From positions 9,213-73,212 of the forward strand of contig CAZKWE010000092.1 of assembly GCA_964556545.1 (NCBI GenBank): a stretch of DNA of 64,000 bases, given 5' to 3'. Below the pieces are notes generated by a model. It did no database searches. It saw nothing but the letters and a program-made list of their open reading frames with translations, and was not told where the DNA came from. Source of the DNA: an uncultured Campylobacteraceae bacterium (GTDB lineage: Bacteria; Campylobacterota; Campylobacteria; Campylobacterales; JALSKU01). This document shows positions 1-64,000 of the stretch, piece after piece. Both the position numbers and the translations under genes were made by a program. How positions within the stretch are numbered: the stretch's first letter is position 1; each line of letters starts with the position of its first letter.

Positions 1-303
1 TCTATCGACTTCTATAAGAGAAAATTTTATAGGTTTTCCAACCTCATCCGTTATAGTTTTTGCAAACTCTTCTCTTTTTTCCTGAAGCTTTTTTGCTACA
101 TCATCAAGCCATTGTATTCTTTGAGAAAGATTGGTTTTTTTTGTTTCTTCAAAAGCTTCTTTTGCAATCACAAGAGCCTTTTTAGCATCATTTTCGTCAC
201 ATTGAGGATATGCTGAAACCACCTTGTCTTCATAGGGATTTTTTATTTCTATCCAATTATCTTTTATTGTCTCTTTGCTTCCAAAAAATATCTTCGCCTG
301 CAT
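1..303 (-). CDS. aldehyde dehydrogenase family protein, N-terminal fragment (continues beyond left edge)
   Basis: Own translation of the minus strand from ATG at 303: MQAKIFFGSKETIKDNWIEIKNPYEDKVVSAYPQCDENDAKKALVIAKEAFEETKK..., open to the window edge. Resembles ALDH-family N-termini. Absent from the ORF track because there is no stop in the window. Confidence 0.5.
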   Translation of the reverse strand, partial: MQAKIFFGSKETIKDNWIEIKNPYEDKVVSAYPQCDENDAKKALVIAKEAFEETKKTNLSQRIQWLDDVAKKLQEKREEFAKTITDEVGKPIKFSLIEVDR

Positions 304-360
304 TGTAAATATCCTTTGATTTTTTTCTGTTATTTTAGCATACTTTTGTTACAATATTCT

Positions 361-2433
361 ATGTACAATAAAATATTAAAAGAAAAGTTCGGCTTTGACA
401 AATTTAAGCCTATACAGGAAAAAGCCGTAAAAAGAATACTTAAAAAAGAGGATTTGTTGGTTATTTTGCCGACAGGCAGTGGAAAATCACTCATATATCA
501 ACTTCCTTCTCTCTTAATGAGCGGCACTACCATAGTCATCTCTCCTCTTATAGCTCTTATGCAAGACCAAGTTGCATCACTGCAGTTAAACGGTATAAAT
601 GCAAAAATGATAAATTCATCCAATACGGTAAAACAAAACAATCAAACTCTGCAGGAATTATTGAATGCAGATATAAAACTTTTATATGTCGCACCGGAAA
701 GATTTGTCAATGAAAATTTTTTACAATTGCTTCAGAAAATAGATATAAATTTTTTTGTAATAGATGAAGCTCACTGTGTCAGCGAATGGGGACATGAATT
801 TAGAGATGATTATAGAAAATTAAACCTTATAAAAAACAGATTTGCCAATATTCCCGTTACTGCTTTTACCGCAACTGCAACAAAAGAAGTCCAAAAAGAT
901 ATATTAAAAACTTTACAGATTAAACATACGCTAAGAGCAGAGACTATAAGAGATAATATTCTTATAAGATGCCAAAAAAGAATGGGAAACGGGTATTCTC
1001 AAATTATCTCTTTTTTAAATACTCACAAAGATGAATGTGGTATAATTTACTGTTTTACCAGAAAAGAGACAGAAAAATTATCAATCTTTTTAAATCAAAA
1101 AGGATTTTCGACACTATCTTATCATGCAGGTTTGCCAAACAAAAAAAGAGATGAAATTTTTTATAAATTTAAAAATGAAGAGATAAAAATCATTGTTGCC
1201 ACCATTGCTTTTGGAATGGGTATAGATAAAGACAATATCAGATTTGTTTTGCATACTTCCATGCCAAAAACTTTGGAAAACTACTTTCAGGAGATAGGGC
1301 GGGCGGGAAGAGATTCGTTAAAAAGCGATGCTTTGCTACTTTACTCCAAATCAGACGAGATAAATAAAAGAATTTTTCTTGAAGAATTGGCAGAATCAAA
1401 CTATAAAAAAAATATATATGAAAAATTAAATACAATGTATCGCTACTGTATTACTTCCGACTGCCGTCATCAGTTTATAGCAAAATATTTTGGCGATCAG
1501 ATAGAAAAATGCGAAACAAACTGTGACAACTGCCTTGAAAAGGATACTGAATTTCTTAACATTAAAATACCCGCTCAAAAATTTCTATCGGCAATTTTAA
1601 GAAGCGGTGAGAGATTTGGTGCAAATTACATCATAGATATACTAAAAGGTTCAAAATCAAAAAGAATACTTGAACTTGGACACGATAAACTTTCAGTCTA
1701 TGGCATAGGAAATGAATTTTCAAAAGAGCAATGGGGAAGCATACAGGATAAATTACTTGATATGGAAGCAATTTATCAAGAGAGTGAATATAAAACTTTA
1801 AAAGTTACAAATATCGGCAAAAAAATATTAAAAGATGAACTCACAGTAACAATAAAGAAAAAAGATTTACAAACAGATATAAGTTTTAAAGAGTATAAAC
1901 AAGAGATAAAAAAAGATGAAATATTTGAAAAATTAAGAGAACTTAGAAGTGAATTTGCCAAAAAAGATAAAATACCGGCTTATATGGTTTTTAGTGACAA
2001 AACTCTTTTTGAAATATCCAAAAAACTGCCCAAAGACAAAAAAGAGTTTTTGGAAATTTCTGGAGTCGGACAGACAAAGCTTGAGAGATATGCCAAAGAT
2101 TTTATACAACTGTGCAACAATCTTAAACCAATTGTTAAAAAACCACTGCATAAAACATACCAAGAAACACTTACTCTTATAAACAAAGGGGAGAGTTTTG
2201 ATAAAATTTGCAAAGCAAGAGAATTAAAGCCCGTGACTATATTGACTCATATCAATACTCTTGTTGAAAAAGGATATATAGACAACAAAACAAAACTAAA
2301 ATATACCGAACCGCTAAAAGAGAATTTTCCAAAAGAGATAAAAGAATGGATTGAAAAAGGACTCAAGATAGAAAATTTTGAAAAAATAAGAGAATTTTTA
2401 AGTTTTTACGGCTCTCTTTATGCTCCCAAATAA
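361..2433 (+). CDS. recQ: ATP-dependent DNA helicase RecQ
   Basis: Walker A PTGSGKS, DEAH box VIDEAHCVSEWGHEFR, Cys cluster (C..C...C..C) of the RecQ Zn module, HRDC-like region, extra C-terminal HTH-like tail. Start moved to ATG 361 (MYNKILKEKFGFDKF), which fits RecQ N-termini better than track start 316. Confidence 0.9.
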   Translation: MYNKILKEKFGFDKFKPIQEKAVKRILKKEDLLVILPTGSGKSLIYQLPSLLMSGTTIVISPLIALMQDQVASLQLNGINAKMINSSNTVKQNNQTLQELLNADIKLLYVAPERFVNENFLQLLQKIDINFFVIDEAHCVSEWGHEFRDDYRKLNLIKNRFANIPVTAFTATATKEVQKDILKTLQIKHTLRAETIRDNILIRCQKRMGNGYSQIISFLNTHKDECGIIYCFTRKETEKLSIFLNQKGFSTLSYHAGLPNKKRDEIFYKFKNEEIKIIVATIAFGMGIDKDNIRFVLHTSMPKTLENYFQEIGRAGRDSLKSDALLLYSKSDEINKRIFLEELAESNYKKNIYEKLNTMYRYCITSDCRHQFIAKYFGDQIEKCETNCDNCLEKDTEFLNIKIPAQKFLSAILRSGERFGANYIIDILKGSKSKRILELGHDKLSVYGIGNEFSKEQWGSIQDKLLDMEAIYQESEYKTLKVTNIGKKILKDELTVTIKKKDLQTDISFKEYKQEIKKDEIFEKLRELRSEFAKKDKIPAYMVFSDKTLFEISKKLPKDKKEFLEISGVGQTKLERYAKDFIQLCNNLKPIVKKPLHKTYQETLTLINKGESFDKICKARELKPVTILTHINTLVEKGYIDNKTKLKYTEPLKENFPKEIKEWIEKGLKIENFEKIREFLSFYGSLYAPK

Positions 2434-3119
2434 GCCTCTTTTACCTTTTTGTCATTTATCAATTCGTCTGATTTGCCGCTCATTGTTATTTTTCCGTTTT
2501 CAAGCACATAAGCTCTGTCACTAAAACCAAGTGCAAGATAGGCATTTTGCTCCACTAAAAATATAGTAGTTCCTTTTTCTTTTAAATTTTGCAGCACTTC
2601 AAATATATCCTCTACAATAATCGGAGCCAAACCCATACTCGGCTCATCCAAAAGTAAAAGCTTCGGTCTGCTCATTAAAGCTCTTCCAAGAGAAAGCATT
2701 TGTTGTTGACCGCCTGAGAGTGTTCCTGCGTAATGCTCTTTTTTCTCTCTTAAAACCGGAAAAAGTTCATATATCCACTCTATATCATCTTTGATATCAC
2801 TATCATTTCTGATATATGCTCCCATCAAAAGATTGTCTTCCACACTCAAAATATTAAACAACCCCCTTCCCTCCGGGACTTGGGCAATTCCAAGTTTGAC
2901 TCTTTGTTTTGAATCGCTACTGCTTATATCTTTATCATTAAAATAAATTTTTCCGCTTTGCTCTTTTTGAAGTGCACTTATTACTCTTAAAAGTGTAGTT
3001 TTTCCGGCTCCATTTGCACCAATCAGCGATACTATCTCATTATTTTTTACTTCCAAACTTATATCTATAAGAGTTTTTATCTTGCCGTAACTAAAATTCA
3101 AATTTTCGATTCTAAGCAT
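2418..3119 (-). CDS. livF: branched-chain amino acid ABC transporter ATP-binding protein LivF
   Basis: Walker A GANGAGKTT, signature LSGGQQQ, Walker B LLLLDEPS, LivF-type C-terminus EAYLG. Last gene of the liv operon. Confidence 0.85.
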   Translation of the reverse strand: MLRIENLNFSYGKIKTLIDISLEVKNNEIVSLIGANGAGKTTLLRVISALQKEQSGKIYFNDKDISSSDSKQRVKLGIAQVPEGRGLFNILSVEDNLLMGAYIRNDSDIKDDIEWIYELFPVLREKKEHYAGTLSGGQQQMLSLGRALMSRPKLLLLDEPSMGLAPIIVEDIFEVLQNLKEKGTTIFLVEQNAYLALGFSDRAYVLENGKITMSGKSDELINDKKVKEAYLGA

Positions 3120-3951
3120 AATTAGACCCCAAATATGCTTTTATAACTTCTTTATTGTTTGCTATTTCTTCGGGTTTGCCGTAAGCTAATTTTTTACCGA
3201 AATTCATAACTGTTATCTCATCTGAAATTTTCATTACCATCTTCATATCATGCTCAACCAATATCACACTAAGCCCCTCATTTGCCACTTCTTTAATGAT
3301 TTGTGAAATTTCATCGGTTTCTTTGGGATTTAGACCTGCAACCGGTTCATCAAAAAGTATCAATTTCGGTTTTGTTGCCAAAGCTCTTATAATTTCAAGT
3401 TTTTTAAGCACTCCGTAAGAGAGTGAGTCAGCCTGTTTGTATGCTATCTTTTCAAGATTAAACATATTTAAGTATTTCATCGCCTCATATTCAAACTTTT
3501 TCTCATCCTCTTTTATTCTTTTTGTTCTAAGACAGGTTTGAATAATATTTTTACTCATAAACTTATCAAATCCAAGCATAATATTTTCAAGGGCACTCAT
3601 ACTTCCGCAAATCTCAAGATGCTGAAAAGTCCTGCATATCCCTTTATGGACAAGTTTATGCATAGGAATATTTGTAATATTCTCTCTATGCCCGTGTATC
3701 ATATCTTTGATATCATCTTCTTCAACACACTTTATATCATCATCTTTTCTTAAGTATATTTCTCCCGATGTCACACTGTATATCCCCGTTATCATATTGA
3801 TAAGGGTTGTTTTTCCGGCTCCGTTTGGGCCTATTATAGAATGAACGGTACCTCTTTTAACATTAAAACTAAGCTCGTCAACGGCTTTTAAGCCACCAAA
3901 ATTTTTGCAAAGTTCTCTAACTATGAGCATTCGTTTTCCCCAATTTATCAA
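3112..3951 (-). CDS. livG: branched-chain amino acid ABC transporter ATP-binding protein LivG
   Basis: Walker A GPNGAGKTT, Walker B ILFDEP, C-terminal KAYLG. A more likely start is ATG at 3930 (MLIVRELCKNFGG). Confidence 0.85.
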   Translation of the reverse strand: MINWGKRMLIVRELCKNFGGLKAVDELSFNVKRGTVHSIIGPNGAGKTTLINMITGIYSVTSGEIYLRKDDDIKCVEEDDIKDMIHGHRENITNIPMHKLVHKGICRTFQHLEICGSMSALENIMLGFDKFMSKNIIQTCLRTKRIKEDEKKFEYEAMKYLNMFNLEKIAYKQADSLSYGVLKKLEIIRALATKPKLILFDEPVAGLNPKETDEISQIIKEVANEGLSVILVEHDMKMVMKISDEITVMNFGKKLAYGKPEEIANNKEVIKAYLGSNYA

Positions 3952-4861
3952 AAAGAGATATGATACCCTTTGGCATAAACATCATAACAAATATAATAAT
4001 AACCCCGTATATCAATGTTTGATAATCTTCAAATGATGTTAAAAGCTGAGGCAAAACCGTTAGAAAAATGGCACCCAAAAGTGCTCCGTACACTCTTCCT
4101 ATACCGCCAAAAACCACCATAACCACCAATTCGATTGATCTGTTAAAACTGGCTTCGGCAGGACTTATGAAACCTGAGAAAAAAGCATACATACTCCCCG
4201 CAAGTGCCGCAATTACAACGGATATGACAAATACATAACTTTTATATTTTGCTACATCAGCACCAACACTGCTGACAGCCTGATTTGAGTCATGAATTCC
4301 TCTTAAAATTCTTCCGTAAGGAGAATTTATGATATTTTTAAAAGTAACTATAACAAGAATGAGCAAAACAGAGCTCAATATATACCATTTTATATTTGAA
4401 TCTAACTCAAATCCAAAAATTTTAAATATATCTACACCCATTCCGTCAGGACCTCCTGTTAAGTCTGCCTGGGCATTTACCGTTATGTATATAATTACAC
4501 CCACACCAAGTGTTGCCATAGCAAGATAATGGCCTTCAAGTTTTAGTATGGGTTTTGATATAACAAATGCAAAAAAAGCCATAAAGACAAGACTGACTAA
4601 AAGACTGACGGCAGGTGATATGCCATAAATACTACTCAAAATTACAGTTATATAAGCTCCGAGTGCCGCAAAGCCACCATGCCCCAAACTTATTTGTCCA
4701 GCATATCCCATAAGGAGATTTAAACCTATACAAATTATCGCATTTAAAAGAGAAAGTATGGCAATTTCATAGTAAAAATCATTTTTGAAAAAAAATGGTA
4801 TAACAATAAGAAAAAAAATCAAAAAAAGGATATCTTTTATCTGCTTTACTGCTTGTGCCAT
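3917..4861 (-). CDS. livM: branched-chain amino acid ABC transporter permease LivM
   Basis: Polytopic membrane protein with GQISLGHGGF motif typical of LivM/LivH permeases. Lies between livH and livG. Confidence 0.8.
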   Translation of the reverse strand: MAQAVKQIKDILFLIFFLIVIPFFFKNDFYYEIAILSLLNAIICIGLNLLMGYAGQISLGHGGFAALGAYITVILSSIYGISPAVSLLVSLVFMAFFAFVISKPILKLEGHYLAMATLGVGVIIYITVNAQADLTGGPDGMGVDIFKIFGFELDSNIKWYILSSVLLILVIVTFKNIINSPYGRILRGIHDSNQAVSSVGADVAKYKSYVFVISVVIAALAGSMYAFFSGFISPAEASFNRSIELVVMVVFGGIGRVYGALLGAIFLTVLPQLLTSFEDYQTLIYGVIIIFVMMFMPKGIISLFDKLGKTNAHS

Positions 4862-5731
4862 CTATACTCTTTTTGCTTTTAAGTTACTAAAAATTCCGCC
4901 GGGCATAAAAAAAAGAATACCAAGAAGTGCAACAAAAGCTACTGCATCTTTATATTCGCTTGATATATAACCTGCAACAAGTGATTCTAAAATACCAAGC
5001 AGTAATCCTCCCACTACAGCCCCGAAAGGTTTTGATAAGCCGCCTATAACCGCCGCACTAAAACCTTTGAGTCCAAGCATAATTCCTATCTCATAATTTG
5101 TTGAAGTTATAGGTGCCAAAAGAAGCCCCCCTATTCCTGCTATAACAGCTGATATGATAAAATTCAGCATCAGAATTTTATTTATATCCACTCCCATCAG
5201 TTTTGCACTGTCTTTATTGTCTGAGAGTGCGAGCATAGCTTTCCCTGTTTTTGTTTTGTTGAAAAACAGATATAAAGAGATAACTATAATAACCGAAGTT
5301 ATCATAACCAATAAAGCTTGATAGGTAAGAGTGGCTCCATAAATGCTAAAAGTACCGTCCCCGACAAACGAGGGAAGAGTATGAAGTTCTTTGTCAAACA
5401 CAACCTCCGCCAAACCTCTCAAGGCTATACTGTAACCAAGTGTTAAAATTATCATAGATATAACCGAGTGTTCTTTTGACATATCTATGAGCTTATACAA
5501 AACTACTCCGAGAAATGCGGTTATTATGATAGCAAGCAAAAATGCCAACCAAAACGGAATTCCCCATTTTAGTAAAAATACGGCACTCATACCGCCTGCC
5601 ATCACAAACTCACCCTGAGCAAAGTTTATAATACCGCTTGAATTGTATATAACGGTAAAACCCATACCTACCAATGCATATATAAATCCTACCGTTACCC
5701 CTGAGAGCAAAAGTTGAAAAAATTCATTCAC
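4862..5731 (-). CDS. livH: branched-chain amino acid ABC transporter permease LivH
   Basis: NFAQGEF motif near the N-terminus, about 8 TM segments, abuts livM (4861/4862). Confidence 0.8.
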   Translation of the reverse strand: MNEFFQLLLSGVTVGFIYALVGMGFTVIYNSSGIINFAQGEFVMAGGMSAVFLLKWGIPFWLAFLLAIIITAFLGVVLYKLIDMSKEHSVISMIILTLGYSIALRGLAEVVFDKELHTLPSFVGDGTFSIYGATLTYQALLVMITSVIIVISLYLFFNKTKTGKAMLALSDNKDSAKLMGVDINKILMLNFIISAVIAGIGGLLLAPITSTNYEIGIMLGLKGFSAAVIGGLSKPFGAVVGGLLLGILESLVAGYISSEYKDAVAFVALLGILFFMPGGIFSNLKAKRV

Positions 5732-5740
5732 CTTTAAAAC

Positions 5741-6886
5741 CTACTCTTCAATAACACTCCAATTACCGTTTTTAACTTTTAAAAGAACCAATCCGGTTTT
5801 TGTATCAAGACCCAAATGATCTTTTGGACTCATATTGACCACACCATCAATTCCTACAAAATTTTTAAGGCTTTCAAGTCCATCTCTTATCTTTTTCGGA
5901 TCAGTTGAGTGTTCTTTTTTTACAGCATCAACTATAGCATAAAGTGAATCATATGCATGACCGCCGAAACTTGCTATATCCGTATGATAAGCATTTTTAT
6001 ATTCTTTTGTATAAGCTACGCAAACTTTTTTTATAGGATTGTCATCGCTTAATTTATCAGCAACTACTACAGGCGGTGCTACAACTATAACTCCTTCAGC
6101 GGCTTTTCCTGCAATTTCTATATATTTTTTGGAAGCAACTCCGTGAGATTCATACAAAGGATAAGGGATATTTAACTGCCTGTAATTTTTGGTAACTATT
6201 GCAGGTCCTTGTCCGAAACCGGGATTTAATACCGCTTGAATACCTTTTGTATTTTTTATCTTTATAAGCTGGCTTGTCATATCGGCATCTTTCTTGCCAT
6301 ATGTTTCATCTGCCAAAATTTTGATACCATACTCACCGGCTACATCTTTACACTGTTTTCTCATAGATTTTCCAAAACCTCCGCTTCCTGAAATCATACC
6401 GATTTTTCTGATACCCTTTTTTTTCATATGAGCCATAATCTTTTTACAGGCCATTGTGTCGGTTGCAACAATTTTAAATACCCATTTTTTTACAGGTTTT
6501 ATAATAGGAATTCCTCCGCCCATAGACAAAAGAGGTATTTTTGCTCTTTGTACAAACGGGATAATAGCCATGGTTTCACCGGTAGTTGAGGGACCGATAA
6601 TGGCAACTACTTTATCTTGTGAAATAAGTCTTTTAACAAATGATACCGCTTTTCTCGGATTTGCTCCGGTGTCATAAGCTATAAGTTTAATCTTGTCTCC
6701 ATTGACCCCGCCATTGTCATTTATCTTTTTAACATACAGTTTCAAAGTTTTAAGCTCCGGATCACCTATAAATGAAGCAGGTCCCGTTGAAGCAACTATA
6801 GCACCTATTTTTATAGTGCCGGCATTTAATGTGAAACTGAAAATACTTAAAATACACAATCCCGCAATACTAATTTTTTTTAGCAT
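5741..6886 (-). CDS. livK: branched-chain amino acid ABC transporter substrate-binding protein
   Basis: Signal peptide, then the type I periplasmic binding fold signature (IKIGAIVASTGPASFIG...). First gene of the minus-strand liv operon. Confidence 0.8.
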   Translation of the reverse strand: MLKKISIAGLCILSIFSFTLNAGTIKIGAIVASTGPASFIGDPELKTLKLYVKKINDNGGVNGDKIKLIAYDTGANPRKAVSFVKRLISQDKVVAIIGPSTTGETMAIIPFVQRAKIPLLSMGGGIPIIKPVKKWVFKIVATDTMACKKIMAHMKKKGIRKIGMISGSGGFGKSMRKQCKDVAGEYGIKILADETYGKKDADMTSQLIKIKNTKGIQAVLNPGFGQGPAIVTKNYRQLNIPYPLYESHGVASKKYIEIAGKAAEGVIVVAPPVVVADKLSDDNPIKKVCVAYTKEYKNAYHTDIASFGGHAYDSLYAIVDAVKKEHSTDPKKIRDGLESLKNFVGIDGVVNMSPKDHLGLDTKTGLVLLKVKNGNWSVIEE

Positions 6887-7136
6887 AACTCTTATCTCCT
6901 CATTGTTTGATTAAATGTCTTCTTGGTTATTATATCTATGATAACTTAAAAAATATAAACTTATTTTTTGTTTTATATCTCTTTTAAAAAAAGTGTGAAA
7001 TATTTACACATTATTCACCGGGGGTATTGCTTATAATAATTTTATAACTCTTTTTACATATATTTAAATTTTTTACAAGTATAATTTAAGGCATAGTAAG
7101 TACCTGACCAAAAGTTATACAAAAAAGGAAAATATA

Positions 7137-8948
7137 ATGAAGCAAACTCTTATGGGGAATGAGGCTATCGCATGGGGTATAGTTCATGCAAATATACAAA
7201 TGGTCTCGGGATATCCCGGAACTCCCTCAAGTGAAATACTAAAAACCGTACAAAAAATACAAAAAGATTTAAATCTTGATATGTATGTGCAGTGGGCTAC
7301 AAATGAAAAAGTAGGATTTGAAGTAGCTTATGCCGGAGCAATCAGCGGACAAAGAAGCTGTGCCACTATGAAACAAGTAGGACTTAATGTTGCAAGCGAC
7401 CCTCTGATGAGTGCAAGCTATATTGGAAATAAGGGAGCTATGCTTTTGATATCTGCGGACGATCCCGGTTTTCACTCTTCTCAAACAGAACAGGACAGCA
7501 GAGTTTTTGCCAAATTTGCAAGAATTCCCGTACTTGACCCTTCTACTCCTCAAGATGCTTACGATTTTGTAAAACTCGGAGTTGAAATAAGTGAACTTTT
7601 TGAAACAACCGTAATGTTAAGACCTGTAATGAGAGTATCTCATGCCAGAGAAATCATAGAAGTAGATGATGAAACAAATTTTAAAAAAACCAATAACCGT
7701 TTCAAAAGAGATATAAGAAGATGGGCTGCAGTTCCAAGAGCCGGAAGACTTGCTCAAGGGTATGATCAACTTAAAAGAGTTGAAAAAATTGCCAATTACA
7801 ATTGGGAAAAATTTTTAAAACCCCAATTTGATACTCTAAAAGGTGGAAAATTACTCATACTTACAAGCGGAACGGGAGACGGTTTTGTAAAAGAGACTTT
7901 GAGTGATTTAAATCTTAAAGCAGATATTGTCAAAATCATTATGCCGTATCCTTTACCCGTAGAACAAATGAAAAATGCTTTTAAACATTATGACAAAATT
8001 ATAGTTTTTGAAGAACCCTACCCTTGCATTGAAGAGCAAATTGCTTCAGAAAAAGTATATGGCAAAAATACCAATACGGTTCATAAAATAGATGAAATGA
8101 GCAAAGAAAATGTTTTAAAAGCTTTACGGAAAATAGCTTTTTACAATGGAGAAAATATATACGAATCTCCAAAAATAGACTTTGGTTTCGAAGTACCGGC
8201 AAGACCGCCCGCTTTATGTCCGGGGTGTCCTCATAGAGACATTTACTATGCCATAACAAAAGTTTTTAAAAAAAATAAGTCCATATATCCTTCTGATATA
8301 GGATGTTATACTCTTGCTCTTGCTCAAGGAGCGATAGATACTGTTTTATGTATGGGCGGCAGTGTATCAATGGCAAGCGGACTTAGCATAGCCAATCCTG
8401 ATAAAACAGTAGTTGCAACCATTGGTGACGGAACATTTTTTCATTCGGGTATTCCTCCTCTTTTAAATGCCGTATACCAAAGACATAAATTTATCCTTGT
8501 GGTTTTAGATAACTCTACCATAGCCATGACCGGACGACAGGCAACTCCGGAACGATTCAATCAGGGTATCAATATAACGAAAATAGTTGAGGGCATGGGT
8601 ATAGAATGTTTGGAATATAAATATTCTCATCTTATGCATGAAAATATCGAATTTTTTAAAAATGTAAAAGAAAAATTCAAAGATGCAAATTCTCCTTTGG
8701 TAGTAGTGGTAAAACAGTTTTGCATATTGGACAATCCAAGAGCCAAAGACTGGGTGCCGGGGATTTTTGCTGAAGTTGACGAAGAAAAATGTGTAGCCTG
8801 CGACCAATGTACTACAGTTTACAAATGTCCTCCAATGCACTATAACGAAAAAGGTAAAATCGAAATAGATCCATTTTTATGTGCAGGATGCGGGGGATGT
8901 TTAGAGATTATATGCCCGACTGATGCATTTAAAGAAAGAAAGGATTAG
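7137..8948 (+). CDS. iorA: indolepyruvate ferredoxin oxidoreductase subunit alpha
   Basis: 603 aa. N-terminal GYPGTPSSE, TPP-binding region, C-terminal two ferredoxin-type clusters (CVACDQC...CP, CAGCGGC...CP). Followed by iorB. Confidence 0.85.
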   Translation: MKQTLMGNEAIAWGIVHANIQMVSGYPGTPSSEILKTVQKIQKDLNLDMYVQWATNEKVGFEVAYAGAISGQRSCATMKQVGLNVASDPLMSASYIGNKGAMLLISADDPGFHSSQTEQDSRVFAKFARIPVLDPSTPQDAYDFVKLGVEISELFETTVMLRPVMRVSHAREIIEVDDETNFKKTNNRFKRDIRRWAAVPRAGRLAQGYDQLKRVEKIANYNWEKFLKPQFDTLKGGKLLILTSGTGDGFVKETLSDLNLKADIVKIIMPYPLPVEQMKNAFKHYDKIIVFEEPYPCIEEQIASEKVYGKNTNTVHKIDEMSKENVLKALRKIAFYNGENIYESPKIDFGFEVPARPPALCPGCPHRDIYYAITKVFKKNKSIYPSDIGCYTLALAQGAIDTVLCMGGSVSMASGLSIANPDKTVVATIGDGTFFHSGIPPLLNAVYQRHKFILVVLDNSTIAMTGRQATPERFNQGINITKIVEGMGIECLEYKYSHLMHENIEFFKNVKEKFKDANSPLVVVVKQFCILDNPRAKDWVPGIFAEVDEEKCVACDQCTTVYKCPPMHYNEKGKIEIDPFLCAGCGGCLEIICPTDAFKERKD

Positions 8949-8950
8949 TT

Positions 8951-9472
8951 ATGAAATATCAGATAGTAATAGCAGGTTTCGGCGGACAGGGCGTTGTATT
9001 TTTGGTAAAAGTTTTAGCTATTTGTGCGGGAAACAAGGATATACCTTTTTTAGGTACGGAAAACCATGGAATGAGCCAAAGAGGCGGAGCAGTCAGTTGC
9101 GATATAAAGATTGGCAATTTTCAAAATCCGGTAATCGATAAAAATCAAGCCGATATGATTATAGGACTTGATAAAAATGAAAGTTTAAGAAATATATCTT
9201 ATCTTAAAAAAGATGGTATTATGGTAGTAAATGCGGATGATAGTTATCCTGAAATTCCTTTTAGAATTGCACGGATTGATGCAAACAAACTGGCATTGGA
9301 AAACAAGATACCGATACAAGCTTTAAATGTTTTTATGCTTGGAGTTGCACTAAAAAACGAACCGAATTTTCCTTTTAGTGCAAATGATGTAAAAGAGGCA
9401 ATCAAAAAGATAAATTTGAAAATGGCGGAGCAGAATTTTAAAATACTTGAAATGGGTATGAAAGGAGAATAA
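8951..9472 (+). CDS. iorB: indolepyruvate ferredoxin oxidoreductase subunit beta
   Basis: 173 aa, IAGFGGQGV motif of the 2-oxoacid:ferredoxin oxidoreductase gamma-like domain. 2-nt gap after iorA. Confidence 0.8.
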   Translation: MKYQIVIAGFGGQGVVFLVKVLAICAGNKDIPFLGTENHGMSQRGGAVSCDIKIGNFQNPVIDKNQADMIIGLDKNESLRNISYLKKDGIMVVNADDSYPEIPFRIARIDANKLALENKIPIQALNVFMLGVALKNEPNFPFSANDVKEAIKKINLKMAEQNFKILEMGMKGE

Positions 9473-10771
9473 ATGGTTTGGAACGAAATTGAGTGTGCCA
9501 AAAGAGAAGATATAGAAAAACTGGAATTTAAAAGACTTAAAGAGACTTTAAACAGAGTTTACTCTTTAACACCTTTTTACAAAAAGAAATTTGACGAGTT
9601 AAAACTATTGCCAAGTGATATAAAGTCATTAAATGATATAAAAAAACTTCCTTTTACGAAAAAACAGGATCTTAGAGACCATTACCCGTTCGGACTTTTT
9701 ACGGTTCCTTTAAGTCAGGTTGTAAGAATCCACAGTTCAAGCGGAACTACCGGCAAACCTACTGTCGTAGGATATACGAAAGCCGATATGGATGTATGGA
9801 ATGAAGTTATGGCGAGAGTATATACAATGGCAGGTGTTAGTGCAAAAGATGTGGTTCATAACGGTTACGGATACGGTCTTTTTACCGGTGGTCTTGGATT
9901 TCACGAAGCGGCTCAAAAGATAGGAGCAACAGTCATACCTGCAAGCGGAGGTTTTACAGACAGGCAACTTATGCTTATGAGAGATTTTGGAGCTACGGTT
10001 CTTGCCGCCACTCCTTCTTTTGCCTTACATTTAGCAGAAGTTGCAAAAAAAAGCGGACCTGATTATAAAAATGAGTATAAATTAAAATGCGGAATTTTTG
10101 GAGCAGAGCCCGTAAGCGAAGGACTCAAAAAAGAAGTATCAAAAGCATGGGGCATTGATTATCATGAAACATACGGACTTAGTGAAATAATAGGACCGGG
10201 AGTATCATCAAGTTGCAAATACTCAAAACTTCTGCATATAAACGAAGATCATTTTTATCCTGAAATTATTGATCCCAAAACCGGCGAAGTACTGCCCGAA
10301 GGAGAAAGAGGAGAGCTTGTCATAACAACATTGACAAAACAGGCACTTCCTATCATAAGGTACAGAACAGGAGATATAACATCCTTGACTTATGAACCGT
10401 GCAAATGTGGAAGAACTACCGTAAGAATGGAAAGTATCGTAGGAAGAGCAGATGATATGCTTATAGTAAACGGTGTAAATGTATATCATTCTCAAGTTGA
10501 ACATGTCATAGCAAATACTGAAGGTGTTACTCTAAACTATCAAATCATTGCCGATAAAAAAGGATTTTTGGACAAACTTGAAATATTGGTTGAAATAAGT
10601 GATGAAGTTATGAGCGACAATATAAAAGAACTTGAAAATATCAAAAAAGAGTTGCAACACTCACTTTTAAACAATCTTTATATAAATGCAAATGTAAAAC
10701 TCGTTGAGCCAAGAACAATTGAGAGAAGCATGGGGAAAGCCGTAAGGGTAGTTGACAAAAGGAGAAATTAA
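9473..10771 (+). CDS. paaK: phenylacetate-CoA ligase family protein
   Basis: 432 aa, AMP-binding motif SSGTTGKPT, PaaK-like length and C-terminal domain. Starts immediately after the iorB stop. Confidence 0.8.
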   Translation: MVWNEIECAKREDIEKLEFKRLKETLNRVYSLTPFYKKKFDELKLLPSDIKSLNDIKKLPFTKKQDLRDHYPFGLFTVPLSQVVRIHSSSGTTGKPTVVGYTKADMDVWNEVMARVYTMAGVSAKDVVHNGYGYGLFTGGLGFHEAAQKIGATVIPASGGFTDRQLMLMRDFGATVLAATPSFALHLAEVAKKSGPDYKNEYKLKCGIFGAEPVSEGLKKEVSKAWGIDYHETYGLSEIIGPGVSSSCKYSKLLHINEDHFYPEIIDPKTGEVLPEGERGELVITTLTKQALPIIRYRTGDITSLTYEPCKCGRTTVRMESIVGRADDMLIVNGVNVYHSQVEHVIANTEGVTLNYQIIADKKGFLDKLEILVEISDEVMSDNIKELENIKKELQHSLLNNLYINANVKLVEPRTIERSMGKAVRVVDKRRN

Positions 10772-10772
10772 A

Positions 10773-11195
10773 ATGAACAACCATATAAAACAGTTAACAG
10801 TATTTGTAGAAGACAAAATGGGAGAATTGACAGATATCACAACAATACTTTCTCAAAACGGTGTCTCATTAAAATCAATCAATCTGGTTGATTCAAGTGA
10901 TTTTGGATTGTTAAGAATTATTGTAGATGATACTAAAAAAGCAGCTTTTGTTTTGGAAAAAGAGGGATTTAGTCTGACAATTACAAATGTCATAGCCATA
11001 AAGATAAAAAACAAAGTAGGAAGTTTTAACAAAGTAGTAACCGCCTTAAGCAAAAATGATATAAATATCGAGTATATCTATACTGTTGACAGTGATACAT
11101 ACGGTATATTTATCTTTAAAGTTGGTCCGAAAGATTTTGAAAAGGCAGTAAATATTTTAAAAGAAAGCAGTATTGAAACTTTAAAGACCATATAA
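10773..11195 (+). CDS. ACT domain-containing protein
   Basis: About 140 aa with two ACT-like beta-alpha-beta-beta-alpha-beta repeats (LTVFVEDKMGELTDI..., IAIKIKNKVGSFNKV...). Start set to ATG 10773, preceded by AAAGGAG. Confidence 0.65.
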   Translation: MNNHIKQLTVFVEDKMGELTDITTILSQNGVSLKSINLVDSSDFGLLRIIVDDTKKAAFVLEKEGFSLTITNVIAIKIKNKVGSFNKVVTALSKNDINIEYIYTVDSDTYGIFIFKVGPKDFEKAVNILKESSIETLKTI

Positions 11196-11196
11196 T

Positions 11197-11607
11197 ATGA
11201 ATCTTGATGAGTTACAAAAAAGTGAAATAGGCTTTCTTTCTCATATAGGCGGAAAACTTGTAAACTTTAGTGAAGGATATGCCGAACTTGCTTTTGAAAT
11301 AAATGATTTTCACAAACAGCATCTCGGAGTAGTTCACGGTGGAGCTATGGCAACTTTGGCAGATCATGCCGGATGGTATGCTGCAGTATCACAGATAGAA
11401 ATAGGACAAACCTGTGTAACAATAGAGTTAAAGATAAATTATTTAAAACCTGCTTTTGAAGAACTTTTAAAAGCACAGGCAAAAGTTGTAAACAAAACCA
11501 GAAAAACTGTTTTTGTCGTTATAGAGCTTTTTGACAAAGACAAGATCGTAGCTTATTCAACGGCAACATATTCGATTATAACGGAAAAAAGGAATTCCAA
11601 ATGTTGA
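11197..11607 (+). CDS. PaaI-family (hotdog fold) thioesterase
   Basis: 136 aa, HGGAMATLADHAG motif characteristic of PaaI/YdiI 4HBT-type thioesterases. Confidence 0.7.
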   Translation: MNLDELQKSEIGFLSHIGGKLVNFSEGYAELAFEINDFHKQHLGVVHGGAMATLADHAGWYAAVSQIEIGQTCVTIELKINYLKPAFEELLKAQAKVVNKTRKTVFVVIELFDKDKIVAYSTATYSIITEKRNSKC

Positions 11608-12212
11608 GTGCTTTTATAGAAGGGTTTATTCTTGGTATAGGAGCAGCAGTACCGGTAGGTCCTATAAATATACTCATTATGACAAATGCCTTGAAAAATT
11701 ATAAAAATGCCTTAAGTATAGGCTTTGGTGCGATGAGTGCGGATATAACTTATTTGGTACTTATCCTTTTAGGGCTTTTTGCATTTGTTAAAAACGGAAT
11801 ATTTCAAACACTTCTTGGAATTTTTGGTTCACTGTTTTTAACTTATATAGCATACCTGATCTTTAAAAATAGAAATGAAAAGATAGAACTTGATCCCTCG
11901 AAGATAAAAGACGGACATACAAAGATAGTTTCAAATTATTTAAAAGGGTACTCATTAACTCTTTTAAATCCTTATACTATAGGATTTTGGATAAGTGTTT
12001 CAGCATATATATCAACCAAAAACCTCTCTTTTGGTTTTACACTGCTTGGACTTTTCAGCGGTATATTTTTATGGATAACTCTTATGCCTTATGCTGTACA
12101 CAAAACCAAACATTTACTCTCTCACAATATGATAAAAAATATTTCTATTGTCGCAAGCGGCATTATACTGTTTTTTGCAATAGGAATGATAGCAAATATA
12201 ATAAAAGGATAA
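11601..12212 (+). CDS. LysE/ArgO family amino acid exporter
   Basis: 203 aa, 5-6 TM, N-terminal [17 protein letters not shown] motif of the LysE family. Overlaps the thioesterase gene by 7 nt. Confidence 0.7.
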
Positions 12213-12216
12213 AAAT

Positions 12217-13419
12217 ATGGAAAAATCATATCTTTCGTCAAATCCTGATGAAAAAGGATATTTTGGTAAATATGGCGGAGCTTTTATACCTCCTCAACTT
12301 GAAAAGCCCTTTGCGGAGATAAATGAGGCTTATGATAGATTATCTAAGAGTTTCGATTTTCTTGATGAGTTAAAAAGCATAAGAAAACATTATCAGGGTC
12401 GCCCTACTCCAATCTCTTATGCAAAAAGGCTTAGTGAATTTGTCGGTGGAGGAAGAATTTATTTGAAAAGAGAGGACTTGAACCATACGGGTGCACATAA
12501 GTTAAACCACTGTATGGCTGAAGCTCTTGTAGCAAAATACCTTGGCAAAAAGAAAATCATGGCTGAAACAGGAGCAGGACAACATGGTGTAGCACTTGCA
12601 ACTGCGGCAGCTTATTTTGGATTGGAGTGTGAAATACACATGGGTGAAGTGGATATCGAAAAGGAGAAACCCAATGTCATAAGGATGAAGATCCTCGGAG
12701 CTAAAGTGGTACCGGTAACTCATGGGCTTAAAACTCTAAAAGAGGCGGTGGATAGCTGTTTTGAAGCTTATGTGGCTCAGGCTGATAGTGCTTTTTATGC
12801 GATAGGTTCGGTTGTAGGACCTCATCCGTTTCCAAAAATGGTAAGAGATTTTCAAATGGTTGTAGGGCTTGAAGCAAAAGAGCAATTTTATGAAATGACA
12901 AATCAACTCCCGGATAGTGTAGTGGCTTGCGTCGGAGGAGGAAGCAATGCAATGGGCATATTTAGCGGTTTTATAGATGACCCTGTCAAACTATACGGAG
13001 TTGAACCTCTTGGTATCAGTACAAGACTGGGTGAACATGCAGCAAGTCTGACTTATGGAAGTGACGGAATAATGCATGGATTTAATTCTATAATGCTAAA
13101 AGATGAAAACGGGGAACCTGCTCCTGTTTATTCGGTTGCAAGCGGACTTGATTATCCTTCAGTCGGACCGGAACAGGCTCATTTAAAAACCATAGGAAGA
13201 ACCATTGTAGCAACCGCTTCAGACGAAGAAGCTATAGATGCTTTTTATAAACTCTCAAGATATGAAGGTATTATTCCCGCACTTGAGAGTTCTCATGCTG
13301 TTGCATTTGCCATGAAGCTTGCCAAAGAGAGACCAAAAGAGTCAATTTTAGTAAACTTGAGTGGCAGGGGCGATAAAGACATAGACTTTGTTGTAGAAAA
13401 TTATCCTATACCTGAGTAA
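12217..13419 (+). CDS. trpB: tryptophan synthase beta chain (divergent, not linked to trpA)
   Basis: 400 aa. PLP-lysine motif HTGAHKLN, plus [30 protein letters not shown]. Confidence 0.85.
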
Positions 13420-13425
13420 ACAAAG

Positions 13426-13448
13426 CAAAGGGGAGTCAACCCCCTTTG
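13426..13448 (+). terminator. hairpin after trpB (candidate terminator)
   Basis: caaagggg-agtcaac-cccctttg, 8-bp GC-rich stem 7 nt after the trpB stop. The T-tract is weak (ttgcttag). Confidence 0.45.
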
Positions 13449-13498
13449 TTGCTTAGTAACAATATTGTCTATATTTAAAAAATACAAAGAGTACTGTT

Positions 13499-14500
13499 TT
13501 GAAAAGATTGCCTGCTGAGTGGGAAAAACAAAAATGTATCATGATCACTTATCCTCACAAAAAAAGTGATTGGAAATGTTGTTTGCAAGAGATAGAAAAA
13601 ACTTATATCCAAATAATAAAAGGTATATCAAAATATCAAAAGTGTTTGATAATATGTGATGATATAAAAAGAGTAAAAAATATTCTCGACTTCAATCAAG
13701 ACAATCTTATATTTGCAAATATATCCACAAATGATACCTGGATAAGAGATTATGGAGCTATTGATCTCATTGACAAAGATAGTGTAGTATCGTATGATTT
13801 TACATTTAACGGATGGGGTAAAAAATTTGATGCTTCATTGGACAATTTGGTAAATCAAAAATTATATAAAAAAAATTTTTTCAAAAACTCACTAAAAAAA
13901 ATAGATTTTGTTCTTGAAGGCGGAAGTATAGATTCTAACGGAGACGGGGTTTTGCTTACTACAAAAAAGTGTCTTTTAAATAAAAACAGAAACCCTTTTT
14001 TATCACAAGAACAAATAGAAAAAAAACTTTTTGAATATTTTGGACTAAAAAAAATTTTATGGTTAAAAAACGGTGGGCTTTTCGGAGATGATACGGACTC
14101 GCACATAGATACCCTTGCAAGATTTTTAAATACCGATACAATTTGCTATGTAAAGTGCTACAACAAAGATGACGAACATTATACCGAATTGAATAAAATG
14201 GAAAAAGAGTTGCAACAAAGCGGATTTAAGCTTGTGCCTATTCCTCTGCCGGATCCTGTTTTTTACGAGGGAGAAAGATTGCCTGCAACTTATGTTAACT
14301 TTTTATTTGTAAACAATGCCATAATACTGCCAATTTACAATCAAAAAAAAGATAAAGAGGTTATCAAAATTTTTAGAAATTTTTATCCGAATAAAGATAT
14401 AATTCCAATTGATGCATCTATTCTTATAAGAGAACACGGCAGTATTCACTGTGCCACGATGCAAAGATACATACAACCAAAGGATATAAATGACTCTTGA
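13499..14500 (+). CDS. aguA: agmatine deiminase
   Basis: 333 aa. WIRDYG, DSHIDTLARF and catalytic-Cys motif GSIHCATMQ of the agmatine/peptidylarginine deiminase family. TTG start. Confidence 0.85.
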   Translation: MKRLPAEWEKQKCIMITYPHKKSDWKCCLQEIEKTYIQIIKGISKYQKCLIICDDIKRVKNILDFNQDNLIFANISTNDTWIRDYGAIDLIDKDSVVSYDFTFNGWGKKFDASLDNLVNQKLYKKNFFKNSLKKIDFVLEGGSIDSNGDGVLLTTKKCLLNKNRNPFLSQEQIEKKLFEYFGLKKILWLKNGGLFGDDTDSHIDTLARFLNTDTICYVKCYNKDDEHYTELNKMEKELQQSGFKLVPIPLPDPVFYEGERLPATYVNFLFVNNAIILPIYNQKKDKEVIKIFRNFYPNKDIIPIDASILIREHGSIHCATMQRYIQPKDINDS

Positions 14501-15368
14501 AAAAAAAGCTACTATCGTTTCAAGCAGTATCGCAACGATTCTTATAATTATAAAACTCATCATAGGCATTTTAAGCGGTTCTGTTTCAGTACTTGCAAGT
14601 GCGATAGACTCCGTACTGGATCTCATAGTATCGGCTTTTAATCTTTTTGCCATTACAAAATCGGAAAAACCTGCTGATGAAGAGTTTAACTATGGAAGAG
14701 GAAAGATAGAAGCTTTGGCTGCAGTTATAGAAGGAACCGTTATCACTATGAGCGGTCTTTTTATACTGTATGAAGCGATTAAAAAAGCCGTAAACAAAGA
14801 AATCACGCAACTTCTTGATACTTCTATACTTGTTATGGGTGTTTCGATAGTCTTAACTGTCGGCTTGGTTCTTTTTTTAAATTATGTTGCCAAAAAAACA
14901 AACAACCTTGTTATTCGTTCCGATGCACTACATTATAAAACCGATATATACAGTAACGGAGCAATTCTTTTAGCACTTTTTCTTATAAAATTAACAGGTA
15001 TCCAAATCATTGACTCTCTTTTTGGAGGAGCAATTGCAGTATATATCATATATTCTGCTTATGCAATTATCAAAGAAGGGGTTTTAATGTTGCTTGATGT
15101 AGCACTTGATAAAAAAATAGTTGACAGTATTAAAGATATTATTATTAGTACAAACGGAGTTACGGATTATCACTTTTTAAAAACAAGAAAATCCGGAAAA
15201 ACCAACTTTGTAGATGTTCATGTCGTTATGACACCTGATATTTCACTTTTGGAAGCTCACAGGATTGCTGATACCATAGAAGATAAGATCAAGAAATTGG
15301 ACAATAAAAGCAATTGGAGCATAACTATACACCTTGATCCTTATGATGACTCCGATATAAATACCTAA
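14490..15368 (+). CDS. cation diffusion facilitator (CDF) family transporter
   Basis: 292 aa, 6 TM plus a cytoplasmic C-terminal domain. Metal-site motifs SAIDSVLD (TM2) and DALHYKTD (TM5). Confidence 0.8.
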   Translation: MTLEKKATIVSSSIATILIIIKLIIGILSGSVSVLASAIDSVLDLIVSAFNLFAITKSEKPADEEFNYGRGKIEALAAVIEGTVITMSGLFILYEAIKKAVNKEITQLLDTSILVMGVSIVLTVGLVLFLNYVAKKTNNLVIRSDALHYKTDIYSNGAILLALFLIKLTGIQIIDSLFGGAIAVYIIYSAYAIIKEGVLMLLDVALDKKIVDSIKDIIISTNGVTDYHFLKTRKSGKTNFVDVHVVMTPDISLLEAHRIADTIEDKIKKLDNKSNWSITIHLDPYDDSDINT

Positions 15369-15661
15369 CCCTCTTCCTTTTGGCAACAATTCTCAAATTT
15401 TCTTTTCTTGCCCCATCTGTGTTGATGCCCTTTGCCGTAAAGTTCAACTTCTATATGATCAGCCTCATTTTTACTTATAATTACACAAGAATCGCACCCT
15501 GTTTTGATATAAAAGCTGCCTTTTAAAAATCCTACTCTGCATATATAAATCATTTCATCTTTATTTAATCCCATAGACTGAAGTCTCTGTTTTAAATCAT
15601 TTGGCAAATCAATATCTTTGATAATAGCTCTTCCACCTTTGTCAAGTTCACTTAATTTCAC
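15365..15661 (-). CDS. FeoA-domain protein with basic/Cys C-terminal tail
   Basis: 98 aa. SH3-like FeoA pattern (LSELDKGGRAIIKDI...RLQSMGLNKDEMI...EADHIEV), followed by GKGHQHRWGKKRKFENCCQKEEG. Immediately downstream of feoB. Confidence 0.65.
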   Translation of the reverse strand: MKLSELDKGGRAIIKDIDLPNDLKQRLQSMGLNKDEMIYICRVGFLKGSFYIKTGCDSCVIISKNEADHIEVELYGKGHQHRWGKKRKFENCCQKEEG

Positions 15662-15673
15662 TTATATCTCCAA

Positions 15674-17827
15674 TCAATAACCCGCAATTTTCAATATATT
15701 ATATACCGTATATGCCAAAAGCCAGGCTAATACATTCGGATAAACAGTATAAAAAGTTCTCCACAGCCATTGAGGAATTTCAGCATAAAATGTACTCATT
15801 GCAGCAAGACAGGGAGAATATATCATTATAATGATAATAAGTGCAACTGCAGCTTTGAAGTCAACATTCTCTTTCATTTTTTGAATAAGTCCGTTGTTTT
15901 CCAATCCTCCTCCAACAGCATAAAGAGTTCCCATGGTAGAAACAACTACTTCTTTTGCTGCAAGACCGGCTATGACGGATACTGTCATTCTCCAGTCAAA
16001 GCCAAATGGTTTAAAAATCGGATTTATTGTTTTTCCGATAGTACCAAGATAACTATCTTCCAAAAGTTTGGCATTTAATTCATTTTTTAAACTCTCTTTA
16101 CTCTTTTTATTTGTAGCCAACTCTATCTTTTTTTCAAAAATTTGCTCTGTTTTTGGATGGTGGGGATAAGTACTTAAAAACCATACAATCATTGCCGCAA
16201 CAGCTATAAAAGTACCTGCTTTTTTTAAAAACATTTTTGTTTTTATCCATAAGTCCATAAGCAAAGATTTCATTGAAGGAAATCTGTATGGCGGTATCTC
16301 CATTACAAACGGCTCGGGTTCGCCTTTGAACAAAACAACCCTGAGTATTTTTGCAACAATCAAGCCAAGTACGGCCCCGCCGATATATATGGCAAAAAGT
16401 ACATTTCCGGGATTATGGTTGGCAAAAAAAGCGGCAATCACCAAAACATAGATAGGAAGTCTTGCTCCACAACTCATAAATCCCAAAACAAGCATAGTAA
16501 TGATCCTGTCTTTTGGATTTTTCAGAGTTCTTGCCGCCATATATGCAGGTACCGTACATCCAAAACCGCTAACCAACGGCACAAAAGCTTTTCCCTGAAG
16601 ACCGAATTTTTTCAAAAATCCGTCCATCAGATATGCCGCTCTTGCCATATATCCGGTTTGTTCGAGTAAATTTATACCTAAAAAAAGTATTAAAATATTC
16701 GGTAAAAACATTACGACTGCACCGATTGCAGGAATAACACCTTCTGTCAAAAGTGAATTAAATTCCCCTTTTGGCAAAATTTCCGATATATAATTTGCAC
16801 TGTTGCTAAAAAACCAGTCTATCCAATTCATAGGAATATTACCCAATTCAAATGTCAATTGAAACAAGCCCCACATAAAAAAAAGAAATATAGGAAGCCC
16901 CAATACAGGATGAATAAGTATATTGTCTATTTTTTCGCTAAGACTCTCTTGTATTTCAGGTATTTTTAGTGCTTCCATTTGAAGGTTGTGCGAAAGTGCC
17001 GCTCTTTCATTGGAAAGTATATCGGTTGTGCTCTCTTCATCAAATTCCGCTTCAAGTTTTTTGTACATTTTTTCCAAAATATCATGAACCTCTATCCAAA
17101 CAGGCAAATCATGTATCATTTTATATATATTTTCATCTCGGTCAAGAAGTCTGATTGCTACAAATCTTGCAAAATCAGGATCTTTAAAATGAGGTGACTT
17201 TTTTAGTATTGATATGAGCTTTTCTATCCTCAGCTCTATCCTTTCGCTGTAATAAATCTTGTTTTTTTCTTTTGGGTGTTTGTAAACCTCTATGATAGTA
17301 TCTACTATTTCATCAATTCCTTTATGTTCTTTTGCCGAAGAGAGGACAACAGGAATACCAAGAAGCATTTCAAGCTTATCTTTATCAACGCTTCCTCCTT
17401 TTGCCTCAATTTCATCTATCATATTGATAACCAGTATCATTTTTTTATGCATATCAAGAAGTTGCAAAGTAAATATAAGATTCCTTGAAAGAGTATTTGC
17501 ATCAACGATATTGATAATGATGTCATACTCTTCTTGTATAAGATAATTTTTACTGACTTGCTCTTCGGGAGTATAAGCATTAAGAGAGTAAATTCCGGGC
17601 AAATCAACCAAACTTATATCATATCCGTCTTTTTTAATATCAACCACTTTTGTATCAACTGTGACACCAGAAAAATTACCGGTATGAAGTCTTGCGTCTC
17701 CTATAGCATTCAAAAGAGATGATTTGCCTACATTTGGCTGTCCTGCAACTACAACTTTTATTTTACTATTTTTTACGAGACTTTTATCATTTTCAGCCGA
17801 TAAGCTACTCTTGCGGTGAGTGTTCAT
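15674..17827 (-). CDS. feoB: ferrous iron transporter FeoB
   Basis: 717 aa. N-terminal G-domain (GQPNVGKSS, DLPG, NMID) followed by the polytopic gate domains. Confidence 0.9.
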   Translation of the reverse strand: MNTHRKSSLSAENDKSLVKNSKIKVVVAGQPNVGKSSLLNAIGDARLHTGNFSGVTVDTKVVDIKKDGYDISLVDLPGIYSLNAYTPEEQVSKNYLIQEEYDIIINIVDANTLSRNLIFTLQLLDMHKKMILVINMIDEIEAKGGSVDKDKLEMLLGIPVVLSSAKEHKGIDEIVDTIIEVYKHPKEKNKIYYSERIELRIEKLISILKKSPHFKDPDFARFVAIRLLDRDENIYKMIHDLPVWIEVHDILEKMYKKLEAEFDEESTTDILSNERAALSHNLQMEALKIPEIQESLSEKIDNILIHPVLGLPIFLFFMWGLFQLTFELGNIPMNWIDWFFSNSANYISEILPKGEFNSLLTEGVIPAIGAVVMFLPNILILFLGINLLEQTGYMARAAYLMDGFLKKFGLQGKAFVPLVSGFGCTVPAYMAARTLKNPKDRIITMLVLGFMSCGARLPIYVLVIAAFFANHNPGNVLFAIYIGGAVLGLIVAKILRVVLFKGEPEPFVMEIPPYRFPSMKSLLMDLWIKTKMFLKKAGTFIAVAAMIVWFLSTYPHHPKTEQIFEKKIELATNKKSKESLKNELNAKLLEDSYLGTIGKTINPIFKPFGFDWRMTVSVIAGLAAKEVVVSTMGTLYAVGGGLENNGLIQKMKENVDFKAAVALIIIIMIYSPCLAAMSTFYAEIPQWLWRTFYTVYPNVLAWLLAYTVYNILKIAGY

Positions 17828-18066
17828 TTTTCACTCTCCACTATGATATTTTCTGCCTCTTCTTCTCTAAGACCCACTTTTGTATTCCCGGCCAAGATAT
17901 CCCATGTCTGTTTGGCAAGAGTATGTTTTAATACTTTTATTTTTGCTCCTTTAACTATACCCATTGCTGTAAGTCTGCCTCTTATAGGCTCTTTTGCCGT
18001 AATTTTTCTTACAATCGCACAATCGCCTATATTCATCTGAGATACTTTTTTCATTATGATTATCAT
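17824..18066 (-). CDS. feoA: ferrous iron transport protein FeoA
   Basis: 80 aa FeoA domain (MNIGDCAIVRKI...RLTAMGIVKGAKIKV...), 4-nt overlap with feoB. Confidence 0.8.
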   Translation of the reverse strand: MIIIMKKVSQMNIGDCAIVRKITAKEPIRGRLTAMGIVKGAKIKVLKHTLAKQTWDILAGNTKVGLREEEAENIIVESEK

Positions 18067-18124
18067 CCTAAAATATTTTAATTTGCGAAATCATAACAAA
18101 AAAGAGTTTAATAAATACTTAAAG

Positions 18125-18139
18125 TGATAATCATTATCA
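18125..18139 (-). promoter_or_regulatory. Fur box upstream of feoA-feoB
   Basis: TGATAATCATTATCA, a perfect 7-1-7 palindrome matching the core of the GATAATGATAATCATTATC Fur consensus, about 60-70 bp upstream of feoA. Confidence 0.7.
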
Positions 18140-18195
18140 ATTAAAAGAGTTAAAAAGAATTATTTTGCAAATAATCAGAGAAATATTAAAATCCG

Positions 18196-18633
18196 TCAGT
18201 TGCCTGCTTTTGTTGTTATTTGATCAAGAACATTTTTCATTTTAGGTATTACGGCACAGCCTTGCAATTTAAATCTCTTTTTTAAAATATCCGGATTTAA
18301 ATACTCTATTTTTACTTGATCGTTATAATCTTTATAAACCAATATCCTAATCGGCAAATCAATGGCAGCCCGTATATCTCTTAGCATTATTCTTGTGCCC
18401 ATTTTAGGATTGCCAAATATAATAACTTTGGCTTCAAGCATATCATATCCAACTTTTTGGGCATTGGCTTTATGATCAATGATGCCAAATACATTCATGC
18501 CTTTTGATTTGACTATCTTTTCTATATTTTTTATAGTTTTATCAACAGAATATTTACTGTTTTTTATGATATACTCACCGGCATTTAAAACGACTATACT
18601 TAGTACCCAGATTAAAATCAATCTTATTTTCAT
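18196..18633 (-). CDS. DUF302 domain-containing periplasmic protein
   Basis: 145 aa, signal peptide, DUF302-like pattern (VFGIIDH...A...G......VIIFGNPKMGT..M......A.DLP.RILVY). Confidence 0.6.
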   Translation of the reverse strand: MKIRLILIWVLSIVVLNAGEYIIKNSKYSVDKTIKNIEKIVKSKGMNVFGIIDHKANAQKVGYDMLEAKVIIFGNPKMGTRIMLRDIRAAIDLPIRILVYKDYNDQVKIEYLNPDILKKRFKLQGCAVIPKMKNVLDQITTKAGN

Positions 18634-18847
18634 AATCTTATCCTTGCTTTTATTTGGCAGAATATGTAAGACATATCATATTTTGCCGATTGTATTTTAA
18701 CAAACAAAAGTGCCTCTTTGGTGCTAAGTACCTATCCAAAAGCATTTTGTTTTATCATCCGTTTTATTATTTATCATAGAAAATATAGACCATCTAATAC
18801 AAGATATGATAAAATACTTATAAACTTTTCCGCCAAAGGCTTTGTGT

Positions 18848-19726
18848 ATGAAAATAAATACAGCTTTAATTCAACAAAAATTTCACAACACTAAAGAAAA
18901 AACCATACAAAAAACTCTTGAATTAATAAAAAAGGCAAAAAAAGAAAATGCCGAACTTGTTGTATTGCAAGAGCTTCACCAAGACAGATATTTTTGCATT
19001 AATGAAAATACTGATAATTTTGCAAAAGCAGAAAGTTTTAAAAACGATATTGTTTTTTGGTCAAAAATTGCCAAAGAGTATGGTATAGTATTGATTACTT
19101 CTTTATTTGAACAAAGAACTCACGGTCTATACCACAATACGGCAGTTGTATTTGACAAAGACGGGAGTATTGCCGGAAAATACAGAAAAATGCATATCCC
19201 TGACGACCCTGGTTTTTATGAAAAGTTTTATTTTACACCGGGAGATTTGGGATTTGAGCCGATAGATACAAGTATCGGAAAACTTGGTGTTTTGATATGT
19301 TGGGATCAATGGTATCCGGAAGCTGCAAGAATTATGGCTTTAAAAGGAGCGGAAATACTGATATATCCAACTGCCATAGGGTGGTTTGATGAAGATGACG
19401 ACAAAGAGAAACAAAAGCAGCTTGAAAGCTGGATAACCGTACAAAGATCACATGCCATAGCAAATGGCTTACCGGTTGTTGCAGTCAACAGAGTGGGCTT
19501 TGAAAAAGATGAAAGCAAATGCCTCAAAGGTATAAGATTTTGGGGGAACTCTTTTGTTTGTGGTGCCGCAGGAGAGATATTGTGTAAACTTGATAATGAT
19601 AGCGAACAATGTAAAATTATCCAAATTGATACAATCTGTACCAAAAAAAGGCGAGATATCTGGCCTTTCCTGAGAGATAGAAGAATTGATGCATACAAAA
19701 CTTTACTTAAAAGATATAATGATTAA
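18848..19726 (+). CDS. aguB: N-carbamoylputrescine amidase (carbon-nitrogen hydrolase)
   Basis: CN-hydrolase catalytic E-K-C context (VVLQEL, YRKMHIP, VLICWDQWYPE). About 292 aa, starting from ATG 18848. Confidence 0.8.
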   Translation: MKINTALIQQKFHNTKEKTIQKTLELIKKAKKENAELVVLQELHQDRYFCINENTDNFAKAESFKNDIVFWSKIAKEYGIVLITSLFEQRTHGLYHNTAVVFDKDGSIAGKYRKMHIPDDPGFYEKFYFTPGDLGFEPIDTSIGKLGVLICWDQWYPEAARIMALKGAEILIYPTAIGWFDEDDDKEKQKQLESWITVQRSHAIANGLPVVAVNRVGFEKDESKCLKGIRFWGNSFVCGAAGEILCKLDNDSEQCKIIQIDTICTKKRRDIWPFLRDRRIDAYKTLLKRYND

Positions 19727-19759
19727 AAATCATACTCTTTTAAATACGAAGAAAAAATT

Positions 19760-20950
19760 TTAATCCTGTGAATTTTCTTTTGCTCTTTTGACATTCATAT
19801 AAAAAGCAAATTTATCTTCTCTTTTTGGTACAATTTTCTCATTTAAGGCAACTTGCAACTGTTTATTGTATTTTTTTACATAAGATAAAAAGTCTCTTTT
19901 TGTTTTTCCCCTTAGTATGCTTTTGGTAACTTTTATGATATTTGCGGGATTTATCGCATGATTGTTTTTGTACAGACCAAAATGCAAATGTGGTCCGGTA
20001 CTAAGACCGGTTGAGCCTACATATCCGATAGTTTTACCTTTTTTTACATACCTTCCCCGTCTTATACCTCTTGCAAACTTTCTTAAATGGCCGTATAAAG
20101 TCTTATAACCGTTTGTATGCCTTATAATGATACAATTTCCGTATCCTCCTTTTCTACCTGCAAATATAACTTTTCCATCACCTGCGGCATGAACGGGAGT
20201 TCCGATAGGTGCAGCAAAATCTATACCCAAATGGGCTCTGTATCTATGAAGTATCGGATGCCATCTTTTATATGTAAATCTATCGGAAATTCTTGTGTAT
20301 CTGCATGGGCGAGACAAGAAAAACCCCTCCAACTCTTTGCCTTTTTCATTATAATATCTGCCCTTATACCTATAGATAAAATGCTTTTTACCTCTTGTTT
20401 CTATCATTGAAGCGATTATGACCGGATTGCCAAGCTGTCTTCCGAGTCTTATTTTTTGAGTATATACAATTACAAGTCTATCGCCTTTTCTAAGATCTCT
20501 TTTAAAATTGATACTATTTTTATATGACTGGACAAATTCATTTGCCAAAAGGTAATTGTTTGTAAGTTTTACTATATCATTATAAGGAGAAGTCTTTATG
20601 GAAGTTTCAAGTGTTTTTTGCTTTGTTTCATAAATAATCGGCAACAAATCTACAAAATAATTACCATTGTCTTTTCCTATATGTATCTGCAACTCTTCAC
20701 CTACGGGTATTAACACTTGTTCTACCGTGCCATTGTCATCTTGAAGCAATTGATATCTTGTTCCCGCTATTATCTCCGAAGTTAACTCTTTGTCTCCCGT
20801 ATCAAGATTGTAGTAGAGTTTTAGCGGCATTTTATGGTCTTCCAAAAAGTTTAGAAATGTTTTTCCTTTTTCCCATTTTTGCTCAACAAGTTTTGTCGCA
20901 CCAAAAAGATACCCGTTTACCAATATCAATAAAATAAAAATAAATCTCAA
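19760..20950 (-). CDS. M23 family metallopeptidase (Csd3/HdpA-like)
   Basis: 396 aa, signal peptide, LytM motifs HLGIDFAAPIGTPV and GPHLHFGLY. Size and neighbourhood resemble H. pylori Csd3 (from memory). Confidence 0.75.
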   Translation of the reverse strand: MRFIFILLILVNGYLFGATKLVEQKWEKGKTFLNFLEDHKMPLKLYYNLDTGDKELTSEIIAGTRYQLLQDDNGTVEQVLIPVGEELQIHIGKDNGNYFVDLLPIIYETKQKTLETSIKTSPYNDIVKLTNNYLLANEFVQSYKNSINFKRDLRKGDRLVIVYTQKIRLGRQLGNPVIIASMIETRGKKHFIYRYKGRYYNEKGKELEGFFLSRPCRYTRISDRFTYKRWHPILHRYRAHLGIDFAAPIGTPVHAAGDGKVIFAGRKGGYGNCIIIRHTNGYKTLYGHLRKFARGIRRGRYVKKGKTIGYVGSTGLSTGPHLHFGLYKNNHAINPANIIKVTKSILRGKTKRDFLSYVKKYNKQLQVALNEKIVPKREDKFAFYMNVKRAKENSQD

Positions 20951-21118
20951 TCTTCAAACCTTATCAACTTAACTTTATACTTTATACTGCTTTTTATTTT
21001 GCAATATATTGTACAAAGTAAATTATTGCTTTTTTCGGAATTATATCCTTTGTATGCTTTAAAAGCAATTTTTAATCCACTTTTAGTATAATATCACTAC
21101 TAAAATGTAAGGATTTTT

Positions 21119-21829
21119 ATGAAAAAGTGGTTATTTGTAATTTTAATTTTATCTGCAACGATATTAAATGCGAAATTTTCAGAGTATAAAAGTAAAATTT
21201 TATCAATCGACGGAAATACTGCAACCGTCAAAAGCTTTGCTGATGTAAAAATTGGCTCAAGCGGAATAGTTGTACACCAATACTCCAAAAACCATTCAAC
21301 AGTAGTAGCAAAAGTTATAGTAATAGATAAAAACAGTGACTATATAAAGCTGAGATTTAGAAAATTTGATGATTTGAAGCAAGATGTCTTGCCGGTTCCT
21401 ATGATATTGCCTCATACCGGAGATACGGTTATATTAAATTATCTTTACAACCATGCTTTTGTCGTTGCACCAAATTATAAAACATATAAAGATATAACCG
21501 CAAAACATAAAGATATTTCGTGGCTTCACCCTGATTTATTTGCAAGTGAACTTTTTGCCGACAACAACCCCTCTCCAAATAGAAAAGATTTTCAAAAATT
21601 TTGCAAAGAATACTCTTTTTCACTTCTTTATTTTGCAATAGAAAATAATGGCTACTTTGTAGATTGCAACAGTTTTAAGGTTTTAAAAACTGAAAAAATT
21701 ATTTCAAAAGACGGCAAAACAACAGTTCCTTTTTATTCAAGAATAAAAGATATAGATACTTCTTGGCTTAGTTTTGGAAAGTCAAAGATCGCCGACTATA
21801 ACAGTTACTATAAAATGCTTTTGAGATAA
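21119..21829 (+). CDS. secreted protein, possible PgbA N-terminal-domain homolog
   Basis: 236 aa with a signal peptide. Assignment rests mainly on remembered H. pylori synteny (csd3 HP0506 - pgbA HP0508 - glcD HP0509). No motif verified. Confidence 0.35.
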   Translation: MKKWLFVILILSATILNAKFSEYKSKILSIDGNTATVKSFADVKIGSSGIVVHQYSKNHSTVVAKVIVIDKNSDYIKLRFRKFDDLKQDVLPVPMILPHTGDTVILNYLYNHAFVVAPNYKTYKDITAKHKDISWLHPDLFASELFADNNPSPNRKDFQKFCKEYSFSLLYFAIENNGYFVDCNSFKVLKTEKIISKDGKTTVPFYSRIKDIDTSWLSFGKSKIADYNSYYKMLLR

Positions 21830-21830
21830 T

Positions 21831-23213
21831 ATGATGACAAAAAAAGATATAGAATTTTTCCAAAATATTGTCGGCAAAGAAAATATATACAATGACAAAG
21901 CTCACCTATTGGCATATTCGTATGATGCAACAAAAAACAGATACGAGCCTGATGCTGTTATATTTCCCAGAAACGAAGATGATGTAAGCAGGATATTAAA
22001 ATACTGCAATGAAAATAAAATCATCATAATTCCAAGAGGTGCAGGAAGCGGTTTTACAGGCGGGGCATTGCCCGTAAACGGTGGCATAATGCTTGCTTTT
22101 GAAAAACATATGAATAAAATCATAGAAATTGATATGCAAAATATGGTTGCTATAGTCCAACCGGGGGTTATAAACAGAGATTTGCAAAATGCGGTTGAAG
22201 AGATAGGACTTTTTTATCCGCCTGATCCGGCCAGTCAAGATTATTCTACTATCGGCGGAAATGTAAGTGAAAATGCCGGAGGTATGAGAGCTGCAAAGTA
22301 TGGCATAACAAAAGACTTTGTAATGGCATTAAGAGCAGTTTTACCAAACGGAGAAATCATAAGAGCCGGTAAAAAGACGATAAAAGATGTAGCAGGATAC
22401 AATATAGCCGGTATTCTTATTGCCAGCGAAGGAACTTTGGCAGTTATAACCGAAATTACTTTAAAACTTTTAGCAAAACCGTCCAAAACAAAAACTGCTA
22501 TGGGAGTTTTTGAAAGTGTCAAAGATGCTATGAATGCGGTTTTCAAAACAATGGCAAGCGGTGTCACTCCTGTTGCTATGGAGTTTTTGGACAATCTGAG
22601 CATAAGAGCCGTAGAAGAAAAATTCCACAAAGGCTTACCGGTTGATGCCGGAGCCATACTTATATGCGATGTTGATGGCAATCTTGATATAGAACTTGAT
22701 ACACAACTTCAAAAGATAGAACATGGTTTCAAAGAAAACGGTTGTAAAAACTTTGTTATAGCAAAAGACAAAGAGGAAGCAAATGATCTTTGGTTTTCAA
22801 GAAGAAATGCCAGCCAAAGCATTACCATATACGGAAGTAAAAAACTAAATGAAGATATAACGGTACCCAGATCCAGATTGCCGGAGCTTTTAGAGGGTAT
22901 TAGCAAAATAGCAGAAAAATATGATATAAAAATACCCTGTTTCGGACATACGGGAGACGGCAATGTACATGTAAATGTAATGGTTGATGCAAACGACAAA
23001 GACGAACTCCAAAAAGGTTATGAAGCTATTGTTGAAGTTTTTAAACTCGCAGTGGATCTTGAAGGAACTTTAAGCGGTGAACACGGTATAGGCCTTAGCA
23101 AGGCTCCGTTTATGGATATGGCCTTCAGTAAAGCAGAAATGGAACTTTTCAAGTCCGTTAAAAAAGCTTTTGATCCGAACAATATATTAAATCCGGGTAA
23201 AATGGGACTTTGA
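21831..23213 (+). CDS. glcD: FAD-binding oxidoreductase, glycolate oxidase subunit GlcD family
   Basis: 460 aa. PCMH-type FAD-binding motif PRGAGSGFTGGA, C-terminal GEHGIG. Confidence 0.8.
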   Translation: MMTKKDIEFFQNIVGKENIYNDKAHLLAYSYDATKNRYEPDAVIFPRNEDDVSRILKYCNENKIIIIPRGAGSGFTGGALPVNGGIMLAFEKHMNKIIEIDMQNMVAIVQPGVINRDLQNAVEEIGLFYPPDPASQDYSTIGGNVSENAGGMRAAKYGITKDFVMALRAVLPNGEIIRAGKKTIKDVAGYNIAGILIASEGTLAVITEITLKLLAKPSKTKTAMGVFESVKDAMNAVFKTMASGVTPVAMEFLDNLSIRAVEEKFHKGLPVDAGAILICDVDGNLDIELDTQLQKIEHGFKENGCKNFVIAKDKEEANDLWFSRRNASQSITIYGSKKLNEDITVPRSRLPELLEGISKIAEKYDIKIPCFGHTGDGNVHVNVMVDANDKDELQKGYEAIVEVFKLAVDLEGTLSGEHGIGLSKAPFMDMAFSKAEMELFKSVKKAFDPNNILNPGKMGL

Positions 23214-24058
23214 AAACAAAAAAAGAAAAAATACAGTTTTATATCAAAGAATTTAGAGATAAAGATTTGTTGCATTATGCTTCAAGCCTAAGTTTTCATA
23301 CTATATTGGCACTTATTCCCGTGCTTCTTATATCACTTTCAATCTTTACAAAACTTCCGAGTTTCAACAAATACTATGAGCTTATAAAAAATTTTATTTT
23401 TTCATCTTTGATGCCAAGCCAGCAAGAGACTATATCGAACTACATAGATAAATTTTTAAACAATACCCTAAATATGGGAATAATGGGTTTTATATTTGTA
23501 ATATATGTTTCGATTATGTTTTTTATGGATTATGAGTATATAGTCAGTAAAATTTTCAAGACAAAACCAAAAACCTTTTGGCAAAGTATCTCTACATACT
23601 GGACACTTGTAACATTGCTTCCAATGGGTATAGGAGTATCATTTTTTATCTCAAGCAAAATACAGCATATATTAAACTCTTACCAATATACAAGCTGGAT
23701 AAACATACTTGTTATACTTCCTTTTCTTATCTTTTGGATGCTCTTTTTTATAATGTATATGATATCCATAAATATCAAGGTTGATACAAAAATAGTCCTG
23801 TTTTCATCTTTTCTGGCTTCTTCTATTTGGTATATATCAAAAACTGTTTTTATCTATTATGTCAGCTATAATAAAACCTATACAAGCATATACGGTTCAT
23901 TTAGCACGATAATGTTCTTTTTTATATGGATATATTTTTCCTGGGTTATTTATATATACGGTTTAAAGATATGCTACCTTCTAAACAGAGCAAACAATAC
24001 CCACTCTTTAGAAACCAATACCACAACGGCAAATAAAAATACTAACTACCCGGATTAA
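23210..24058 (+). CDS. YihY/BrkB family inner membrane protein
   Basis: 282 aa, N-terminal YASSLSFHTILALIPVLL motif of the YihY family, about 6 TM. TTG start overlapping the glcD stop. Confidence 0.7.
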   Translation: MKTKKEKIQFYIKEFRDKDLLHYASSLSFHTILALIPVLLISLSIFTKLPSFNKYYELIKNFIFSSLMPSQQETISNYIDKFLNNTLNMGIMGFIFVIYVSIMFFMDYEYIVSKIFKTKPKTFWQSISTYWTLVTLLPMGIGVSFFISSKIQHILNSYQYTSWINILVILPFLIFWMLFFIMYMISINIKVDTKIVLFSSFLASSIWYISKTVFIYYVSYNKTYTSIYGSFSTIMFFFIWIYFSWVIYIYGLKICYLLNRANNTHSLETNTTTANKNTNYPD

Positions 24059-24549
24059 AATCCAAGCAATTTTTTTCTTATTTTAGGGTTTGTAAGATTT
24101 TCTCCTCTTAACATTCTCAATCTCATTTCATCAAAAGGTATCAACTTCTTTTTTGTACTGTTTTTTTCATATGCTCCGAAACCATAATGCATCGGAGTAC
24201 TGTCGGTCATTGTATAATGAGCTTTTTTCGCATCTATCCATTTATGGGTATCATCACTATATGTCCAAAGTTTTACATCTTTCGGGTCATATTTGTTTTT
24301 ATGAAGCCAAAGTATCATACAACCAGGATCATCAAACACAAAAGCTCTGCCATCTTTTAGTATAACTTCACTTGAATGATCCATTTTTTCCACTTCCATG
24401 CCACATTGCGGATCCATTGTAACTCCAAGCTTTACCGGTACCGGTTTTCCGTCTTTGCTTTTTAGAGTTGCCACTTCTCTTTTTTCACAGCCGCTAAACA
24501 ATAACAAAATAAATATCGCAAATATAATACTTTTTTTCATCACAGCCAT
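24055..24549 (-). CDS. NosL-family lipoprotein, paralog of the nosL at 29792-30274
   Basis: 164 aa, lipobox LFSGC. Shares DPQCGM / FVFDDPGCMILWL / KWIDAKKAHYT / PMHYGFGAY with nosL (CQRCDM / YLFDDIGCAVLWM / KWIDARKALYT / PMAYGIAAF). Confidence 0.65.
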   Translation of the reverse strand: MAVMKKSIIFAIFILLLFSGCEKREVATLKSKDGKPVPVKLGVTMDPQCGMEVEKMDHSSEVILKDGRAFVFDDPGCMILWLHKNKYDPKDVKLWTYSDDTHKWIDAKKAHYTMTDSTPMHYGFGAYEKNSTKKKLIPFDEMRLRMLRGENLTNPKIRKKLLGF

Positions 24550-25502
24550 ACTCCATTTTTTAAATGATAAATTACGGGATAAGCAGATACTATAATAACA
24601 TAAACAGTATCAAAAATCAAAGAAATCTTTCCAAAATTACTCTTTTTTATCCCGGCAAGCAAGATAATATATCGTGCAATTGCACTGAAAGTTCCTATAA
24701 AAAGAGTGGTATATAAAACATATCCTATATAGTGATAATCACTTTGCAGCATACAAAACGGGCAATGATGAGTAGGCAGTTCATATATGTAAGTTCCGAA
24801 AAACGATATAAGTGAAATGATGGAAGTTGCTACAAATAAAATATTTGCCAAAGCATAATATACGGAATTTTTCAGTCTGTAAGCAAAAAGAATAAGTATA
24901 AAATTTATATAAAAAAGCGAAACCAAAAGAGTATTTGGCAAAGAGAGTATAGAAGCGATAGTTGATTTTCCCGCAGCTGAAAATACGGTTCCGCAGCAAC
25001 TGACTATTCTTGCCGGATCGAGTGAAAAAAATTCCATAACCTCCAGCACAATCTCACTCATCAAAAAAATATATATTATAACAAAAAAGATAAATTTTAT
25101 CTTTGTATAAGGCATTTTTTCATTTTCCAAATCAACCTTGTTTAGCACCAGCCAGGAACTAAACAGATATAAATTTATAATTTTTATTATCATGGCATAA
25201 AAACCATATGTTGTAGAATTTACTACACCGACTGCACACATAGCTCCCGGTATATAAACCGATAACTTATCCTGTACATATATAAAGTACAAAAAAAGAG
25301 GCAATTTTATAAAAAGTATATATTTTATGATTGTCGCTACAAGATAACTCTGTTTTTCAAGTCTGTACTGTGTAGTTGTTGTTTTTGTGATATCCCATTT
25401 TAAAATTATCTTTATACTTAAAAAAAATGCAATTGTTCCGAAAAAAGCAAAAATACCGTCAAGTATCAAAATCACAAGAACATCAGGTGTCAACAAATTC
25501 AC
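24540..25502 (-). CDS. polytopic membrane protein with conserved-looking Cys/His motifs, unknown function
   Basis: 320 aa, about 8 hydrophobic segments. Motifs GAMCAVG, VSCCG, THHCPFCM. 4-nt overlap with the upstream ABC ATPase gene, 10-nt overlap with the downstream NosL paralog. Confidence 0.6.
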   Translation of the reverse strand: MNLLTPDVLVILILDGIFAFFGTIAFFLSIKIILKWDITKTTTTQYRLEKQSYLVATIIKYILFIKLPLFLYFIYVQDKLSVYIPGAMCAVGVVNSTTYGFYAMIIKIINLYLFSSWLVLNKVDLENEKMPYTKIKFIFFVIIYIFLMSEIVLEVMEFFSLDPARIVSCCGTVFSAAGKSTIASILSLPNTLLVSLFYINFILILFAYRLKNSVYYALANILFVATSIISLISFFGTYIYELPTHHCPFCMLQSDYHYIGYVLYTTLFIGTFSAIARYIILLAGIKKSNFGKISLIFDTVYVIIVSAYPVIYHLKNGVWL

Positions 25503-26167
25503 TTCATTACGCCTTTTACTATTTCTATTTCCCTGTCAGTAATATCAAGATTAAAAAATATAGGATCATGTGTAGCAATAACAATTGTTTTTTTATCATT
25601 TTTTAACTCTTTTAAAAATGATAAAAAATCTTGTGAAAGTTTTGCATCAAGATTGGCTGTGGGCTCATCTGCAAGTATAATCTTCGGATCATTTACCAAA
25701 GCTCTGGCAATTGCCACTCTTTGCTGTTCTCCCCCTGATAGATTTTTAGCCAAATCATTTTTTTTGTGATAAATTGAAAATTTTTTCATACTAAGCTCTG
25801 CTTTGGTATCAATTTCCTCTTTTGTAAATCCTGAAGGAATAAGAGGCAAGATAACATTTTCATATACACTAAGTGTTGGTATAAGATTGAATTTTTGAAA
25901 AATAAAACCTATATTTTCCCGTCTATACATAGAAGCAAAATTATCAGGAAGCTTTGCTATCTTTTTGCCATCAACTTCCACATCACCGCTGGTTGGCTTT
26001 AAAAGTGCGGCCAAAATTGACAAAAGTGTACTTTTCCCGCTGCCGCTTGGCCCTTTTAAAAGAACCAATTCTTTTGATTTTACCTGAAATGTTATATTTT
26101 GCAAAGCTACCGTTTCATTTGGCTTGCCTTGATTGAAAATTTTATAAATTTTATCAACTTTTATCAT
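25499..26167 (-). CDS. ABC transporter ATP-binding protein (MacB/LolD-like)
   Basis: 222 aa. Walker A GPSGSGKST, signature LSGGEQQR, Walker B ILADEPT, and the FIFQ.FNL motif typical of the MacB/LolD class. Confidence 0.85.
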   Translation of the reverse strand: MIKVDKIYKIFNQGKPNETVALQNITFQVKSKELVLLKGPSGSGKSTLLSILAALLKPTSGDVEVDGKKIAKLPDNFASMYRRENIGFIFQKFNLIPTLSVYENVILPLIPSGFTKEEIDTKAELSMKKFSIYHKKNDLAKNLSGGEQQRVAIARALVNDPKIILADEPTANLDAKLSQDFLSFLKELKNDKKTIVIATHDPIFFNLDITDREIEIVKGVMK

Positions 26168-27354
26168 CTTATTACCTCGTCAGCTTCCAATGTCGCCGCA
26201 AACCATGAAGGTATGATAGTTGCCGCTATATAAAGTGGCACTGTGGCAAAAAATATAAGCGTTACAGTTCCGAAGTCGAAACTAAAAGGAAGTTCAAAAG
26301 GAGGCTTGAGTATAGAATAACCGGTAAATATATCTCTTAAAACAGGAGCATTTAAAAAATATACATAAAACATACCAAAAGTCAATGCACTGAAAAATGC
26401 AACAAATGAAATGATAAAAGCTTCATAAAATTTTTGCAAAAGTATATCTCCTATCTTCCATCCAACTGCTTTTTGAACACCTATTTCTCGTTTTTCATCA
26501 CTGCTTAATCCGCTTGTTTTATCATATATAATGATAAAAAATGTAAAAAGAGCTATGATAAAAAGTGCCAAAAAAACTCCACTCTTATAATCAAATATAT
26601 TGTTATATGAAATTCTAAGATCATTTTTTGTAATAACTCTGAAATTCGGATACATCAATCGTATCTTTGTGGCTATCTCATTAACTTCTTTTGGATTTGG
26701 TACTCTTATGGTTATATCGGTAGCTTTATCTTCACTCATTCCAAATATTTCTCTTGCATTCTCATTGCTCAACAAAATGATATCATTTGATTCTAAAAGA
26801 GTGCTTCCTTTAAAAACTCCTGCTAAATATATCTTTTTAAAATCTCCGTTTGGTTTTATAAAATTAAAGTATTTATCATAATAATTTTTTTCAAGTATCT
26901 TTTTTACACCCTCGCCTACTATCATGGTATTTGGTTTATCAAAAATCGTTTTATCATATTTGTCAACAACATTTTGTATGCTTTTTTTATAGTTTGTATC
27001 AAATCTGCTAACACCTACTACCGAAAAATTGGCACCTGCATTTTTAAAGTAGTAGTATCCCCAAACTCTTGGAGAAACCTGTGAAACACCCTCAATAGTT
27101 GATAACTTTTCAACAACATCCAAACTAATATCCTGCTCTCTTCCGGCACTAAGTTTTTGTATGGTAATATCAGGTAAAGAATCAACCGTATAGGATAACT
27201 CTTTTTTTATGGAGTTGGATATAAAAAAGATAGATGATAGTAAAAATATCAGTATAAAAAAAATGATAAATATAAATATATTTTTACTTCCTCTTCTTTT
27301 TATAGCACTTAGTGCATATTCAAAAAGCAAAAGATTAAATAATTTCATTTGCAT
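26164..27354 (-). CDS. ABC transporter permease, FtsX/MacB type
   Basis: 396 aa. TM1, a roughly 230-aa periplasmic domain, then 3 C-terminal TMs with KREIGVQKAVGW (FtsX-domain motif). Confidence 0.8.
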   Translation of the reverse strand: MQMKLFNLLLFEYALSAIKRRGSKNIFIFIIFFILIFLLSSIFFISNSIKKELSYTVDSLPDITIQKLSAGREQDISLDVVEKLSTIEGVSQVSPRVWGYYYFKNAGANFSVVGVSRFDTNYKKSIQNVVDKYDKTIFDKPNTMIVGEGVKKILEKNYYDKYFNFIKPNGDFKKIYLAGVFKGSTLLESNDIILLSNENAREIFGMSEDKATDITIRVPNPKEVNEIATKIRLMYPNFRVITKNDLRISYNNIFDYKSGVFLALFIIALFTFFIIIYDKTSGLSSDEKREIGVQKAVGWKIGDILLQKFYEAFIISFVAFFSALTFGMFYVYFLNAPVLRDIFTGYSILKPPFELPFSFDFGTVTLIFFATVPLYIAATIIPSWFAATLEADEVIR

Positions 27355-27650
27355 ATAACCTTTGATGGGGTTTTTAAAAGTATTGTCGAGGGAGCATAAA
27401 CATAGGTTGTTACAAAGTAGCTAACTCCTTCGGGGTCTTCGCTAAATATGGAAAACAGATCGCTCAAACTTCTATGCCTTATGTATTTGGCTTCAGTAGA
27501 TATAGACAAATCAGGAAGTCCGATATATTTAACAAATATCTGTTTTTGAGATATGTTTTTACTCTTAAGTGTTAAAAACAAAACTTCAAATGTAAAAAAA
27601 AGAGCAATTGCTGTAAAAATAAGAGAAAAAATCTTTAAATTTTTACTCAT
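27345..27650 (-). CDS. small membrane-anchored periplasmic protein, unknown function
   Basis: 101 aa, single N-terminal TM. ATGA overlap with the upstream NosL-like gene and 10-nt overlap with the FtsX permease gene. Confidence 0.5.
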   Translation of the reverse strand: MSKNLKIFSLIFTAIALFFTFEVLFLTLKSKNISQKQIFVKYIGLPDLSISTEAKYIRHRSLSDLFSIFSEDPEGVSYFVTTYVYAPSTILLKTPSKVICK

Positions 27651-28363
27651 TTTTTTTGCTCATCAAGCGACCAGACAAGATCATCATTTAACTCATCAAA
27701 TCTTTTTATAAATTTTCCGAAATGATCTTTTTTAAAATTTTCAGCCTCTTTGAGTGTTTTAAAAGGTATAAGCTCATTCCCCATAGGTCCTAAAACATTA
27801 CTCCAAAACACATAATATGCTTTTTTGGCATTTATACCCTTTTGAGTATAATAATCAGTTACAATTATTTTGGTAATACTTTTTCTAAATTTTTTTATAT
27901 CATATTTGCCATAGTCATCCGGATTGAAGTAAAATTTCATCATATCCTTTACACCGTCAAAACTAAAATGATGAATTTTGCCATCTTTTTTAAAATAAAT
28001 CTGAGCCGCCCATCTTGGATACTTGTAAACAAGCATTCCGCAAACCGGACATTTTTCTCCTTTGTGGACAACTACTTTACCAAATTCTTTCGGTTTACCT
28101 GCTCTTTTGATATCCCAAAGATACAATGATACCGCCAACAACTGTTTTTTGGACAACCTTTTGCAAAGCTTTTTCTCTTTTATAGCTTTTTTGAGCATCT
28201 TGATATCTTCATAGTTTTTAACATTTATTGGTTTGCAAACTTTTTGATATATCTTTTTACCCATAGGATAATAAATAATCTTTTTTTGTGCATCTGTTAT
28301 AGCAAAAAGAGAGCCAAACAATATCAATAATACAAGAATCTTTTTCATATTTTTCCCCAACAA
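27647..28363 (-). CDS. NosL-family periplasmic protein with N-terminal extension
   Basis: 238 aa, signal peptide. Canonical NosL metal motif GEKCPVCGM, then YVFWSNVLGPMGNELIPF. About 80 aa of extra N-terminal sequence. Confidence 0.7.
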   Translation of the reverse strand: MLGKNMKKILVLLILFGSLFAITDAQKKIIYYPMGKKIYQKVCKPINVKNYEDIKMLKKAIKEKKLCKRLSKKQLLAVSLYLWDIKRAGKPKEFGKVVVHKGEKCPVCGMLVYKYPRWAAQIYFKKDGKIHHFSFDGVKDMMKFYFNPDDYGKYDIKKFRKSITKIIVTDYYTQKGINAKKAYYVFWSNVLGPMGNELIPFKTLKEAENFKKDHFGKFIKRFDELNDDLVWSLDEQKK

Positions 28364-28436
28364 TATAATATATCAATATAGCAAAAAAGTGTTAAGTGTT
28401 TGTTAAAAAATGTTTATGATATATTTAAAAAATCAA

Positions 28437-28913
28437 TTACAGCATATCAAGATACTTAATCAATCCTTTTGAAATTCTTGAAAAAGGTAAAACCTTTGTT
28501 CCTCCGTATTTTACTTCAAACATTTTAAGAGTTGTTCTATCGCTAAAAGGTACCAAATCATCACCCTTCGGGCCTATTAGTCTGCTACCAAAAACATAAA
28601 GAGCTTTTTTTGCATCTATTACTTTACCTGTTATATAATCCTGCACGACCATTTTTTTTATGTCTTTGGTAGTTTTTGCACCGTATTCGGTATAATACCA
28701 CGGTCTATAGTAAAAATCCATCATACTTTTAACAGAACTAAAGTATGCCTTTTTACCATTTTTCAACTCAATCATACAGACTAAATTTCCATATTTGTTT
28801 ACATTCCAATTAAACAATGGATCAAGTGCATTTTTGGGAACTTTCAATTCTCCTGCACTAAGTCCTGAAACCAAAAATCCAAAAAACAAAATGCTTAATA
28901 TAACTTTTTTCAT
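28437..28913 (-). CDS. NosL-like periplasmic protein lacking the CxxCGM motif
   Basis: 158 aa, signal peptide. Aligns by eye with the 238-aa paralog (SVKSMMDFYYRP vs GVKDMMKFYFNP; YVFGSRLIGPKGDDLVPF vs YVFWSNVLGPMGNELIPF), but has LVCM in place of CPVCGM and PKG in place of PMG. Confidence 0.6.
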   Translation of the reverse strand: MKKVILSILFFGFLVSGLSAGELKVPKNALDPLFNWNVNKYGNLVCMIELKNGKKAYFSSVKSMMDFYYRPWYYTEYGAKTTKDIKKMVVQDYITGKVIDAKKALYVFGSRLIGPKGDDLVPFSDRTTLKMFEVKYGGTKVLPFSRISKGLIKYLDML

Positions 28914-28961
28914 AAAATTCCCTCCAAATTTTTTATTTGTTTTTAAATATGGATACCCATA

Positions 28962-29789
28962 TTACAATATATCTTTTTTCTTAAATGAAATAAATCCAAA
29001 AAGAGCAAACAAAGCACCTATTATAACCGGATATGTTACTGCATAGGCTATAAAAGCCGTATGTCCGAAATTATCAAGCAAATAGTAAGCTACCGGGCCT
29101 ATAACGGTAAGTTCGGGGTCAAATAGGCTTATAGCTCCTACTCTAAATACTTCCATCGGATTTAAAAGCGAGATAGATATGATAAGATTATCCGAAATCC
29201 TGTCTTGAAGCATCAATCCTATAAGAGCTACATCTATAAAAGCCAGCATTACTATCCACACCACAAATGATGCCCCTATGGCCACATCATGTGATTTTAC
29301 AATAGATGATATAAAAAAAGCAATTCCGAGAAATGAAAATGAAAGTCCGAACAGTAAAGCCGAATACAGCATTAACATATTGTAAGGCAATGCTCCGCCT
29401 TTAAAAATTCCCCAAACAACCCCAAGAAATAAAGCGATAACAACAGGTAAAAAAACCGTTAAAAATCTGCCGAGCATTTTACCCCAATAATAATCTTTTA
29501 ACGATATGGGAAATGACAACATATACTCAAGTATATTACTCTCCTTATCACCTGCAATGGATTTGACGGTAGTAGTAAGTATAAAGATAGGAAGTATGAT
29601 TATAGTTACTTGCATATATATAAGAAGTATCCTGCTAAGTCCGCTAAATCCCATAACAACAGCATTTGTAATACCTGTTATAAAAAATAAAGCCATCAGT
29701 CCGCCAAAAACTATACTATATATAAAAAACCATTTTGATTTTATAGACTCTTTTATATCAAGCTTTGCTACTAACAATAAATTTTTCAC
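28962..29789 (-). CDS. nosY: nitrous oxide reductase maturation ABC-2 type permease NosY
   Basis: 275 aa, 6 TM, ABC-2 permease topology. Located in the nos cluster after nosF and nosL. Confidence 0.75.
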   Translation of the reverse strand: MKNLLLVAKLDIKESIKSKWFFIYSIVFGGLMALFFITGITNAVVMGFSGLSRILLIYMQVTIIILPIFILTTTVKSIAGDKESNILEYMLSFPISLKDYYWGKMLGRFLTVFLPVVIALFLGVVWGIFKGGALPYNMLMLYSALLFGLSFSFLGIAFFISSIVKSHDVAIGASFVVWIVMLAFIDVALIGLMLQDRISDNLIISISLLNPMEVFRVGAISLFDPELTVIGPVAYYLLDNFGHTAFIAYAVTYPVIIGALFALFGFISFKKKDIL

Positions 29790-29791
29790 CG

Positions 29792-30274
29792 TTATTTTCC
29801 CTTTTGTATTTTTTGCTGATTGAAATCTTCAACTTTATGTATAATCTTTTCAGCCTCTTTTAAAGTCAAAGGCTTTTCTCCTTTTGGCAATGTCTTTTTT
29901 GTAAAAGCGGCTATACCATAGGCCATAGGAGTTATCATATCATCTGTATATAAGGCTTTTCTTGCATCTATCCATTTTCCGGTTTTAGCATCTGTTATCC
30001 AGATAACAGCTTTATCCTTCCATGGTATTTTATTTTCATCCATCCACAAAACCGCACAACCTATATCATCAAAAAGATAATGCTTGCCTGTTTTGGGATT
30101 TACCACTTGTACTGCATATTTTCTCTCGCTGATAGCCATGTCACATCTTTGGCATATATCTCTATCCCAATGCATTTTTTGCGGTTTTAAATCTATCTTT
30201 TTATCGCACCCCGTAAGACCACCCATAAACAATAAAGACAAAAATACAAATATATACTTCTTCATTTGCATCAT
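29792..30274 (-). CDS. nosL: nitrous oxide reductase accessory lipoprotein NosL
   Basis: 160 aa, lipobox LTGC, CQRCDM motif. Position is directly after nosF, with a 1-nt gap. Confidence 0.7.
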   Translation of the reverse strand: MMQMKKYIFVFLSLLFMGGLTGCDKKIDLKPQKMHWDRDICQRCDMAISERKYAVQVVNPKTGKHYLFDDIGCAVLWMDENKIPWKDKAVIWITDAKTGKWIDARKALYTDDMITPMAYGIAAFTKKTLPKGEKPLTLKEAEKIIHKVEDFNQQKIQKGK

Positions 30275-30275
30275 C

Positions 30276-30923
30276 TTAAGATTCTATCTTTTTATCTTCC
30301 GTAACTTTTCCAATATCAAGATATACAAGTCTGTTTGTAAGTCCTTTTAAATCTTCCAAACGATGAGTTACGTAGATAACCGAACTTTTTTTATCAAGCT
30401 TTGTTAAAAGTTTGGCAAAATTTTCCCTGCCTTTAGGATCAAGATTGGCAGTTGGCTCATCAAATATATAAAGTTCACTTTTTCTTGCCAGTGCAATCGC
30501 AATAAGCAGTTTTTGCTTCATTCCGCCAGAGAGTTTGAAAAACGGCTTTTTCATATTTTTTACAATATCCAATTCCATATCAACAGCTTCTTGCACAATC
30601 TTCTCTTTTGATACTTCTGAAGTTGTACATATATAGCCTATAAGATCCTCAACACTTATCTTTATGGGAGGAGGAAGTTGAGGGATAAAACTTATCTTTT
30701 TCAAGATATCCACTCTCTGCTTTACGGGATCTTTCCCGTCAACTTCTATACTGCCCTGATTTAATTTATAATACCCCAAAATTGCCCTTATAAGAGTTGT
30801 TTTACCGGCACCGTTGGGACCAAGCATTGCTATCTTGTCACCCTCCTTGATACTTAGGGTTATATTATCAAGGACATTAACTTCACCAAAATTTTTAATC
30901 ACATTTTTTATATCTATGGTCAT
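30276..30923 (-). CDS. nosF: nitrous oxide reductase maturation ABC ATPase NosF
   Basis: 215 aa. Walker A GPNGAGKTT, signature LSGGMKQK, Walker B YIFDEPT. 4-nt overlap with nosH. Confidence 0.8.
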   Translation of the reverse strand: MTIDIKNVIKNFGEVNVLDNITLSIKEGDKIAMLGPNGAGKTTLIRAILGYYKLNQGSIEVDGKDPVKQRVDILKKISFIPQLPPPIKISVEDLIGYICTTSEVSKEKIVQEAVDMELDIVKNMKKPFFKLSGGMKQKLLIAIALARKSELYIFDEPTANLDPKGRENFAKLLTKLDKKSSVIYVTHRLEDLKGLTNRLVYLDIGKVTEDKKIES

Positions 30924-31831
30924 ACGAGATTCTTTAACCTAAATTGAAAGTTGTAGGCATCAGTATGGCACACATCAAAACATCTACCGCACATTATACA
31001 ATCACCGTTTACGACCATCTGTTTTGTTATACCCTTTTCTCGTCTTTCTCTGTCATGTTTTGGTTTTGTAAATTCTAACACATGCTCTTCCGGACAAACT
31101 TGCAGACATGCACCACAGTGATCGCATTTGTCATTATCCCATTGAACTTTTGTCGCGCTGACCCAACCTACAAGGTTGTATGTTGTTCCTACCGGACAAA
31201 TGTATTTACACCATGCTCTTCTTGAAACAAAAATTTCAAACAAAAGGATAACCACAACCCAAACGATTGCAAGGCTCCACCCGTAAACGATAAATCTGCT
31301 AAGTATTCCTATGGGATTTATGACTTCAAAAACAAGGTATCCGTCAATTGCCGCAGCTATAAGAAATACTGCCCAAAAGAAAAATCTAACTCTCGGATCA
31401 AATTTTCTCTCTTTAATAATTTTTTTTCTGACGAGCATCAAATGAATATGTTCTCCAATTTCACTTAAAAATCCATACGGACACACCCAGCCACAGTATG
31501 CTTTACCGCCGACTAATAGATAAAAAACCAACAGTGTACTGGTACCTATAATGACATTGGTATGAACATGGTGTTCTGCAGCAAATATTTCAAGCCCTGT
31601 AAAAAGGTCTATCAGGTGAAAACCCAAAAGTCTTGAACCGTTTAGTGTTCCCTCAAGTACTTGTACATCAGCATTGAACGATAGAAAAAAGAAAAGATTT
31701 ATGATAATGACACTAAGCCATCTCCAAGCTCTCCATGTAAGCCTTGTTTTGCCGTTTTTATTTTTTTCTATCAAAGTTGAAAGCAAGGAAGCTCTTACAA
31801 GCTCCCTTCCACTATCATGATATCTATCCAT
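30920..31831 (-). CDS. nosH: NapH-like membrane-bound iron-sulfur protein NosH
   Basis: 303 aa. TM helices with CxxxCP-type motifs (CGWVCPYG, CKYICPVG) and C-terminal ferredoxin clusters (CDHCGACLQVCP, CIMCGRCFDVC), as in NapH/NosH. Confidence 0.8.
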   Translation of the reverse strand: MDRYHDSGRELVRASLLSTLIEKNKNGKTRLTWRAWRWLSVIIINLFFFLSFNADVQVLEGTLNGSRLLGFHLIDLFTGLEIFAAEHHVHTNVIIGTSTLLVFYLLVGGKAYCGWVCPYGFLSEIGEHIHLMLVRKKIIKERKFDPRVRFFFWAVFLIAAAIDGYLVFEVINPIGILSRFIVYGWSLAIVWVVVILLFEIFVSRRAWCKYICPVGTTYNLVGWVSATKVQWDNDKCDHCGACLQVCPEEHVLEFTKPKHDRERREKGITKQMVVNGDCIMCGRCFDVCHTDAYNFQFRLKNLV

Positions 31832-31842
31832 AGGTTTTACCT

Positions 31843-32379
31843 TTATTGATTATTGTATTTATCCCATTTCTCTTTAAAAGTCGAAATTTCAGTAGCTAAT
31901 TTATCCAATGTTGCATCATCCATTTTTTGTAAAAGTCCATACATAACATAATTTCTTCTTTTACCTGTTTTAAAGTCATGTAATTGTTTTAAAATAAATT
32001 CTTTGGACTTACCCACAAGATTCGGTCCTATAATACCCCTGCCGTTTACACCATGACAAGAAGAACAATTTTGTTTATAAAGTCTACTTACTTTAAATGC
32101 CGCAATATTGCCTGCTTTATTTTTTAAAGCTTGAAGTTTTTTATCTAACTCTTTATTTTTGTTTTCCAACTGTTTTTTGGCTTCTGCAGCATTATCCACA
32201 CTGTTTTGCACCTCTTTTTTTGCAACTACAGGTTTGTTAAGATGCACCTTTATCTCAGAAGATTTTATAATCCTGTGAATAGTTTGAAGCTTGTGAACTT
32301 GCTTGTCAAGTGAATACATATAATATGAAGCCCATAAAGCCAATATTGTTGCAATCGCCGCTATGATATGTTTTATCAT
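31843..32379 (-). CDS. nosC2: monohaem cytochrome c NosC2
   Basis: 178 aa, N-terminal membrane anchor, single CSSCH haem-binding motif. Its position matches the Wolinella-type nosC1-nosC2 pair. Confidence 0.7.
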   Translation of the reverse strand: MIKHIIAAIATILALWASYYMYSLDKQVHKLQTIHRIIKSSEIKVHLNKPVVAKKEVQNSVDNAAEAKKQLENKNKELDKKLQALKNKAGNIAAFKVSRLYKQNCSSCHGVNGRGIIGPNLVGKSKEFILKQLHDFKTGKRRNYVMYGLLQKMDDATLDKLATEISTFKEKWDKYNNQ

Positions 32380-32975
32380 TTTCCATTCCTTAATTTTAGT
32401 AATTTTGCATTGAAGTCAGCTATCTCATTAGCGATAGCTTTTAGTTTTGCATCATCCATTTGTGATACAAGACCTTTCATAAGTACATTTTTTCTTTTGC
32501 CGGATTTAAAGTCCATCAATCTGCCATATACAAAATCCCCGCTCTTTCCAAGCAAGGACGGCCCTATGATACCGTTACCGTAATCATCATGACAGGCAGA
32601 GCAGTGAACTATAAAATCATGGCTTAATTTATTTACCATAAGATTTATCTTTATCCTTTCATAAGGAGATCTGACATGCAAATATGCATCTATGGTCGTT
32701 CTTTGCTGTTTAGTATCTTCTTGATACTTTTCAATTGCCTTAGCCTCTTTTGATTTATCCTCTTCATTATAAGAGTAGTAATATTGACCTCCGTTTTGTT
32801 TTGAAATCTCTTTTGATTTATCCTCTTTTTTAACTGCATTTTTAGTAACTTTAATACCCGAGATATTGGTTACTACTTGATGATTGTCGGCTTTTTCTTC
32901 TTTCTTTTTTTCTCCGCATCCGCTTAAAAATACAATACTTGCCAAAGATAAAGCAATTAATCCTGTCTTATGCAT
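32376..32975 (-). CDS. nosC1: monohaem cytochrome c lipoprotein NosC1
   Basis: CSACH haem motif. Start moved to ATG 32975 (MHKTGLIALSLASIVFLSGC, lipobox), overlapping the nosG stop by 8 nt. Track start 33032 would overlap nosG by 65 nt. Confidence 0.7.
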   Translation of the reverse strand: MHKTGLIALSLASIVFLSGCGEKKKEEKADNHQVVTNISGIKVTKNAVKKEDKSKEISKQNGGQYYYSYNEEDKSKEAKAIEKYQEDTKQQRTTIDAYLHVRSPYERIKINLMVNKLSHDFIVHCSACHDDYGNGIIGPSLLGKSGDFVYGRLMDFKSGKRKNVLMKGLVSQMDDAKLKAIANEIADFNAKLLKLRNGK

Positions 32976-33759
32976 TTTTGCTCTCCCCGTATATTTGTTT
33001 ATATGTAGCTCTTGGTACGATTTCAAGCACATTGGTAGGACAAAGCTCTACACAAGCTCCACACCCGACACATGCTTCTCTTATTTGAGGTAATTTGCCG
33101 GTTTTATGATCGACCATACCTATAGCTAAAGAAGGATCCGGTATAAAAGGACACATGTCTGCACATATCGTACACTCCTCTCCTTCAAATTTTTCAAGTT
33201 TTTTAAGTACCTTTTTTTGAAGTACATATTTTTCAGGATCATTTGGATTGTCTATAACCTTTTTATTTTCTCTCTCCTCTTTGGTGAGAATTTTGGTATG
33301 ATCGTAAATTCTGTCTATTGCACTTCTTGGAACTTTTTCATTTTTTTGTGCAAGACAGGCATTTGGTCTTTTAACTATGGCTACACCCATATGAACTTTA
33401 TCTATACTGTCACTTTCATGATCAAGAGCACCTGTAGGACATGCCAATATACAAGGAAATGCTTTGCATAGGTAGCAACCTCTATCCCTGGGAATGATAA
33501 ATGCAGTTCCCAAGCCGGCTTTTCCTTCCACATCTTCAAGTTTTATACAGTCATAAGGACAAACCTGCAGACACTGTCCGCACTTGATACAAAGAGATAG
33601 ATAGTTTTTCTCCGGAACCGCTCCCGGAGGTCTTAATCTCTTCTCTTTTGGCTTAAAATCAGGTGCTACGGCAATTCCGCCGGCAGCAACAACTCCAAGT
33701 ATTCCCAGGCTTGTAGCCTTTTTTATAAAATCTCTTCTTTTCTTTTCTTCTGGTGTCAT
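32968..33759 (-). CDS. nosG: NapG-like periplasmic polyferredoxin NosG
   Basis: 263 aa. Twin-arginine signal (KKRRDFIKKATSLG) and four CxxCxxCxxxCP-type clusters. Confidence 0.8.
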   Translation of the reverse strand: MTPEEKKRRDFIKKATSLGILGVVAAGGIAVAPDFKPKEKRLRPPGAVPEKNYLSLCIKCGQCLQVCPYDCIKLEDVEGKAGLGTAFIIPRDRGCYLCKAFPCILACPTGALDHESDSIDKVHMGVAIVKRPNACLAQKNEKVPRSAIDRIYDHTKILTKEERENKKVIDNPNDPEKYVLQKKVLKKLEKFEGEECTICADMCPFIPDPSLAIGMVDHKTGKLPQIREACVGCGACVELCPTNVLEIVPRATYKQIYGESKNA

Positions 33760-35003
33760 AGTATTTTACTCTCTTCCATAATAGGGTGTTTATCTTCCAA
33801 CAATTTAACCGGCTCGGATATAGGAGCCAATTTTGCTATAAAGTTCAGTATGGATATTACCGGAGATCCATAAAAAAACCTTATATTTGGATTTAAAAGC
33901 CAAACTTTATCCGCATACTGATAGTATATATAAGGATTATCCCCTATACCATCACCATTTTTGTCAAAACCTTCATAATCATCCCAATAGTTTCCATCCC
34001 ATAAATTTTGAGTTACTTTTCTATTGAAAGAATCATTTACAATATTATCCATGTTGCCTTTTATTATATTTTTTTTAAATATATTAGCGATACTCAAAGA
34101 GTGGAACTTTACCGCAATAGAATTATACAACAATCTGTTATTTTCTATATAGTTATGTGTTCCGGGCTCAAAAGGTGACCTGTCTATAAAAAATCCTCTT
34201 GAACAATATATAATAGTATTATCTTTTATAGTAAAATTCGAACTGTCTTTCAATCCTATCCCAAGTCCTGTGGTTCCCATAGAATTTTCTATCAGATTTC
34301 CGTATGCTTCACTGTCTTTGGAATACATAAAGTAAATCCCTACGGAGTTATGCTTATAAACATTATCTTTTACTATATTTTTACCCGCATACATAAAATG
34401 TAAAGAGTATCTTCCGTATTCGCCTCTGTTTTTTTCTATCAAATTCCCATGACTGTACCAAACGACAAAATCTCTTGATTTGTACAGATAATTGCCTCTT
34501 AAGATATTGTCATTACTGTACCAAAGTCTTACTCCGTCTCCTCTAAGTCCAAGAGAAAACTTTTTGGAAGTAATATAATTATCCAATATCCTGGAATTGC
34601 TTACCATTTGAAGGTCGATTCCAAACAGACAATCCAATATTCGATTGTTTTTAATCAAAACATTTCTTATCAAAGTATCGTTTGAGCCATGTGCATTTTT
34701 AACCGATATGCCGGCATCTACTCTTTCATGCTCCTTTCCGCTGTGCCTTATTGTTAAATTTTCAATAGTCACATTTGAGCTTTTTATAGATATAACAGTA
34801 CCTTTCCCGTCACCTTCTATTATTGCTTTTTGATTCTTTCCGTCAATAATTATAGGTTTGTTTATAACTATATTACCCTTGTATATACCTGCCGGCAATT
34901 CAAGTTTTGAACCTGGCTTTGCATTATTTATAGCTTCTTGCAATACATTTTTTGCCAATAATTCAAGTGACAACAACATAAGAGCAATAACTATATTTTT
35001 CAA
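33756..35003 (-). CDS. nosD: nitrous oxide reductase maturation protein NosD
   Basis: 415 aa, signal peptide, repeated parallel beta-helix (PbH1/CASH) units. Lies between nosB and nosG. Confidence 0.8.
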   Translation of the reverse strand: MKNIVIALMLLSLELLAKNVLQEAINNAKPGSKLELPAGIYKGNIVINKPIIIDGKNQKAIIEGDGKGTVISIKSSNVTIENLTIRHSGKEHERVDAGISVKNAHGSNDTLIRNVLIKNNRILDCLFGIDLQMVSNSRILDNYITSKKFSLGLRGDGVRLWYSNDNILRGNYLYKSRDFVVWYSHGNLIEKNRGEYGRYSLHFMYAGKNIVKDNVYKHNSVGIYFMYSKDSEAYGNLIENSMGTTGLGIGLKDSSNFTIKDNTIIYCSRGFFIDRSPFEPGTHNYIENNRLLYNSIAVKFHSLSIANIFKKNIIKGNMDNIVNDSFNRKVTQNLWDGNYWDDYEGFDKNGDGIGDNPYIYYQYADKVWLLNPNIRFFYGSPVISILNFIAKLAPISEPVKLLEDKHPIMEESKIL

Positions 35004-35004
35004 T

Positions 35005-35808
35005 TTATGCCTCTTGTTTTTCAGCTTTGATTCTTGATATTATAGCCAACAGTGAAAGAAGGCTTATACCTATAAGCACCCAAAAACCCCATGTAGGATA
35101 TGAATGTGTTGTAAACTGGGCAACTTTACCATCACCAAAAACCGTAGGAGTAAACGGTTTTATTTTAAAGGCTCCCCATGCATGCATATGATGACCGAAC
35201 CAATAAAGCCAATATGCATAAAATCCCAAAAATATAACTGGCAATGCAACAGGTATAAACATCAGTATGTTCAATATCTTGCTATCATAAAGTATAAAAT
35301 ATACCAAAAGCAGTGATAAAAATACCAAAGCATAAGGAGCTATCATTCTAAGATAAGGTGCTCCTCTTTTCATAGGATCCATACCTATAAAGTGATTGAT
35401 AGTATTCATCTCATGAACATCTCCGCTAAATCCGTCAAAATGATAATATACGGGAATTCCCTCGGGAAATGCCTCTTTAGGATAGTTTGGAGCTTCAAGT
35501 GCAACATACCATATAGGAGCTGTTACTACATTCAACTCTGCATCATTTTTTATCATGTTCATCAAATGAACTTCACCTGTTTTCTTAAGGTCCTCTTTTA
35601 CTGCATCAGGTGCATTGGGACTTACATATCTTCCTTTTTGGTAAAAATTCCATGTTTTTGCCATCATAGGTGTTATCTTATTTACTTGGTCAGTTTCAAC
35701 CAAGTCTTGAATATTGTGTGTCAAAACTGCTGGTATAACAAACCAATACAGCAACATACCAAGAGCGATAAGTGCAAAAATCCTTGATTTGAGAAGGGTT
35801 TTGTTCAT
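35005..35808 (-). CDS. nosB: membrane protein NosB
   Basis: Polytopic membrane protein directly downstream of nosZ, as in the Wolinella-type cluster. Start set to ATG 35808 (MNKTLLKSRIF, preceded by AAGGAAAC), because track start 35847 lies upstream of the transcription start inferred from the FNR-type promoter. Confidence 0.65.
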   Translation of the reverse strand: MNKTLLKSRIFALIALGMLLYWFVIPAVLTHNIQDLVETDQVNKITPMMAKTWNFYQKGRYVSPNAPDAVKEDLKKTGEVHLMNMIKNDAELNVVTAPIWYVALEAPNYPKEAFPEGIPVYYHFDGFSGDVHEMNTINHFIGMDPMKRGAPYLRMIAPYALVFLSLLLVYFILYDSKILNILMFIPVALPVIFLGFYAYWLYWFGHHMHAWGAFKIKPFTPTVFGDGKVAQFTTHSYPTWGFWVLIGISLLSLLAIISRIKAEKQEA

Positions 35809-35865
35809 CTTAGTTTCCTTTATAAAATTTGAAAAGTATTCTATCATAATATTATTTATTCTTTA

Positions 35866-35879
35866 TTGATATTCATCAA
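35866..35879 (-). promoter_or_regulatory. CRP/FNR-family box TTGATATTCATCAA upstream of nosB
   Basis: Perfect TTGAT-N4-ATCAA. A -10-like TAGAAT (35843-35838, minus strand) lies 29.5 bp from the box centre, which is class II geometry. Confidence 0.65.
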
Positions 35880-35913
35880 GTCATAAAAGTGTATATTTAA
35901 GTAAATTATAAGA

Positions 35914-35940
35914 TTACACTCCGCAGTCTGCGGAGTGTAA
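35914..35940 (-). terminator. strong hairpin immediately after nosZ stop
   Basis: ttacactccgcag-t-ctgcggagtgtaa, 13-nt perfectly complementary arms 5 nt after the nosZ stop, followed on the minus strand by a T-rich stretch. Confidence 0.6.
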
Positions 35941-35945
35941 TTATT

Positions 35946-38549
35946 TTAGAATAGATTTGCGTTTTTATCTACCCATTTGAAGTATTCAATGATATCTTTA
36001 ACTTGTTTCTTGCTCATACCCTGGTTAGGCATTCTAAGATTGAAGTAATGAATCATTGAGCTAACATAAGGCTCATTATACATTTTTTCAGGATTAAGTA
36101 TCCACTCAGTTACCCATTTTTCACCGTTAGGATGTCTTTGAAGAACACCTGTCAAGTCCGGACCTGAACTTACTTTTCCTATAACATGGCATCCGCCGCA
36201 TCCGCCTTCGTCAAATGCTATCTTACCTCTCTTGGCCGCTTCACTCATAGGAGTAGCTAACTTACTAACAAGAAGATCTCTGGCTCTAATACCAACATCT
36301 GCAGTTTTAACCATATATTGCCAAATCATATTTTCAAACAGAATTGCTTTTTCAATATCTCCGGCTTTTAGAGCTTTATCGGACAACTCTTTTTGTTTTT
36401 TGATTTTACTGTACTGATCAAGTGCATCAACAACCAAGTTTTTAACAACCGGATATTTCTCATAGTGATTCTCTTTTAAGAATTTAACGACACTTTGGAT
36501 AACTTTATCGGTTGCATTGTTAACGGCAACTGTTTTCTTGTACTCTGCCATCAACTGTTTCTTGCTCATTTTTGCTCTGTGAATTTTCTTAGCACTTACA
36601 TATTTTTTGTTTGGATCTTTAACAAGCAAGTATCCCATCATTTCAAGGTGAAGTGCAGAACAGAACTCAGTACAGTAGTAAGGGAAAATACCCTCTCTGT
36701 CAGCTTTAAATGTAAGAGCTACGGTTTTACCAGGCTCTAAAGAAGCATGAACATTGTACTGATCTACTGTAAATCCGTGAGTCTCATCTTCAGCTCTTTC
36801 AAGGTTTGTTAGATAAAATGTTACCGTATCTCCGAGATTTACATTTACATGTTCAGGATTGATATGGCTTCTTACCAAAGTTCCATAAACATAAACATGT
36901 TTACCTTTTCTCACGATTCTCTCTTGTCCTGCAAGAGTTTTACCTCTATGAGGCTTGTCTGTAAAAGGATTGTATCCCATTTTATATCTAACATAAGGCT
37001 TGATCTTGCTTGCTCTGATGGCAACTGCCTGGTGAGGCTCACCAAGACCTATTGGTAGATCGTAAAGCATTTGCATTTTTTTGCCTCTTATATCAATAAG
37101 CTGATGGTTTTGAGGATGCAAAGGTCCGATTCTATCAAATCTGTCTATTGATAACTTGTTTAATGCGATTATATAATCACCCTGAGGATCTTCGGATTTA
37201 CCTTCCATACCGCAAAGGTGACCTATGTTGTAGTTAACATTTATTCTATCTGCAACTTTACAAGTTAGATAACTCCATTTTACAACTTGGCTGTCAACAT
37301 AAAGTGAAGTGTATATTTCACCGGTTTTTTTCCAATGTTTACCTATTTGGTTATGCAATGGTCCAAGTCCCAACTCTGCTTGACAATGTAAAGCTTTTTT
37401 CATATCAAGAATCGGAATACCAAACGGGTCTTTTCCGACAAACTCTTTATTTTTAAAAAGTTTCATCATTTTTGCAAAATCATAAACTGAAGCATGGGTA
37501 TCAAGTTTACCGCAAACTACTACATACTTTCCATCAGGTGTAACATCAACACCGTGTGGTGATTTTGGCTCAGGAACCAAGAAAAGACAGTTGTTTTTTA
37601 CAGCTACATCAATAGGTATAACTTTCATACCGTTAATGACTTTTACATTTTTTGGATTTTCTGCAAGTTTTGCAAGTTTTTTCCAGTTATATACTTGTAA
37701 AAAGTCCGTATCGTTTCTTGAACATCCTGCTTCAAAAGGAGGAAGACCTTTTTCGATACCGCCTGTATACATTTCAGAGTTAAAACTGTTTGTAAAACCC
37801 CATCCGTAACTTGCCTCTTTACCTGCATCTGAAAGATCTTGCATATACGGAGGAAGTTCAAGTGTAAAAGATTTTTTTACATTTATCTTTCCTGTTTTGT
37901 TATTAAACTTCCAAATTGTCACACCGCCTCTGTAAGAATCAACATACTCACTCATAGGATGCCAATTGTTATCCAACGGTGCCGCATACTGACAAGCTTC
38001 CAAGATATATTCACTATTTGGAGTAAAGAAAGCTCCACCGTGATCACTTTTGAAAACCGGGTTTACAACTATTTGCTTTGTAACAAAGTCTTTCAAATCA
38101 ATTACAGCGATTCTCGGATTGGCTTTATCATTGATAACAAGCCATTTTCCGTCATATTTTCCGTTTGTTTCAGAGAGTCCCGGGTGGTGAGTATCACCCC
38201 ATGTTATCTTTTTGCCCCTTATATTACCTTCGGCAAGAATCTTTTTGGTATCATCATCATAACCCCATCCCTGCCAAGGCTCCGGAGTAAATACACCTAT
38301 ATACTTTAGTATCTTCATAGAAGGTACGCCGTAAACCATCATTTGTCCGGCTTGACCGGTCGAACTGAAAACCAAGTACTTGTCTCTACCGCCGCTTGGC
38401 AGATAAGTTTTTGCTGCCGCAAGCAAATCTTGCTGGGTAAGATGCCTCTCTTTCATAACTTTCTCAAGTTCACTTTGAGCTGAAAGCAAGGTCATACCCA
38501 CCATTGTACCTAATGCAACGGTAGCTACTTTTCTAACCATTTGCTTCAT
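35946..38549 (-). CDS. nosZ: clade II nitrous oxide reductase with C-terminal cytochrome c domain (cNosZ)
   Basis: 867 aa. Sec-type signal peptide, DTHHPG CuZ-region motif, CuA site YCTEFCSALHLEMMGY, C-terminal CGGCH haem c motif. Confidence 0.9.
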   Translation of the reverse strand: MKQMVRKVATVALGTMVGMTLLSAQSELEKVMKERHLTQQDLLAAAKTYLPSGGRDKYLVFSSTGQAGQMMVYGVPSMKILKYIGVFTPEPWQGWGYDDDTKKILAEGNIRGKKITWGDTHHPGLSETNGKYDGKWLVINDKANPRIAVIDLKDFVTKQIVVNPVFKSDHGGAFFTPNSEYILEACQYAAPLDNNWHPMSEYVDSYRGGVTIWKFNNKTGKINVKKSFTLELPPYMQDLSDAGKEASYGWGFTNSFNSEMYTGGIEKGLPPFEAGCSRNDTDFLQVYNWKKLAKLAENPKNVKVINGMKVIPIDVAVKNNCLFLVPEPKSPHGVDVTPDGKYVVVCGKLDTHASVYDFAKMMKLFKNKEFVGKDPFGIPILDMKKALHCQAELGLGPLHNQIGKHWKKTGEIYTSLYVDSQVVKWSYLTCKVADRINVNYNIGHLCGMEGKSEDPQGDYIIALNKLSIDRFDRIGPLHPQNHQLIDIRGKKMQMLYDLPIGLGEPHQAVAIRASKIKPYVRYKMGYNPFTDKPHRGKTLAGQERIVRKGKHVYVYGTLVRSHINPEHVNVNLGDTVTFYLTNLERAEDETHGFTVDQYNVHASLEPGKTVALTFKADREGIFPYYCTEFCSALHLEMMGYLLVKDPNKKYVSAKKIHRAKMSKKQLMAEYKKTVAVNNATDKVIQSVVKFLKENHYEKYPVVKNLVVDALDQYSKIKKQKELSDKALKAGDIEKAILFENMIWQYMVKTADVGIRARDLLVSKLATPMSEAAKRGKIAFDEGGCGGCHVIGKVSSGPDLTGVLQRHPNGEKWVTEWILNPEKMYNEPYVSSMIHYFNLRMPNQGMSKKQVKDIIEYFKWVDKNANLF

Positions 38550-38639
38550 ATATCCTCCTTAAAAATTTTTGAATTTCTGTTTTTATAAACCAAACATAAT
38601 TCTATGGTGAAATTATAGTTAAATTTATGTTAAATTTCC

Positions 38640-38653
38640 TTGATTATCATCAA
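38640..38653 (-). promoter_or_regulatory. CRP/FNR-family box TTGATTATCATCAA upstream of nosZ
   Basis: Perfect TTGAT-N4-ATCAA. A consensus TATAAT (38617-38612, minus strand) begins 29.5 bp from the box centre. Predicted transcription start is about 38605, giving a 5' UTR of about 56 nt. Confidence 0.7.
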
Positions 38654-38844
38654 GTCATAAATGTGTTATTTTAAGTTTTATATTTATGCTATTTTAAGCT
38701 TTTCTATAAAAATACCTAAATACCGGGATCCGTTTAAAAGAAATTATTTATTGTGATATTTAAAATAATTACAAAAAAATTGTAAATTTTATACATTTAT
38801 GCTAAAATACGCCAAATTCTTCATATAACCTTAAGGAAACAGTT

Positions 38845-39099
38845 ATGCAAAGCAATGATGATAATAATAAAAACCTAAGAGAAGCTGCAAAAAAAGAGTT
38901 GGAAGAGCTTGCAAAAGTTAGAAACGAATTTTACAAATATTTAGATACTCATTTACCAAAGACCGAAAACCGGTTTGATTTTAGCACCAATCCGCAATTA
39001 GATGCAAAAAATATATATTCTCTTTTTTATAAACTTGATTATCAAGCAAGAAAATTAAGACCATATATGGCAAAAGCTTACAATCTTAAATTAGAATAG
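38845..39099 (+). CDS. hypothetical small protein
   Basis: 84-aa ORF divergent from nosZ, 8 nt upstream of alr. No recognisable motif. Confidence 0.4.
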   Translation: MQSNDDNNKNLREAAKKELEELAKVRNEFYKYLDTHLPKTENRFDFSTNPQLDAKNIYSLFYKLDYQARKLRPYMAKAYNLKLE

Positions 39100-39107
39100 G
39101 GTTTAAA

Positions 39108-40127
39108 GTGTCTTACATTACAATAAACAAATCTAACTTTTTTCATAACTTAAATATAATTTCCAAACAAATAGGCGGTATTGAAAAACTTTTTGTTGTC
39201 TTAAAAGACAATGCCTACGGACATGGGCTGGAAGAGATGGCAAAACTTTCAAAAGAATACGGGGCAACAAGATGTGCTGTAAAAACTTTTAAAGAAGCAC
39301 TTCGCATACAAAAATTCTTTAACTACATATTGGTCCTTAGCGACATTCCGCAAGAAAAGATAAATTTTATCGGAACAACCATAAATCATATATCATCTAT
39401 AGCAAAAATACCAAAAGGCTCTTTTGTAGAGTTAAAAATTGATACTGGAATGCATAGAAACGGTATAAAAGCAAATGAAATTGGCAATGCACTAAAACTT
39501 ATAAAACAAAAGGGGCTGATACTCAAAGGAGTTTTTACACACTTTAGAAGTGCTGATGTCCTAAGTAGTGAATACTTTTGGCAGCGGGAAAATTTCAAAA
39601 TTATCAAAAGTAAAATAAAAAATCTTTGCAGGCAACACAAAATGCCAAAGCCTTACTTTCATTCTCATAATTCAGCCGCAATTTTTAGAAATTGTAATTT
39701 TAATGAAGATTTTGCAAGAAGCGGTATAAGCATATACGGATATCACTACTTAAATCCGCCTCTGCAAAATCCTTCTTTAAAACCTGTTCTTTCACTTTGG
39801 GCGGAAAAAATGAGCCAAAGAGAATTGAAAAAGGGAGAAAGAGTAGGATATGGCGGAGTTTTTGAAGCCAAAAAAGATATGATAATCTCAACTTATGATA
39901 TAGGATACGGGGACGGTCTTTTTAGATATAACGGACTTGGCAATTTAAAAATACAAAATGGAAAATCCATACTCGGAAGAGTTTCGATGGATAGTTTTTG
40001 TATAGAGGGAAATGATGAGAAAGTATGTGTATTTGACAATGCAACATATCTTGCTGATTATTTCAAAACTATTACTTACGAAATAATCACAAATCTTTCA
40101 CCATATATAAAAAGAATTATTGTTTAA
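39108..40127 (+). CDS. alr: alanine racemase
   Basis: 339 aa. PLP-lysine motif VVLKDNAYGHG, overall Alr length and C-terminal beta domain. Confidence 0.8.
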   Translation: MSYITINKSNFFHNLNIISKQIGGIEKLFVVLKDNAYGHGLEEMAKLSKEYGATRCAVKTFKEALRIQKFFNYILVLSDIPQEKINFIGTTINHISSIAKIPKGSFVELKIDTGMHRNGIKANEIGNALKLIKQKGLILKGVFTHFRSADVLSSEYFWQRENFKIIKSKIKNLCRQHKMPKPYFHSHNSAAIFRNCNFNEDFARSGISIYGYHYLNPPLQNPSLKPVLSLWAEKMSQRELKKGERVGYGGVFEAKKDMIISTYDIGYGDGLFRYNGLGNLKIQNGKSILGRVSMDSFCIEGNDEKVCVFDNATYLADYFKTITYEIITNLSPYIKRIIV

Positions 40128-40165
40128 AAGTGTAAAATTTTTCTTGCAAAATCTTATACTTTATT

Positions 40166-41083
40166 TTAATTATCTTTAAAAAAATCTTCTATCGTTTTTG
40201 AATACTCCTCTTTTTGGGAAATTTTGCCATGTATCTCATATTTCAATTCTTCAAGTCTTTTGATTCTATCTTGAGTGCTTGGGTGAGTTGCAAAAAGTGA
40301 AGCAAAAGATATGTCTTTGCCTGCAAACGGATTTACTATGAACATATGGGATGTCTCTTCGGTAGCACCGCGAACAATACCTTCTTTGTTATAATTTTCA
40401 AGTTTTACAAGTGCGCTTTGAAGCCACTCGGGATGGCCTGTCAATTTTGCTGCTCCGGCATCTGCTTCATATTCTCTGCTTCTGCTTATAGCCATTTGGA
40501 TAACAGAAGCGGCTATGGGTAAAAGTATGGCAAGAAGTATCATTACAAAAGGATTTGAGCCTCTCTCGTCATCTCTTCCGCCGCCAAATATCGCTCCCCA
40601 CTGCATTATATTTGCTATCCACGCAATGGCTCCTGCTATGGTGGCGGCAATAGTACCGGTAAGTATATCATAATGCCTTACATGGCTTAATTCATGAGCC
40701 AAAACTCCCTCTATCTCTTCTTCGCTTAAAAGATCAAGTATCCCCTCAGTTACCGCTACTGCGGCATGAGAAGGATTTCGTCCTGTTGCAAAGGCATTTG
40801 GAATCTTATCCGGAATAATATAAACTTTCGGCATGGGAAGTCCGGCTTTTTTTGCAAGTTTTTTAACAATGGCATAAAGACCGGGTGCACTTTTTTCATC
40901 TACCTCAACTGCATTATAGTGGGCTAAAACCATTTTGTCAGAGTAAAAATAACTAACAAAATTCATAAGCCCCACTACGACAAGTGCAAAAAACATACCG
41001 CTTTGCCCGCCAAAAAATGCACCTATCCACATAAACAAGAGTGTAAGACAAAACATTAACAAAAAAGTTTTTAACTTTTCCAT
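40166..41083 (-). CDS. htpX: zinc metalloprotease HtpX (M48)
   Basis: 305 aa, 4 TM, HELSHV zinc motif and downstream EYEAD. Confidence 0.85.
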
Positions 41084-41452
41084 TTAATTCTCCTTTTGAT
41101 ACACTACCCCGTCAATTCCTTTAAATACTGCCCATTCAAGCTCTTCATCATTTTTTACCGGCAGTATAATTTTCATATCAAACATATATTCATTTGCAAT
41201 ATTTTGAGCATCTTTTGCAAATTCTCTCTTTACAAATGCAAAATCACACTCCAAAGCATTGGCATAAACCAACTCTTTTATGGTTTTTACTCTCATTGCA
41301 TATGACACATTGTTTGTTTTGCAATATTTAGCAATTTTTATATCATAATCAAATAAAACAGTTGAGTTTGAAGGGGTTGATTTTATATCTTCTATCGTTA
41401 TTATTTCAAAAAAAGGTAAATGATCATTAAATATATCTCCGAATATCAGCAT
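41084..41452 (-). CDS. hypothetical protein
   Basis: 122-aa ORF abutting the htpX start. No recognisable motif. Confidence 0.45.
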   Translation of the reverse strand: MLIFGDIFNDHLPFFEIITIEDIKSTPSNSTVLFDYDIKIAKYCKTNNVSYAMRVKTIKELVYANALECDFAFVKREFAKDAQNIANEYMFDMKIILPVKNDEELEWAVFKGIDGVVYQKEN

Positions 41453-41453
41453 T

Positions 41454-41681
41454 TTATCCCTTTGTCATGCACTCTTTGGAACAGTAGAATTTTCCATTTT
41501 TTATAAAAGCTTCTTTTGAAGATATAAAAGTTCCGCATTCACAACACTCAACCATCTCTTCGCTATCATTATCATCTTTTTTGAAAGATTTGCTATCTTT
41601 TGATGCTATATTTTTTTCTTTAAAAAACAGTATATAGACCGCATAGACAATCACACCGAAAATTAACCATTTTAATATCAT
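41454..41681 (-). CDS. small membrane-anchored protein with C-terminal Cys-rich (zinc-ribbon/TRASH-like) motif
   Basis: 75 aa. N-terminal TM helix, then CCECG...(x15)...YCSKEC. Confidence 0.5.
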   Translation of the reverse strand: MILKWLIFGVIVYAVYILFFKEKNIASKDSKSFKKDDNDSEEMVECCECGTFISSKEAFIKNGKFYCSKECMTKG

Positions 41682-42223
41682 TACACACCTTTTATATAAA
41701 TATATCTTCTGTTATTGTTTTGTATCATATCATATTTTATATTATCCAACTCTTTTGTGACACTACTTCCTTTGTAAAGAAGAAGTTTTGTTTTTTTATT
41801 CAAAAAATTTTTTGAAAGCTTTAACAATACATTGGTATCCGTTACCGCCCTTGAAACTATCAAATCCACAAAAAACACTTCGCACTCTTCTACTCTTTTG
41901 CTTAAAACAGTTACATTTTTCAACTCAAGTCTGCTTTTTGCCAAATGCAAAAAAGAACTTTTTTTCTTTATGGGTTCAAGCAAAGTTACTTTTTTTTCAG
42001 GATAAAAAAGAGCTATGATAAGCCCGGGAAATCCTGCTCCGCTTCCTATATCAAGGATATTTTGATGATTTTTCAAAAATTTTACAGGATAAATACTGTC
42101 TTTAATATATTTTACAATATCTTCTTTACTCTTAACTCCGCTGATATTGTGGACTTTATTGTATGAAAGCAAAAGTTCGCAAAAAATATCTATCTTTTCG
42201 TCAAGCTTTATATCGGTTATCAA
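41681..42223 (-). CDS. rsmG: 16S rRNA (guanine527-N7)-methyltransferase RsmG
   Basis: 180 aa, SAM-binding motif ILDIGSGAGFPGL. TTG start preceded by AGAGGTGA. Confidence 0.8.
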   Translation of the reverse strand: MITDIKLDEKIDIFCELLLSYNKVHNISGVKSKEDIVKYIKDSIYPVKFLKNHQNILDIGSGAGFPGLIIALFYPEKKVTLLEPIKKKSSFLHLAKSRLELKNVTVLSKRVEECEVFFVDLIVSRAVTDTNVLLKLSKNFLNKKTKLLLYKGSSVTKELDNIKYDMIQNNNRRYIYIKGV

Positions 42224-42240
42224 TTCTCACCTCTTTTTTA

Positions 42241-42510
42241 AGTACTCAACCAAAAGAAACCCCGATTAATAGAAGCTCAAAAAAGCTGCATTTACAAGGT
42301 GAAAAACTCGCAGTCGTATTTGTTATACTTCAAGAGTTTTGAGCGTTGTAAATGCAATTTTTTTGAGCTTCCCTTCGGGCACAAAGATAACGGCACGATT
42401 ACAATGCTCAGATTTGCTTGAATTACCTACGGGTAGTCCTGCACAAATCTGCTTCGTACTCATACCGTTCTTTTTATGCTATTAATCGGGGTTTCTTTTG
42501 GTTGGGTACT
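42241..42510. repeat. 270-bp inverted-repeat-bounded, highly structured intergenic element (MITE-like element or structured RNA)
   Basis: 32-nt terminal inverted repeats (42241-42272 agtactcaaccaaaagaaaccccgattaatag; 42479-42510 ctattaatcggggtttcttttggttgggtact), 31/32 complementary. Nested 24-nt inverted repeat (42274-42297 / 42346-42369). TA dinucleotide on both flanks. Confidence 0.6.
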
Positions 42511-43076
42511 TATAGCAAATGACCCATTTTCTCTTTTTTTGTCTTAAGATACTCTTTGTTATATCTGTTTGACTCCATTATGATAGGTACTCTTTCGGTA
42601 ATTTCTATATCTTTTAAACTTTCTATCTTTTTTGGATTGTTTGTTAAAAGTTTAATTTTTCCGATACCAAAATAATTCAATACAAATTCAACCATTTCAT
42701 AACTTCTTTCATCATCACTAAAACCAAGTTGATGATTGGCTTCAACCGTATCGTAACCGCTATCTTGCAAGGCATAGGCATTTACCTTGTTTAGCAAACC
42801 TATATTTCTTCCTTCCTGCCTTAGATATATAACCAACCCCCCATCTCGTGCAATCTTTTTTAATGAATATTCAAGCTGATCTCTACAATCACACTTCAGG
42901 CTTCCTATGGCATCTCCGGTCAAACACTCGCTATGTACTCTAACAAGAGGAGTATCACCAAAAGGCTCTTTAAATATAACCAAATGCTCTTTTTCCCTCT
43001 GCTTAAAAGCTATTATCTTAAATATGCCGAATCTCGTCGGAAGATTTGCCCGTTTTGAAACTTTTATATCTTTCAT
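42510..43076 (-). CDS. ribA: GTP cyclohydrolase II
   Basis: 188 aa. Zinc motif SLKCDCRDQL, plus LRQEGRNIGL and the NNPKK motif. Confidence 0.85.
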   Translation of the reverse strand: MKDIKVSKRANLPTRFGIFKIIAFKQREKEHLVIFKEPFGDTPLVRVHSECLTGDAIGSLKCDCRDQLEYSLKKIARDGGLVIYLRQEGRNIGLLNKVNAYALQDSGYDTVEANHQLGFSDDERSYEMVEFVLNYFGIGKIKLLTNNPKKIESLKDIEITERVPIIMESNRYNKEYLKTKKEKMGHLL

Positions 43077-43136
43077 CTTTTTTTATACTCTTTTTTGTTA
43101 AAATGTTTGCAATTTTATCTAAAATAAGGAAAAAAG

Positions 43137-44105
43137 ATGTTTAAGAGATTTAGAAGATTAAGAATTAATGAAAATTTAAGAAATCTTGTTGCCGAGACAA
43201 AACTTGATACAAATGATTTTATATATCCGCTTTTTATAAAACCGGGGACCGGAATAAAAAAAGAGATAGACTCAATGCCGGGAGTTTATCAAATGAGTAT
43301 TGACAATATCCTAAAAGAGTGCAAAGAGTTGCAAAAACTGGGATTGAAATCAATCATACTTTTCGGAATTCCGGAAGTTAAAGATTCTATAGGAAGTGAT
43401 GCTTTATGCGATCACGGCATTATGGCAACTGCTATAAAAGAGATCAAAAAAGCTTATGCGGATATGTTTGTTATAACAGACCTTTGTTTTTGCGAATACA
43501 CCGACCATGGACATTGCGGCATACTTGATATGCAAAATAAAACAGTTGATAACGATAAAACATTAAAAATCTTAGGTGAACAAGCGATCATACATGCAAA
43601 AGCAGGAGCCGACATGATAGCGCCAAGCGGTATGATGGACGGTATGATAAGTGCTATCAGAGAATCTTTGGACAAGGCCGGCTTCATAAATCTTCCCATT
43701 ATGAGTTATTCTACCAAATTTGCAAGCTCATATTATGGTCCCTTTAGAGATGTCGCCGAATCTGCTCCGAGTTTTGGAGACAGAAGAAGTTACCAAATGA
43801 ATCCTGCCAACAGAAGAGAAGCTATAAATGAATCTCTTGAAGATGAAAAAGAGGGAGCGGACATACTGATGGTAAAACCTGCACTTGCTTATATGGATAT
43901 TATAAGAGATATAAGAGAAAAAACACTTTTACCCTTAGCTGTTTATAATGTGAGCGGAGAATATTCGATGCTTAAAATGGCCGGAAAAATGGGGCTTATT
44001 GATTATGAAAAAGTTATGATGGAAACTCTTACAGGGTTTAAAAGAGCCGGAGCTGATATTATCATAACTTACCATGCCAAAGAGGCTGCAACAATCTTAA
44101 GCTGA
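43137..44105 (+). CDS. hemB: porphobilinogen synthase (delta-aminolevulinate dehydratase)
   Basis: 322 aa. Zinc-binding Cys triad [14 protein letters not shown], active-site region MVKPALAY. Confidence 0.9.
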
Positions 44106-44166
44106 CTTGTTTTTATGCAACTTTTTGTATTTTGCATAAAGTGTATCTCTATCAGCCCCATATAAT

Positions 44167-44203
44167 CCATAGCAACTTTTTTTATATAAATTTGTTGCTA
44201 TGG
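44167..44203. terminator. hairpin between convergent hemB and PAS gene (possible bidirectional terminator)
   Basis: ccatagcaac-(17 nt AT-rich loop)-gttgctatgg, 10-bp perfect stem. The loop is long, so efficiency is uncertain. Confidence 0.4.
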
Positions 44204-44217
44204 AACAAATCTAAACT

Positions 44218-44736
44218 TTAGTAGAGTTTATAAAATTCATCAAGAAGAGTATCTATACTCAAGTCATGCTCTTCCAAAAGATTTGTAAGATATTTTTCAC
44301 TACCTGTCATACCTTCACTCTTTTCTATCTCAACAAGTTTTTTGTATATAGGCAAAAGTACATCGGTTATCTTTTTTGAAATTGTTTTTCTATAAGCCAC
44401 ATAACCTGTAATTTCACCGCTGTTTATATCTTTTTTAAAATCAAAATGTGTAAAAACCCAATAGTATCTTCCATCTTTTGCCAGATTTTTTACTGCAAGA
44501 TTTATATTTTGTCCGTTTTTTAACCTGTCCCAAAGGATTTTAAAGGCAATTTTCGGCATATCAGGATGCCTTACTATACTATGAGGCTGACCTATAAGTT
44601 CCTCTTTGGAATATCTTGAAATTTCTGCAAAGTAGTCATTGCAGTCGGTAATCACACCTTTTAAATCCGTACTGCTTTCAATGTATTTGGTATTATCAAG
44701 TATAATTTCTTCATCAATCGGCTCAGGTCTTTTCAT
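44218..44736 (-). CDS. stand-alone PAS domain protein (CetB/Aer N-terminal-like)
   Basis: 172 aa. PAS pattern STDLKGVITDCNDYFAEISRYSKEELIGQPHSIVRHPDMP, as in Aer/CetB-type energy-taxis sensors. Confidence 0.7.
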   Translation of the reverse strand: MKRPEPIDEEIILDNTKYIESSTDLKGVITDCNDYFAEISRYSKEELIGQPHSIVRHPDMPKIAFKILWDRLKNGQNINLAVKNLAKDGRYYWVFTHFDFKKDINSGEITGYVAYRKTISKKITDVLLPIYKKLVEIEKSEGMTGSEKYLTNLLEEHDLSIDTLLDEFYKLY

Positions 44737-44874
44737 TTGTTATCCTTAAAAATTTTTTTGTATTATAGCAAAAGATGCTTACAAAAATGATTATTTTCAT
44801 CTTTAACTTTTATTATCAACTTTTTTTTATATAATTTTAGGTAGTATATTATCTTTTTTAAAAAGGATACAATA

Positions 44875-45798
44875 ATGAGACACTTTCTTACACTTGATGA
44901 TTTTACAAAAGATGAGTTAAATGAGATAGTAGATATCGCGTTGAAGATAAAAAATGAGATAAAAAACGGTAACATAGTACACAGAATGAAAGATAAAAGT
45001 TTGGCAATGATTTTTGAAAAGTCAAGCACAAGAACAAGAGTCAGTTTTGAAGTAGGCATGACTCAGCTTGGAGGTCATGCATTGTTTCTAAGCTCCCGTG
45101 ATACCCAACTTGGACGAGGAGAGCCTATAAAAGATACTGCCAGAGTTATAAGCCGTATGGTAGATATGGTTATGATAAGAACTTTCAAACAAAGCGATAT
45201 TGAGGAATTTGCCGCTTTTTCCAAAGTTCCTGTCATAAACGGTTTGACTGATGAATTTCATCCCGTTCAACTTATGGCGGACTGGATGACTATGAAAGAG
45301 TATGCAAAAGATAAAAATCCAAAAGTAGCCTATATCGGAGATGGAAACAATATGGCTCACTCATGGCTTATGTTGGCATCTAAAATGGGATTTGAGATTA
45401 GGATTGCCACTCCGAAAGGATACGAAGTAAATGAAGCAATTTTAAACAAAGCATTAAAAAATTCTAAAATAAGCAAAGCAAAAATATCCATTGGAAACAA
45501 TCCTGTCGAAGCTGTAATGGGAGTTGATGTTGTCACTACCGATACTTGGGCATCAATGGGACAAGAAGATGAAAAAAAACAAAGAGAGCTTGACTTTCAA
45601 GGATACAAAGTGGATACAAATTTAATGCAAAATGCAAAAAAAGATGCTATATTTTTACACTGTCTTCCGGCATACAGAGAACAGGAAGTCAGCGAAAGTG
45701 TCCTTGAAAGCAAACAAAGTGTTATTTTTGAAGAAGCGGAAAACAGACTGCATATCCAAAAGGGTATAATGGTTTGGCTTGATGCTCACAGGAGTTAA
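44875..45798 (+). CDS. argF: ornithine carbamoyltransferase
   Basis: 307 aa. Carbamoyl-phosphate motif SSTRTR, plus HPVQ and HCLPA. Confidence 0.9.
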
Positions 45799-45802
45799 CA
45801 AT

Positions 45803-46303
45803 ATGGATGACAATAAAAAAGTACAAAATGCCATAGACAAGATAAAAATACTTTCAAAAAAAATCGGTATGGATAACAATCAGGAAAAAACTATACTGAA
45901 CTTAGAAGATACCGATAATCCCGAGAGAAAACTTCTTACTCTTCAAAGCGGAACTTGGGAAAATGATGAGCCATGGTTCGTTATAGATAAAAACGGAAAA
46001 ATTCATACAATGCTTTCTTTGGATACACTTTTACAACTCATAAAATCTCTCAGAATAGCCCAGGAAGAAAATTTCAATTTAAAACTTGAAAAAAGTATTT
46101 GGCAAAATGTTCCTATAGATTTTCAGGATGTCTGGATAGTAGCAATGGATGAGATAAAAAAAGAGTTGGCAAAATCAAAAGATAAAAAGTCATTCGGAAT
46201 TGATATAGACAAAATTGTAAAAGATATAAAAAAGAAATATCCAAATCTATTTTTAAATCTTGATAGATACTTGTCTCAAACAAATCAAGAGGATATAATA
46301 TGA
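45803..46303 (+). CDS. hypothetical protein
   Basis: About 166 aa from ATG 45803 (MDDNKKVQNAIDKIK), preceded by CAGGAG. Lies between argF and hemN, with a 4-nt overlap with hemN. Confidence 0.5.
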   Translation: MDDNKKVQNAIDKIKILSKKIGMDNNQEKTILNLEDTDNPERKLLTLQSGTWENDEPWFVIDKNGKIHTMLSLDTLLQLIKSLRIAQEENFNLKLEKSIWQNVPIDFQDVWIVAMDEIKKELAKSKDKKSFGIDIDKIVKDIKKKYPNLFLNLDRYLSQTNQEDII

Positions 46304-47688
46304 GTAAAAATAGCACTATTGAGATAAATTTTGATAAATTTTCCAAGTATTCAAAACCGGGTCCAAGATATACAAGTTATCCTACGGCACCGGAATTCAA
46401 TGAAAATTTTGATGAAAAAGCTTATATCGAAGAATTGCAAAGGCAGGATAAAAATAGACCTTTGTCTTTATATTTTCATCTTCCATTTTGCAGGTCTGCA
46501 TGCTATTTTTGCGGATGCAATGTAGTTTATACTTCCAAAGAAGATAAAAAAACAAGATATATCTCATATCTTAAAAAAGAACTTGCAATTCTAAGCAGAT
46601 ACCTTGATATGCACAGAAATGTCATACAGCTGCATTTTGGCGGAGGAACTCCTACATTTTTTGACGACAAACAGTTGGATGAAATTATAACTCTTATAAA
46701 AAGCTATTTTAAAAACTTTACTCAGGATGCAGAGATAAGTTGCGAAATTGACCCGAGATATTTAACCCGGGATCAACTAAATGTACTTGTCAAAGGCGGT
46801 TTTAACCGTATAAGTTTCGGAGTGCAAGACTTTGACGCAAAAGTTCAAGAAGCCGTACACCGAATCCAACCATACGAAGTAACACAAAATACAGTTAAAA
46901 TGGCAAGAGAAATGAATATAACATCAATAAATATGGATTTGATATACGGTTTACCGTATCAAACTTTAGATACTTTTAAAACTACACTTGAAAAAGCTCT
47001 AACTCTAAACCCTGACAGATTTGCCATATTTAATTATGCTCATGTTCCATGGATGAAAAAAACTATGAGAAAAATTGATGAAACTACTCTTCCAAAACCC
47101 GGCACAAAACTTGAGATACTAAAATACACCATTGATTATCTAACTTCCAACGGCTATAAAATGATAGGCATGGATCACTTTGCAAAACCAAGTGATGAAC
47201 TTTTTAAAGCTATAGAAAAAGGTGAACTTCACAGAAATTTTCAAGGATACACCACAAAAGGCGGAGCTGATTTGATTGGTGTCGGATTGACCAGTATCGG
47301 GGAGGGGGTATCATATTATGTTCAAAATCAAAAAGATATGAAAGCATATGAAAAGGCGATAGACGAAGGGAAACTGCCTGTTTGCAGAGGTATCAAGTTA
47401 AATCAAGATGATATTATACGAAAGGCTGTTATCATGGAGCTTATGGCAAACTTTAAGCTTGATATAAAACGGGTGGAAAATGAGTTTCATATAGATTTTA
47501 AAGAGTATTTCAGTGATGCTTTAAATGATTTGAAAGATTATGAAAACGAGGGACTTTTAAGCATAGATGACGAGTCTATAAAAGTAAGTCCTACCGGAGC
47601 AATGCTTATAAGAAACATATCTATGCCTTTTGATGCATACCTTAAAAAGATACCGGAAAACAAAAGAAGGTTTAGCAAAACAGTATGA
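46300..47688 (+). CDS. hemN: oxygen-independent coproporphyrinogen III oxidase (radical SAM)
   Basis: 462 aa. Radical SAM motif CRSACYFCGC, GGGTPT, HemN C-terminal domain. Confidence 0.85.
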   Translation: MSKNSTIEINFDKFSKYSKPGPRYTSYPTAPEFNENFDEKAYIEELQRQDKNRPLSLYFHLPFCRSACYFCGCNVVYTSKEDKKTRYISYLKKELAILSRYLDMHRNVIQLHFGGGTPTFFDDKQLDEIITLIKSYFKNFTQDAEISCEIDPRYLTRDQLNVLVKGGFNRISFGVQDFDAKVQEAVHRIQPYEVTQNTVKMAREMNITSINMDLIYGLPYQTLDTFKTTLEKALTLNPDRFAIFNYAHVPWMKKTMRKIDETTLPKPGTKLEILKYTIDYLTSNGYKMIGMDHFAKPSDELFKAIEKGELHRNFQGYTTKGGADLIGVGLTSIGEGVSYYVQNQKDMKAYEKAIDEGKLPVCRGIKLNQDDIIRKAVIMELMANFKLDIKRVENEFHIDFKEYFSDALNDLKDYENEGLLSIDDESIKVSPTGAMLIRNISMPFDAYLKKIPENKRRFSKTV

Positions 47689-48956
47689 AAACTACAAAAG
47701 ATATATTTAGCAAAGTCGGTGATGAATGTATAAAATGCGGAAAGTGCATTCCTGCTTGCACCATACACAATGTAAATGCAGATGAAGTAACATCTCCAAG
47801 AGGTTTTTTGGATCTTTTGAATGCTTATCAAAAAGGGGATTTAAAACTTGACAAAAATGCAAAAGATATATTTGAGAGTTGTTTTTTATGTACAGCCTGC
47901 ACAGAAATTTGCCCGAATGATTTACCGGTAGATATGGTAATTGAACAAGTAAGAGATGATATAAGACAAAAGTATGGTCTTGCATGGTATAAAAAACTCT
48001 TTTTTTATCTGCTTAGACATAGAAAAATCATGGATCTTCTTGCAAAATTTGGTTATGTATTCCAGACCTGCGGATTTAAAATCCATAAAAAACAAAATGC
48101 TATGGAGCCAAGATTTTCACTCCCGATTATAAAAAAGGATAGATTTTTACCAAGTGCAAAAGCAAAAAGTTTTTTAAACTCTTACCCCGAAGTGATAAAA
48201 AACGGCGGAAAACAAAAAGTGGCAATTTTTATAGGATGCCTGGCAAACTATACTTATACCGATACGGGAAAAGCACTTTTGAAAATTCTTAAAACTTTGG
48301 AAATTGATGCATATCTTATCAAAAATCAACTTTGTTGCGGTGCTCCGGCATATTTTACCGGCGATTTTGATACGGTTGATTATCTTGCAAAGCACAATAT
48401 AAAATACTTTGAAAGCTTTATAGATGAAGTTGATGCCATTATAGTTCCCGAAGCTACATGTTCAGCAATGCTAAAACAGGACTATTTACATTTTTTTCAC
48501 GATAAGCCCGAGTGGAAAACAAGAGTGGAAAAGCTAAATGAAAAAATTTATATGGCTACACAATGGTTAGAACAAAAAACCAATCTTAAAAATATTCTTG
48601 AAAAAAACGGTAAAAAAATGAGTGAAATCATAACTTACCACGATCCATGTCATGCAAAAAAAATGCAGGGAATTTTCAAAGAACCAAGAGAACTTATTAG
48701 CAAAAATTACACTATCAAAGAGATGGACGATCCGAACAAATGCTGCGGATTTGGCGGAGTTACCATGCAAAGTGAGAAATTTCATCTCGCAAAGGCCGCC
48801 GGACTTCCGAAAGCCGCTATGATAGATAATACCGGAGCCGATATAGTCAGTGCAGAATGCAGTGCCTGCAGAATGCAGATAACAAATTCTCTTCACTATA
48901 ACAACTCCAAAATAATCTTTAAAAATCCTATTGAACTCATTGCAGAAGCATTGTAA
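47685..48956 (+). CDS. (Fe-S)-binding oxidoreductase subunit, GlcF/GlpC family
   Basis: 423 aa. Two N-terminal ferredoxin-like motifs (CIKCGKCIPAC, CFLCTACTEICP) and two CCG-type Cys-rich domains (CCGAP, CCGFGG). Confidence 0.7.
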   Translation: MKTTKDIFSKVGDECIKCGKCIPACTIHNVNADEVTSPRGFLDLLNAYQKGDLKLDKNAKDIFESCFLCTACTEICPNDLPVDMVIEQVRDDIRQKYGLAWYKKLFFYLLRHRKIMDLLAKFGYVFQTCGFKIHKKQNAMEPRFSLPIIKKDRFLPSAKAKSFLNSYPEVIKNGGKQKVAIFIGCLANYTYTDTGKALLKILKTLEIDAYLIKNQLCCGAPAYFTGDFDTVDYLAKHNIKYFESFIDEVDAIIVPEATCSAMLKQDYLHFFHDKPEWKTRVEKLNEKIYMATQWLEQKTNLKNILEKNGKKMSEIITYHDPCHAKKMQGIFKEPRELISKNYTIKEMDDPNKCCGFGGVTMQSEKFHLAKAAGLPKAAMIDNTGADIVSAECSACRMQITNSLHYNNSKIIFKNPIELIAEAL

Positions 48957-48965
48957 AGGAAAACT

Positions 48966-49790
48966 ATGTCCTGCTGGAATCATATATACCAAAATTTTTC
49001 ACCTATTGCTTTTAAGATAGGTGATATTAGCGTACATTGGTACGGTATAATGTATGTTTTTGCTCTATTATCAGCATTATATATAGCTAAATGGGTAGTA
49101 AAACACGATAAACTTCCTATAAAACAAGAAGAGTTGGACAATTATTTTATATGGGTTGAGATAGGAGTCATACTTGGAGCAAGATTGGGATATATACTTT
49201 TTTACGACCCTCATACGACATACTATCTTACTCATCCATGGCAGATACTAAATCCCTTTATGGATGGTAGATTTGTGGGAATCAGCGGTATGAGTTACCA
49301 TGGTGCGGTCATTGGTTTTTTGCTCGGAAGTTATCTTTATGTAAAAAAATACAAAACGGACTTTTGGCTTTTGATGGATATTGTTGCAATTGCTATCCCT
49401 TTTGGATATATTTTTGGAAGAATTGGCAACTTTTTAAATCAAAGACTTATAGGAAGAGTAACTGATGAGCCTTGGGGAATATATGTAAATGGTATTTTAA
49501 GACACCCTTCACAACTTTATGAAGCATTTTTAGAAGGTTTTTTGATATTTATACTTCTATTTATATACAGAAAACATAAGAAATTTAACGGAGAACTCAT
49601 TATATTATACGGTATATTGTATGGTATAGCCAGATTTACTGCTGAATTTTACAGACAACCAGATATACAACTCGGTTTTATATGCTGTGGCTGGATGACT
49701 ATGGGGCAACTTCTTTCAATCGTTATGATCGTTTTTTCAATAATATTTTACTACTATAAAAAACAAAAATGTTTAAACAATGTTGAATAA
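48966..49790 (+). CDS. lgt: prolipoprotein diacylglyceryl transferase
   Basis: 274 aa. HWYGIMY near the N-terminus, GRIGNFLNQ motif, multi-TM. Confidence 0.85.
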
Positions 49791-49963
49791 ACATAATAAC
49801 TAATCACCTGACCCCATAAATATTAATTTTGCAAAAAAAAGCCTTGAACTTAAAATAAAATTTATATTTTAAAGAGTAAAATACTCTTAAGTTATACCGC
49901 AAACTCCCTATACTGCAAGAATGTATAGGTTATGTAAGGTAAAATCAATATAAAGGATTTGCT

Positions 49964-50755
49964 TTGGAAAAGGCTGATATCATAGAAAGCTTAACAGGTG
50001 TAAACCGGGAGAGAAAAAAGAGTCGAATTCCTGCGAAACTTGATTTTTATCAAAGTGCAACAGGATTATTTTTAGGACTTTTTATGTGGGCTCATATGAT
50101 CTTTGTATCGTCTATACTTTTAGGCAACAATGCTATGTATGACATTACAAAAATGTTTGAAGGACAATTTATATTTGGTGAGGGAAAACCTGTTATTGTA
50201 AGTATTTCGGTATTTATCGTGTTTGTAATTTTTATCGCACATGCAGGACTTGCAATGAGAAAATTTCCCATAAATTACAGGCAGTATAAAACTTTTAAAA
50301 CAAGTATGAATCTGATGAATCATGATGATACGAAAATGTGGTTTATTCAAGCTTATACAGGATTTGCCATGTTCTTTTTGGGTTCTGTGCATTTATATAC
50401 AATTATGACAAAAGCTGACAAAATAGGACCTTATGCATCAAGTGACAGAGTTGTAAGCGATTGGTTTTGGCCACTTTACATACTTCTTCTTTTGGCTGTT
50501 GAATTTCATGGTGCCATCGGGCTTTACAGACTATGTGTAAAATGGGGATGGTTTGATGGCGACAATCCAAAACAGACAAGAGCCAATCTAAAAAAAGCAA
50601 AAAAAATCGTAACGGTTATATTTTTAACCTTAGGAGTACTATCTTTGGCAGCATATATTAAGATAGGTATAGCACACAAACATCAGTACGGACAAAGATA
50701 TGTTCCAACATCATCTATATCTATACAATACAACAAAAACAGAAAGGTAGCATAA
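49964..50755 (+). CDS. frdC: fumarate reductase dihaem cytochrome b subunit
   Basis: 263 aa. Long stretches are near-identical to my recollection of W. succinogenes FrdC ([46 protein letters not shown]). TTG start. Confidence 0.85.
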
Positions 50756-52755
50756 TGAAAGTTATTTATCATGATGCTTTAATCATAGGTGGCGGATTGG
50801 CCGGTCTTAGAGCCGCTGTTGTTGCTCAAAAAAGAGGACTAAATGCGGTAGTCTTATCACTTGTGCCGGTTAAAAGATCGCACTCCGCAGCAGCTCAGGG
50901 CGGTATGCAGGCAAGTTTGGCAAACTCAAAAATGGGTCAAGGAGATAATGAAGATGTTCACTTTGCCGATACCGTAAAAGGAAGCGATTGGGGATGCGAT
51001 CAGGAAGTTGCAAGAATGTTTGTTACTACAGCTCCCAAAGCCATAAGAGAGCTGGCATCTTGGGGAGTCCCGTGGACAAGAATCAAAAAAGGCCCCAGAA
51101 ATGTTGTCATAAATGCCCAAAGAACCACTATAGTTGAAGATGAAAATGCTCACGGACTCATACAGTCTCGTGACTTTGGCGGTACAAAAAAGTGGAGAAC
51201 ATGTTTCACTTCAGATGCAACAGGTCATACCATGCTTTACGGTGTTGCAAATGAAGCTATAAAAGACGGTGTAAACATAGAAGATAGAAAAGAAGCAATT
51301 TCAATTATCAACAAAGATGGCAAATGCTATGGTGCAGTTGTCAGAGACCTTGTTACCGGCGAACTTTCTGCTTATGTAGCAAGAGCGACTCTTATAGCAA
51401 CAGGCGGATACGGAAGAATTTATCAAAATACTACAAATGCCGTTATATGCGAAGGCATAGGTCAAGCTATAACACTTGAAGCAGGCGGTTATCTTGGCAA
51501 TATGGAGGCAATACAGTTTCACCCGACTCCGATTGTTCCTTCGGGTATCCTTTTGACAGAAGGCTGCAGAGGCGACGGAGGAATTTTAAGAGATGTTGAC
51601 GGACATAGATTTATGCCTGATTACGAACCGGAGAAAAAAGAGCTTGCAAGCCGGGATGTTGTAAGTCGAAGAATGATGGAGCATATAAGAAAAGGCAAAG
51701 GCGTACCTTCACCTTACGGTCCTCATTTATGGCTTGACATATCTATCTTAGGCAGAGAACATATAGAGAAAAACTTAAGAGATGTTCAGGATATAGCAAA
51801 AACATTCAATGGTATTGACCCTGCAGATGAAGGTAAAAAAGGATGGTTACCGGTTCGTCCTATGCAGCACTACTCCATGGGTGGCATAAGAGTCAAGCCT
51901 ACCGGTGCCGCTTACAATATGGAAGGTCTTTTTGCCTGTGGTGAAGCAGCATGCTGGGATCTTCACGGCTTTAACAGACTTGGAGGAAACTCAGTCTCTG
52001 AAACTGTAGTATCAGGTATGATAGTGGGAAATTATATGGCCGATCACTGTGAAAAGGTAGATATTGATTTTGATACGGATTTTATCAAGAAAGAGATCAA
52101 AAAACAGCAAGACTATTTAGATGGCATTATTCACAATAATGGCGGAGAAAATCTTTATGACATAAGAAGAAAAATGAGAGAAATAATGGATGAAAAAGTC
52201 GGTATCTTTAGAACCGGAAATGAGCTTGAAGAAGCCGTAGAAGAGTTAAGAGAATTATATATAAAAAGTAAAAATATTTCTATTAAAAATAAAAATACCG
52301 ATTTCAATCCTGAACTTGTAAATGCCTACAGACTTCCGAAAATGCTTAAAATTGCATTATGCGTTGCCAAAGGAGCGAGAGACAGAACTGAAAGCAGAGG
52401 TGCACACTACAGAGAGGATTTCTTAAAAAGAGATGACGCCAACTGGCTAAAAAGAACTCTTGCTTCATGGGGAATGGAAGATGACAATGAACCTATACTA
52501 ACCTATGAGCCATTGGATATTATGAAGATGGAAATGCCTCCTGCTTTTAGAGGCTATGGCAGAAAAGGTATGATTATAGAAAATCCTTTGAGTGCCAAAA
52601 GGCAAGAAGAAGTTGATGCCATAAGAAAAAAATTAGAATCAGAGGGGAAAGACAGATGGGAAATTCAGGATGCTTTGATGCATTTTGAATTACAGCCTGA
52701 ATATAAAAGAAAAAATGAAAGATTAAATGAGCCTTTAGGAGATGACAATGAGTAA
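50755..52755 (+). CDS. frdA: fumarate reductase flavoprotein subunit
   Basis: 666 aa. FAD motif [12 protein letters not shown], covalent-FAD histidine context [10 protein letters not shown], active-site HPT and RGAHYRED. Confidence 0.9.
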
Positions 52756-53476
52756 TGAAGGAAGAGAATTAACTATAACCGCATTAAAGTATGATCCCCA
52801 GGTAAAGGCTTCAAAGCCTCATTTTGTTGAATATAAAATAAAAGAGACCCCGGGCATGACCCTTTTTGTGGCACTAAATTATATAAGAGAGCATCTTGAT
52901 TCTGATCTGTCTTTTGATTTTGTTTGTCGTGCCGGAATTTGCGGAAGCTGCGGTATGATGATAAATGGCAAGCCAAGACTTGCCTGTAAAACTTTAACAA
53001 GTGATTTTAAAGACGGAAAAATCCAACTCTTGCCAATGCCGGCTTTCAAACTTTTAAAAGACTTATCGGTCAATACCGGAGAATGGATGCACGGAATGTG
53101 CGAAAGAGTTGAAAGCTGGATACATTCTACCAAAAAAGTTGATATTGCCAGACTTGAAGAAAGAGTAGAGCCCCAATCGGCTCAGGAAACTTTTGAACTT
53201 GACAGGTGTATTGAATGCGGTATATGTGTTGCGGCCTGCGGAACAAAAGTTATGAGACCTGATTTTATCGGTGCCGTAGGTCTTAACAGGGTTGCCAGAT
53301 TTGAAGTGGATGTACATGATGAAAGAACTGCTGAAGATTTTTATGAACTCGTCGGAGATGATAACGGGATTTTCGGATGTATGACACTTTTGGGATGTGA
53401 GGACAACTGCCCTAAAAATTTACCTCTTCAGACTAAAATTGCCTATATGAGAAGAAAATTGGTTGAACTTAGATAA
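52748..53476 (+). CDS. frdB: fumarate reductase iron-sulfur subunit
   Basis: [2Fe-2S] motif [39 protein letters not shown]. Start is ATG 52748 or 52742. Confidence 0.9.
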
Positions 53477-53501
53477 TTACCGCACCATTTGGTGCGGTAA
53501 T
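53476..53501 (+). terminator. hairpin after frdB
   Basis: attaccgcacc-attt-ggtgcggtaat, 11-bp perfect stem overlapping the frdB stop. No clear T-tract on the plus strand. Confidence 0.5.
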
Positions 53502-53539
53502 CAAAAGGTCATTTTTTACAAAGCGGTTTAAGAATATCT

Positions 53540-54571
53540 CTAATCCTCTATCTTTTTATAAACACTAAGTATCGATATAAAAAGCGTAGTTATGGCAGGT
53601 CCTAAAACCATACCCCAAAAACCAAATGTTGAAAGACCTGCAAGAATGGATAAAAATACCAAAAGTTCATTTATGGTAGTTTTTGTTTTAAAAAATCTCT
53701 CATTGATATATTTGATAATCATAGGCTTCAAAAATGTATCTGCAATGATAGAAATAACTACAATAGAATATACGGCAAAAAACAAAGCTTCTTTCGTATG
53801 CCCCAAAGACAACTCATATAAAGATATAGGAAGCCACATTACAGCTCCGCCTATAACCGGAATCAACGAAGAAAACCCATATAATATCCCGAGCAACAAT
53901 CCGTTATATCCATATATTTTTCCGATAATACCAAACAAAAACCCCTCAAGTATCGCCGTTGTCAATATAGAATAAAAAACAACATTCATAACATCAGTTA
54001 TTTGAGAAAATATTTCGTCAACCTCATTTTTTTGCATCGGCAAAACTGTTTTAAAATATCTTACTAATTCATTTGCATAAAGATTAACAAAGAAGAAAAA
54101 GACAACTATCAAAAACATATCTTTTAAAAATCCGGCACTCATCTTTCCAAATATTGTTGCATAAGGAAGTATAAAACCGCTTATATTTTCAACATTTATT
54201 TTGGAAACAAAATCATCAAAATATTTTTGAAAATAACTCAAAGCATCCGGAAGCTTATAGTGCAGATTGGTCAAATATGTTGAAATTTTCTCTATATAGC
54301 TGATATCAAAATGATTGATATCCTGCACAAGGGTATTTACCGAGTAAATAATAGGTACAAAAAACAGTATGGACATTATAATTGTTGAAGCCAATGTACC
54401 TACAATTTTACTTTTTGTAACTTCTGTAAATTTTTTGGTAACACTGAAAGTTGCGATACTGAGCAAAACCGCGATGATGATAGTCATCAAAAACGGTTTA
54501 TACAGATATATAACCAATACTGCCATAAGCAGTGTCATAAGTGTTAAAAAATTTTTATCTTTTTGATGCAA
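53540..54571 (-). CDS. AI-2E family transporter (PerM-like)
   Basis: 343 aa, about 8 TM. C-terminal region LSTFGFWGMVLGP is typical of the AI-2E/YdiK family. Confidence 0.7.
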   Translation of the reverse strand: MHQKDKNFLTLMTLLMAVLVIYLYKPFLMTIIIAVLLSIATFSVTKKFTEVTKSKIVGTLASTIIMSILFFVPIIYSVNTLVQDINHFDISYIEKISTYLTNLHYKLPDALSYFQKYFDDFVSKINVENISGFILPYATIFGKMSAGFLKDMFLIVVFFFFVNLYANELVRYFKTVLPMQKNEVDEIFSQITDVMNVVFYSILTTAILEGFLFGIIGKIYGYNGLLLGILYGFSSLIPVIGGAVMWLPISLYELSLGHTKEALFFAVYSIVVISIIADTFLKPMIIKYINERFFKTKTTINELLVFLSILAGLSTFGFWGMVLGPAITTLFISILSVYKKIED

Positions 54572-54582
54572 CTATCATCCTT

Positions 54583-55584
54583 TTAAAATAGTGAGTTTTT
54601 TATACCAAGCTTAAACAAATCATAAGTCTTTGGTGTAGCAATCCTGCCTCTGGCTGTTCTTTGTATATAGCCGTTTGCAAGCAAATATGGCTCTATGACA
54701 TCTTCTATGGTTACCTCATCTTCGCTTAAAGCAGCCGCGATGGTATTTAATCCCAATGGTTTTCCTTTTGATTCAAGCAAAATTTTTAAAAACCCTACAT
54801 CAAGTTCATCAAACCCCATATCATTTACACCGAGTTCATCAAGACCGTATTTTGCAGTATCAAGCGTAATACTCTTTTTTTTATCTACTTCTGCAAAATC
54901 TCTTACTCTTTTTAAAAGTCTAAGAGCGATTCTGGGCGTTCCTCTGCTTCTTCTTGCTATCTCCAATGCCGCATCATTTTCACATTTTATATTTAATTTT
55001 CCTGAAGCAATTTTAATTATCTCTCCAAGCTCGTCATTGCTATAAAACTGAAGTCTAAAATGCATACCGAACCTGTCTCTAAGAGGCGAACTTATCATAC
55101 CTGCTCTGGTTGTTGCTCCAATAAGTGTAAATTTAGGAATATCTATCTTTATCGTTTGTGCCGCCGGTCCGCTTCCAATGATAATATCAAGTCTAAAATC
55201 CTCCATCGCCGAGTACAATATCTCTTCAACCGCAGGAGAAAGCCTGTGTATCTCATCTATAAAAAGTATATCCAGCTCTTCCAAATTTGTTAAAATTGCA
55301 GCCAAATCACCGGCTTTTTCTATCATAGGAGCAGTTGTCACTTTGATATTTGCTTCCATTTTATTGGATATGATATAAGCCAGTGTTGTTTTGCCAAGCC
55401 CCGGAGGTCCGAAAAACAGAGTATGATCAAGAGCTTCCTCTCTTTGTTTGGCAGCCTCTATAAAAACTTTTAAATTCTTTTTAATTCTCTCCTGTCCTAC
55501 ATACTCTTCCCAGCTTGAAGGTCTTAAAGTAGCTTCATACCGATTTTCCTCTTCAAACTTCTCAATTTCCACAACCCGTTTCAT
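54583..55584 (-). CDS. ruvB: Holliday junction branch migration helicase RuvB
   Basis: 333 aa. Walker [10 protein letters not shown], Walker B FIDEIHR, sensor and winged-helix regions. Confidence 0.9.
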
Positions 55585-56402
55585 CAGTACCAGTACTCCT
55601 CGGAAGGAAAAGTGCTGTTTTTTACATCCTGTACATACTCTTTTACAGCTTTTTTAATTATTTGTGCTCCATTTAAATATCTTTTTACAAATTTCGGTTT
55701 AAATTCATCAAAAAAGCCCAGCATGTCGCTCCACACAAGCACTTGACCATCTGTATCTTTTCCTGAGCCTATGCCAATGGTAGGTATATTTACGGACTCG
55801 GTTATTTTTTTTGCCGCATCTGCTTTGATTCCTTCAAGCACTATACAAAAAACACCTGCTTCTTCCAAAGCCTTTGCATCTTCTATAAGTTTTTCTATCT
55901 CTGTCTCATTTTTTCCTTTGACTCTGTAACCGCCTTCAGCTCTGACAAATTGTGGCATAAGTCCTATATGTCCCATAACGGCTATCGAGTTTTTTGTTAA
56001 CTCTTTTACAATATCGACTCTCTCTTTTCCGCCTTCAAGTTTAATTGCGTCTGCTTTTGTATGCTTATAAATTTTGATAGCATTTTTTAATGCTTCTTTT
56101 TTATTGTGATATGTGCCAAAAGGCATATCGCAAACTACCAAAGCTCTTTTTGTACCTCTGCATACGGATTTGGTATGATATATCATTTTATCTATGCCAA
56201 TTTCCAATGTATCATCAGCTCCTCCGAAACTCATACTTAAACTATCTCCGACCAAAATCACATCTACTATCTCATCAAAAATTTTTGCCATCAGAGCATC
56301 ATATGCAGTAATCATACTTATCTTTTCTTTAAATTTTAAAGATTTTATGCTGTTTATGTTTATCTTTTTCACTTTTCCCCTTTTTTCTTTTTGGGTTATC
56401 AA
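55584..56402 (-). CDS. panB: 3-methyl-2-oxobutanoate hydroxymethyltransferase
   Basis: 272 aa. MITAYDA, VGDSL, and KLEGG motifs of PanB. Confidence 0.85.
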
Positions 56403-56455
56403 TTTTATCCAAAAAATGATATAATATCAATCAATCTTAAAAAGAAGGTAGTATT

Positions 56456-56866
56456 GTGGGTATAAAACAAAATTTATTTGACAATTACGACTATGATATC
56501 GTGGATGATTTTATACTGCATTACAGTGTAATGACTTATCAAATGGAAAACCTTATAATATACTCCGCCAAAGAGGACGAATATAAAGAAAATATTGAAG
56601 AATTATTTAGAATTGCCCACAATATAAAATCAGCTGCAGGATTTTTAAAAATAGAGCCTATTTTAAAACTTGCAACTCTGCTTGAAGAAGTTTTGGAAGA
56701 AGCAAGAGAGCTTAAAGGACCTTCAAATGATGACTTTATAGACTGGATGCTATCAGTAAAAGATCAATTTGAAAGATATAAGGAAGATTTAGAAAATGAT
56801 GCCGAAGAGTTTGGCGATCTTGATACAAATATTATCAAAATACCTACGGATTTGGAAAAAAAATAG
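56456..56866 (+). CDS. stand-alone HPt (histidine phosphotransfer) domain protein
   Basis: 136 aa. HPt signature around AHNIKSAAGFL, helical bundle composition. GTG start. Confidence 0.6.
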   Translation: MGIKQNLFDNYDYDIVDDFILHYSVMTYQMENLIIYSAKEDEYKENIEELFRIAHNIKSAAGFLKIEPILKLATLLEEVLEEARELKGPSNDDFIDWMLSVKDQFERYKEDLENDAEEFGDLDTNIIKIPTDLEKK

Positions 56867-56880
56867 ACAAAAAGAGAAAT

Positions 56881-57621
56881 ATGATGAAAAAATTGGTTGC
56901 TTATATAACTTGTGCATATCCTGATATAAATTTTACAGAAGATTTGATACTTTCACTCAAAGACAATGGTGTGGATTTTGTAGAGCTTGGGGTTCCTTTT
57001 TCCGACCCTGTTGCTGATGGACCCGTTATAGAAGAAGCAAATTTAAAAGCACTTCAAAACGGCTTTAAGATGAAAGATTTGTTTGAAGTTTCCAAAAGAG
57101 TCGCCAAAGAAATTGATACCTTGTGGATGGGATATTTTAACCCTTTTTATAAAAACGGAGTTGAATTTCACATACAAAAAGCAAAAGAATTCGGTATAAA
57201 AGGTTTTATCGTACCTGATTTGCCCTATGAAGAAGCAATAAACTACAAAGACAAGTTTGAAAAAAGCAATGTTTCACTCATAGATTTTGTTGCACCTACG
57301 GATTCTCAGGCAAGGATAAATCAAATAGTCAAAAATGCAAAAACTTTTATATATCTTGTTGCGTATGCAGGCATAACCGGTTCGGGAAAAAATGAAGATT
57401 TGACTTTGATTGTCAACAACATAAGAGAAGCAACAAATACGGATATATTTTTGGGTTTTGGCGTCAATGAAAAAACTGCAAAGAAAAAGTCAGAAAATGT
57501 TGACGGAGTTATAGTCGGAAGTGCCTTTGTAAAAGTACTTCTTGATGAAAGCTTAACAAATATACAAAAAATTGATAATATATCTCAACTTGCATCTTGT
57601 ATAAAAAACGAGATTAATTAG
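56881..57621 (+). CDS. trpA: tryptophan synthase alpha chain
   Basis: 246 aa. ELGVPFSDPVADGPVI motif, GF.VPDLP, C-terminal GVIVGSA. Confidence 0.85.
   Translation: MMKKLVAYITCAYPDINFTEDLILSLKDNGVDFVELGVPFSDPVADGPVIEEANLKALQNGFKMKDLFEVSKRVAKEIDTLWMGYFNPFYKNGVEFHIQKAKEFGIKGFIVPDLPYEEAINYKDKFEKSNVSLIDFVAPTDSQARINQIVKNAKTFIYLVAYAGITGSGKNEDLTLIVNNIREATNTDIFLGFGVNEKTAKKKSENVDGVIVGSAFVKVLLDESLTNIQKIDNISQLASCIKNEIN
57539..57620 (+). repeat. 82-bp direct repeat, copy 1 (3' end of trpA)
   Basis: ttcttgatgaaagcttAacaaatatacaaaaaattgataatatatctcaacttgcatcttgtataaaaaacgagattaatta. Identical to 58445-58526 except A/G at 57555 vs 58461. Confidence 0.95.
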
Positions 57622-57762
57622 AAGAGTGGGGGTCAGGGCTTTACTTTTAACTTTTTTCTTGATACAACGCAAAAAAATGATACTATGGTGAACAAATTGG
57701 TTGGATGAGCAGAAAACAAACAGAAAAACAGAATTTAATAGCCTTGACAAAGGTTATCAAAT

Positions 57763-58110
57763 ATGATAACATACCACATGAATTGGATAATTGAGTTTTT
57801 TGATGAGAGTGTAGAGGCAAAAACCCTTGCCCTGCCTCCAAAGATTTTGGCAATAATGCTACACATTTTTGAATTGATAGAAATGGCAGGAGCTCAGCTT
57901 GGAGAACCCTACACAAAACCGCTTAATGATGGTTTGTTTGAAGTACGAGCAAAAGCCAAAGAGGATATTGGTAAAAGTATCTACTGTTATCAAAAAGGGC
58001 AAAAGATCATCATCTTACATTCATTTGTAAAAAAGGACCAAAAAATACCAAAAAAAGATTTACAAATCGCTCTTAAACGCAAAAAGGAGATAGACAATGC
58101 AAACAACTAA
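57763..58110 (+). CDS. higB: type II toxin, HigB / phage Gp49-like (RelE/ParE superfamily)
   Basis: About 110 aa. Pattern ...LFEVRAKAKEDIGKSIYCYQKGQKIIILHSFVKKDQKIPKKDLQIALKR is typical of Gp49-like toxins. 14-nt overlap with the downstream HTH gene. Start may be ATG 57778. Confidence 0.7.
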   Translation: MITYHMNWIIEFFDESVEAKTLALPPKILAIMLHIFELIEMAGAQLGEPYTKPLNDGLFEVRAKAKEDIGKSIYCYQKGQKIIILHSFVKKDQKIPKKDLQIALKRKKEIDNANN

Positions 58111-58390
58111 AAGACTTACATTTGCCAACTTCAAGAAAAAAGCATTGCAAAACGAAGCGGTTGAAAAAGAATATAATGCACTCAAACCTCTATTTGCCAT
58201 TAAGAAACAGTTGGTTGTGGCACGCCTTGATAAAGGGCTTACACAAGATGAAATTGCAAAGAAAATCGGAACTTCCAAGTCAAATATATCAAGGCTTGAG
58301 AGCTTAAATAACAGCTATATGCCCAATCTCGCAACACTTATGAAATATGCTGAAGCACTTGGTATGAGGCTTGATATAGGATTAAGATAG
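58097..58390 (+). CDS. higA: XRE-family HTH antitoxin (HigA-like)
   Basis: 97 aa. HTH motif GLTQDEIAKKIGTSKSNISRLES. Toxin-first gene order as in HigBA. Confidence 0.7.
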   Translation: MQTTKRLTFANFKKKALQNEAVEKEYNALKPLFAIKKQLVVARLDKGLTQDEIAKKIGTSKSNISRLESLNNSYMPNLATLMKYAEALGMRLDIGLR

Positions 58391-58444
58391 AAGTGGAGGT
58401 CAGTTGCCACCTTAATTTTTTATGATCCCCTAATTTTTCAATTT

Positions 58445-58526
58445 TTCTTGATGAAAGCTTGACAAATATACAAAAAATTGATAATATATCTCAACTTGCA
58501 TCTTGTATAAAAAACGAGATTAATTA
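58445..58526 (+). repeat. 82-bp direct repeat, copy 2 (immediately upstream of ssrA; carries likely ssrA promoter)
   Basis: Same 82 bp as 57539-57620. Contains TTGACA (58459-58464), a 17-nt spacer, then TGaTAATAT (extended -10, 58479-58487). Ends at the first base before mature tmRNA. Confidence 0.9.
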
Positions 58527-58894
58527 GGGAGTGACTTGGCTTCGACAGGAACAGACAAGCTTGAGGTTCATGCCGGTTTGAACAATACCGCAAAAATGTT
58601 CCGTTAAAAATAAACGCAAACAATACAAATTACAGACCTGCGCTCGCTGTAGCGTAATAGCCTAACGGCTCGGTCAGTCATTTGGGTTTCCTGCTATCGG
58701 AAGCCTATTTGGCTTAACACTTTTGATAGCTTGAGATAAAAGGTGTCCTACTTTTATCTGACATTTTGGACTGAGAGTTTTCTATCTTGCAAATGGGTAG
58801 AAAACTTGAAACTTTTTCATTTGCACCAAGCATGTAACAAGACCTCTTGTGAGTCTGTTTTTGGACAGGGGTTCGATCCCCCTCACTTCCACCA
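58527..58894 (+). ncRNA. ssrA: tmRNA (SsrA)
   Basis: 5' GGGAGTGACTTGGCTTCGACAGG and 3' GGACAGGGGTTCGATCCCCCTCACTTCCACCA (tRNA-Ala-like acceptor/T-arm with CCA). Internal tag ORF GCA AAC AAT ACA AAT TAC AGA CCT GCG CTC GCT GTA GCG TAA TAG = ANNTNYRPALAVA**. Confidence 0.93.
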
Positions 58895-58907
58895 ATTTTC
58901 TATCAAA

Positions 58908-59504
58908 ATGGAGCAAATTTTGTATCTTAAGACTATATTTTCTTTATCATTGATAATCATTTTTAGCGGATGCCAAACCTCTCAAAACACACTGACATTA
59001 CCCAAAAAATATCAAAACCGAACCCGGGATAAAAGTTCTCTTCAAAATAATCAAAACTATACATATACCGAACAAACTGCTTTTTATGCTCCAAAAATTA
59101 AAAAAAATATTTTACTACCTACAAATAAAAACTTACAATTTTACGGTAGCGGCTACATAAAAGGAATTCTCAAAAGTATATATTATGACAAAAATAAACA
59201 CAAGTGGATTTATTATATAAAAGGTACGGACTTGTCAAACGGAAAATTAAATAGTGCCAAAGTCTATGCCATAAAAAAATCAGGACACATAAATGATTTT
59301 GTATATGCAATTATAAAAGACGGATATATAAAATCAATCTACATCTATAAATCTTCAAAAAATTACACATTAAAGAAAAAAAGAAAAATAATTAGAAAAA
59401 ATAAGAAAAAAAAGATAATTCACAAAATTTATAAAAAAAGCCCTAAAACAATGCATAGAAAGCAAATTATAAGTGCTCCGAAAGTACAAACGGTTACTTT
59501 TTGA
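58908..59504 (+). CDS. lipoprotein with Lys-rich C-terminus, unknown function
   Basis: Start set to ATG 58908 (MEQILYLKTIFSLSLIIIFSGC, lipobox). The upstream part of track ORF 58743 overlaps the tmRNA gene and is rejected. Confidence 0.55.
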   Translation: MEQILYLKTIFSLSLIIIFSGCQTSQNTLTLPKKYQNRTRDKSSLQNNQNYTYTEQTAFYAPKIKKNILLPTNKNLQFYGSGYIKGILKSIYYDKNKHKWIYYIKGTDLSNGKLNSAKVYAIKKSGHINDFVYAIIKDGYIKSIYIYKSSKNYTLKKKRKIIRKNKKKKIIHKIYKKSPKTMHRKQIISAPKVQTVTF

Positions 59505-59607
59505 TTTACTTTTTGTTAACTTTTTAAAGCTACAATTACCTATTAGCTTAGAAAAAGAAAATATCTTTAAATCTATCAGCTCTCTTGTGTGTTGTTTTCA
59601 TGAAATC

Positions 59608-59631
59608 GGGTGGCGAGAGTCACCCTTTTTT
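59608..59631 (+). terminator. Rho-independent terminator after lipoprotein gene
   Basis: gggtg-gcgagagt-caccc followed by ttttttatttttt. Overlaps the stop codon of the convergent histidine kinase gene. Confidence 0.6.
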
Positions 59632-61189
59632 ATTTTTTATACAGCTTTATGCAAAAAACTGCCCCGTCTTCGTCATTGTATGCCTTTAAACTGCCTTTCA
59701 TATTTTTTTCTATGATAAGTTTTGACATATACAGTCCTATTCCCGTACCCGAAGAAGTATCTTTAGTGGTAAAATACGGTTCAAATATCTTTTCTATCGG
59801 TTTTGTCCGTATTCCGCCGGCATTATCTTTGATATATAGTTTTATTATATTATCATTATTTGATTCTAATGATATGACAACTTGTGGATTTTTTATGCTA
59901 TTTTTCATAAGAGCATATTTTGCATTTGAAAGAATATTTAAAACAACTTGTTCAAACTCACTCTCATAACCGTATATTTTGATATCTTTGTCTATATTGA
60001 TAACAATTTTGATATTTTTATCTTTTAAAGATGATTCCATGATCGAAAGAACTCTCATAACAGCCTGTTTTATGCTAAAAAGTTTCATTTTTTTATCCGG
60101 AATAAAAAAGTTTCTAAAATCATCTATGGTTTGAGACATAAATTCCAAAAGCCTGTCTATATCATCTCCTTTTTTTTGCATATATTCACTATCAAGCAAA
60201 CCTTTTTGATATCTCATTTTTATATTCATCATAATTGATGAAAGCTCATTTAACGGCTGTCTCCACTGATGAGCTATATTGCTTATCATTTCACCAAGAG
60301 CTATAAATTTTGACTTTTGAATTAAAAATTGATCTTTTTCCCTATTTTTTTCTACTTCTTTTTTTACCCTTTCTTCCAAATTTCTGTTTAGATTTTCAAG
60401 TTCAAATGCTTTGTGACTTACTTCGTCTCTGTAATTTTGAAAAAATCTGTCTATTCTATTGCCAAGAAATATAGCAAACAAAAAAGCTATTATATAAAAT
60501 ACTAAATATACTATTACTGTTAAAATTATCTCTTTTTTTACACTTTTTAAGAGTTCACTTCTTTTTTTTGCTATAGATTTTTCTATATCATCAAGATACA
60601 CACCTGCCGCCACAACCCAGTTGTATTTTTTATACAGTTTAAAATATGACAGTTTCAATATCTTTTTAACTGTTTTTGGTTTTTTATATCGGTACATTAC
60701 AAATGATTCACCCTTTTTCTTTATATCTTTTAAAAACTGTTCTCTAAACATTTTCCCGTCGGCATCTTTGTATTTTGAAGAGATATATTTACCTATAAGA
60801 TCCGCTCTATTTGGATTGATAAACATTTTGGCAAATTTTTCTCCGCCATTAAAATTGATAATTTTATAAACAAATATATAATTCAGTCTGTTTTCTCCAA
60901 ATCTTATGGAACTTATATAATCTTTTATCAATTTCAGTGATTTTTTATTGTCAATATATTCATTTTTATCCATAAAATCTATAAAATGCACAACCGAGTC
61001 AACTTCTCTTTTTAAAAATATTTTTTGGTTGTTAATTCTCTCTTTTTTTAAATTATCCAACTCTTTTTCAAACTCTTCATACTGCCTGTCGGTAGAAAAA
61101 TATACTGTAAAAGTCATAAGAGCAAAAAGTATAACGGTAAAAGAGATGATTATAACTTTTGCTATATTGTTTTCTTTGATAATTTTCAT
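59630..61189 (-). CDS. sensor histidine kinase with periplasmic Cache domain
   Basis: 519 aa. TM, a Cache_2-like domain (YIFVYK...YRYKKP...KLSYFKLYKKYNWVVAAGVYLDDIE), TM, H-box IAHQWRQPL, N box NILSNAKYA, G boxes DNAGGI and GTGIGL. Confidence 0.8.
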   Translation of the reverse strand: MKIIKENNIAKVIIISFTVILFALMTFTVYFSTDRQYEEFEKELDNLKKERINNQKIFLKREVDSVVHFIDFMDKNEYIDNKKSLKLIKDYISSIRFGENRLNYIFVYKIINFNGGEKFAKMFINPNRADLIGKYISSKYKDADGKMFREQFLKDIKKKGESFVMYRYKKPKTVKKILKLSYFKLYKKYNWVVAAGVYLDDIEKSIAKKRSELLKSVKKEIILTVIVYLVFYIIAFLFAIFLGNRIDRFFQNYRDEVSHKAFELENLNRNLEERVKKEVEKNREKDQFLIQKSKFIALGEMISNIAHQWRQPLNELSSIMMNIKMRYQKGLLDSEYMQKKGDDIDRLLEFMSQTIDDFRNFFIPDKKMKLFSIKQAVMRVLSIMESSLKDKNIKIVINIDKDIKIYGYESEFEQVVLNILSNAKYALMKNSIKNPQVVISLESNNDNIIKLYIKDNAGGIRTKPIEKIFEPYFTTKDTSSGTGIGLYMSKLIIEKNMKGSLKAYNDEDGAVFCIKLYKK

Positions 61190-61276
61190 TTTTTTCCTAT
61201 TTTTATTGATTTTATTGGTAAATTATTATATCATACATTGCTATAACATTTTATGAACATCTCTAAAAGGTAAAAT

Positions 61277-61954
61277 ATGAAAAACAAATTGGAACATTTA
61301 AAAAATTATACTGTTTTATATGCTGAGGACGAACCGGGTACAAGAGAAAATATATCCGAACTTTTAAAAATGATGTTTAAAAAAGTATATGTTGCTGACA
61401 ATGGAGATGATGCATATGAACTTTATCTTAGACATATGCCTGATCTTGTTATAACGGATATAAAAATGCCCGGACTTGACGGAATAGAGCTTGCAAAGGA
61501 GATAAGAAAGATAAGCTCTTCTACCCAGATTATAGTTATTTCGGCTTATACTGATGTTGATTATATGCTTAGTGCGGTTGAGCTTTCACTTATAAGATAC
61601 ATAGTAAAACCTTTGACGCAGACAAAGTTAAACAAAGCTTTGGAACTTTTCTTAAAAAATAAAGAAAAAAGAAAAATTTATGAACTTGAAGACGGATGGC
61701 GATATGATGAAGATAAACATATCACTATCGACCCTGAAGGAAATGAACATAAACTTACAAAAAAAGAAGACAGACTTTTAAAACTGCTTTCCGAAAAAGA
61801 TAGAACAGTAACTTATAAAGAGATAGAAACTTATGTATGGGGATATGATAATGCAATGAGCCAAAATGCCCTAAGACTGCTCGCAAAAAATCTTAGAAAA
61901 AAACTTCCTGATGGTCTTGTAAAAAATATACATGCTACCGGATACAGACTGTAA
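61277..61954 (+). CDS. OmpR-type response regulator
   Basis: 225 aa. Receiver domain (DLVITDIKMPGLDG, VKP) and C-terminal winged-helix (LT.KE..LL..L, TGYRL). Confidence 0.8.
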   Translation: MKNKLEHLKNYTVLYAEDEPGTRENISELLKMMFKKVYVADNGDDAYELYLRHMPDLVITDIKMPGLDGIELAKEIRKISSSTQIIVISAYTDVDYMLSAVELSLIRYIVKPLTQTKLNKALELFLKNKEKRKIYELEDGWRYDEDKHITIDPEGNEHKLTKKEDRLLKLLSEKDRTVTYKEIETYVWGYDNAMSQNALRLLAKNLRKKLPDGLVKNIHATGYRL

Positions 61955-62085
61955 GACCACTTCCAATCAGGTGCTTGACTATAAATTTATTTTTTGTTTA
62001 AAGGCACCTGCAAGTTTCCAAAATATTTAAAACTTTCATTTTGTTTCAAAATTAAATACCTTATTAAAAAAATTTCAATTTTATT

Positions 62086-62107
62086 ATAATTTACATATAA
62101 TTTACAT
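62086..62107 (+). promoter_or_regulatory. tandem 11-bp direct repeat (ATAATTTACAT x2) upstream of dctP
   Basis: Two perfect adjacent copies ending 10 nt upstream of a TACAAT -10-like hexamer (62118-62123). The one-helical-turn spacing is typical of OmpR/PhoB-type sites. Confidence 0.45.
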
Positions 62108-62150
62108 ACAATAATATTACAATAGATGCAAAATTTTACAAGGAGTTATT

Positions 62151-63146
62151 ATGAGAAAAAGCCTCAAAGCTATAATGATAGCAAGTTTATTGGCTTCAAG
62201 TACATTTGCAGCTGATTATGTGCTTAAGTTTTCACATGTTGTTAGTCCAAATACACCAAAAGGCAAGGCAGCTGATTTTTTTGCCAAAAGATTGGAGGAA
62301 TTAAGCGGCGGAAAGATAGATGTTCAGGTTTATCCGAATTCTCAGTTGTATAAAGATAAAGCCGTTTTAAAAGCTCTTAAGCTAAACTCGGTCCAAATGG
62401 CATGTCCTAGCTTTTCAAAATTCGGAAGATTTGTGCCTCAGCTTGCACTTTTTGATCTTCCTTTCCTGTTTAAAGATATGGATCATGTTCACAGAGTTCA
62501 AGACAGTAAAGTCGGAGCAAAACTTAAAAATATGGTAACCAAAAAGGGCTATGTAGCACTTGATTTTTGGGATAACGGCTTTAAAGAGTTAACTTCATCA
62601 AAAAAAGCCCTTCTTTGGCCAAAAGATGCAGCAGGACAAAAGTTTAGAATTATGAGTTCAAAAGTTCTTGAAGCACAATTTAAAGCAGTAGGTGCAAATC
62701 CTCAAATGATGCCTTTTAGCGAAGTTTACTCTGCACTTCAGCAAGGTGTTATTGATGGAGAAGAAAACACAATCTCCAATATATATACAAAAAAATTCTA
62801 TGAAGTTCAAAAGTATATGACTATGAGCAACCACGGATATTTGGGATATCTTGTAGTTATGAGCAAAAAATTCTGGAATTCACTTCCGTCCGATCTTAAA
62901 AAAGATGTAAAACAGGCTATGAAAGAAGCTACTGCAAAAGAGAGACAATATGCCATTGAGCTTAACAATTCTCAGTTTGCAAAGATCAAAGCTTATGCAG
63001 ATAAAACAGGAAAATTAAAGATATACAACCTAACTCCTGAACAAAGAGCGGCATGGGAAAAAGCTGAGAGCAAGATATATCCTCAGTTTTACAGTCCTAA
63101 GAAGATAGGCAAAGATCTTATCCAAGCAGCATTAAAACTAAAATAG
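62151..63146 (+). CDS. dctP: TRAP transporter substrate-binding protein DctP
   Basis: 331 aa, signal peptide, DctP-family pattern (LKFSHVVSPNTPKG..., FDLPFLF, WDNGFK). Confidence 0.85.
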   Translation: MRKSLKAIMIASLLASSTFAADYVLKFSHVVSPNTPKGKAADFFAKRLEELSGGKIDVQVYPNSQLYKDKAVLKALKLNSVQMACPSFSKFGRFVPQLALFDLPFLFKDMDHVHRVQDSKVGAKLKNMVTKKGYVALDFWDNGFKELTSSKKALLWPKDAAGQKFRIMSSKVLEAQFKAVGANPQMMPFSEVYSALQQGVIDGEENTISNIYTKKFYEVQKYMTMSNHGYLGYLVVMSKKFWNSLPSDLKKDVKQAMKEATAKERQYAIELNNSQFAKIKAYADKTGKLKIYNLTPEQRAAWEKAESKIYPQFYSPKKIGKDLIQAALKLK

Positions 63147-63156
63147 CACAACAGTT

Positions 63157-63975
63157 ATGTTTAGCCTGATTGATAAGATACTCGGCAGCATAAACAGATC
63201 CATTGCAGCTTTCGGCATTGCCGCCGGAGTTGCATTGGCTTTTATAAATGTTGTTGCAAGATACGGTTTTAACGGTTCAATTACATGGGCTAGTGAACTT
63301 ACAAACTACTTTTTTATCTGGAGTGCCTTTTTTGGAGCAGCTTACTGCTTTAAAAAAGACTCTCATATCTCTGTTACCATTCTTATGGAAAGACTTCCCG
63401 CACCTCTTATGAAAGCACTTATGATACTTTCTCATATTTTTGTTATCATATATCTCTCTGCAGTTGCATACTATGGTTACAAGTATATTCTTTTGGAAAT
63501 CGATATGGAAGAAGTATCTGTTGATTTAATAGTACCGCAGATATCATGGCTTGGTATGAGTGACGAATGGGCTGTTCCTATGTGGATACCATATTCCGTT
63601 ATACCTTTGGCTTTTGCTTCAGCCGCTGTAAGAGTTTTTGAAAAATTGGTTGAAATTATCAAAACTCCTGCCGAATTAGCCAGACGAGAGAGTGAAGCAG
63701 AGATGATACTTGCAAAAATGCAAGAAAGTGAAGATGAAGAAAAACTTGAAAAAATTGAAAAAATAGTAGAAACCAATGAAGAGATTGACAAAATTGAAAG
63801 AATAGAGGAAAAATTAGAGACACTTGAAAAAGAAATGGAAAAAATCATAGAAAATGAGGTTGATTCTCTTGATATAGATGAAAAAAGAGAAAGACTTAAA
63901 AAAATTGAGAAAAAATTAGAAACTTGTCATCAAAAACTTTCTCAAAAATTGACAAATTTAAAAAAGGAGAGTTAA
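63157..63975 (+). CDS. dctQ: TRAP transporter small permease DctQ with about 100-aa Glu/Lys-rich C-terminal extension
   Basis: The first 165 aa or so form 4 TM segments as in DctQ. Residues from about 171 to 272 are charged heptad-like repeats (EKLEKIEKIVE..., IERIEEKLETLEKEMEKI...). Confidence 0.75.
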   Translation: MFSLIDKILGSINRSIAAFGIAAGVALAFINVVARYGFNGSITWASELTNYFFIWSAFFGAAYCFKKDSHISVTILMERLPAPLMKALMILSHIFVIIYLSAVAYYGYKYILLEIDMEEVSVDLIVPQISWLGMSDEWAVPMWIPYSVIPLAFASAAVRVFEKLVEIIKTPAELARRESEAEMILAKMQESEDEEKLEKIEKIVETNEEIDKIERIEEKLETLEKEMEKIIENEVDSLDIDEKRERLKKIEKKLETCHQKLSQKLTNLKKES

Positions 63976-63976
63976 A

Positions 63977-64000
63977 ATGCATGTTTATATACTCTTCGGA
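63977..64000 (+). CDS. dctM: TRAP transporter large permease DctM, first 8 codons (continues beyond right edge)
   Basis: ATG at 63977 (MHVYILFG) 1 nt after the dctQ stop, preceded by AAGGAGAG. Assignment is by position only. Confidence 0.5.

Follow-up and report, generated by a model that had tools for sequence, protein, structure and literature searches.

To our knowledge no biological sink for N2O exists other than N2O reductase, an enzyme that needs twelve Cu(I) ions per dimer. How its periplasmic chaperone NosL obtains copper has, as far as we know, not been resolved, especially for sulfidic water in which copper is locked as sulfide. The NosDFY-NosL machinery that delivers copper to N2O reductase was reportedly described by Müller and colleagues in Nature in 2022. 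The FetMP-FetABCDEF system combines the periplasmic metal-binding protein FetP/P19, a protein of eight transmembrane helices (8-TM) with conserved cysteines and thioredoxin-fold proteins with an ABC transporter made of two permease subunits and one ATPase, and its ABC and FetA parts were found to be required (PMC10783030, PMC7285068).

The window analysed here, a stretch of 64,000 nucleotides from an uncultured Campylobacteraceae bacterium, was found to hold a conserved, unannotated module, newly defined in this work, which is fused into nos operons of Campylobacterota. In the window the module and the NosDFY-NosL genes lie in one operon-like array, and the part list of the module is like that of FetMP-FetABCDEF of C. 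jejuni, FetMP-Fls of Salmonella/E. coli and Fet-Flp of Yersinia. The module was found to be undescribed in the literature on NosL with FtsX/MacB, on NosL in Geobacter and on Campylobacterota nos clusters. Its last core gene encodes a Cys-rich 8-TM protein, which is most likely a copper-handling part helping to load copper enzymes such as nitrous oxide reductase.

Gene content and distribution of the module

Table 1. Coordinates of the module, the nos cluster and the motifs of the 8-TM protein in the window
Feature	Position	Strand	Basis or remark
Terminator-like hairpin and T run, end of last NosL gene	24044-24071	minus	consensus match only
NosL-domain lipoprotein, lipobox FSGC, ligand motif QCGM	24055-24549	minus	last gene of array
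Cys-rich 8-TM protein	24540-25502	minus	320 aa, GTG start; ORF and translation
PTHHCPFC, residues 243-250, TM6-TM7 loop	24753-24776	minus	P243, H245, C247, P248, F249 invariant
VSCCG, residues 167-171, long TM4-TM5 loop	24990-25004	minus	vicinal pair C169-C170, both invariant
GAMCAVG, residues 86-92, TM2-TM3 loop	25227-25247	minus	G86, A87, M88, C89, G92 invariant
ABC ATPase, FtsE/LolD/MacB type	25499-26167	minus	Pfam ABC_tran 2e-37
MacB/FtsX-type permease with periplasmic core domain	26164-27354	minus	Pfam FtsX and MacB_PCD
Small 101-aa protein, one N-terminal hydrophobic helix	27345-27650	minus	no family match
NosL-domain protein, signal peptide, CPVCGM (CxxCxM) ligand motif	27647-28363	minus	Pfam NosL 1e-30
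Promoter-like TTAACA-17-TATATT with TG, 73-nt gap before module	28367-28395	minus	consensus match only
Fourth NosL-domain ORF, signal peptide, without CxxCxM ligands	28437-28913	minus	ORF and Pfam
Upstream nos cluster, same strand	28962-38549	minus	Pfam on each ORF
NosY	28962-29789	minus	nos cluster
NosL of nos cluster	29792-30274	minus	nos cluster
NosF	30276-30923	minus	nos cluster
cNosZ	35946-38549	minus	nos cluster

The module was found to be ordered as NosL-domain protein(s), a small TM protein, a MacB/FtsX permease, an ABC ATPase and then the 8-TM protein, and in the window the NosL gene with the CPVCGM motif is the first gene of this tightly overlapping series (Table 1). The best NCBIfam matches of the ATPase were FtsE and LolD, both under their cut-offs, and the small 101-aa protein carries a motif, GL(P/S)DL(A/S)xSTEAxYxRH, that is kept across phyla. 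The nos cluster holds NosB, NosD, NosG, NosC1, NosC2 and NosH besides the genes of Table 1; the labels NosB, NosC1 and NosC2 follow position and size, NosB and NosC1 giving no Pfam match and NosC2 matching only generic cytochrome c in Pfam. With a cNosZ that bears a C-terminal cytochrome c domain and with NosB/G/C1/C2/H, as in Campylobacterota, the cluster is one that we take to be clade II. The equivalents of Cys62 and Met64, the Cu ligands of S. denitrificans NosL, are kept in three of the four NosL paralogs of the window (PMC8457098).

The 8-TM protein itself gave no Pfam match to FtsX or MacB_PCD, both of which were found in the neighbouring permease, and it is an accessory membrane protein, not a canonical type VII permease. 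Lol-like release of lipoproteins by the ABC unit was considered and rejected, the LolCE model scoring 42 bits against a cut-off of 362; such a role is further disfavoured by NosL partners that are not consistently lipoproteins.

The gene of the 8-TM protein is real and under strong constraint, as the number of homologues, the family clusters and the invariant Cys, Met and His residues place it beyond chance. The original prediction had put a 320-aa ORF here without stating its strand, and the ORF list bears out its position. Six cysteines had been counted, five of them in VSCCG and THHCPFCM; the translation was found to contain five (89, 169, 170, 247 and 250), of which four lie in these two clusters. 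The GAMCAVG, VSCCG and HHCPFC motifs were each located at the protein position claimed for them, and the adjacent His pair is H245-H246. The 4-nt overlap of the start with the ATPase stop was recovered as the sequence GTGA, followed at the other end by the 10-nt overlap with the next NosL paralog when its longest ORF is taken, which shrinks to 1 nt with the second ATG (MKKSIIF...) of that paralog as its start.

More than 4,500 homologues were found at E <= 1e-3, and the family profile is matched by 981 clusters at 50% identity. The metagenome scan was run with a query alignment of nine sequences. The named carriers are Campylobacterota, Desulfobulbales, Geobacteraceae and Nitrospirota, with Sulfurimonas sp. 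CS5 (locus L055) and Desulfocastanea catecholica (WP_459946040.1) among the cultured ones, and a tblastn search against plasmids gave no match. The ATPase gene lies directly upstream in 73 of 74 Campylobacterota loci and in all 56 other loci (129 of the 130 in which the region is visible). The coupling to the ABC ATPase and NosL that had been predicted is very strong. The FtsX permease was present in the upstream array in 63 of 70 Campylobacterota loci and 39 of 39 others, and the small TM protein in 54 of 68 and 38 of 39, respectively. Every lineage examined has NosL domains beside the module, with a NosL-domain gene 3' of the 8-TM gene in many Campylobacterota loci, and the full array including NosL also occurs in Desulfobulbales, Geobacteraceae, Nitrospirota and metagenome loci.

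Nos clusters adjoin or enclose about half of the module loci in Campylobacterota. At two Sulfurospirillaceae loci (L035 and L065) nosL and nosY are separated by the inserted module, and in Sulfurimonas it is convergent to the nos cluster; the adjacency survives rearrangement. No nos gene was found within 8-10 kb at 12 of the 28 Campylobacterota loci with full flanks, and the link to N2O reduction is therefore facultative. Nor is the module specific to N2O respiration, since nos genes are missing around it in Desulfobulbales, Geobacteraceae, Nitrospirota and many metagenome contigs. Away from nos clusters, among anaerobes of three or more other lineages, it was found by itself next to Sco, TlpA-like thioredoxins, YtkA or CusAB. 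SCO1/SenC lies directly downstream of the 8-TM gene in six loci and nearby in five more, and Sco genes occur near the module in many metagenome loci. TlpA-like redoxins adjoin it in Desulfobulbales and Geobacteraceae, and YtkA-like proteins as well as CusA and CusB (with HMBD and YHS domains) are among its neighbours. An apparent Sco fusion (P0389) was set aside, as it most likely reflects two neighbouring genes read through by a frameshift.

Conserved residues, fold and topology of the 8-TM protein

A Pfam-A scan at E <= 0.1 returned only a sub-threshold match to TMEM171, the NCBIfam scan was empty, and a Pfam scan of ten distant family members at E <= 1 yielded nothing relevant. The models for CopD/PcoD, MerT, YeeE/YedE (Sulf_transp) and DUF2318/YHS were absent from the Pfam scans of the protein and its distant members, and neither phmmer nor a profile search found a match among PDB sequences. 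When two models of the protein (pLDDT 79.5 and 90.2) were compared with the PDB by Foldseek, no neighbour was found (best E = 0.45, TM <= 0.32), the matches being GPCR and helical-bundle noise with no oxidoreductase among them. The protein, which the original prediction could not place in any family, gave no confident match to a family of unrelated function in Pfam, NCBIfam, PDB or Foldseek searches and is a member of an undescribed family without a relative of known structure or function.

The residues M88, C89, C169, C170, H245, C247, P248 and F249 were found to be essentially invariant in two samples, 130 representatives at 50% identity and 653 non-identical members from several phyla. The Cys and His positions singled out by the original prediction were thus conserved in the case of C89, C169, C170, H245 and C247, which are (near-)invariant in the 653 members. 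The protein of the window carries the module signature residues G-A-M-C...G, C-C and P-x-H-x-C-P-F-[C/D/N], and across the family the three Cys loops are more conserved than the helices. Residue 250 is occupied by Cys, Asp or Asn by whole clade. Among the 130 representatives 16% lack the Cys here (20 have Asp and 1 has Asn), as do 236 of the 653 sampled members (36%), which carry Asp or Asn; no compensating Cys was found. CPFC-type members therefore hold five core cysteines and CPFD-type members four. Because C250 gives way to Asp or Asn in clades, the CxxC is not a defining feature of the family, and a DsbB/VKOR-type reading built on a CxxC couple as in thiol-disulfide proteins is weakened.

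The AlphaFold2 model (pLDDT 90.2, pTM 0.87) contains eight long helices at residues 6-35, 43-80, 100-126, 133-160, 190-209, 213-240, 259-282 and 290-316, in keeping with the approximately eight hydrophobic segments noted before. An internal 4+4 TM repeat was rejected, with a probability of 0.3% in hhalign of the N-half against the C-half. In a positive-inside count the mean K+R number across the family was 13.0 on the short-loop side and 4.2 on the Cys-loop side, and the N- and C-termini together with the three Cys-bearing loops are predicted to lie on the periplasmic side. Given this bias, the Cys site would face the compartment in which NosL, Sco and NosZ work. The CxxC had been thought intramembrane, whereas the AlphaFold2 model and the K+R bias place the Cys motifs in periplasm-side loops outside the TM helices.

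The conservation map contained no conserved Cys, His or Met on the cytoplasmic side of the family. The cytoplasmic face was found to carry a conserved polar cluster of W36, Q45, E49, D124 and K136, which is not accounted for by a Cu(I) relay. Mean-field DCA (gap-filtered, Meff about 305) gave covariation pairs flanking the three motifs, namely A90-P163, A90-S187, I84-I166 and D162-M251, and K66 was found to covary with both T172 and L252. The contacts between the Cys loops are low-rank and of modest score, and the same list holds sensible TM1-TM4 antiparallel contacts as an internal control; the covariation suggests that the three Cys loops may pack together.

A candidate periplasm-facing copper site and its rivals

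Copper is the best-supported theme for the module, as its neighbours include NosL, Sco, YtkA, TlpA-like proteins and CusAB. Met, Cys and His are the classic Cu(I) ligand set, and MerT, MerA and Cox17 use a vicinal Cys pair to hand over metal. The 8-TM protein is read here, tentatively and at a little under an even chance, as the membrane-embedded, periplasm-facing Cu(I) binding or relay site of a five- to six-gene copper-chaperone machine. Met88/Cys89, Cys169/Cys170 and His245/Cys247 (plus Cys/Asp 250) from the three loops would create a single soft-ligand site on the outer membrane face of the protein, and this site would trade Cu(I) by ligand exchange with the CxxCxM motifs of the NosL paralogs. 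The type VII (MacB-like) ABC unit would hydrolyse ATP and, by mechanical transmission, make the hand-over directional, as NosFY probably does for NosD and NosL. In the window the module would have been recruited to the nos operon and would feed the copper line from NosL through NosDFY to NosZ, and in other phyla it would serve Sco, YtkA or TlpA-type partners or sit beside CusAB.

The periplasmic domain of the FtsX permease was found to contain no conserved Cys or His and M144 as its sole conserved Met in the conservation map, so that candidate metal chemistry is left to the NosL proteins and the 8-TM protein, the latter being the only part of the module besides NosL with a plausible metal site. 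The alternation of C250 with Asp or Asn is easier to reconcile with a ligand position than with a CxxC redox couple that is obligatory; Asp is nevertheless not a typical Cu(I) ligand, which counts against a Cu(I) relay. The neighbours disagree on whether copper is supplied or detoxified, Sco and nos suggesting one direction of flow and CusAB the opposite one.

A further-reaching version is doubtful, namely that the family has a novel fold and forms a new class of membrane translocator or relay for Cu(I), which draws its power from the MacB-type ABC unit, acquires copper and loads periplasmic chaperones of the NosL, Sco or YtkA type. The copper for such a translocator might originate in the cytoplasm or the outer leaflet, or be drawn from pools bound to sulfide where the habitat is anoxic and sulfidic. 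If this were true, a route of cuproenzyme biogenesis parallel to the P1B-ATPase route would exist and the copper source of NosL would be answered. A complete transmembrane Cu(I) relay is not evident, as the cytoplasmic half is without conserved Cys, His or Met.

A serious rival to the Cu(I) relay, although unlikely, is a relay of electrons by thiol-disulfide exchange, functionally analogous to CcdA/DsbD or DsbB/VKOR, which would keep the cysteines of NosL, Sco or TlpA-like proteins reduced, or re-oxidise them, through C169-C170 and C247 with C250 or C89 as redox-active groups. The CPFC motif and a second Cys pair on the predicted periplasmic side favour it, and a redox role would be just as compatible with the recurring thioredoxin-fold neighbours, which are TlpA-like proteins in Desulfobulbales and Geobacteraceae and Sco proteins at many metagenome loci. 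FetABCDEF of C. jejuni also brings together a Cys-rich 8-TM protein, an ABC unit of the permease-like subunits FetBC with the ATPase FetD, and two thioredoxins, and a relay of reducing power was proposed by its authors (PMC10783030). Against it stands the uncompensated loss of C250, which makes the CxxC dispensable, followed by the invariant Met88 and His245, which have no role in disulfide exchange. No conserved Cys would be reachable from the cytoplasm, unlike in CcdA/DsbD, as all of them are predicted in low-K+R-side loops and none on the cytoplasmic half when set against the DsbD_TM layout. The DsbD_TM model was not matched in Pfam scans of the protein and ten distant members, and DsbB and VKOR were not matched in Pfam, in PDB sequence searches (single or profile) or by Foldseek, which likewise gave no match to solved CcdA/DsbD structures. 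Evidence for a quinone site was not found in the protein.

It is quite improbable that the 8-TM protein is a structural or regulatory subunit that serves FtsX, the ATPase and the small protein as scaffold or stator and touches neither metal nor electrons. Its four or five periplasmic cysteines could simply be structural disulfides that staple the loops, and the four core cysteines of CPFD-type members could make two. The strictest conserved feature of the gene is its adjacency and 4-nt overlap with the ATPase gene, and the polar cluster lies on the cytoplasmic face, where the NBD could dock. However, the number of cysteines is odd in CPFC-type members, the invariant Met and His adjoin Cys, and the three loops exceed the helices in conservation. 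Most carriers are moreover strict anaerobes of sulfidic habitats, in which structural periplasmic disulfides are uncommon.

Another thiophilic cargo is very improbable, whether sulfide or persulfide sulfur for the [4Cu:2S] CuZ, Zn(II) for the heterometal site of NosL, or haem. The gene of the window sits inside the nos operon, the carriers of the family live in sulfidic settings, and we know of no established sulfur source for the CuZ centre of NosZ. The protein has a Cys-Pro-Phe with a preceding His, and this HxCPF resembles the Cys-Pro haem-regulatory motif; a type VII ABC system, HrtBA, extracts haem. Besides Cu, NosL is able to bind Zn (PMC8457098). However, the module is common without nos genes, so that a CuZ-specific sulfur role cannot be general, and haem-handling neighbours (CcsBA, Hrt regulators) do not recur. 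The YeeE/YedE sulfur transporters were not matched in Pfam, nor were solved structures by Foldseek, which covers those of YeeE if they are in that library, and the recurrent partners NosL, Sco, YtkA and CusAB are copper proteins. Binding of an Fe-S cluster, in which Cys/Asp interchange is known, was rejected in view of the predicted periplasmic position of the Cys loops.

Comparison with described systems

The P1B-type Cu(I) ATPases (CopA, CcoI) contain a CPC motif in a transmembrane metal-binding helix. They are like the 8-TM protein in a Cys-Pro membrane motif with Met and Tyr, and they give an ATP-dependent supply of Cu(I) to periplasmic chaperones, Sco and PCuAC among them. In contrast, the 8-TM protein differs wholly in architecture and has no P-type domains, its motif is predicted in a loop and not in a TM helix, ATP use in the module falls to a separate ABC ATPase, and Foldseek showed no similarity.

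In MerT/MerP, the C-terminal Cys pair of MerA and the CCxC of Cox17, a vicinal Cys-Cys takes a thiophilic metal from a soluble chaperone by ligand exchange, as is proposed for the 8-TM protein, and in the membrane protein MerT the pair sits close to the periplasmic face. Pfam and Foldseek showed the 8-TM protein to be related to MerT, MerA or Cox17 neither in sequence nor in fold. MerT has three TM helices, and its import path is completed by a second Cys pair on the cytoplasmic side, whereas the 8-TM protein has eight and no conserved cytoplasmic Cys. CcdA/DsbD, DsbB and VKOR share with it a polytopic form and conserved Cys pairs including Cys-x-x-Cys; they serve periplasmic thioredoxin-fold partners, and the 8-TM protein has TlpA-like and Sco proteins as neighbours in several lineages. 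They differ in giving no HMM or structural match, and the 8-TM protein has its cysteines all on one predicted membrane side, a replaceable second Cys in the CxxC, and invariant Met and His beside Cys.

In NosDFY-NosL, as in the module, a NosL-type Cu(I) chaperone is coupled genetically to an ABC ATPase and a membrane unit, and the ABC unit probably works by periplasmic mechanotransmission, not transport. The NosFY unit is of ABC-2 type, whereas that of the module is of type VII (FtsX/MacB_PCD with an FtsE/LolD-like ATPase). The NosD beta-helix is absent from the module, the Cys-rich 8-TM protein and the small TM protein are absent from NosDFY, and the module, unlike the NosDFY system, also occurs without nos genes. 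The module is a testable candidate for the missing copper-supply (or copper-removal) step.

In the Fet systems the chaperone is P19 in place of the NosL of the module, and FetA carries DUF2318 and YHS domains, neither of which the 8-TM protein matches in Pfam scans; its TM parts and those of FetA were compared by literature description and Pfam scans only. After FetABCDEF, the module is the second example of an ABC ATPase and permease arranged with a Cys-rich 8-TM protein around periplasmic metal-binding proteins.

Organisation of the array in the window

All genes from position 38549 down to 24055 were found on the minus strand, separated by short gaps or overlapping. The NosL-like ORF was followed by a tightly overlapping set of six genes (marked in the table), for which a promoter-like site before the set and a terminator-like hairpin at its end were found as consensus matches only. 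The set contains the gene of the 320-aa cysteine-rich protein, whose family is single copy within the window. Its GTG start is credible because all orthologues start at the same position. This start overlaps the stop of the ABC ATPase gene by 4 nt (GTGA), and the last 10 nt of the gene are shared with the longest ORF of the NosL lipoprotein gene downstream, in agreement with the original prediction. The three motifs GAMCAVG, VSCCG and PTHHCPFC were also confirmed in the sequence, and the six cysteines claimed were corrected to five (C89, C169, C170, C247 and C250).

Features of the window (positions are those of the window; a, member of the six-gene set; b, NosL-domain ORF)
Feature	Position	Strand
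cNosZ (propeller, cupredoxin and cytochrome c domains), NosB, NosD, NosG, NosC1, NosC2, NosH, in this order		minus
NosF, NosL lipoprotein and NosY, after NosH; nosL between the ATPase and permease genes	28962-30923	minus
NosL lipoprotein gene of the row above (b)	29792-30274	minus
NosL-like ORF without metal ligands (b)	28437-28913	minus
NosL-domain protein with CPVCGM (a, b)	27647-28363	minus
101-aa single-helix protein (a)	27345-27650	minus
FtsX/MacB_PCD permease (a)	26164-27354	minus
FtsE/LolD-like ABC ATPase (a)	25499-26167	minus
320-aa cysteine-rich protein, GTG start (a)	24540-25502	minus
W36/Q45/E49/D124/K136 codons of the same gene	about 25095-25397	minus
NosL lipoprotein, last of the set (a, b)	24055-24549	minus
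BrkB/YihY-family membrane protein	23210-24058	plus

The BrkB/YihY-family gene runs towards the array end from the opposite strand and overlaps the NosL gene stop by 4 nt, and no tie of this gene to the module was found in other loci.

The four NosL-domain ORFs form one operon-like array, two of them with lipoboxes (LTGC and FSGC). The Cys-x-Met copper ligands were kept in three of the four (CQRCDM, CPVCGM and QCGM) and were lost in the NosL-like ORF. In the N-terminal part of the CPVCGM protein (residues about 25-95), a domain of about 70 aa with two conserved Cys was found (YPMGKKIYxKxC...LCK...LYLW), which looks like a cytochrome-c-like segment without CxxCH; the gene of this protein likely begins at the ATG of position 28348 instead of the TTG of 28363. 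The same domain joins two NosL domains in Sulfurimonas homologues (L055:4930-6027). Two to four NosL genes were also arrayed before the module in metagenome loci (e.g. L091, L092 and L104), and the first gene of the four-NosL array of L091 (L091:2727-4055) was found to encode a 442-aa fusion of a NosL domain with a Phenol_MetA_deg-type outer-membrane channel domain, whose domain content hints at outer-membrane copper capture. NosL is known to occur outside nos clusters too (PMC8457098).

Distribution of the family and of its module

For the 320-aa protein, searches of Pfam, of NCBIfam and of PDB sequences (the last with both a single sequence and a profile) gave no match, and ten distant family members were likewise without matches in the family searches. 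More than 4,500 proteins resembled it at E<=1e-3 in a collection of 5.8 billion sequences, and the family profile matched 981 clusters at 50% identity in a library of 1.84 billion representatives, every name given by the sources being hypothetical or 'possible membrane protein'. Named members were found in Campylobacterota (Sulfurimonas, Sulfurovum, Sulfurospirillum, Arcobacteraceae and Hydrogenimonas) and Desulfobulbales (Desulfocastanea catecholica, Desulforhopalus and Desulfopila), and also in Geobacteraceae, Thermodesulfobacteriota and Nitrospirota including Thermodesulfovibrionales. Neither the family nor the module was found described in a literature search of 8 million full-text papers.

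In 80 Campylobacterota genome loci, with each count limited to loci in which the relevant region was visible, the ATPase gene was directly upstream of the family gene in 73 of 74; the FtsX permease was present in 63 of 70, the small transmembrane protein in 54 of 68 and a nearby NosL-domain gene in 66 of 80, and nos genes lay within 8-10 kb in 16 of the 28 loci with full flanks. The layout of nos-linked modules varied, being co-linear in some loci (as in the window) and convergent in others (as in Sulfurimonas); in two Sulfurospirillaceae loci, L035 and L065, all five module genes and a NosL gene were inserted between nosL and nosY. Foreign DNA of about 1.4 to 4.5 kb was present between the FtsX and ATPase genes in L055, L012, L029, L036, L077, L079 and L080, and even there the ATPase and family genes were never split. 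The insert of Sulfurimonas sp. CS5 (NZ_CP180409.1; L055:7609-9332) contained one ORF of 238 aa and a second of 335 aa that looks RhuM-like by eye.

The deepest family branches, which share 25-30% identity with the protein of the window, were represented by 80 metagenome loci, in which the array of one to four NosL copies, small protein, FtsX, ATPase and family protein was universal (ATPase 56/56, FtsX 39/39, small protein 38/39). SCO1/SenC was directly downstream of the family gene in six of these loci and nearby in five more. The Desulfobulbales array, without nos genes, contained a TlpA-like redoxin followed by NosL, small protein, FtsX, ATPase and family protein; a Nitrospirota locus contained two NosL genes along with the module, and a Geobacteraceae module adjoined a TlpA-like redoxin and a CusA/CusB pair with HMBD and YHS domains in its CusB. 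Other neighbours were heterogeneous (YtkA-like, AhpC/TSA-type redoxins, CusA- and CusB-type genes). In P0389 (557 aa; compared with P0157 and P0388), the family gene is read through into the SCO1/SenC gene that it abuts on one contig; a true fusion with Sco is improbable, since out-of-frame sequence stands in place of the C-terminal helix, probably through a frameshift.

Predicted fold and conserved residues

The AlphaFold2 model, built from a 55-sequence alignment of two phyla, reached a pLDDT of 90.2 and a pTM of 0.87; it contains eight long helices, with structured loops at 81-99, 161-189 and 241-258. The original prediction had been unable to place the protein in any family by eye, and Foldseek of the model against 350,542 PDB chains bore this out, the best hit reaching only E=0.45 and TM 0.32; an earlier model likewise had no PDB neighbour, and no 4+4 internal repeat was detectable. 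Among 130 representatives, the short loops and flanks contained 13.0 K+R per 78 residues and the Cys loops and termini 4.2 per 113 residues. By the positive-inside rule, this bias towards the short-loop side predicts a periplasmic location for the N- and C-terminus and for each of the three Cys loops. The cysteines are predicted in these loops rather than in the intramembrane position first suggested for the CxxC.

In the 130 representatives and 653 non-identical members, the periplasmic side was found to contain (nearly) invariant G86-A-M88-C89, G92, C169, C170, Y238, Y240, P243, H245, C247, P248, F249 and G260. Conservation of the Cys/His positions thus held for C89, C169, C170, H245 and C247 but not for residue 250, which was Cys in 83% of the representatives, Asp in 15% and Asn in a single further representative, and Asp or Asn in 36% of the lineage-enriched 653. 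As no compensating Cys appears in these members, the family signature is GAMC / CC / PxHxCPF[C/D/N] rather than CxxC. A second (nearly) invariant cluster (W36, Q45, E49, D124 and K136), at those ends of TM1 to TM4 that are predicted to face the cytoplasm, could be an ATPase docking site, an ion/proton path or a CopA-like carboxylate entry site.

Mean-field, gap-filtered DCA (Meff about 305) yielded a clean antiparallel TM1-TM4 register and coupled the motif-flanking residues A90-P163, A90-S187, I84-I166 and D162-M251, as well as K66 with T172 and with L252, and P68 and Y61 with T244. The covariation suggests that the three Cys-motif loops may pack as one cap or site.

Possible role in copper handling

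NosL is the one constant module partner of known function. The small protein, always located between NosL and FtsX and containing one N-terminal hydrophobic helix, has no Pfam family; its motif GL(P/S)DL(A/S)xSTEAxYxRH was conserved from Campylobacterota to Desulfobulbales. In the conservation map it contained only one conserved His, and the FtsX periplasmic domain one conserved Met and no conserved Cys or His. As both are nearly without such residues, the only other obvious cluster of soft ligands in the module lies in the 320-aa protein. The favoured, though tentative, reading is that this protein may form a periplasm-facing Cu(I)-thiolate acceptor/donor site, which would exchange copper with NosL-type chaperones, with the mechanical work coming from the type VII ABC unit. 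The analogy for this work is with NosDFY and NosL, reportedly from Müller et al. 2022. In the window organism the module has become part of the nos operon; elsewhere it may serve or accompany Sco, YtkA, TlpA-like or Cus systems.

A thiol-disulfide relay would fit the thioredoxin-fold neighbours and has a precedent in FetABCDEF (PMC10783030), but is less likely, as the second Cys of CPFC is dispensable, Met and His are invariant, the cytoplasm side is without conserved Cys and no similarity to CcdA, DsbB or VKOR was found. A purely structural subunit with loops stapled by disulfides is considered rather improbable, and the handling of other cargo (sulfur for CuZ, Zn or haem) quite improbable.

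Under the copper-site reading, the protein and its module are a testable candidate for the step by which anaerobes would supply NosL-type chaperones with copper or remove it from them, and some carriers are in culture. The protein is a membrane protein without known relatives at the core of a variant on known logic: the combination of a chaperone with an ABC mechanotransducer is already known from NosDFYL, and FetABCDEF offers a parallel to the module.

Follow-up and report, generated by a model that had tools for sequence, protein, structure and literature searches.

Biological removal of the greenhouse gas N2O is mainly the work of organisms that carry a clade II NosZ. To our knowledge, how nosZ is switched on in clade II is poorly understood, and studies have dealt with Wolinella and a single Nitrosophilus strain only. 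The question raised by the locus described here is how a clade II nos cluster may be controlled in a hydrothermal-vent member of the Campylobacterales, and what a conserved sequence lying next to its regulator boxes might do. The window, i.e., the whole stretch of 64,000 nucleotides that was analysed, has a G+C content of 33.6%. The closest NosZ proteins are encoded by Campylobacterales MAGs from hydrothermal vents; among named organisms, Nitratifractor and Hydrogenimonas come nearest (82–84% identity). A contig of the MAG GCA_054029715.1 is 99.68% identical to the window over 22 kb.

The nos cluster is of the Wolinella-type clade II. nosZ (35946–38549, minus strand) encodes a Sec-dependent clade II N2O reductase of 867 aa, whose Pfam domains are nos_propeller, cupredoxin and a C-terminal cytochrome c. 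nosB (35005–35808, minus strand) encodes a protein of 267 aa from an ATG at 35808 with an AGGAAA ribosome-binding site, and tblastn alignments of this protein to relatives begin at residue 1. Downstream of nosB, nosD/G/C1/C2/H/F/Y/L extend to about 27647, in the order nosD, a 4Fe-4S protein gene (nosG), nosC1, a cytochrome c gene (nosC2), nosH, nosF, a NosL-like gene, nosY and two NosL genes. The nos gene identities proposed in the original prediction, which had been made from the letters of this DNA, are right, as judged by Pfam on the window ORFs. A CmeU-like small ORF and an alanine racemase gene are transcribed divergently from nosZ.

Directly past the nosZ stop codon lies a hairpin (35913–35941, minus strand) with a 13-bp stem, a folding energy of -19.8 kcal/mol (z = -7.1) and compensatory changes in 10 of the 13 pairs across 7 relatives. 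It is a predicted terminator or 3'-end stabiliser, dividing two transcription units. As this covariation-supported hairpin follows nosZ, nosZ and nosB–L would be separate units, and a second promoter would thus be needed for nosB.

Such a pair of promoters can be recognised. Upstream of nosZ, the box TTGATGATAATCAA (38640–38653), of Crp/Fnr (Nss) type and with a predicted centre at -41.5, reads TTGATTATCATCAA and is a perfect TTGAT-N4-ATCAA (10 of 10 specified bases). After 22 nt it is followed by the hexamer TATAAT on the minus strand (38612–38617, read as ATTATA on the plus strand), which is invariant in the window clade, and its centre lies 29.5 nt from the first base of this hexamer. The predicted start of PnosZ is near 38605, which would leave some 56 nt of 5' UTR. 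At PnosB, the box TTGATGAATATCAA (35866–35879), also of Crp/Fnr (Nss) type, again has 10 of the 10 specified bases of TTGAT-N4-ATCAA, and the -10 hexamer TAGAAT (35838–35843, minus strand), again 22 nt past the box, is preceded by TGA as in the extended -10 form; a near-identical strain has TACAAT at this position. The predicted start of PnosB is near 35831. With +1 set 7 nt after each -10 hexamer, both boxes span -48 to -35 and are centred at -41.5. The -35 positions are occupied by AGGAAA (nosZ) and ATAAAG (nosB), with at most 2 of 6 matches to TTGACA at either promoter, and a consensus scan listed no sigma-70-type promoter using either nos -10 hexamer.

Direct reading of the sequence therefore bears out three elements of the original prediction, namely the perfect box, the consensus TATAAT (38617–38612, minus strand) at 29.5 nt from its centre, and the recurrence of a 37-nt module, made of the box and its upstream flank, with about 31 identities; the second copy, TTGATATTCATCAAGTCATAAAAGTGTATATTTAAGT at 35866–35902, has 31/37 identities with the nosZ copy by hand count. 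The nosB -10 hexamer was absent from that prediction. As for its class II geometry at -41.5, it holds as far as sequence goes, the spacing being kept across dozens of diverged loci, as follows.

About 85 related Campylobacterota nos loci, with NosZ identities of 74–100%, were compared, drawn from 80 metagenomic nosZ loci, 6 genome loci found in the module scan described below and 8 loci of close relatives. An exact TTGA-N6-TCAA is present upstream of nosZ in 52 of 79 loci (within 300 nt) and upstream of nosB in 52 of 74 (within 260 nt). When -10-like hexamers (at least 5 of 6 matches to TATAAT) are counted at each offset past the box, 42 of 53 distinct nosZ boxes have one at 22–23 nt (30 at 22 nt and 12 at 23 nt) and 51 of 52 distinct nosB boxes have one at 21–23 nt (41 at 22, 4 at 21 and 6 at 23), while no other offset reaches more than 9. 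The nosB spacer diverges in sequence (identity 0.62) and its length stays at 22 nt; being fixed in length and free in sequence, it behaves in the way that is characteristic of class II activator sites. The bases of the box vary among relatives: those with a nos-adjacent Crp/Fnr gene have TTGAC-N4-GTCAA boxes at both nos promoters, and some others have hybrid TTAAC-N4-ATCAA boxes at the same position. These comparative data indicate that vent Campylobacterota generally have a class II architecture of Crp/Fnr type, the layout being one promoter for nosZ, one for the accessory operon and a hairpin between them.

Could the boxes be mere chance palindromes in AT-rich DNA, with the nos genes read from constitutive promoters? 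AT-rich genomes do yield many -10-like hexamers, and the promoter-like sites found in a scan of the region (17 versus 14.9 expected) are in line with this. The counts of the box are far above chance, however: TTGAT-N4-ATCAA occurs 3 times in the window versus 0.32 expected, a number reached in 0 of 100 shuffles, and the 37-nt module is present in 2 copies versus 0.00 expected. The position-specific spacing is moreover kept over 100 or more diverged promoters, Crp/Fnr genes adjoin nosZ in relatives, and the published Crp/Fnr data on nos promoters agree with activator sites. A chance origin thus appears very improbable, and is already contradicted by the comparative data. Of the six TTGA-N6-TCAA sites of the window, the nos pair alone combines an intergenic position with a gene-directed -10 hexamer at 21–23 nt. 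The third perfect box (50040–50053) was rejected as a promoter, since it is located inside the frdC coding sequence, where it encodes KLDFYQS, and lacks a -10 hexamer; the sites at 2248, 4025 and 32727 are all intragenic.

The nosZ spacer contains an element of its own, TTTAAC-N5-TTTAAC (38618–38634, minus strand; -29 to -13), which abuts the -10 hexamer. TTAAC is found at both identical offsets in 19 of 62 distinct nosZ promoters (NosZ identity 81–100%) and in 0 of 55 nosB promoters. A TAGAAT hexamer at 38604–38599 was considered as the true nosZ -10 and rejected, as in other clades conservation is confined to the hexamer next to the second TTAAC. Campylobacterotal nos promoters accordingly look modular, a shared Crp/Fnr box seemingly being combined with lineage-specific extra sites. 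Candidates for such extras would be the flank described below, direct repeats of GTGTTAA, spacer repeats of the form TTAAC-N6-TTAAC, and a PAS kinase with an OmpR-type regulator encoded beside nosZ.

The upstream flank of the box lies, in transcribed orientation, at predicted positions -49 to -71 of both promoters, as CTTAAAATAACACATTTATGAC at PnosZ (38654–38676, minus strand) and CTTAAATATACACTTTTATGAC at PnosB (35880–35902, minus strand). It was examined in the window clade, defined by a NosZ identity of at least 90% and comprising 10 distinct nosZ and 10 distinct nosB promoters. Its 23 nt follow the pattern T.AAA-N4-CAC-N6-GAC, and T-69, AAA at -67 to -65, CAC at -60 to -58, T-54 and GAC at -51 to -49 are invariant in all 20 promoters. 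In the nosZ promoters, 15 of the 23 flank columns are invariant. In the nosB promoters, 12 of 23 flank columns are invariant, as compared with 3 of 22 in the spacer (p = 0.011) and 2 of 47 further upstream (p = 8e-6), in one shallow clade where relatedness inflates apparent conservation and with an ungapped comparison far upstream. Mean pairwise identity among orthologous nosB promoters, to be read in the same way, is 0.85 in the flank, 0.87 in the box, 0.62 in the spacer and 0.41 further upstream; between nosZ and nosB promoters it is 0.80 in the flank, 0.38 in the spacer and 0.27 further upstream. The constraint on the flank thus appears to be real, and as strong as that on the box within the window clade.

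The distribution of the flank is narrow. Outside the clade, from 88% NosZ identity down (L113; L034 and L118 at 87%), it is replaced by other motifs, and other clades have different, equally conserved motifs at its position, e.g., GTGTTAAATTAGTGTTAAAT. A module scan of one genome per species with the query TTGATNNNNATCAAGTCATAAA gave 32 matches: 6 in four MAGs of the clade, all at nosZ or nosB promoters, 25 in unrelated phyla, fitting the queried pattern only, and one in an Arcobacteraceae MAG (L010), without the rest of the flank. Since the clade matches are found only at nosZ and nosB promoters, the module is nos-promoter-specific. A dispersed repeat or mobile element was rejected on the same ground, the window itself holding two copies. 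The occurrence of the module at random non-promoter sites, which the original prediction had named as an observation that would speak against it, is thus not what the four clade MAGs display.

Several known types of element were sought in the flank and rejected. The alignment of the 20 promoters contains no second FNR-like or Crp/Fnr dyad at -62.5, and a CRP site was discarded as ACACA has no TGTGA partner. For a NarL 7-2-7 pair, the heptamer TACYYMT is matched at best 5/7 + 5/7, with no inverted symmetry; on sequence reading there is no match to an IHF site (WATCAANNNNTTR). A divergent or antisense promoter was also dismissed, its antisense -10 not being conserved in three loci (L015, L022 and L028).

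Which protein could bind the boxes? A Pfam analysis that covered 46 of the 70 window ORFs with a length of 70 aa or more, among them all those of Crp/Fnr size, detected no Crp/Fnr protein, and neither did phmmer on all ORFs with E. coli CRP and FNR and the regulators of seven campylobacterotal relatives as queries. On this point too the original prediction, which had seen no such gene, is correct. As the window is without a Crp/Fnr gene, the regulator of its nos boxes is assumed. In 17 relatives, a gene whose product combines a cNMP_binding with an HTH_Crp_2 domain lies 1–2 kb upstream of nosZ and in the same orientation. In W. succinogenes, the Crp/Fnr-type regulators NssA, NssB and NssC up-regulate Nap, Nrf and Nos and respond to nitrate, NO and N2O (PMC6682613), in agreement with the Nss control of nos that had been stated for Wolinella in the original prediction. 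In N. labii, the authors inferred that one Crp/Fnr gene and the expression of nosZ are negatively related (PMC11539149), so that activation of nos by such a protein is probable rather than certain.

Another type of regulator is found beside nosZ in 13 relatives, where a PAS histidine kinase and an OmpR-type regulator are encoded directly upstream. Several of these relatives have no box, and have instead an upstream promoter with TTAACA-N5-TTAACA repeats. The histidine kinase and response regulator of the window (59630–61954), which had been considered as a system that might bind the flank, were rejected as orthologues of the nos-adjacent pair, since the sensor is of Cache and not PAS type and the OmpR-type regulator scores 131 bits versus 276–379 bits among the nos-adjacent orthologues, i.e., at paralogue level only. 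This OmpR-type regulator, the only one of the window, pairs with the Cache-domain kinase beside a TRAP transporter.

The flank would most likely provide a further protein contact, working with the box-bound activator. This contact could be made either by a second sequence-specific factor or by the RNA polymerase alpha C-terminal domain (alpha-CTD) on phased A/T tracts. The original suggestion of a second site or UP-like element was hence a fair statement: the constraint on the flank stands, and both readings are candidates. It is possible, if doubtful, that a second sequence-specific regulator uses the flank as its operator, co-activating or gating the box-bound Crp/Fnr protein, in the way that FNR at -41.5 is combined with NarL or NarP further upstream at the E. 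coli nir and nrf promoters. The invariant G/C triplets CAC (-60 to -58) and GAC (-51 to -49) stand out at 34% G+C, the flank matches the box in conservation at two independently evolving promoters, and the module is specific to nos promoters. In addition, the different conserved motifs of other clades at the flank position, together with the PAS kinase and OmpR-type regulator that some relatives carry beside nosZ, indicate that factors other than Crp/Fnr act on the nos promoters of this group. Against such an operator, the flank contains neither a dyad nor a direct repeat that would be convincing, some but not all members have an ATGAC...ATGAC repeat (period of 11 nt), and no candidate regulator was found, the OmpR-type protein of the window being a paralogue. 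It is rather unlikely, on the other hand, that the flank works through UP-like or curved DNA, placing the alpha-CTD just upstream of the activator. At CRP and FNR class II promoters, the alpha-CTD sits just upstream of the activator, which is the position of the flank; an A-tract (-67 to -64) and a T-tract (-57 to -54) are present, the invariant AAA and T being spaced by about 10 bp, and both promoters have the flank together with the box. However, the strictly invariant CAC and GAC are not explained by alpha-CTD recognition of an A/T-rich minor groove, and other clades share the box and its spacing without the flank, while an alpha-CTD site should be more generic.

Two further explanations do without such an additional contact. 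The flank would be functionless if it were the remnant of a promoter duplication or gene conversion and looked conserved only because the clade is young. The homology of nosZ and nosB copies, which in some genomes reaches position -84 or so (TAATCTTA..TATAAAACTTAAAA), does indicate a common descent, and the upstream promoter half was therefore probably duplicated in the ancestor of the clade and then selected; the absence of the flank outside the clade also fits a remnant. However, the neighbouring DNA is almost randomised (0.27–0.41 upstream and 0.62 in the nosB spacer) at a flank identity of 0.80–0.85, which makes a neutral remnant unlikely, and the type-specific differences between nosZ and nosB copies are kept across genomes, hence there is no ongoing homogenisation. 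It is quite improbable as well that the flank is part of an extended, asymmetric recognition by the Crp/Fnr regulator itself, e.g., by one Nss paralogue discriminating nos promoters. The three Nss paralogues of W. succinogenes share targets and the basis of their discrimination is not known (PMC6682613), and GAC abuts the TTGA half-site in 20/20 promoters. This would nevertheless involve 23 nt conserved on one side only, with no symmetric counterpart downstream of the box. Characterised Crp/Fnr dimers contact roughly 4 nt of flank, and 23 nt are well beyond this.

Our results point, with a probability that we consider good, to two activator-dependent class II nos promoters, each having a constrained upstream flank element. 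The nos cluster of this hydrothermal-vent Campylobacterales genome would be transcribed from PnosZ and PnosB as two separate, activator-dependent promoters, where a 14-bp TTGAT-N4-ATCAA at 41.5 bp above the predicted start would replace the -35 hexamer. A dimeric Crp/Fnr-family activator bound at this class II position would contact RNA polymerase directly, and the conserved hairpin past nosZ would separate the two units. The candidate activators are of Nss/Dnr type, responding to nitrate, NO or N2O, and would be encoded outside the window; we infer activation rather than repression. Coming back to the flank as an operator, the element at -49 to -71 might be bound by a nos-specific second regulator, and expression of the clade II N2O reductase might need two inputs, a view that we put forward tentatively. 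These inputs could conceivably be an Nss protein at -41.5 and an upstream factor. If the flank does bind a second regulator, nos transcription would depend on two signals, and N2O reduction would have an additional control layer of its own. The exact targets for mutation are given here, namely the box, the CAC, GAC and A-tract of the flank, and the TTAAC repeats of the nosZ spacer.

How do these promoters compare with known systems? The E. coli FNR class II promoters have a TTGAT-N4-ATCAA core at -41.5 and no -35 hexamer. The nos pair shares all three features, i.e., the core consensus, the position and the missing -35. The conserved flank above the nos box is also reminiscent of the NarL/NarP sites located at about -70 in the E. 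coli nirB and nrfA promoters; the window flank, however, is without a NarL 7-2-7 pair, the organism is phylogenetically remote, and its sensor is likely not an O2-labile [4Fe-4S] FNR. In Campylobacter jejuni, the NssR box is TTAAC-N4-GTTAA. NssR (Elvers et al. 2005, cited in PMC11539149) belongs to the same regulator subfamily, whereas the window boxes have pure FNR/Dnr-type TTGAT half-sites. Regarding the nosZ spacer, its hexamer-5-hexamer layout over the core promoter is shared with the TTTAAG-N5-TTTAAG site of HP1043/HsrA in Helicobacter pylori (PMC8345958). The repeats of the nosZ spacer nevertheless end in C, and those of the HP1043 site in a functionally important G (PMC8345958); furthermore, the HP1043 site lies over the -35 region and the nosZ spacer element at -29 to -13.

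The closest systems are those of the same phylum. Wolinella succinogenes has a nos cluster of the same clade II nosZ-B-D-G-C1-C2-H-F-Y-L type, and its nos genes, under Nss control, are likewise preceded by the TTGA-N6-TCAA consensus (Kern & Simon 2016, via PMC6682613 and PMC11539149); the window differs in being without an nss gene. In Nitrosophilus labii HRV44, TTGA-N6-TCAA boxes precede napA, norE, nosZ and nosB, and their first base lies 48–49 nt upstream of the starts inferred from RNA-seq (PMC11539149). The distance is 48 nt for nosB, where TTGA-N6-TCAA is matched exactly, and this equals the box-to-(-10) geometry of the window promoters, and nosZ and nosB are, as in the window, separate transcription units (PMC11539149). 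The two organisms differ in that N. labii nosZ has only mismatched boxes, which overlap the start site, whereas the nosZ box of the window is perfect and is placed as in class II; in addition, Crp/Fnr genes sit beside nap and nor in N. labii (PMC11539149), and the window has neither a Crp/Fnr gene nor a nap gene. The flank at -49 to -71 is not mentioned in PMC6682613 or PMC11539149. As both of these studies agree with our results, the core finding is real but a further example of a kind already described: the Crp/Fnr box upstream of nos is already in the literature, and the clade-specific flank is the only, modestly novel part that the present locus adds to it.

The longest open reading frame of nosB begins at 35847, but the ATG that is preceded by a ribosome-binding site and aligned to homologues lies at 35808. 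The longer reading frame would take in both the -10 hexamer and the predicted transcription start site. This hexamer (35838-35843) is TAGAAT in the window versus TACAAT in L120, the locus of a 99.68%-identical strain (GCA_054029715.1), so that the TAnAAT form is retained in both.

Between the two genes, a hairpin (35913-35941, minus strand) directly follows the nosZ stop codon, with a folding energy of -19.8 kcal/mol (z = -7.1) and compensatory changes in 10 of its 13 pairs among the relatives compared. It serves as a terminator or 3'-end stabiliser, separating nosZ from nosB-L.

A third perfect TTGAT-N4-ATCAA box is present at 50040-50053, inside the coding sequence of frdC (frdCAB, 49964-53476). 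As this box encodes the residues KLDFYQS of the protein and no -10 hexamer was found at 21-23 nt from it, it is probably a coding coincidence.

In 13 relatives (loci L118, L089, L034, L063, L053, L106, L077, L057, L046, L078, L039, L054 and L071), nosZ is directly preceded by genes for a PAS histidine kinase and for a response regulator of the OmpR type, an arrangement for which our literature search found no report. Several nosZ promoters of these 13 loci lack a Crp/Fnr box and carry instead TTAACA-N5-TTAACA repeats together with a conserved motif, GCGACnCAAAAGAAAC. The window encodes a two-component pair of its own (59630-61954), in which the histidine kinase has a Cache domain and lies on the minus strand, with the OmpR-type response regulator transcribed divergently from the plus strand. 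This pair is not orthologous to the nos-adjacent system of relatives; it adjoins a TRAP transporter (DctQ, 63157-63975) and is probably a dicarboxylate-sensing system.

In loci L094-L097, L101-L105, L107, L108, L045, L063, L065, L070 and L075, a gene of the Crp/Fnr family (cNMP_binding and HTH_Crp_2 domains) precedes nosZ by 1-2 kb and shares its strand. Both promoters of the L094-L108 group carry TTGAC-N4-GTCAA boxes and not the TTGAT-N4-ATCAA form. Separately, the genome scan returned an unrelated match in L009, a Bacteriovoracaceae MAG, where a perfect palindrome, GACTTGATTTGAATCAAGTC (673-697), and an Fnr-like gene (ORF 1-666) are immediate neighbours; this palindrome is a possible autoregulatory box.

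The sequence abutting the box also differs between clades. In another clade, at nosZ promoters only (L051, L052, L056, L059, L064, L067, L069, L076, L079 and L111), the box is abutted by a different conserved flank, GTGTTAAATTAGTGTTAAAT, built as a direct repeat whose period is 11 nt.

Downstream of the box, the window's nosZ leader segment TTCACCATAGAAT (38599-38611, minus strand), containing a second -10-like hexamer, TAGAAT (38604-38599), is kept within the clade and is not shared with other clades. The spacer holds a further element confined to nosZ, TTTAAC-N5-TTTAAC (38618-38634, minus strand), which abuts the -10 hexamer. TTAAC recurs at identical offsets in 19 of 62 distinct nosZ promoters (NosZ identity of 81-100%), versus none of 55 nosB promoters. 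In its layout, this spacer repeat resembles the TTTAAG-N5-TTTAAG consensus of HP1043/HsrA in H. pylori (PMC8345958).

Follow-up and report, generated by a model that had tools for sequence, protein, structure and literature searches.

The 270 bp that lie between ribA and rsmG in the window analyzed here (i.e., the whole 64-kb stretch of DNA) are very probably a copy of a non-coding, TA-flanked MITE in an uncultured, hydrothermal-vent member of the Campylobacterota, and the family to which this copy belongs is previously undescribed, yet an ordinary kind of element. Bacterial MITEs such as Correia/NEMIS and RUP are marked by terminal inverted repeats (TIRs), TA termini, insertion both between and within genes, and transcripts that are extensively base-paired (PMC2229807; PMC10969869). 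The first-pass annotation of this DNA, made from the letters alone, had offered two readings of the element, namely a TA-duplicating MITE and a plus-strand structured RNA antisense to the flanking operon, and it is the former that our analysis bears out, with empty sites in related genomes, copies at unrelated loci, a TA at every observed element end, and one gene interrupted. RsmG homologues place the host among uncultured Campylobacterota, the nearest named relatives by SufE homologues being Nitratifractor, Sulfurovum, and Hydrogenimonas (about 70-76% identity), and hydrothermal-vent metagenomes are the source of several related contigs.

Our inverted-repeat search recovered paired arms at 42239-42272 / 42479-42512 (34 nt, 97% complementary), i.e., the 32-nt TIRs plus a TA on each side. 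The TIR pair is 31/32 complementary, with a lone mismatch where T42246 stands opposite G42505, and the TIRs are conserved in each of the other copies described below (L009, L010, L011, and L017). No other inverted repeat in the 64-kb window comes close to the element in strength; the element is single-copy there, and shuffles gave an expectation of 0 chance matches to a 26-nt TIR core. The coordinates that had been given for the 270-bp element, its TIRs, the flanking TAs, and the 1-nt overlap with the ribA stop codon all hold, as do those of the CAGATTTG/CAAATCTG stem and of the CCCTTCGGG hairpin; the inner inverted repeat, originally described as 24 nt (42274-42297 / 42346-42369), is real and longer, as listed in Table 1. 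We also asked whether hairpin 1 could be a second MITE nested in the first and rejected this, as its borders (TAG/AAGCTC ... GAGCTT/CCC) carry neither a TA nor a direct repeat.

Table 1. Features of the element in the window, its flanking genes, its copies elsewhere, and the double base-pair changes that distinguish the L009 copy from that in the window (window positions unless a locus or alignment columns are named)
Feature	Position	Strand	Details
Whole element	42241-42510		270 bp; sits between ribA and rsmG
TA, left copy of putative 2-bp target-site duplication	42239-42240		Assigned from sequence
Left terminal inverted repeat	42241-42272		32 nt, AGTACTCAACCAAAAGAAACCCCGATTAATAG; inverted-repeat search; conserved in L009, L010, and L017
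Internal hairpin 1	42272-42371		Arms 42272-42309 / 42334-42371, 38 nt, 84%; 24-nt apical region; inverted-repeat search and MFE structures
Short junction hairpin	42371-42379		CCCTTCGGG; plus strand reads c(UUCG)g; identical in L009 and L017
Internal hairpin 3	42379-42478		Imperfect; includes CAGATTTG/CAAATCTG stem; inverted-repeat search and folding
Stem CAGATTTG/CAAATCTG	42409-42416 / 42444-42451		Part of hairpin 3
Hairpin 3 apical part	42422-42437		ATTACC-UACG-GGTAGT
Right terminal inverted repeat	42479-42510		32 nt; last base is third base of ribA stop codon; conserved in L009 and L011
TA, right copy of putative target-site duplication	42511-42512		First two bases of ribA stop TAA, minus strand
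ribA (GTP cyclohydrolase II)	42510-43076	-	Pfam PF00925 GTP_cyclohydro2, 5.8e-58; upstream gene of the pair
rsmG (16S rRNA m7G527 methyltransferase)	41681-42223	-	Pfam PF02527 GidB, 4.1e-43; TTG start
rsmG Shine-Dalgarno-like AGAGGT	42229-42234		Outside the element
L009 full copy	L009:3948-4220		92.7% identical; between YfdX-family and response-regulator genes
L010 left end	L010:4860-4951		...CCCGTTGG-TA-AGTACCC...; up to contig end; within short ORF downstream of sufD-sufE
L011 right end			...GGGTACT-TA-TAGCTCC...; 3' end of AMP-binding enzyme gene
L017 copy	L017:4417-4539		ENA sample ERZ27262694; SufE 100% identical to that of L010; same insertion
Double change, TIR stem	columns 26/249		G-C to A-U
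Double change, hairpin 1	columns 50/117		G-C to A-U
Double change, hairpin 3	columns 163/219		A-U to G-C
Double change, hairpin 3	columns 178/206		G-C to U-A

The ribA-rsmG spacer of related genomes, a comparison the first-pass annotation had proposed, provides the empty sites. In the closest relative (L003, RsmG 80% identical), a single nucleotide separates the ribA stop from the rsmG start (...CACTTGATATAAAATGG...), and the two are likewise 1 nt apart in L012 and L013 (RsmG 75% identical), while in the window these genes are now 286 nt apart. The element takes in the last base of the ribA stop codon (42510-42512), and the TTG start of rsmG lies outside the element as well as the Shine-Dalgarno-like sequence does. 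With the element and one TA taken out, the window reads ...TTGCTATAAAAAAGAGG..., in which the conserved HL(I/L)-TAA end of RibA is kept; this deletion (also written ...CATTTGCTATAAAAAAGAGGTGAGAATTG...) leaves a 14-nt spacer with the Shine-Dalgarno-like sequence inside it. Deleting both TAs, by contrast, would destroy the ribA stop codon. Since RibA ends in ...HL(I/L)* with a TAA in the empty-site relatives L003 and L012, the TA at 42511-42512 is host sequence. The 1-nt spacing in relatives together with the outcome of this deletion therefore indicates that a tightly packed ribA-rsmG pair was the ancestral state, and that the lineage of the window gained 270 bp and one TA.

Proteins identical to the RibA and RsmG of the window are encoded in an NCBI MAG (GCA_054029715.1), in ENA sample ERZ27262694, and in Logan assemblies, and wherever those contigs span the ribA-rsmG spacer the element is identical; the Logan contigs end 30-38 nt into the element, approaching it from either side. 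In a further relative (L004, GCA_054029835.1, RsmG 72% identical), the spacer holds a gene for a 271-aa KilA-N domain protein (L004:1661-2476) instead of the MITE, so this junction has been hit independently by different insertions. Another relative (L014, GCA_027038235.1), in which synteny with ribA is lost, carries different nested inverted repeats upstream of rsmG (L014:2395-2856), including 38-nt arms (87%, 340 nt apart), 31-nt arms (87%), and 51-nt arms (75%), and these look like an unrelated MITE-like element.

Copies at other sites, which the first-pass annotation had named as support for a MITE, were found at three further unrelated loci, so that four distinct insertion sites are now known, and these other copies are about 93-98% identical to the element in the window. 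Our scan of JGI metagenomes for exact matches to GGGGTTTCTTTTGGTTGRGTAC returned three loci, all of them in metagenome Ga0256914 and all MITE-sized. The complete copy among them (L009) has the ends ...TTTA-TA-AGTACCC...GGGTACT-TA-TATAC..., and at another locus (L011) the ORF for the AMP-binding enzyme (at least 536 aa) reads into the element past its complete C-terminal domain. The copy downstream of sufE (L010/L017) cuts a SufT-like FeS_assembly_P gene (PF01883) after codon 31. In three relatives (L018, L019, and L020) the gene that follows sufE is intact, encoding 117-122 aa with the PF01883 domain, and the site reads ...CCCGTTGA(C/T)ATATACAA..., which demonstrates that this copy interrupts a SufT-like gene; the disrupted allele is present in JGI, ENA, and NCBI data alike. 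We also considered L010 and L011 as two halves of one insertion and rejected this, as their joined flanks restore no SufT-like frame and the flank of L011 is the end of the AMP-binding gene. ERZ27262694, which holds the SufT-like insertion, also has a contig identical to the ribA-rsmG region of the window, and with both insertions in one sample the window's own population carries at least two copies. Within one population the element has thus split the ribA-rsmG pair and knocked out a SufT-like gene of Fe-S assembly, and it is a real source of genome change there.

Searches with nhmmer element profiles of the loci we fetched and of the window revealed no diverged full copies. Two weak fragments resembling the apical part of hairpin 3 (...AAATTTTCTTGAATTAnCTA..G.TA.TCCTGCAAA...) were seen at L009:2602-2696 (minus strand; nhmmer E 0.026) and L016:156-228 (plus strand; E 0.57); the two share an upstream ATATCAGGG and form no stable fold (z about 0), and either the decay of a related element or chance similarity may account for them. 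Short-read contigs of five assemblies end inside the element, 30-168 nt from its ends (L002, L007, L008, L010, L011, and L017), as fits a 32-nt inverted repeat or a multi-copy element that breaks de Bruijn graphs, and the element thus explains why short-read assemblies of this host break at these points. Because assemblies break at the element, its copy number is probably under-counted in MAGs, and with four insertion sites known the copy number is either low or under-sampled through such breaks.

A TA is present at all of the observed element ends (6/6). At the SufT-like site, the TA at the left end of the element aligns with host bases (GTTGGTA, vs GTTGATA in the intact orthologues), so that the host-derived TA is at the right end at the ribA stop and at the left end at the SufT-like site. 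A 2-bp TA target duplication is the simplest reading of these ends, and as the genomes that offer empty sites stand at some distance (75-84% protein identity) we infer it from comparison rather than reading it from an isogenic pair. A 3-bp TAA/TTA duplication of the PIF/IS5-like kind was rejected, since the flanks are inverted and not direct; a TA plus the first base of the TIR fits better. To the right of the element, the TA is followed by a second TA at all three sites where this side is seen (TATAG, TATAT, and TATAG; window 42511-42516, L009:4219-4224, and L011:48-53), and at the fourth site the SufT-like orthologues that are intact have GATATATAC. These sites, a very small sample, suggest a preference for a TATA target that is asymmetric relative to the orientation of the element.

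The element has stops in all six frames, and its only ORF with an ATG start (46 aa, 42323-42463, minus strand) is frameshifted in the L009 copy. Its concatenated six-frame translation matched nothing among 5.8 billion predicted proteins at E values up to 10. Searching for an autonomous element with matching ends, we obtained 0 matches to two exact TIR patterns in 185,579 GTDB species genomes and 0 matches to one such pattern in IMG/VR; these are exact-match scans, which would miss diverged ends. BLASTN in its distant mode gave no match in the PLSDB plasmids and INPHARED phages, and within the 64-kb window there is no second TIR pair. As neither a partner transposase nor an IS with matching ends was found, it is by target duplication only that a family can be assigned. 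IS5/IS427-type enzymes make a 2-4-bp, TA-containing duplication. A preference for TA is documented in the IS630 family, for ISY100 (PMC2170065) and for RUP/IS630-Spn1 (PMC2229807), and by analogy with these the TA duplication of our element points to a partner of the IS630/Tc1-mariner kind.

Under this mechanism, a transposase encoded elsewhere would bind both 32-nt TIRs and excise the element by cut-and-paste chemistry; the element would then be inserted at a TA dinucleotide with a 2-bp stagger, and repair would leave a TA on either side. The enzyme would most likely be a TA-targeting DDE transposase of the IS630/Tc1-mariner kind, and less likely one of the IS5/IS427 type, since TA targeting is a signature of the former and it is on this basis that we infer mobilization in trans. 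The element sits exactly at the stop codon of ribA, and its insertion separated the two genes of a tightly packed pair. The 1-nt spacing in relatives suggests that ribA and rsmG are co-transcribed, and if this is the case their mRNA would contain a Y-shaped fold (about -125 kcal/mol) lacking a terminator-like U tract. In Neisseria, NEMIS transcripts form long stem-loops that are cut by RNase III and that modulate neighboring genes (PMC2229807), and by this analogy effects on ribA/rsmG read-through, processing, or translation coupling are plausible.

The strength of this fold also bears on the second reading offered by the first-pass annotation, in which the element would be a free-standing gene for a structured plus-strand ncRNA antisense to ribA-rsmG. 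For a 280-nt stretch the folding energy is -126.8 kcal/mol when the plus strand is folded and -128.5 for the minus strand, against about -58 for shuffles (z -14.8 and -13.8). Hairpin 3 folded alone gives a z of -3.3. A very stable fold (z about -14), two UNCG-type terminal loops on the plus strand, c(UUCG)g and c(UACG)g, and a TIR mismatch that becomes a G-U pair on that strand are all as expected of such a gene, but the minus strand of the window copy folds as well or better (-125.5 vs -123.8 kcal/mol for the plus strand, with 7 vs 5 G-U pairs), and in the L009 copy the plus strand has -125.6 kcal/mol vs -122.9 for the minus strand, with 5 G-U pairs on each. The hint of a plus-strand RNA is thus unsupported, because both strands fold equally well. 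The first-pass annotation had noted that the TIR mismatch and one of the mismatches in the inner repeat would be G-U pairs on the plus strand; this is correct for both positions named. The second inner mismatch, however, is C-A in a plus-strand RNA and pairs as G-U in a minus-strand one, and the inner repeat has one G-U and one C-A on either strand. The plus strand, with its UNCG loops, is antisense to the flanking genes at 3/4 sites, and this speaks against its acting as a read-through RNA.

The failure to match the element to any known RNA family, also recorded in the first-pass annotation, was repeated in our Rfam scan. Scanned in full with Rfam 15 at its gathering thresholds, the window gave a single match, a tmRNA, and none in the element; ARAGORN likewise reported only this tmRNA in the window. 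Relaxing the Rfam search to E values up to 10 for positions 42000-42750 gave only sub-threshold matches to miRNA-hairpin models (28 bits vs a gathering score of 90), and long hairpins of any kind draw such matches to miRNA-precursor models. Neither a sigma-70-like promoter nor an intrinsic-terminator consensus was found in or at the element, and no IHF site or outward promoter was detected within it. The sequence is missing from the orthologous spacer of relatives, the element occurs at scattered, unrelated sites, one of them inside a coding gene, and always with TA flanks, a distribution unlike that of an RNA gene, and long near-perfect helices that extend to the very ends are typical of TIR elements and untypical of RNA genes. 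With these observations on one side and the fold and loops on the other, we regard an ncRNA gene at this position as very improbable, and the TA-flanked MITE is the reading that we retain.

Outside the element, the tmRNA gene lies at 58527-58894 on the plus strand (RF00023, 149.6 bits; also found by ARAGORN) and encodes the tag peptide ANNTNYRPALAVA; a mechanically called ORF (58743-59504) overlaps it, and the 5' end of this ORF is probably spurious. The window also contains part of a nitrous-oxide reductase (nos) cluster (32376-38549, minus strand) with an 867-aa NosZ-like protein (nos_propeller, Cupredoxin) and downstream genes for NosD, Fer4, and cytochrome c proteins, including the ORF of a 218-aa CxxCH lipoprotein (32376-33032).

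Comparison of the window copy with the L009 copy identified 19 substitutions and one indel, and among these changes are four base pairs altered on both sides with their pairing kept, each in a different helix (Table 1). Two further changes are wobble-compatible, and 0 substitutions at paired positions break a pair. When 19 substitutions were placed at random in simulations, at least four such pairs arose in a fraction of 1.5e-5 of 200,000 trials, and slid registers gave 0 such pairs; a per-pair shuffle control gave 31/500, a figure that carries no information when there are two sequences per pair. Four double substitutions that keep their pairing (P about 1e-5 under random substitution) show that the arms of the element co-evolve. 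At one of these pairs (columns 50/117) the window has G-C, both L009 and L017 have A-T, and L010 has G-T, so that samples differ here even at the SufT-like site (A-T in L017 vs G-T in L010). Across what are two sequence lineages, the source of this co-variation is either selection for a folded single strand or templated (quasi-palindrome) correction of one arm by the other.

The first of these sources would make the element a MITE with a selected Y-shaped fold, the folded RNA or ssDNA being needed for mobility or for a function in host transcripts, such as an RNase III/processing site, an mRNA stabilizer, or an insulator; this refines the MITE explanation and does not exclude it. Four double changes in four helices, two wobble-compatible ones, no broken pair, the rarity of this outcome under random placement and its absence from slid registers, and both UNCG-type loops lying on one strand all agree with selection, and there is a precedent in the bcr1 repeats of Bacillus, in which a cruciform-like RNA structure is kept via compensatory changes (PMC3184786). 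However, the signal comes from essentially two sequence lineages, template-switch correction or arm-to-arm conversion would give the same pattern with no selection, the two strands fold equally well, the strand with the UNCG loops is antisense at three of the four sites, and the element contains no promoter-like site, and we therefore consider a selected fold rather unlikely. A cut-and-paste DDE transposase should need only the TIRs, and the pairing kept in the internal hairpins stays unexplained by it.

Arms that co-vary are also what would be expected of a folded single-strand substrate, and hence of a relic of a hairpin-dependent single-strand transposon, i.e., an IS200/IS605-type PATE or a RAYT-mobilized REPIN. 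Members of these families insert 3' of a specific 4-5-nt motif, and they are not known to have long TIRs at their ends or to make a target duplication. Our element starts and ends in a 32-nt TIR with a TA on both sides, and its 270-bp length and three helices set it apart from REP doublets, so we give such an origin hardly any probability. A broader proposal is that of a MITE class whose whole three-way-junction fold is under selection, that is mobilized or works as a folded single strand, that is without a recognizable parent IS, and that is confined to this lineage of vent Campylobacterota. The grounds for selection on the three-way junction are that each of its three long helices has compensatory substitutions and that one strand carries two UNCG-type loops; we judge this proposal, taken with all its parts, to be distinctly unlikely. 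As a TA-flanked MITE the element is only mildly unusual, in its Y-shaped fold with co-varying arms and in having no identifiable parent IS.

For annotation, these findings place an undescribed MITE family in a poorly studied, uncultured lineage of vent Campylobacterota. The finding is solid but ordinary, and long-standing questions are not opened by a MITE family of this kind.

Several known systems share features with this family. Like the Correia/NEMIS elements of Neisseria, it is small and non-coding, has long TIRs (those of Correia measure about 24-26 nt) as well as TA termini, and is inserted both between and within genes (PMC2229807). Unlike them, it belongs to another phylum and has no sequence similarity to Correia, it is longer (270 bp vs 100-155 bp), it folds as a three-helix Y and not as a single stem-loop, and it is known from at least four sites, with a copy number that seems low, whereas Correia elements are present in hundreds of copies. 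With RUP of Streptococcus pneumoniae and IS630-derived MITEs it has in common a TA on both sides, a non-autonomous structure bounded by TIRs, and the disruption of genes (PMC2229807). RUP is mobilized by IS630-Spn1, a link that rests on shared TIR similarity (PMC2229807), while our element has no IS with matching ends in any collection searched.

The two internal arms of the element resemble the fold of CIR in Caulobacter/Brucella, which consists of two long arms and a linker (PMC2229807). The CIR loop, in contrast, carries a conserved GANTC methylation motif, and our element adds a 32-bp terminal stem and TA flanks; how CIR moves is not settled in the literature (PMC2229807). REPIN/REP sequences and the palindromes of IS200/IS605 have short hairpins that bear a conserved tetranucleotide tag, and the element differs from them in its 32-nt TIRs with TA flanks, its 270-bp length, and its three helices. 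The bcr1 repeats of the Bacillus cereus group are MITE-like and have a cruciform-like fold kept by compensatory pair changes (PMC3184786), as in the element described here; bcr1 differs in its length (about 155 bp), in its 5-bp direct repeats in place of a TA, and in being unrelated in sequence and host. This family of vent Campylobacterota adds an example to the few MITE-like repeats of bacteria, bcr1 among them, that seem to preserve their structure and not only their termini.

Follow-up and report, generated by a model that had tools for sequence, protein, structure and literature searches.

A higBA-type toxin-antitoxin cassette between trpA and ssrA, flanked by a duplicated trpA tail that contains the predicted ssrA promoter

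The window analysed here is a stretch of 64,000 nucleotides (64 kb) from an uncultured Campylobacteraceae bacterium in which intact trpA and ssrA genes are separated by a small toxin-antitoxin (TA) cassette (Table 1). The end of trpA is repeated at the 5' side of ssrA, with an offset of 906 nt, and the two copies are identical at 82 of 83 positions, the sole mismatch being A57555 versus G58461. This confirms the repeat with one mismatch described in the initial annotation, where it was given as 82 bp; it measures 83 nt when the shared G is counted, the G of the TAG stop codon being base +1 of the tmRNA. The pair is the only long, close-range, high-identity repeat across the 64 kb. No third copy was found in the window (0/100 shuffles gave a match), and a candidate degenerate third copy in the left spacer was not significant (p~0.05). 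Two publicly available assemblies for this species, L081 (99.9%) and L082 (99.5%), have the same arrangement base for base, mismatch included. Because these assemblies are independent, we excluded an assembly artefact.

Table 1. Features at the trpA-ssrA junction, numbered from the first position of the window.
Feature	Position	Strand	Evidence or remark
trpA (tryptophan synthase alpha), intact	56881..57621	+	Pfam Trp_syntA 3.9e-64; TIGR00262 1.3e-60
Left copy of 83-nt repeat	57539..57621	+	ends with trpA TAG stop; identical in L081, L082
Redundant ssrA promoter copy inside trpA	57553..57581	+	9/12 consensus matches vs 10/12 in right copy
Left spacer, 39 nt; neither trpA, ssrA nor integrase	57622..57660	+	outside integrase profile match
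Integrase pseudogene stub; last ~34 codons, P4-type tyrosine integrase, in-frame stop	57661..57762	+	nhmmer, tblastn
higBA promoter	57744..57772	+	TTGACA-17-TG-n-TAACAT; invariant in alignment of all genomic contexts
higB-like toxin gene (Gp49/RelE-ParE superfamily)	57763..58110	+	PF05973 3e-23, 82.1 bits vs cutoff 23.9
higA-like XRE/HTH antitoxin gene	58097..58390	+	HTH_3 6.7e-12, 45.7 bits
Right spacer, 54 nt	58391..58444	+	not common to other TA contexts
Right copy of 83-nt repeat	58445..58527	+	adjoins ssrA; keeps ancestral sequence
ssrA promoter, functional-looking	58459..58487	+	TTGACA-17-TG-n-TAATAT
ssrA (tmRNA), intact	58527..58894	+	ARAGORN; Rfam RF00023 149.6 bits; tag ANNTNYRPALAVA

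The insert between the repeat copies (57622-58444, 823 nt) is bracketed by no inverted repeat, and it holds more than the two TA genes that were initially thought to be its entire content. From left to right, it consists of a 39-nt stretch, an integrase stub, higB, higA and a 54-nt right spacer. The stub was detected with a profile of seven integrase 3' ends (nhmmer, E = 9.8e-21, covering 57661-57765) and by tblastn (E = 2.5e-9), and from 57664 on the sequence is 86% identical at the DNA level to integrase-linked loci. It is the only mobility-related sequence in the insert; gene calls within +/-6 kb include no integrase and no transposase, and no transposase ORF was seen. An extension of the stub as far as the trpA stop was ruled out by the profile search, and a likeness of the left spacer to the 5' end of trpA (p~0.001) fell within a stretch that is integrase stub common to other loci.

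The two spacers resemble each other. An imperfect inner repeat has its left arm at 57622-57663 and its right arm at 58391-58426, the first ~36 nt of the right spacer; the similarity between the trpA end plus left spacer and the higA end plus right spacer gives z=5.65 (p~3e-4), and for the spacers alone, without the coding ends, p~0.01 after about a dozen exploratory tests. Neither spacer was recognisable as decayed tmRNA in either orientation (p = 0.2-0.96), and neither folded better than shuffled sequences as a terminator or attC-like hairpin (z=0.29 for the right spacer, z=-0.02 for the other). The left spacer matches positions 948-975 of locus L120 at 24/26 nt by an eye count, with a BLAST core of 19/20. 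L120 comes from an unrelated host, and there too the motif adjoins the cassette. A G-rich motif considered as a cassette-specific recombination site was recurrent, and its enrichment was not significant under a strict definition.

Pfam and the matches of the two products to PDB 6AF3 chain A (HigB, E 7.7e-6) and chain B (HigA, E 9.6e-4) bore out the identification of the cargo as a toxin of the HigB/Gp49 type paired with an antitoxin of the XRE type. The 14-nt overlap of the two co-oriented genes was likewise confirmed from the ORFs; the toxin gene comes first. This order is the reverse of that usual for TA genes. The toxin has 197 homologues at E<1e-10, and its gene may start at ATG 57778, giving a 110-aa product. 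Values of dN/dS are 0.05-0.13 for higB and 0.07-0.10 for higA, indicating that the pair is under purifying selection. Between the -35 and -10 elements of the higBA promoter lies a perfect 7+7-nt palindrome, GTTATCA-AATA-TGATAAC (57753-57770), that is invariant across contexts and is probably the HigA operator; the mRNA may be leaderless. The toxin-first order, the overlap and the domain families agree with HigBA-type systems (solved complex PDB 6AF3/6AF4), and relatives of the window pair are abundant on plasmids, where they are annotated as a RelE/ParE toxin with an HTH regulator. The window pair, which is known here from sequence, is only distantly similar to the solved pair (E of 8e-6 and 1e-3 in round figures). 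We conclude that the cassette carries an unremarkable pair of the higBA type with predicted toxin and antitoxin functions.

The -10 element of the ssrA promoter is separated by 39 nt from the mature 5' end of tmRNA. Motif and spacing are the same in relatives with no gap between trpA and ssrA, where this distance is 39-40 nt, and TTGACA-17 is found upstream of ssrA in 44/52 relatives regardless of the upstream neighbour. The ssrA promoter is thus predicted to be located in the last ~70 nt of trpA and hence within the duplicated tail. In the left copy, the -35 element has changed from TTGACA to TTAACA through a synonymous Leu substitution (TTG>TTA) at 57555. All six single-copy relatives carry TTGACA in their trpA codons, indicating that the A at 57555 is derived; it is common to all three same-species assemblies. 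Because the trpA tail contains the ssrA promoter, only a duplicating insertion would leave both trpA and ssrA intact. The initial annotation missed this role of the trpA tail, and with it the import of the duplication.

Genomes of other species, with TrpA proteins 72-84% identical to that of the window, provided the empty-site comparison. In four of them (L001, L002, L005 and L008), the trpA stop directly meets ssrA, with a gap of 0 or -1 nt and a single copy of the repeat, and Hpt-trpA and lipoprotein-HK-RR synteny is preserved on either side. An insertion at the trpA/ssrA junction had been proposed from the window alone, and the empty site that it predicted is therefore present in relatives; the finding named in advance as speaking against it, a duplication in all relatives, was not made, since close relatives have a single copy. 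Other relatives have larger trpA-ssrA gaps, which are filled by ordinary genes (coiled-coil, DHH-type, lgt, LysE) and show no duplication. At trpA/ssrA, the window's own species yielded neither an empty nor an island-bearing allele, all three available assemblies carrying the duplication.

Related integrase islands in L099, L023, L063 and L064 occupy the 3' end of ssrA. In L099, the order is tmRNA, a 409-aa integrase, higB (92% identical) and higA, with the integrase gene about 200 nt beyond the ssrA end; the integrases of L098 and L099 have Arm-DNA-bind_3, Phage_int_M and Phage_integrase domains. L023 has the order trpA-ssrA-integrase remnant-higBA, and L084 has ssrA-208 nt-higBA. Because the stub and higBA of the window match the ssrA-integrase-higB-higA order in relatives, we conclude that the cassette derives from an ssrA-targeting island. 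The stub upstream of higB and the intact arrangement in L099 give direct evidence for the earlier suggestion of a remnant of a larger island. A phage origin of the integrase-higBA element was rejected, with IMG/VR relatives at most 42% identical.

Tyrosine integrases of the P4 type are found in other tmRNA-targeting islands, such as CP4-57 of E. coli. Islands at ssrA are also described for Dehalococcoides (PMC3146451) and for Shewanella CP4So (PMC5148205). The parent element in L099 and L023 conforms to this type, with ssrA followed by an Arm-DNA-bind_3/Phage_integrase gene and by cargo that includes the same higBA pair. By contrast, the window cassette lies 5' of ssrA with no other island remains, its integrase is cut to the last ~34 codons rather than standing intact at the element end, and its flanking repeat is the trpA tail with the promoter, not the ssrA 3' end. 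That 3' end occurs once in the 64 kb, with no second, attR-like copy, and we found no attR relic of a former island at the window and no att copies within short island contigs. The insert does not have the form of a transposon or IS either, with no terminal inverted repeats, no transposase and a duplication of 83 nt (12 to 104 nt in sisters), or that of an integron cassette, there being no attC-like hairpin relative to shuffles and no repeat array in the window; R'/R'' core sites were checked by eye.

A sister cassette in L090-92 lies between recR and aroE and is flanked by a 60-nt duplicate of the recR tail. Here an empty site is available from the same species (L183/L184), and this is the only one of the two cases with a same-species control; three RecR relatives considered as empty sites had a variable region instead, and a fourth gave the control. 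An inner repeat like that of the window was not significant at recR/aroE (p = 0.28, the right spacer being too short). Flanking repeats of 83, 60, 104, 16, 14 and 12 nt were found in 5-6 of 31 contexts, compared with ~0.15 expected. The 104-nt repeat, in L113 (92%, GC-rich host), is a candidate only, as it is located within a gene and not directly next to the insert.

We compared the window with insertion with long target duplication (ILTD) as defined by Furuta et al. (2010; PMC2853133), whose criteria we used. The first report of ILTD, for restriction-modification (RM) gene complexes, dates from 2000 (Nobusato et al., Gene 2000, as cited in PMC2853133). Naturally competent bacteria supply most of the known examples, Helicobacter and Campylobacter among them (Furuta, Abe and Kobayashi, NAR 2010); these two belong to the phylum of the organism studied here. 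As in ILTD of RM, the window has a small selfish unit without a functional mobility gene (823 nt, the limit being 20 kb), a long repeat of a kind that varies in length (83 nt, 82/83 identical, the threshold being >30 bp) and takes in the 3' end of the gene beside it, as is often the case in ILTD, and a single-copy, uninterrupted site, in this case always in other species. The repeat is not a tRNA or tmRNA att site: it overlaps ssrA by 1 nt, the ssrA 3' end is single-copy and the sister repeats are unrelated. Two features differ, namely that the cargo is a type II higBA pair in place of R and M genes and that the integrase stub reveals an island origin. The trpA/ssrA insertion is therefore a variant of ILTD, not a member as first defined. 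No mechanism for ILTD is established in PMC2853133, which suggests DNA breakage by the restriction enzyme as a common cause; the word "toxin" is absent from that paper, and the review PMC3874152 ascribes ILTD to RM systems only.

Toxins of the HigB family act on mRNA, which they cleave, and not on DNA, and cargo-made double-strand breaks therefore cannot come from higBA. Microhomology-mediated duplicative rearrangements are known from homology-facilitated illegitimate recombination in transformable bacteria and from template switching of the FoSTeS/MMBIR type. Such events, like the one considered here, insert foreign or nearby DNA and duplicate the target, with short microhomologies at both junctions; our case is read from sequence footprints, and its microhomologies are short and marginally significant (p~0.05 for the right junction).

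We consider it highly probable that the trpA stop ancestrally touched ssrA, with the promoter in the trpA tail, that a 0.82-kb integrase-stub-higBA insert came from islands at the 3' end of ssrA, that the 83 nt are a duplicated target and not a recombinase attachment site, and that the event belongs to the ILTD class. Local rearrangement and one-step import are the two competing routes by which the cassette may have reached its position. We tentatively favour a local origin, to which we give slightly less than an even chance, because the cassette adjoins the very gene targeted by the parent island; we estimate the chance of a random junction doing so at about 1e-3. An eroded integrase-higBA island would formerly have stood at the 3' side of the same ssrA, and a duplicative illegitimate event would have copied its stub-higBA segment to the opposite side, or, equivalently, regenerated a clean trpA-tail-ssrA unit downstream of the cassette. 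Template switching, unequal sister-chromosome exchange and recombination with an island-free allele are candidate routes, with the left junction falling in the microhomology GATTAA..TAG and the right one in TTCTTGAT, both of them short. The original island copy would subsequently have been lost. The toxin would kill cells losing higBA entirely, so that survivors would be TA-retaining products only, and purifying selection would pass only those products that keep trpA and the ssrA promoter.

Against such a local origin, we found no intermediates, for example two ssrA copies flanking integrase-higBA, and neither a same-species empty or island-bearing allele nor an attR-like remnant of the ssrA 3' end. 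One-step import would instead bring a pre-eroded cassette (the 39 nt, the stub, higBA and the 54 nt) from another cell or replicon, for instance by natural transformation, and insert it by general ILTD, the adjacency to ssrA being a coincidence or reflecting a fragile, highly transcribed site; competence of the host is assumed from its phylum. We regard this as a reasonable possibility, although we lean against it. The recR/aroE cassette shows this geometry away from any ssrA, so that both cases could be products of one general, one-step process, and other copies are flanked by repeats of variable length. The inner repeat formed by the spacers directly brackets the stub-higBA unit, and the left spacer, which is not integrase-derived and recurs at L120, fits a cassette that arrived pre-eroded with its old flanks, possibly an earlier target duplication. 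The point at which homology begins on the left differs widely from locus to locus (57664 to 57744), whereas on the right homology always ends at the higA stop, and the full synteny of both flanks with empty-site relatives and the lack of an att relic also suit import. By contrast, we estimate the chance of landing beside the island's own target gene at ~0.005 (about 2 of ~2000 junctions, with about 5 repeat-flanked contexts), and about 90 TA loci included no donor copy of the complete 823-nt insert.

Integrative islands usually leave direct repeats around the DNA that they insert next to tmRNA genes, the window insert includes an integrase stub, and att identities can be long, up to a whole tRNA gene (PMC2853133). 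These observations would suit classical site-specific integration, one of the routes raised in the initial annotation, whereby a larger element with the 83-bp trpA tail in its attP would have integrated through its own integrase and then have shrunk by internal decay to the TA pair. However, intact relatives of this integrase lie 3' of ssrA, as do the decayed islands of L023 and L084, and the repeat includes a single nucleotide of ssrA and nothing of its 3' sequence. Moreover, the stub is directed towards higB, the orientation that it has inside the islands, and adjoins no att site, the repeats of the sister cassettes (60 nt at recR/aroE, 12-104 nt elsewhere) are unrelated in sequence, and 0/80 trpA loci have an element at the trpA/ssrA site. 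We therefore judge integration of this kind to be very improbable. We attach almost no weight to an ancient fixed structure or a metagenome mis-join. Either might be suspected from the presence of the duplication in every available assembly of the species and of no empty allele, but the nearest other species are all single-copy at the junction, and the copies differ at 1/83 positions whereas the TrpA protein differs by 16-28% between those species. Furthermore, at least one assembler used k=141 (record name k141_509424), which exceeds the repeat length of 83 nt, so that the repeat was spanned, and three independent assemblies agree at every base.

Recombinase-free ILTD was previously known for RM genes, and PMC2853133 and PMC3874152 describe none for classical TA pairs. 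We now add two clean ILTD-type cases controlled by empty sites, and several shorter ones, with a HigB-type toxin as cargo. ILTD may be a general footprint of addiction modules, TA and RM alike, that move or survive without a recombinase in transformable bacteria, a generalisation that we consider unlikely at present. Under it, the common cause would lie in post-segregational killing instead of in DNA cleavage by the cargo: every recombinant without the module would be eliminated, and only duplicative, microhomology-joined products would remain; higBA would be a habitual rider of ILTD, and the inner repeat inside the 83-nt repeat would record successive moves. The islands form a decay series that leaves the TA pair behind, with the integrase successively at full length, at ~100 codons, at ~34 codons and absent. 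The locus also illustrates how a compact genome limits insertion, in that an ssrA promoter in the last codons of trpA would make only a duplicating insertion viable. If these HigB-type cases hold, the factor common to ILTD would no longer be DNA breaks made by the cargo but either addiction with selection or a recombination pathway of the host, a shift that is directly testable in transformable Campylobacterota.

The final 83 nt of trpA, TAG stop codon included, are found again after a spacing of 906 nt with one mismatch (A57555 in the left copy, G58461 in the right copy), and the last base of the right copy is base 1 of the tmRNA. Both trpA (ORF call and profile matches) and ssrA are intact. 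No third copy was found within the window, none of 100 shuffles gave a match, and the pair is the sole long, close-range, high-identity repeat across the whole 64 kb. The arrangement, mismatch included, is the same in two other assemblies of the species that are public and independent (L081, 99.9%; L082, 99.5%). With 83 nt, the repeat falls short of the k-mer size of 141 implied by the contig names of one assembly, and mis-assembly is therefore not credible. Elsewhere in the window there are four diverged copies (67–74%) of a 46-nt segment, 0.8–3.6 kb apart, that probably derive from paralogous genes, and a 37-nt repeat (84% identity) with 2.8 kb between its copies.

Coordinates of features in the window and in related loci (L handles denote loci or contigs from database searches)
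Feature	Sequence	Coordinates	Basis or content
Four copies of 46-nt segment	window	24211-29990	
37-nt repeat	window	35866-35902, 38640-38676	
trpA	window	stop at 57621	
Left repeat copy	window	57539-57621	
Integrase 3' end	window	57661-57765	profile match
Palindrome (7+7)	window	57753-57770	
Predicted higBA -10	window	57767-57772	
higB	window	57763-58110	PF05973, 3e-23
higA	window	58097-58390	XRE HTH_3
Right repeat copy	window	58445-58527	
ssrA promoter	window	58459-58487	TTGACA-17-TGnTAATAT
ssrA (tmRNA)	window	58527-58894	ARAGORN; RF00023, 149.6 bits
tmRNA	L099	1200-1573	
409-aa integrase	L099	1775-3004	
tmRNA to higA	L099	1200-3628	
Integration site at ssrA (order trpA-ssrA-remnant-higBA)	L023	1162-3250	
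ssrA-higBA	L084	2517-3717	
Cassette and JetD gene	L094/L095	6001-8149	
Cassette and MNT-type gene	L096	6001-6917	
Distant toxin homologue	L152/L157	2694-4517	
recR/aroE cassette	L090/L091	5725-6695	
Empty recR/aroE allele	L183	3480-3640	
104-nt repeat	L113	187-290, 1213-1316	
G-rich motif	L120	948-975, 1277-1292, 2000-2015 (motif or 16-nt repeat)	
G-rich motif	L117	124-137, 829-842 (motif or 14-nt repeat)	
G-rich motif	L113	476-490	

A TrpA scan with one genome per species yielded 80 loci, every one from hydrothermal-vent Campylobacterales, and the adjacency of trpA to ssrA is conserved in these relatives. Among the closest relatives having both genes on the contig, four (L001, L002, L005 and L008; TrpA 72–84% identical) have a distance of 0 or -1 nt between the trpA stop and the 5' end of the mature tmRNA; it is 5–54 nt in most of the remaining relatives. 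The trpA tail is single-copy in each relative compared. Gene order on both flanks of the window locus (Hpt-trpA to one side; to the other, a lipoprotein, a histidine kinase and a response regulator) matches that of the empty-site relatives, indicating that the 906 nt are the only difference from an empty site. The G+C content of the insert (0.352) is near that of the window (0.336), giving no compositional hint of a distant donor. Wider trpA-ssrA gaps in more distant lineages were considered as similar insertions and rejected; they contain ordinary genes, without duplication.

The two genes of the insert overlap by 14 nt and encode a Gp49/HigB-like protein and an XRE-type regulator, both of which match one solved HigB/HigA complex, 6AF3. 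Judged by these homologies, the pair is an ordinary HigBA-type module. Values of dN/dS for both genes are 0.05–0.13 across genomic contexts, indicating strong purifying selection. Toxin relatives with E<1e-10 number 197 in vent metagenomes, and plasmid relatives, annotated as a RelE/ParE toxin plus an HTH regulator, run to thousands. The DNA common to all contexts is exactly the stretch between the promoter -35 and the higA stop codon, both included, and a perfect palindrome lies between the -35 and -10 of the higBA promoter. The annotated higB start (ATG 57763) is inside this putative operator and upstream of the predicted -10; ATG 57778 agrees with the 110-aa form called in many homologues and would lie ~6 nt past the predicted -10, which would imply a leaderless mRNA. 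Cassette copies without flanking repeats adjoin a JetD (Wadjet) gene in L094/L095 and a nucleotidyltransferase gene in L096, both neighbourhoods of defence or addiction genes. Distant toxin homologues (42–59% identical) from marine and human-gut metagenomes (L152/L157, L167/L174 and L168/L170) lie amid multi-copy 22–93-nt repeats with 0.5–2 kb spacing, resembling cassette arrays.

Six of the closest toxin relatives (L098, L099, L101, L103, L104 and L116; 87–92% identical) have DNA homology to the window from 57664 onward, and the homologous DNA upstream of higB is coding in all six. The gene order in L099 is tmRNA, a 409-aa protein, higB and higA; the domains of the 409-aa protein (Arm-DNA-bind_3, Phage_int_M and Phage_integrase) are those of a P4-type tyrosine integrase. 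The window matched a profile built from the 3' ends of seven integrase genes (E=9.8e-21) and gave a tblastn alignment (E=2.5e-9) with an in-frame stop (window QRKKMILW*TNWLDEQK versus integrase QRKKMMQWWADWLDEQK), indicating that the window holds the last ~34 integrase codons fused to higBA. This stub falls within a decay series that runs from full-length integrases (L098, L099, L104 and L119), through ~100 frameshifted codons directly after ssrA in L023, to stubs shorter than that of the window (L083, L097, L102 and L107) and to L084, where no integrase remnant is left and higBA lies 208 nt after ssrA. More distant integrases in L063 and L064 are likewise 3' of ssrA. These comparisons point to islands at the ssrA 3' end in this clade as the source of the cassette. 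The ssrA 3' side is a busy integration site in the clade, with P4-type integrases and the same higBA pair, as in L099; in integrase-linked loci the integrase stop codon overlaps the higB start region. Contigs L002, L008 and L014 terminate precisely at the 3' end of tmRNA, which fits assembly breaks at variable islands.

The duplicated segment includes a near-consensus extended -10 promoter, the -10 of which in the right copy ends 39 nt ahead of the mature tmRNA end; in zero-gap relatives this distance is 39–40 nt. Base +1 of the tmRNA is also part of the trpA stop. In 6/6 aligned single-copy relatives TTGACA lies within trpA codons, and the hexamer is kept at synonymous positions across species. 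Moreover, TTGACA, a 17-nt spacer and an A/T-rich -10 occur no more than 100 nt upstream of ssrA in 44 of 52 relatives, whether the upstream DNA is trpA coding sequence or other sequence, suggesting that the ssrA promoter is contained in the final ~70 nt of the trpA coding sequence. RNase P would be expected to cleave off the short tmRNA leader. A simple insertion here would truncate trpA or leave ssrA without a promoter; a duplication of at least 69 nt spares both, and the observed duplication runs from -82 to +1. The mismatch is a derived, synonymous Leu change (TTG>TTA) in the left copy, common to all three assemblies, that converts the -35 of the redundant promoter to TTAACA. This may damp read-through into higB, although a single substitution cannot show so; the chance of its falling in a promoter hexamer of the left copy is ~0.07 by our estimate. 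The initial annotation had described 82-bp repeats flanking a TA insertion at this junction, possibly an island remnant, and had predicted a single-copy empty site in relatives. The 83-nt repeat in three assemblies, the protein matches, the empty sites, and the integrase stub with the L099 gene order bear out that account, which missed the stub itself and the promoter logic.

A sister cassette (toxin 85% identical) lies between convergent recR and aroE in L090–L092, flanked by a 60-nt direct repeat (the 55-nt recR end with 5 further nt; copies 911 nt apart) that is unrelated to the 83-nt repeat. The two inserts have only the core TA module in common, and their spacers are unrelated. In L183 and L184, from the same species (RecR 99% identical), recR is followed directly by aroE, with no TA module and one tail copy. 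Both 60-nt copies of the filled allele carry the same two SNPs relative to the empty allele, which fits duplication in situ. Selection at recR/aroE would need ~3 nt duplicated whereas 60 nt are observed, indicating that the long duplication stems from the process and not only from selection. Past the recR stop, and before the end of aroE, the empty allele in L183 contains 13 nt (AGGTGCCTTTTAG) absent from the filled one; a TTTAG microrepeat bounds them. The region after recR is variable (carbonic anhydrase, a 1168-aa gene, or a 448-aa plus a PBP-family gene in L177–L182), PIN and PemK toxin genes lie just upstream of the 4HBT-recR pair in L177, and a type III-like methylase/helicase pair is found at the recR region in L091 and L183; the region seems to be a local hotspot of defence and addiction genes.

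We screened 31 distinct cassette contexts (300-nt flanks, 200 dinucleotide shuffles each), and in 5–6 of them the flanking direct repeat exceeded that of any shuffle, with ~0.15 expected by chance. These repeats are of 83, 60, 104 (imperfect, L113), 16 (L120), 14 (L117) and 12 nt (L106). In L113, whose host is GC-rich, the TA module has a DUF1311-like gene on one side and, on the other, a 104-nt piece of that gene at 92% identity, an arrangement that may reflect homology-assisted capture rather than clean target duplication. The L120 and L117 repeats are perfect and tight around the TA module. A G-rich motif (AGTGGGGTCAG-like) near the cassette in several unrelated hosts could be a recombination site, an old target, or chance.

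The left junction falls precisely on the trpA stop; the right one is found 83 nt ahead of ssrA. The 39 nt that follow this stop (57622-57660) are not of integrase origin by the profile search; with the last 11 nt of trpA they resemble the higA end plus the following ~36 nt (z=5.65, p~3e-4; spacers alone, p~0.01), so that the stub-higBA unit is directly enclosed by an imperfect inner repeat. The left arm of this repeat overlaps the trpA end (GATTAA-TTAG versus GATTAAGATAG), and in an alternative register the right arm reaches 7–8 nt into the outer repeat (TTTTTCTTGAT, p~0.05). Part of this sequence occurs ~400 nt upstream of the cassette in L120, an unrelated, GC-richer host (24/26 nt by eye; 19/20 by BLAST). 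We infer that the junctions are footprints of illegitimate joining at microhomologies, and that the donor already had the older flanks.

Very probably, the higBA insertion at the window locus derives from an island, its long target duplication was selected, and no site-specific recombinase made it. Classical site-specific integration, which takes up the site-specific option of the initial annotation, is very improbable: relatives of the stub's integrase insert 3' of ssrA, the repeat is upstream sequence with one ssrA base only, no second copy of the ssrA 3' end was found in the window, and the sister cassette is flanked by an unrelated repeat. An ancient structure or an assembly artefact is less credible still, given the single-copy junction in the closest relatives, three identical assemblies and a k-mer longer than the repeat.

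For the formation of the duplication, a local origin is a serious candidate, at slightly under even confidence. An eroded int-higBA island would once have been present at this ssrA, and a duplicative event (template switching, unequal sister exchange, or recombination with an incoming allele that had no island) would have placed a cassette copy on the opposite side, an outcome equivalent to gaining a new trpA-tail-ssrA there; the original island copy would later have been lost, with products lacking higBA eliminated by toxin addiction. Such an origin accounts for a cassette next to its parent island's own target gene. Import in a single step, of a cassette that was already eroded and by the general process acting at recR/aroE, gives a simpler explanation of the old flanks and the sister case; however, a random junction would fall beside that target with a chance of ~1e-3 (our estimate), and we consider import possible but somewhat doubtful.

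The insertion follows the pattern termed 'insertion with long target duplication' (ILTD), first described for restriction-modification (RM) genes of Helicobacter pylori (Nobusato et al. 2000, as cited in PMC2853133) and later seen for all RM types in Helicobacter, Campylobacter, Neisseria, Haemophilus and others, mostly naturally competent (PMC2853133). ILTD is defined by a repeat >30 bp around an insert <20 kb that lacks a mobility gene, the repeated sequence being single-copy in the comparison genome; toxins are nowhere mentioned (PMC2853133), and a later review assigns ILTD to RM systems only (PMC3874152). The window insertion has all of these features, but its cargo is a TA pair and not an RM system. 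HigB-family toxins are mRNA interferases, so this cargo cannot supply double-strand breakage. Breakage by the cargo has been suggested as the common cause of ILTD (PMC2853133). The cargo is ordinary; the point of interest is the insertion mode, a variant of a known but mechanistically unexplained class, represented here by two empty-site-controlled cases.
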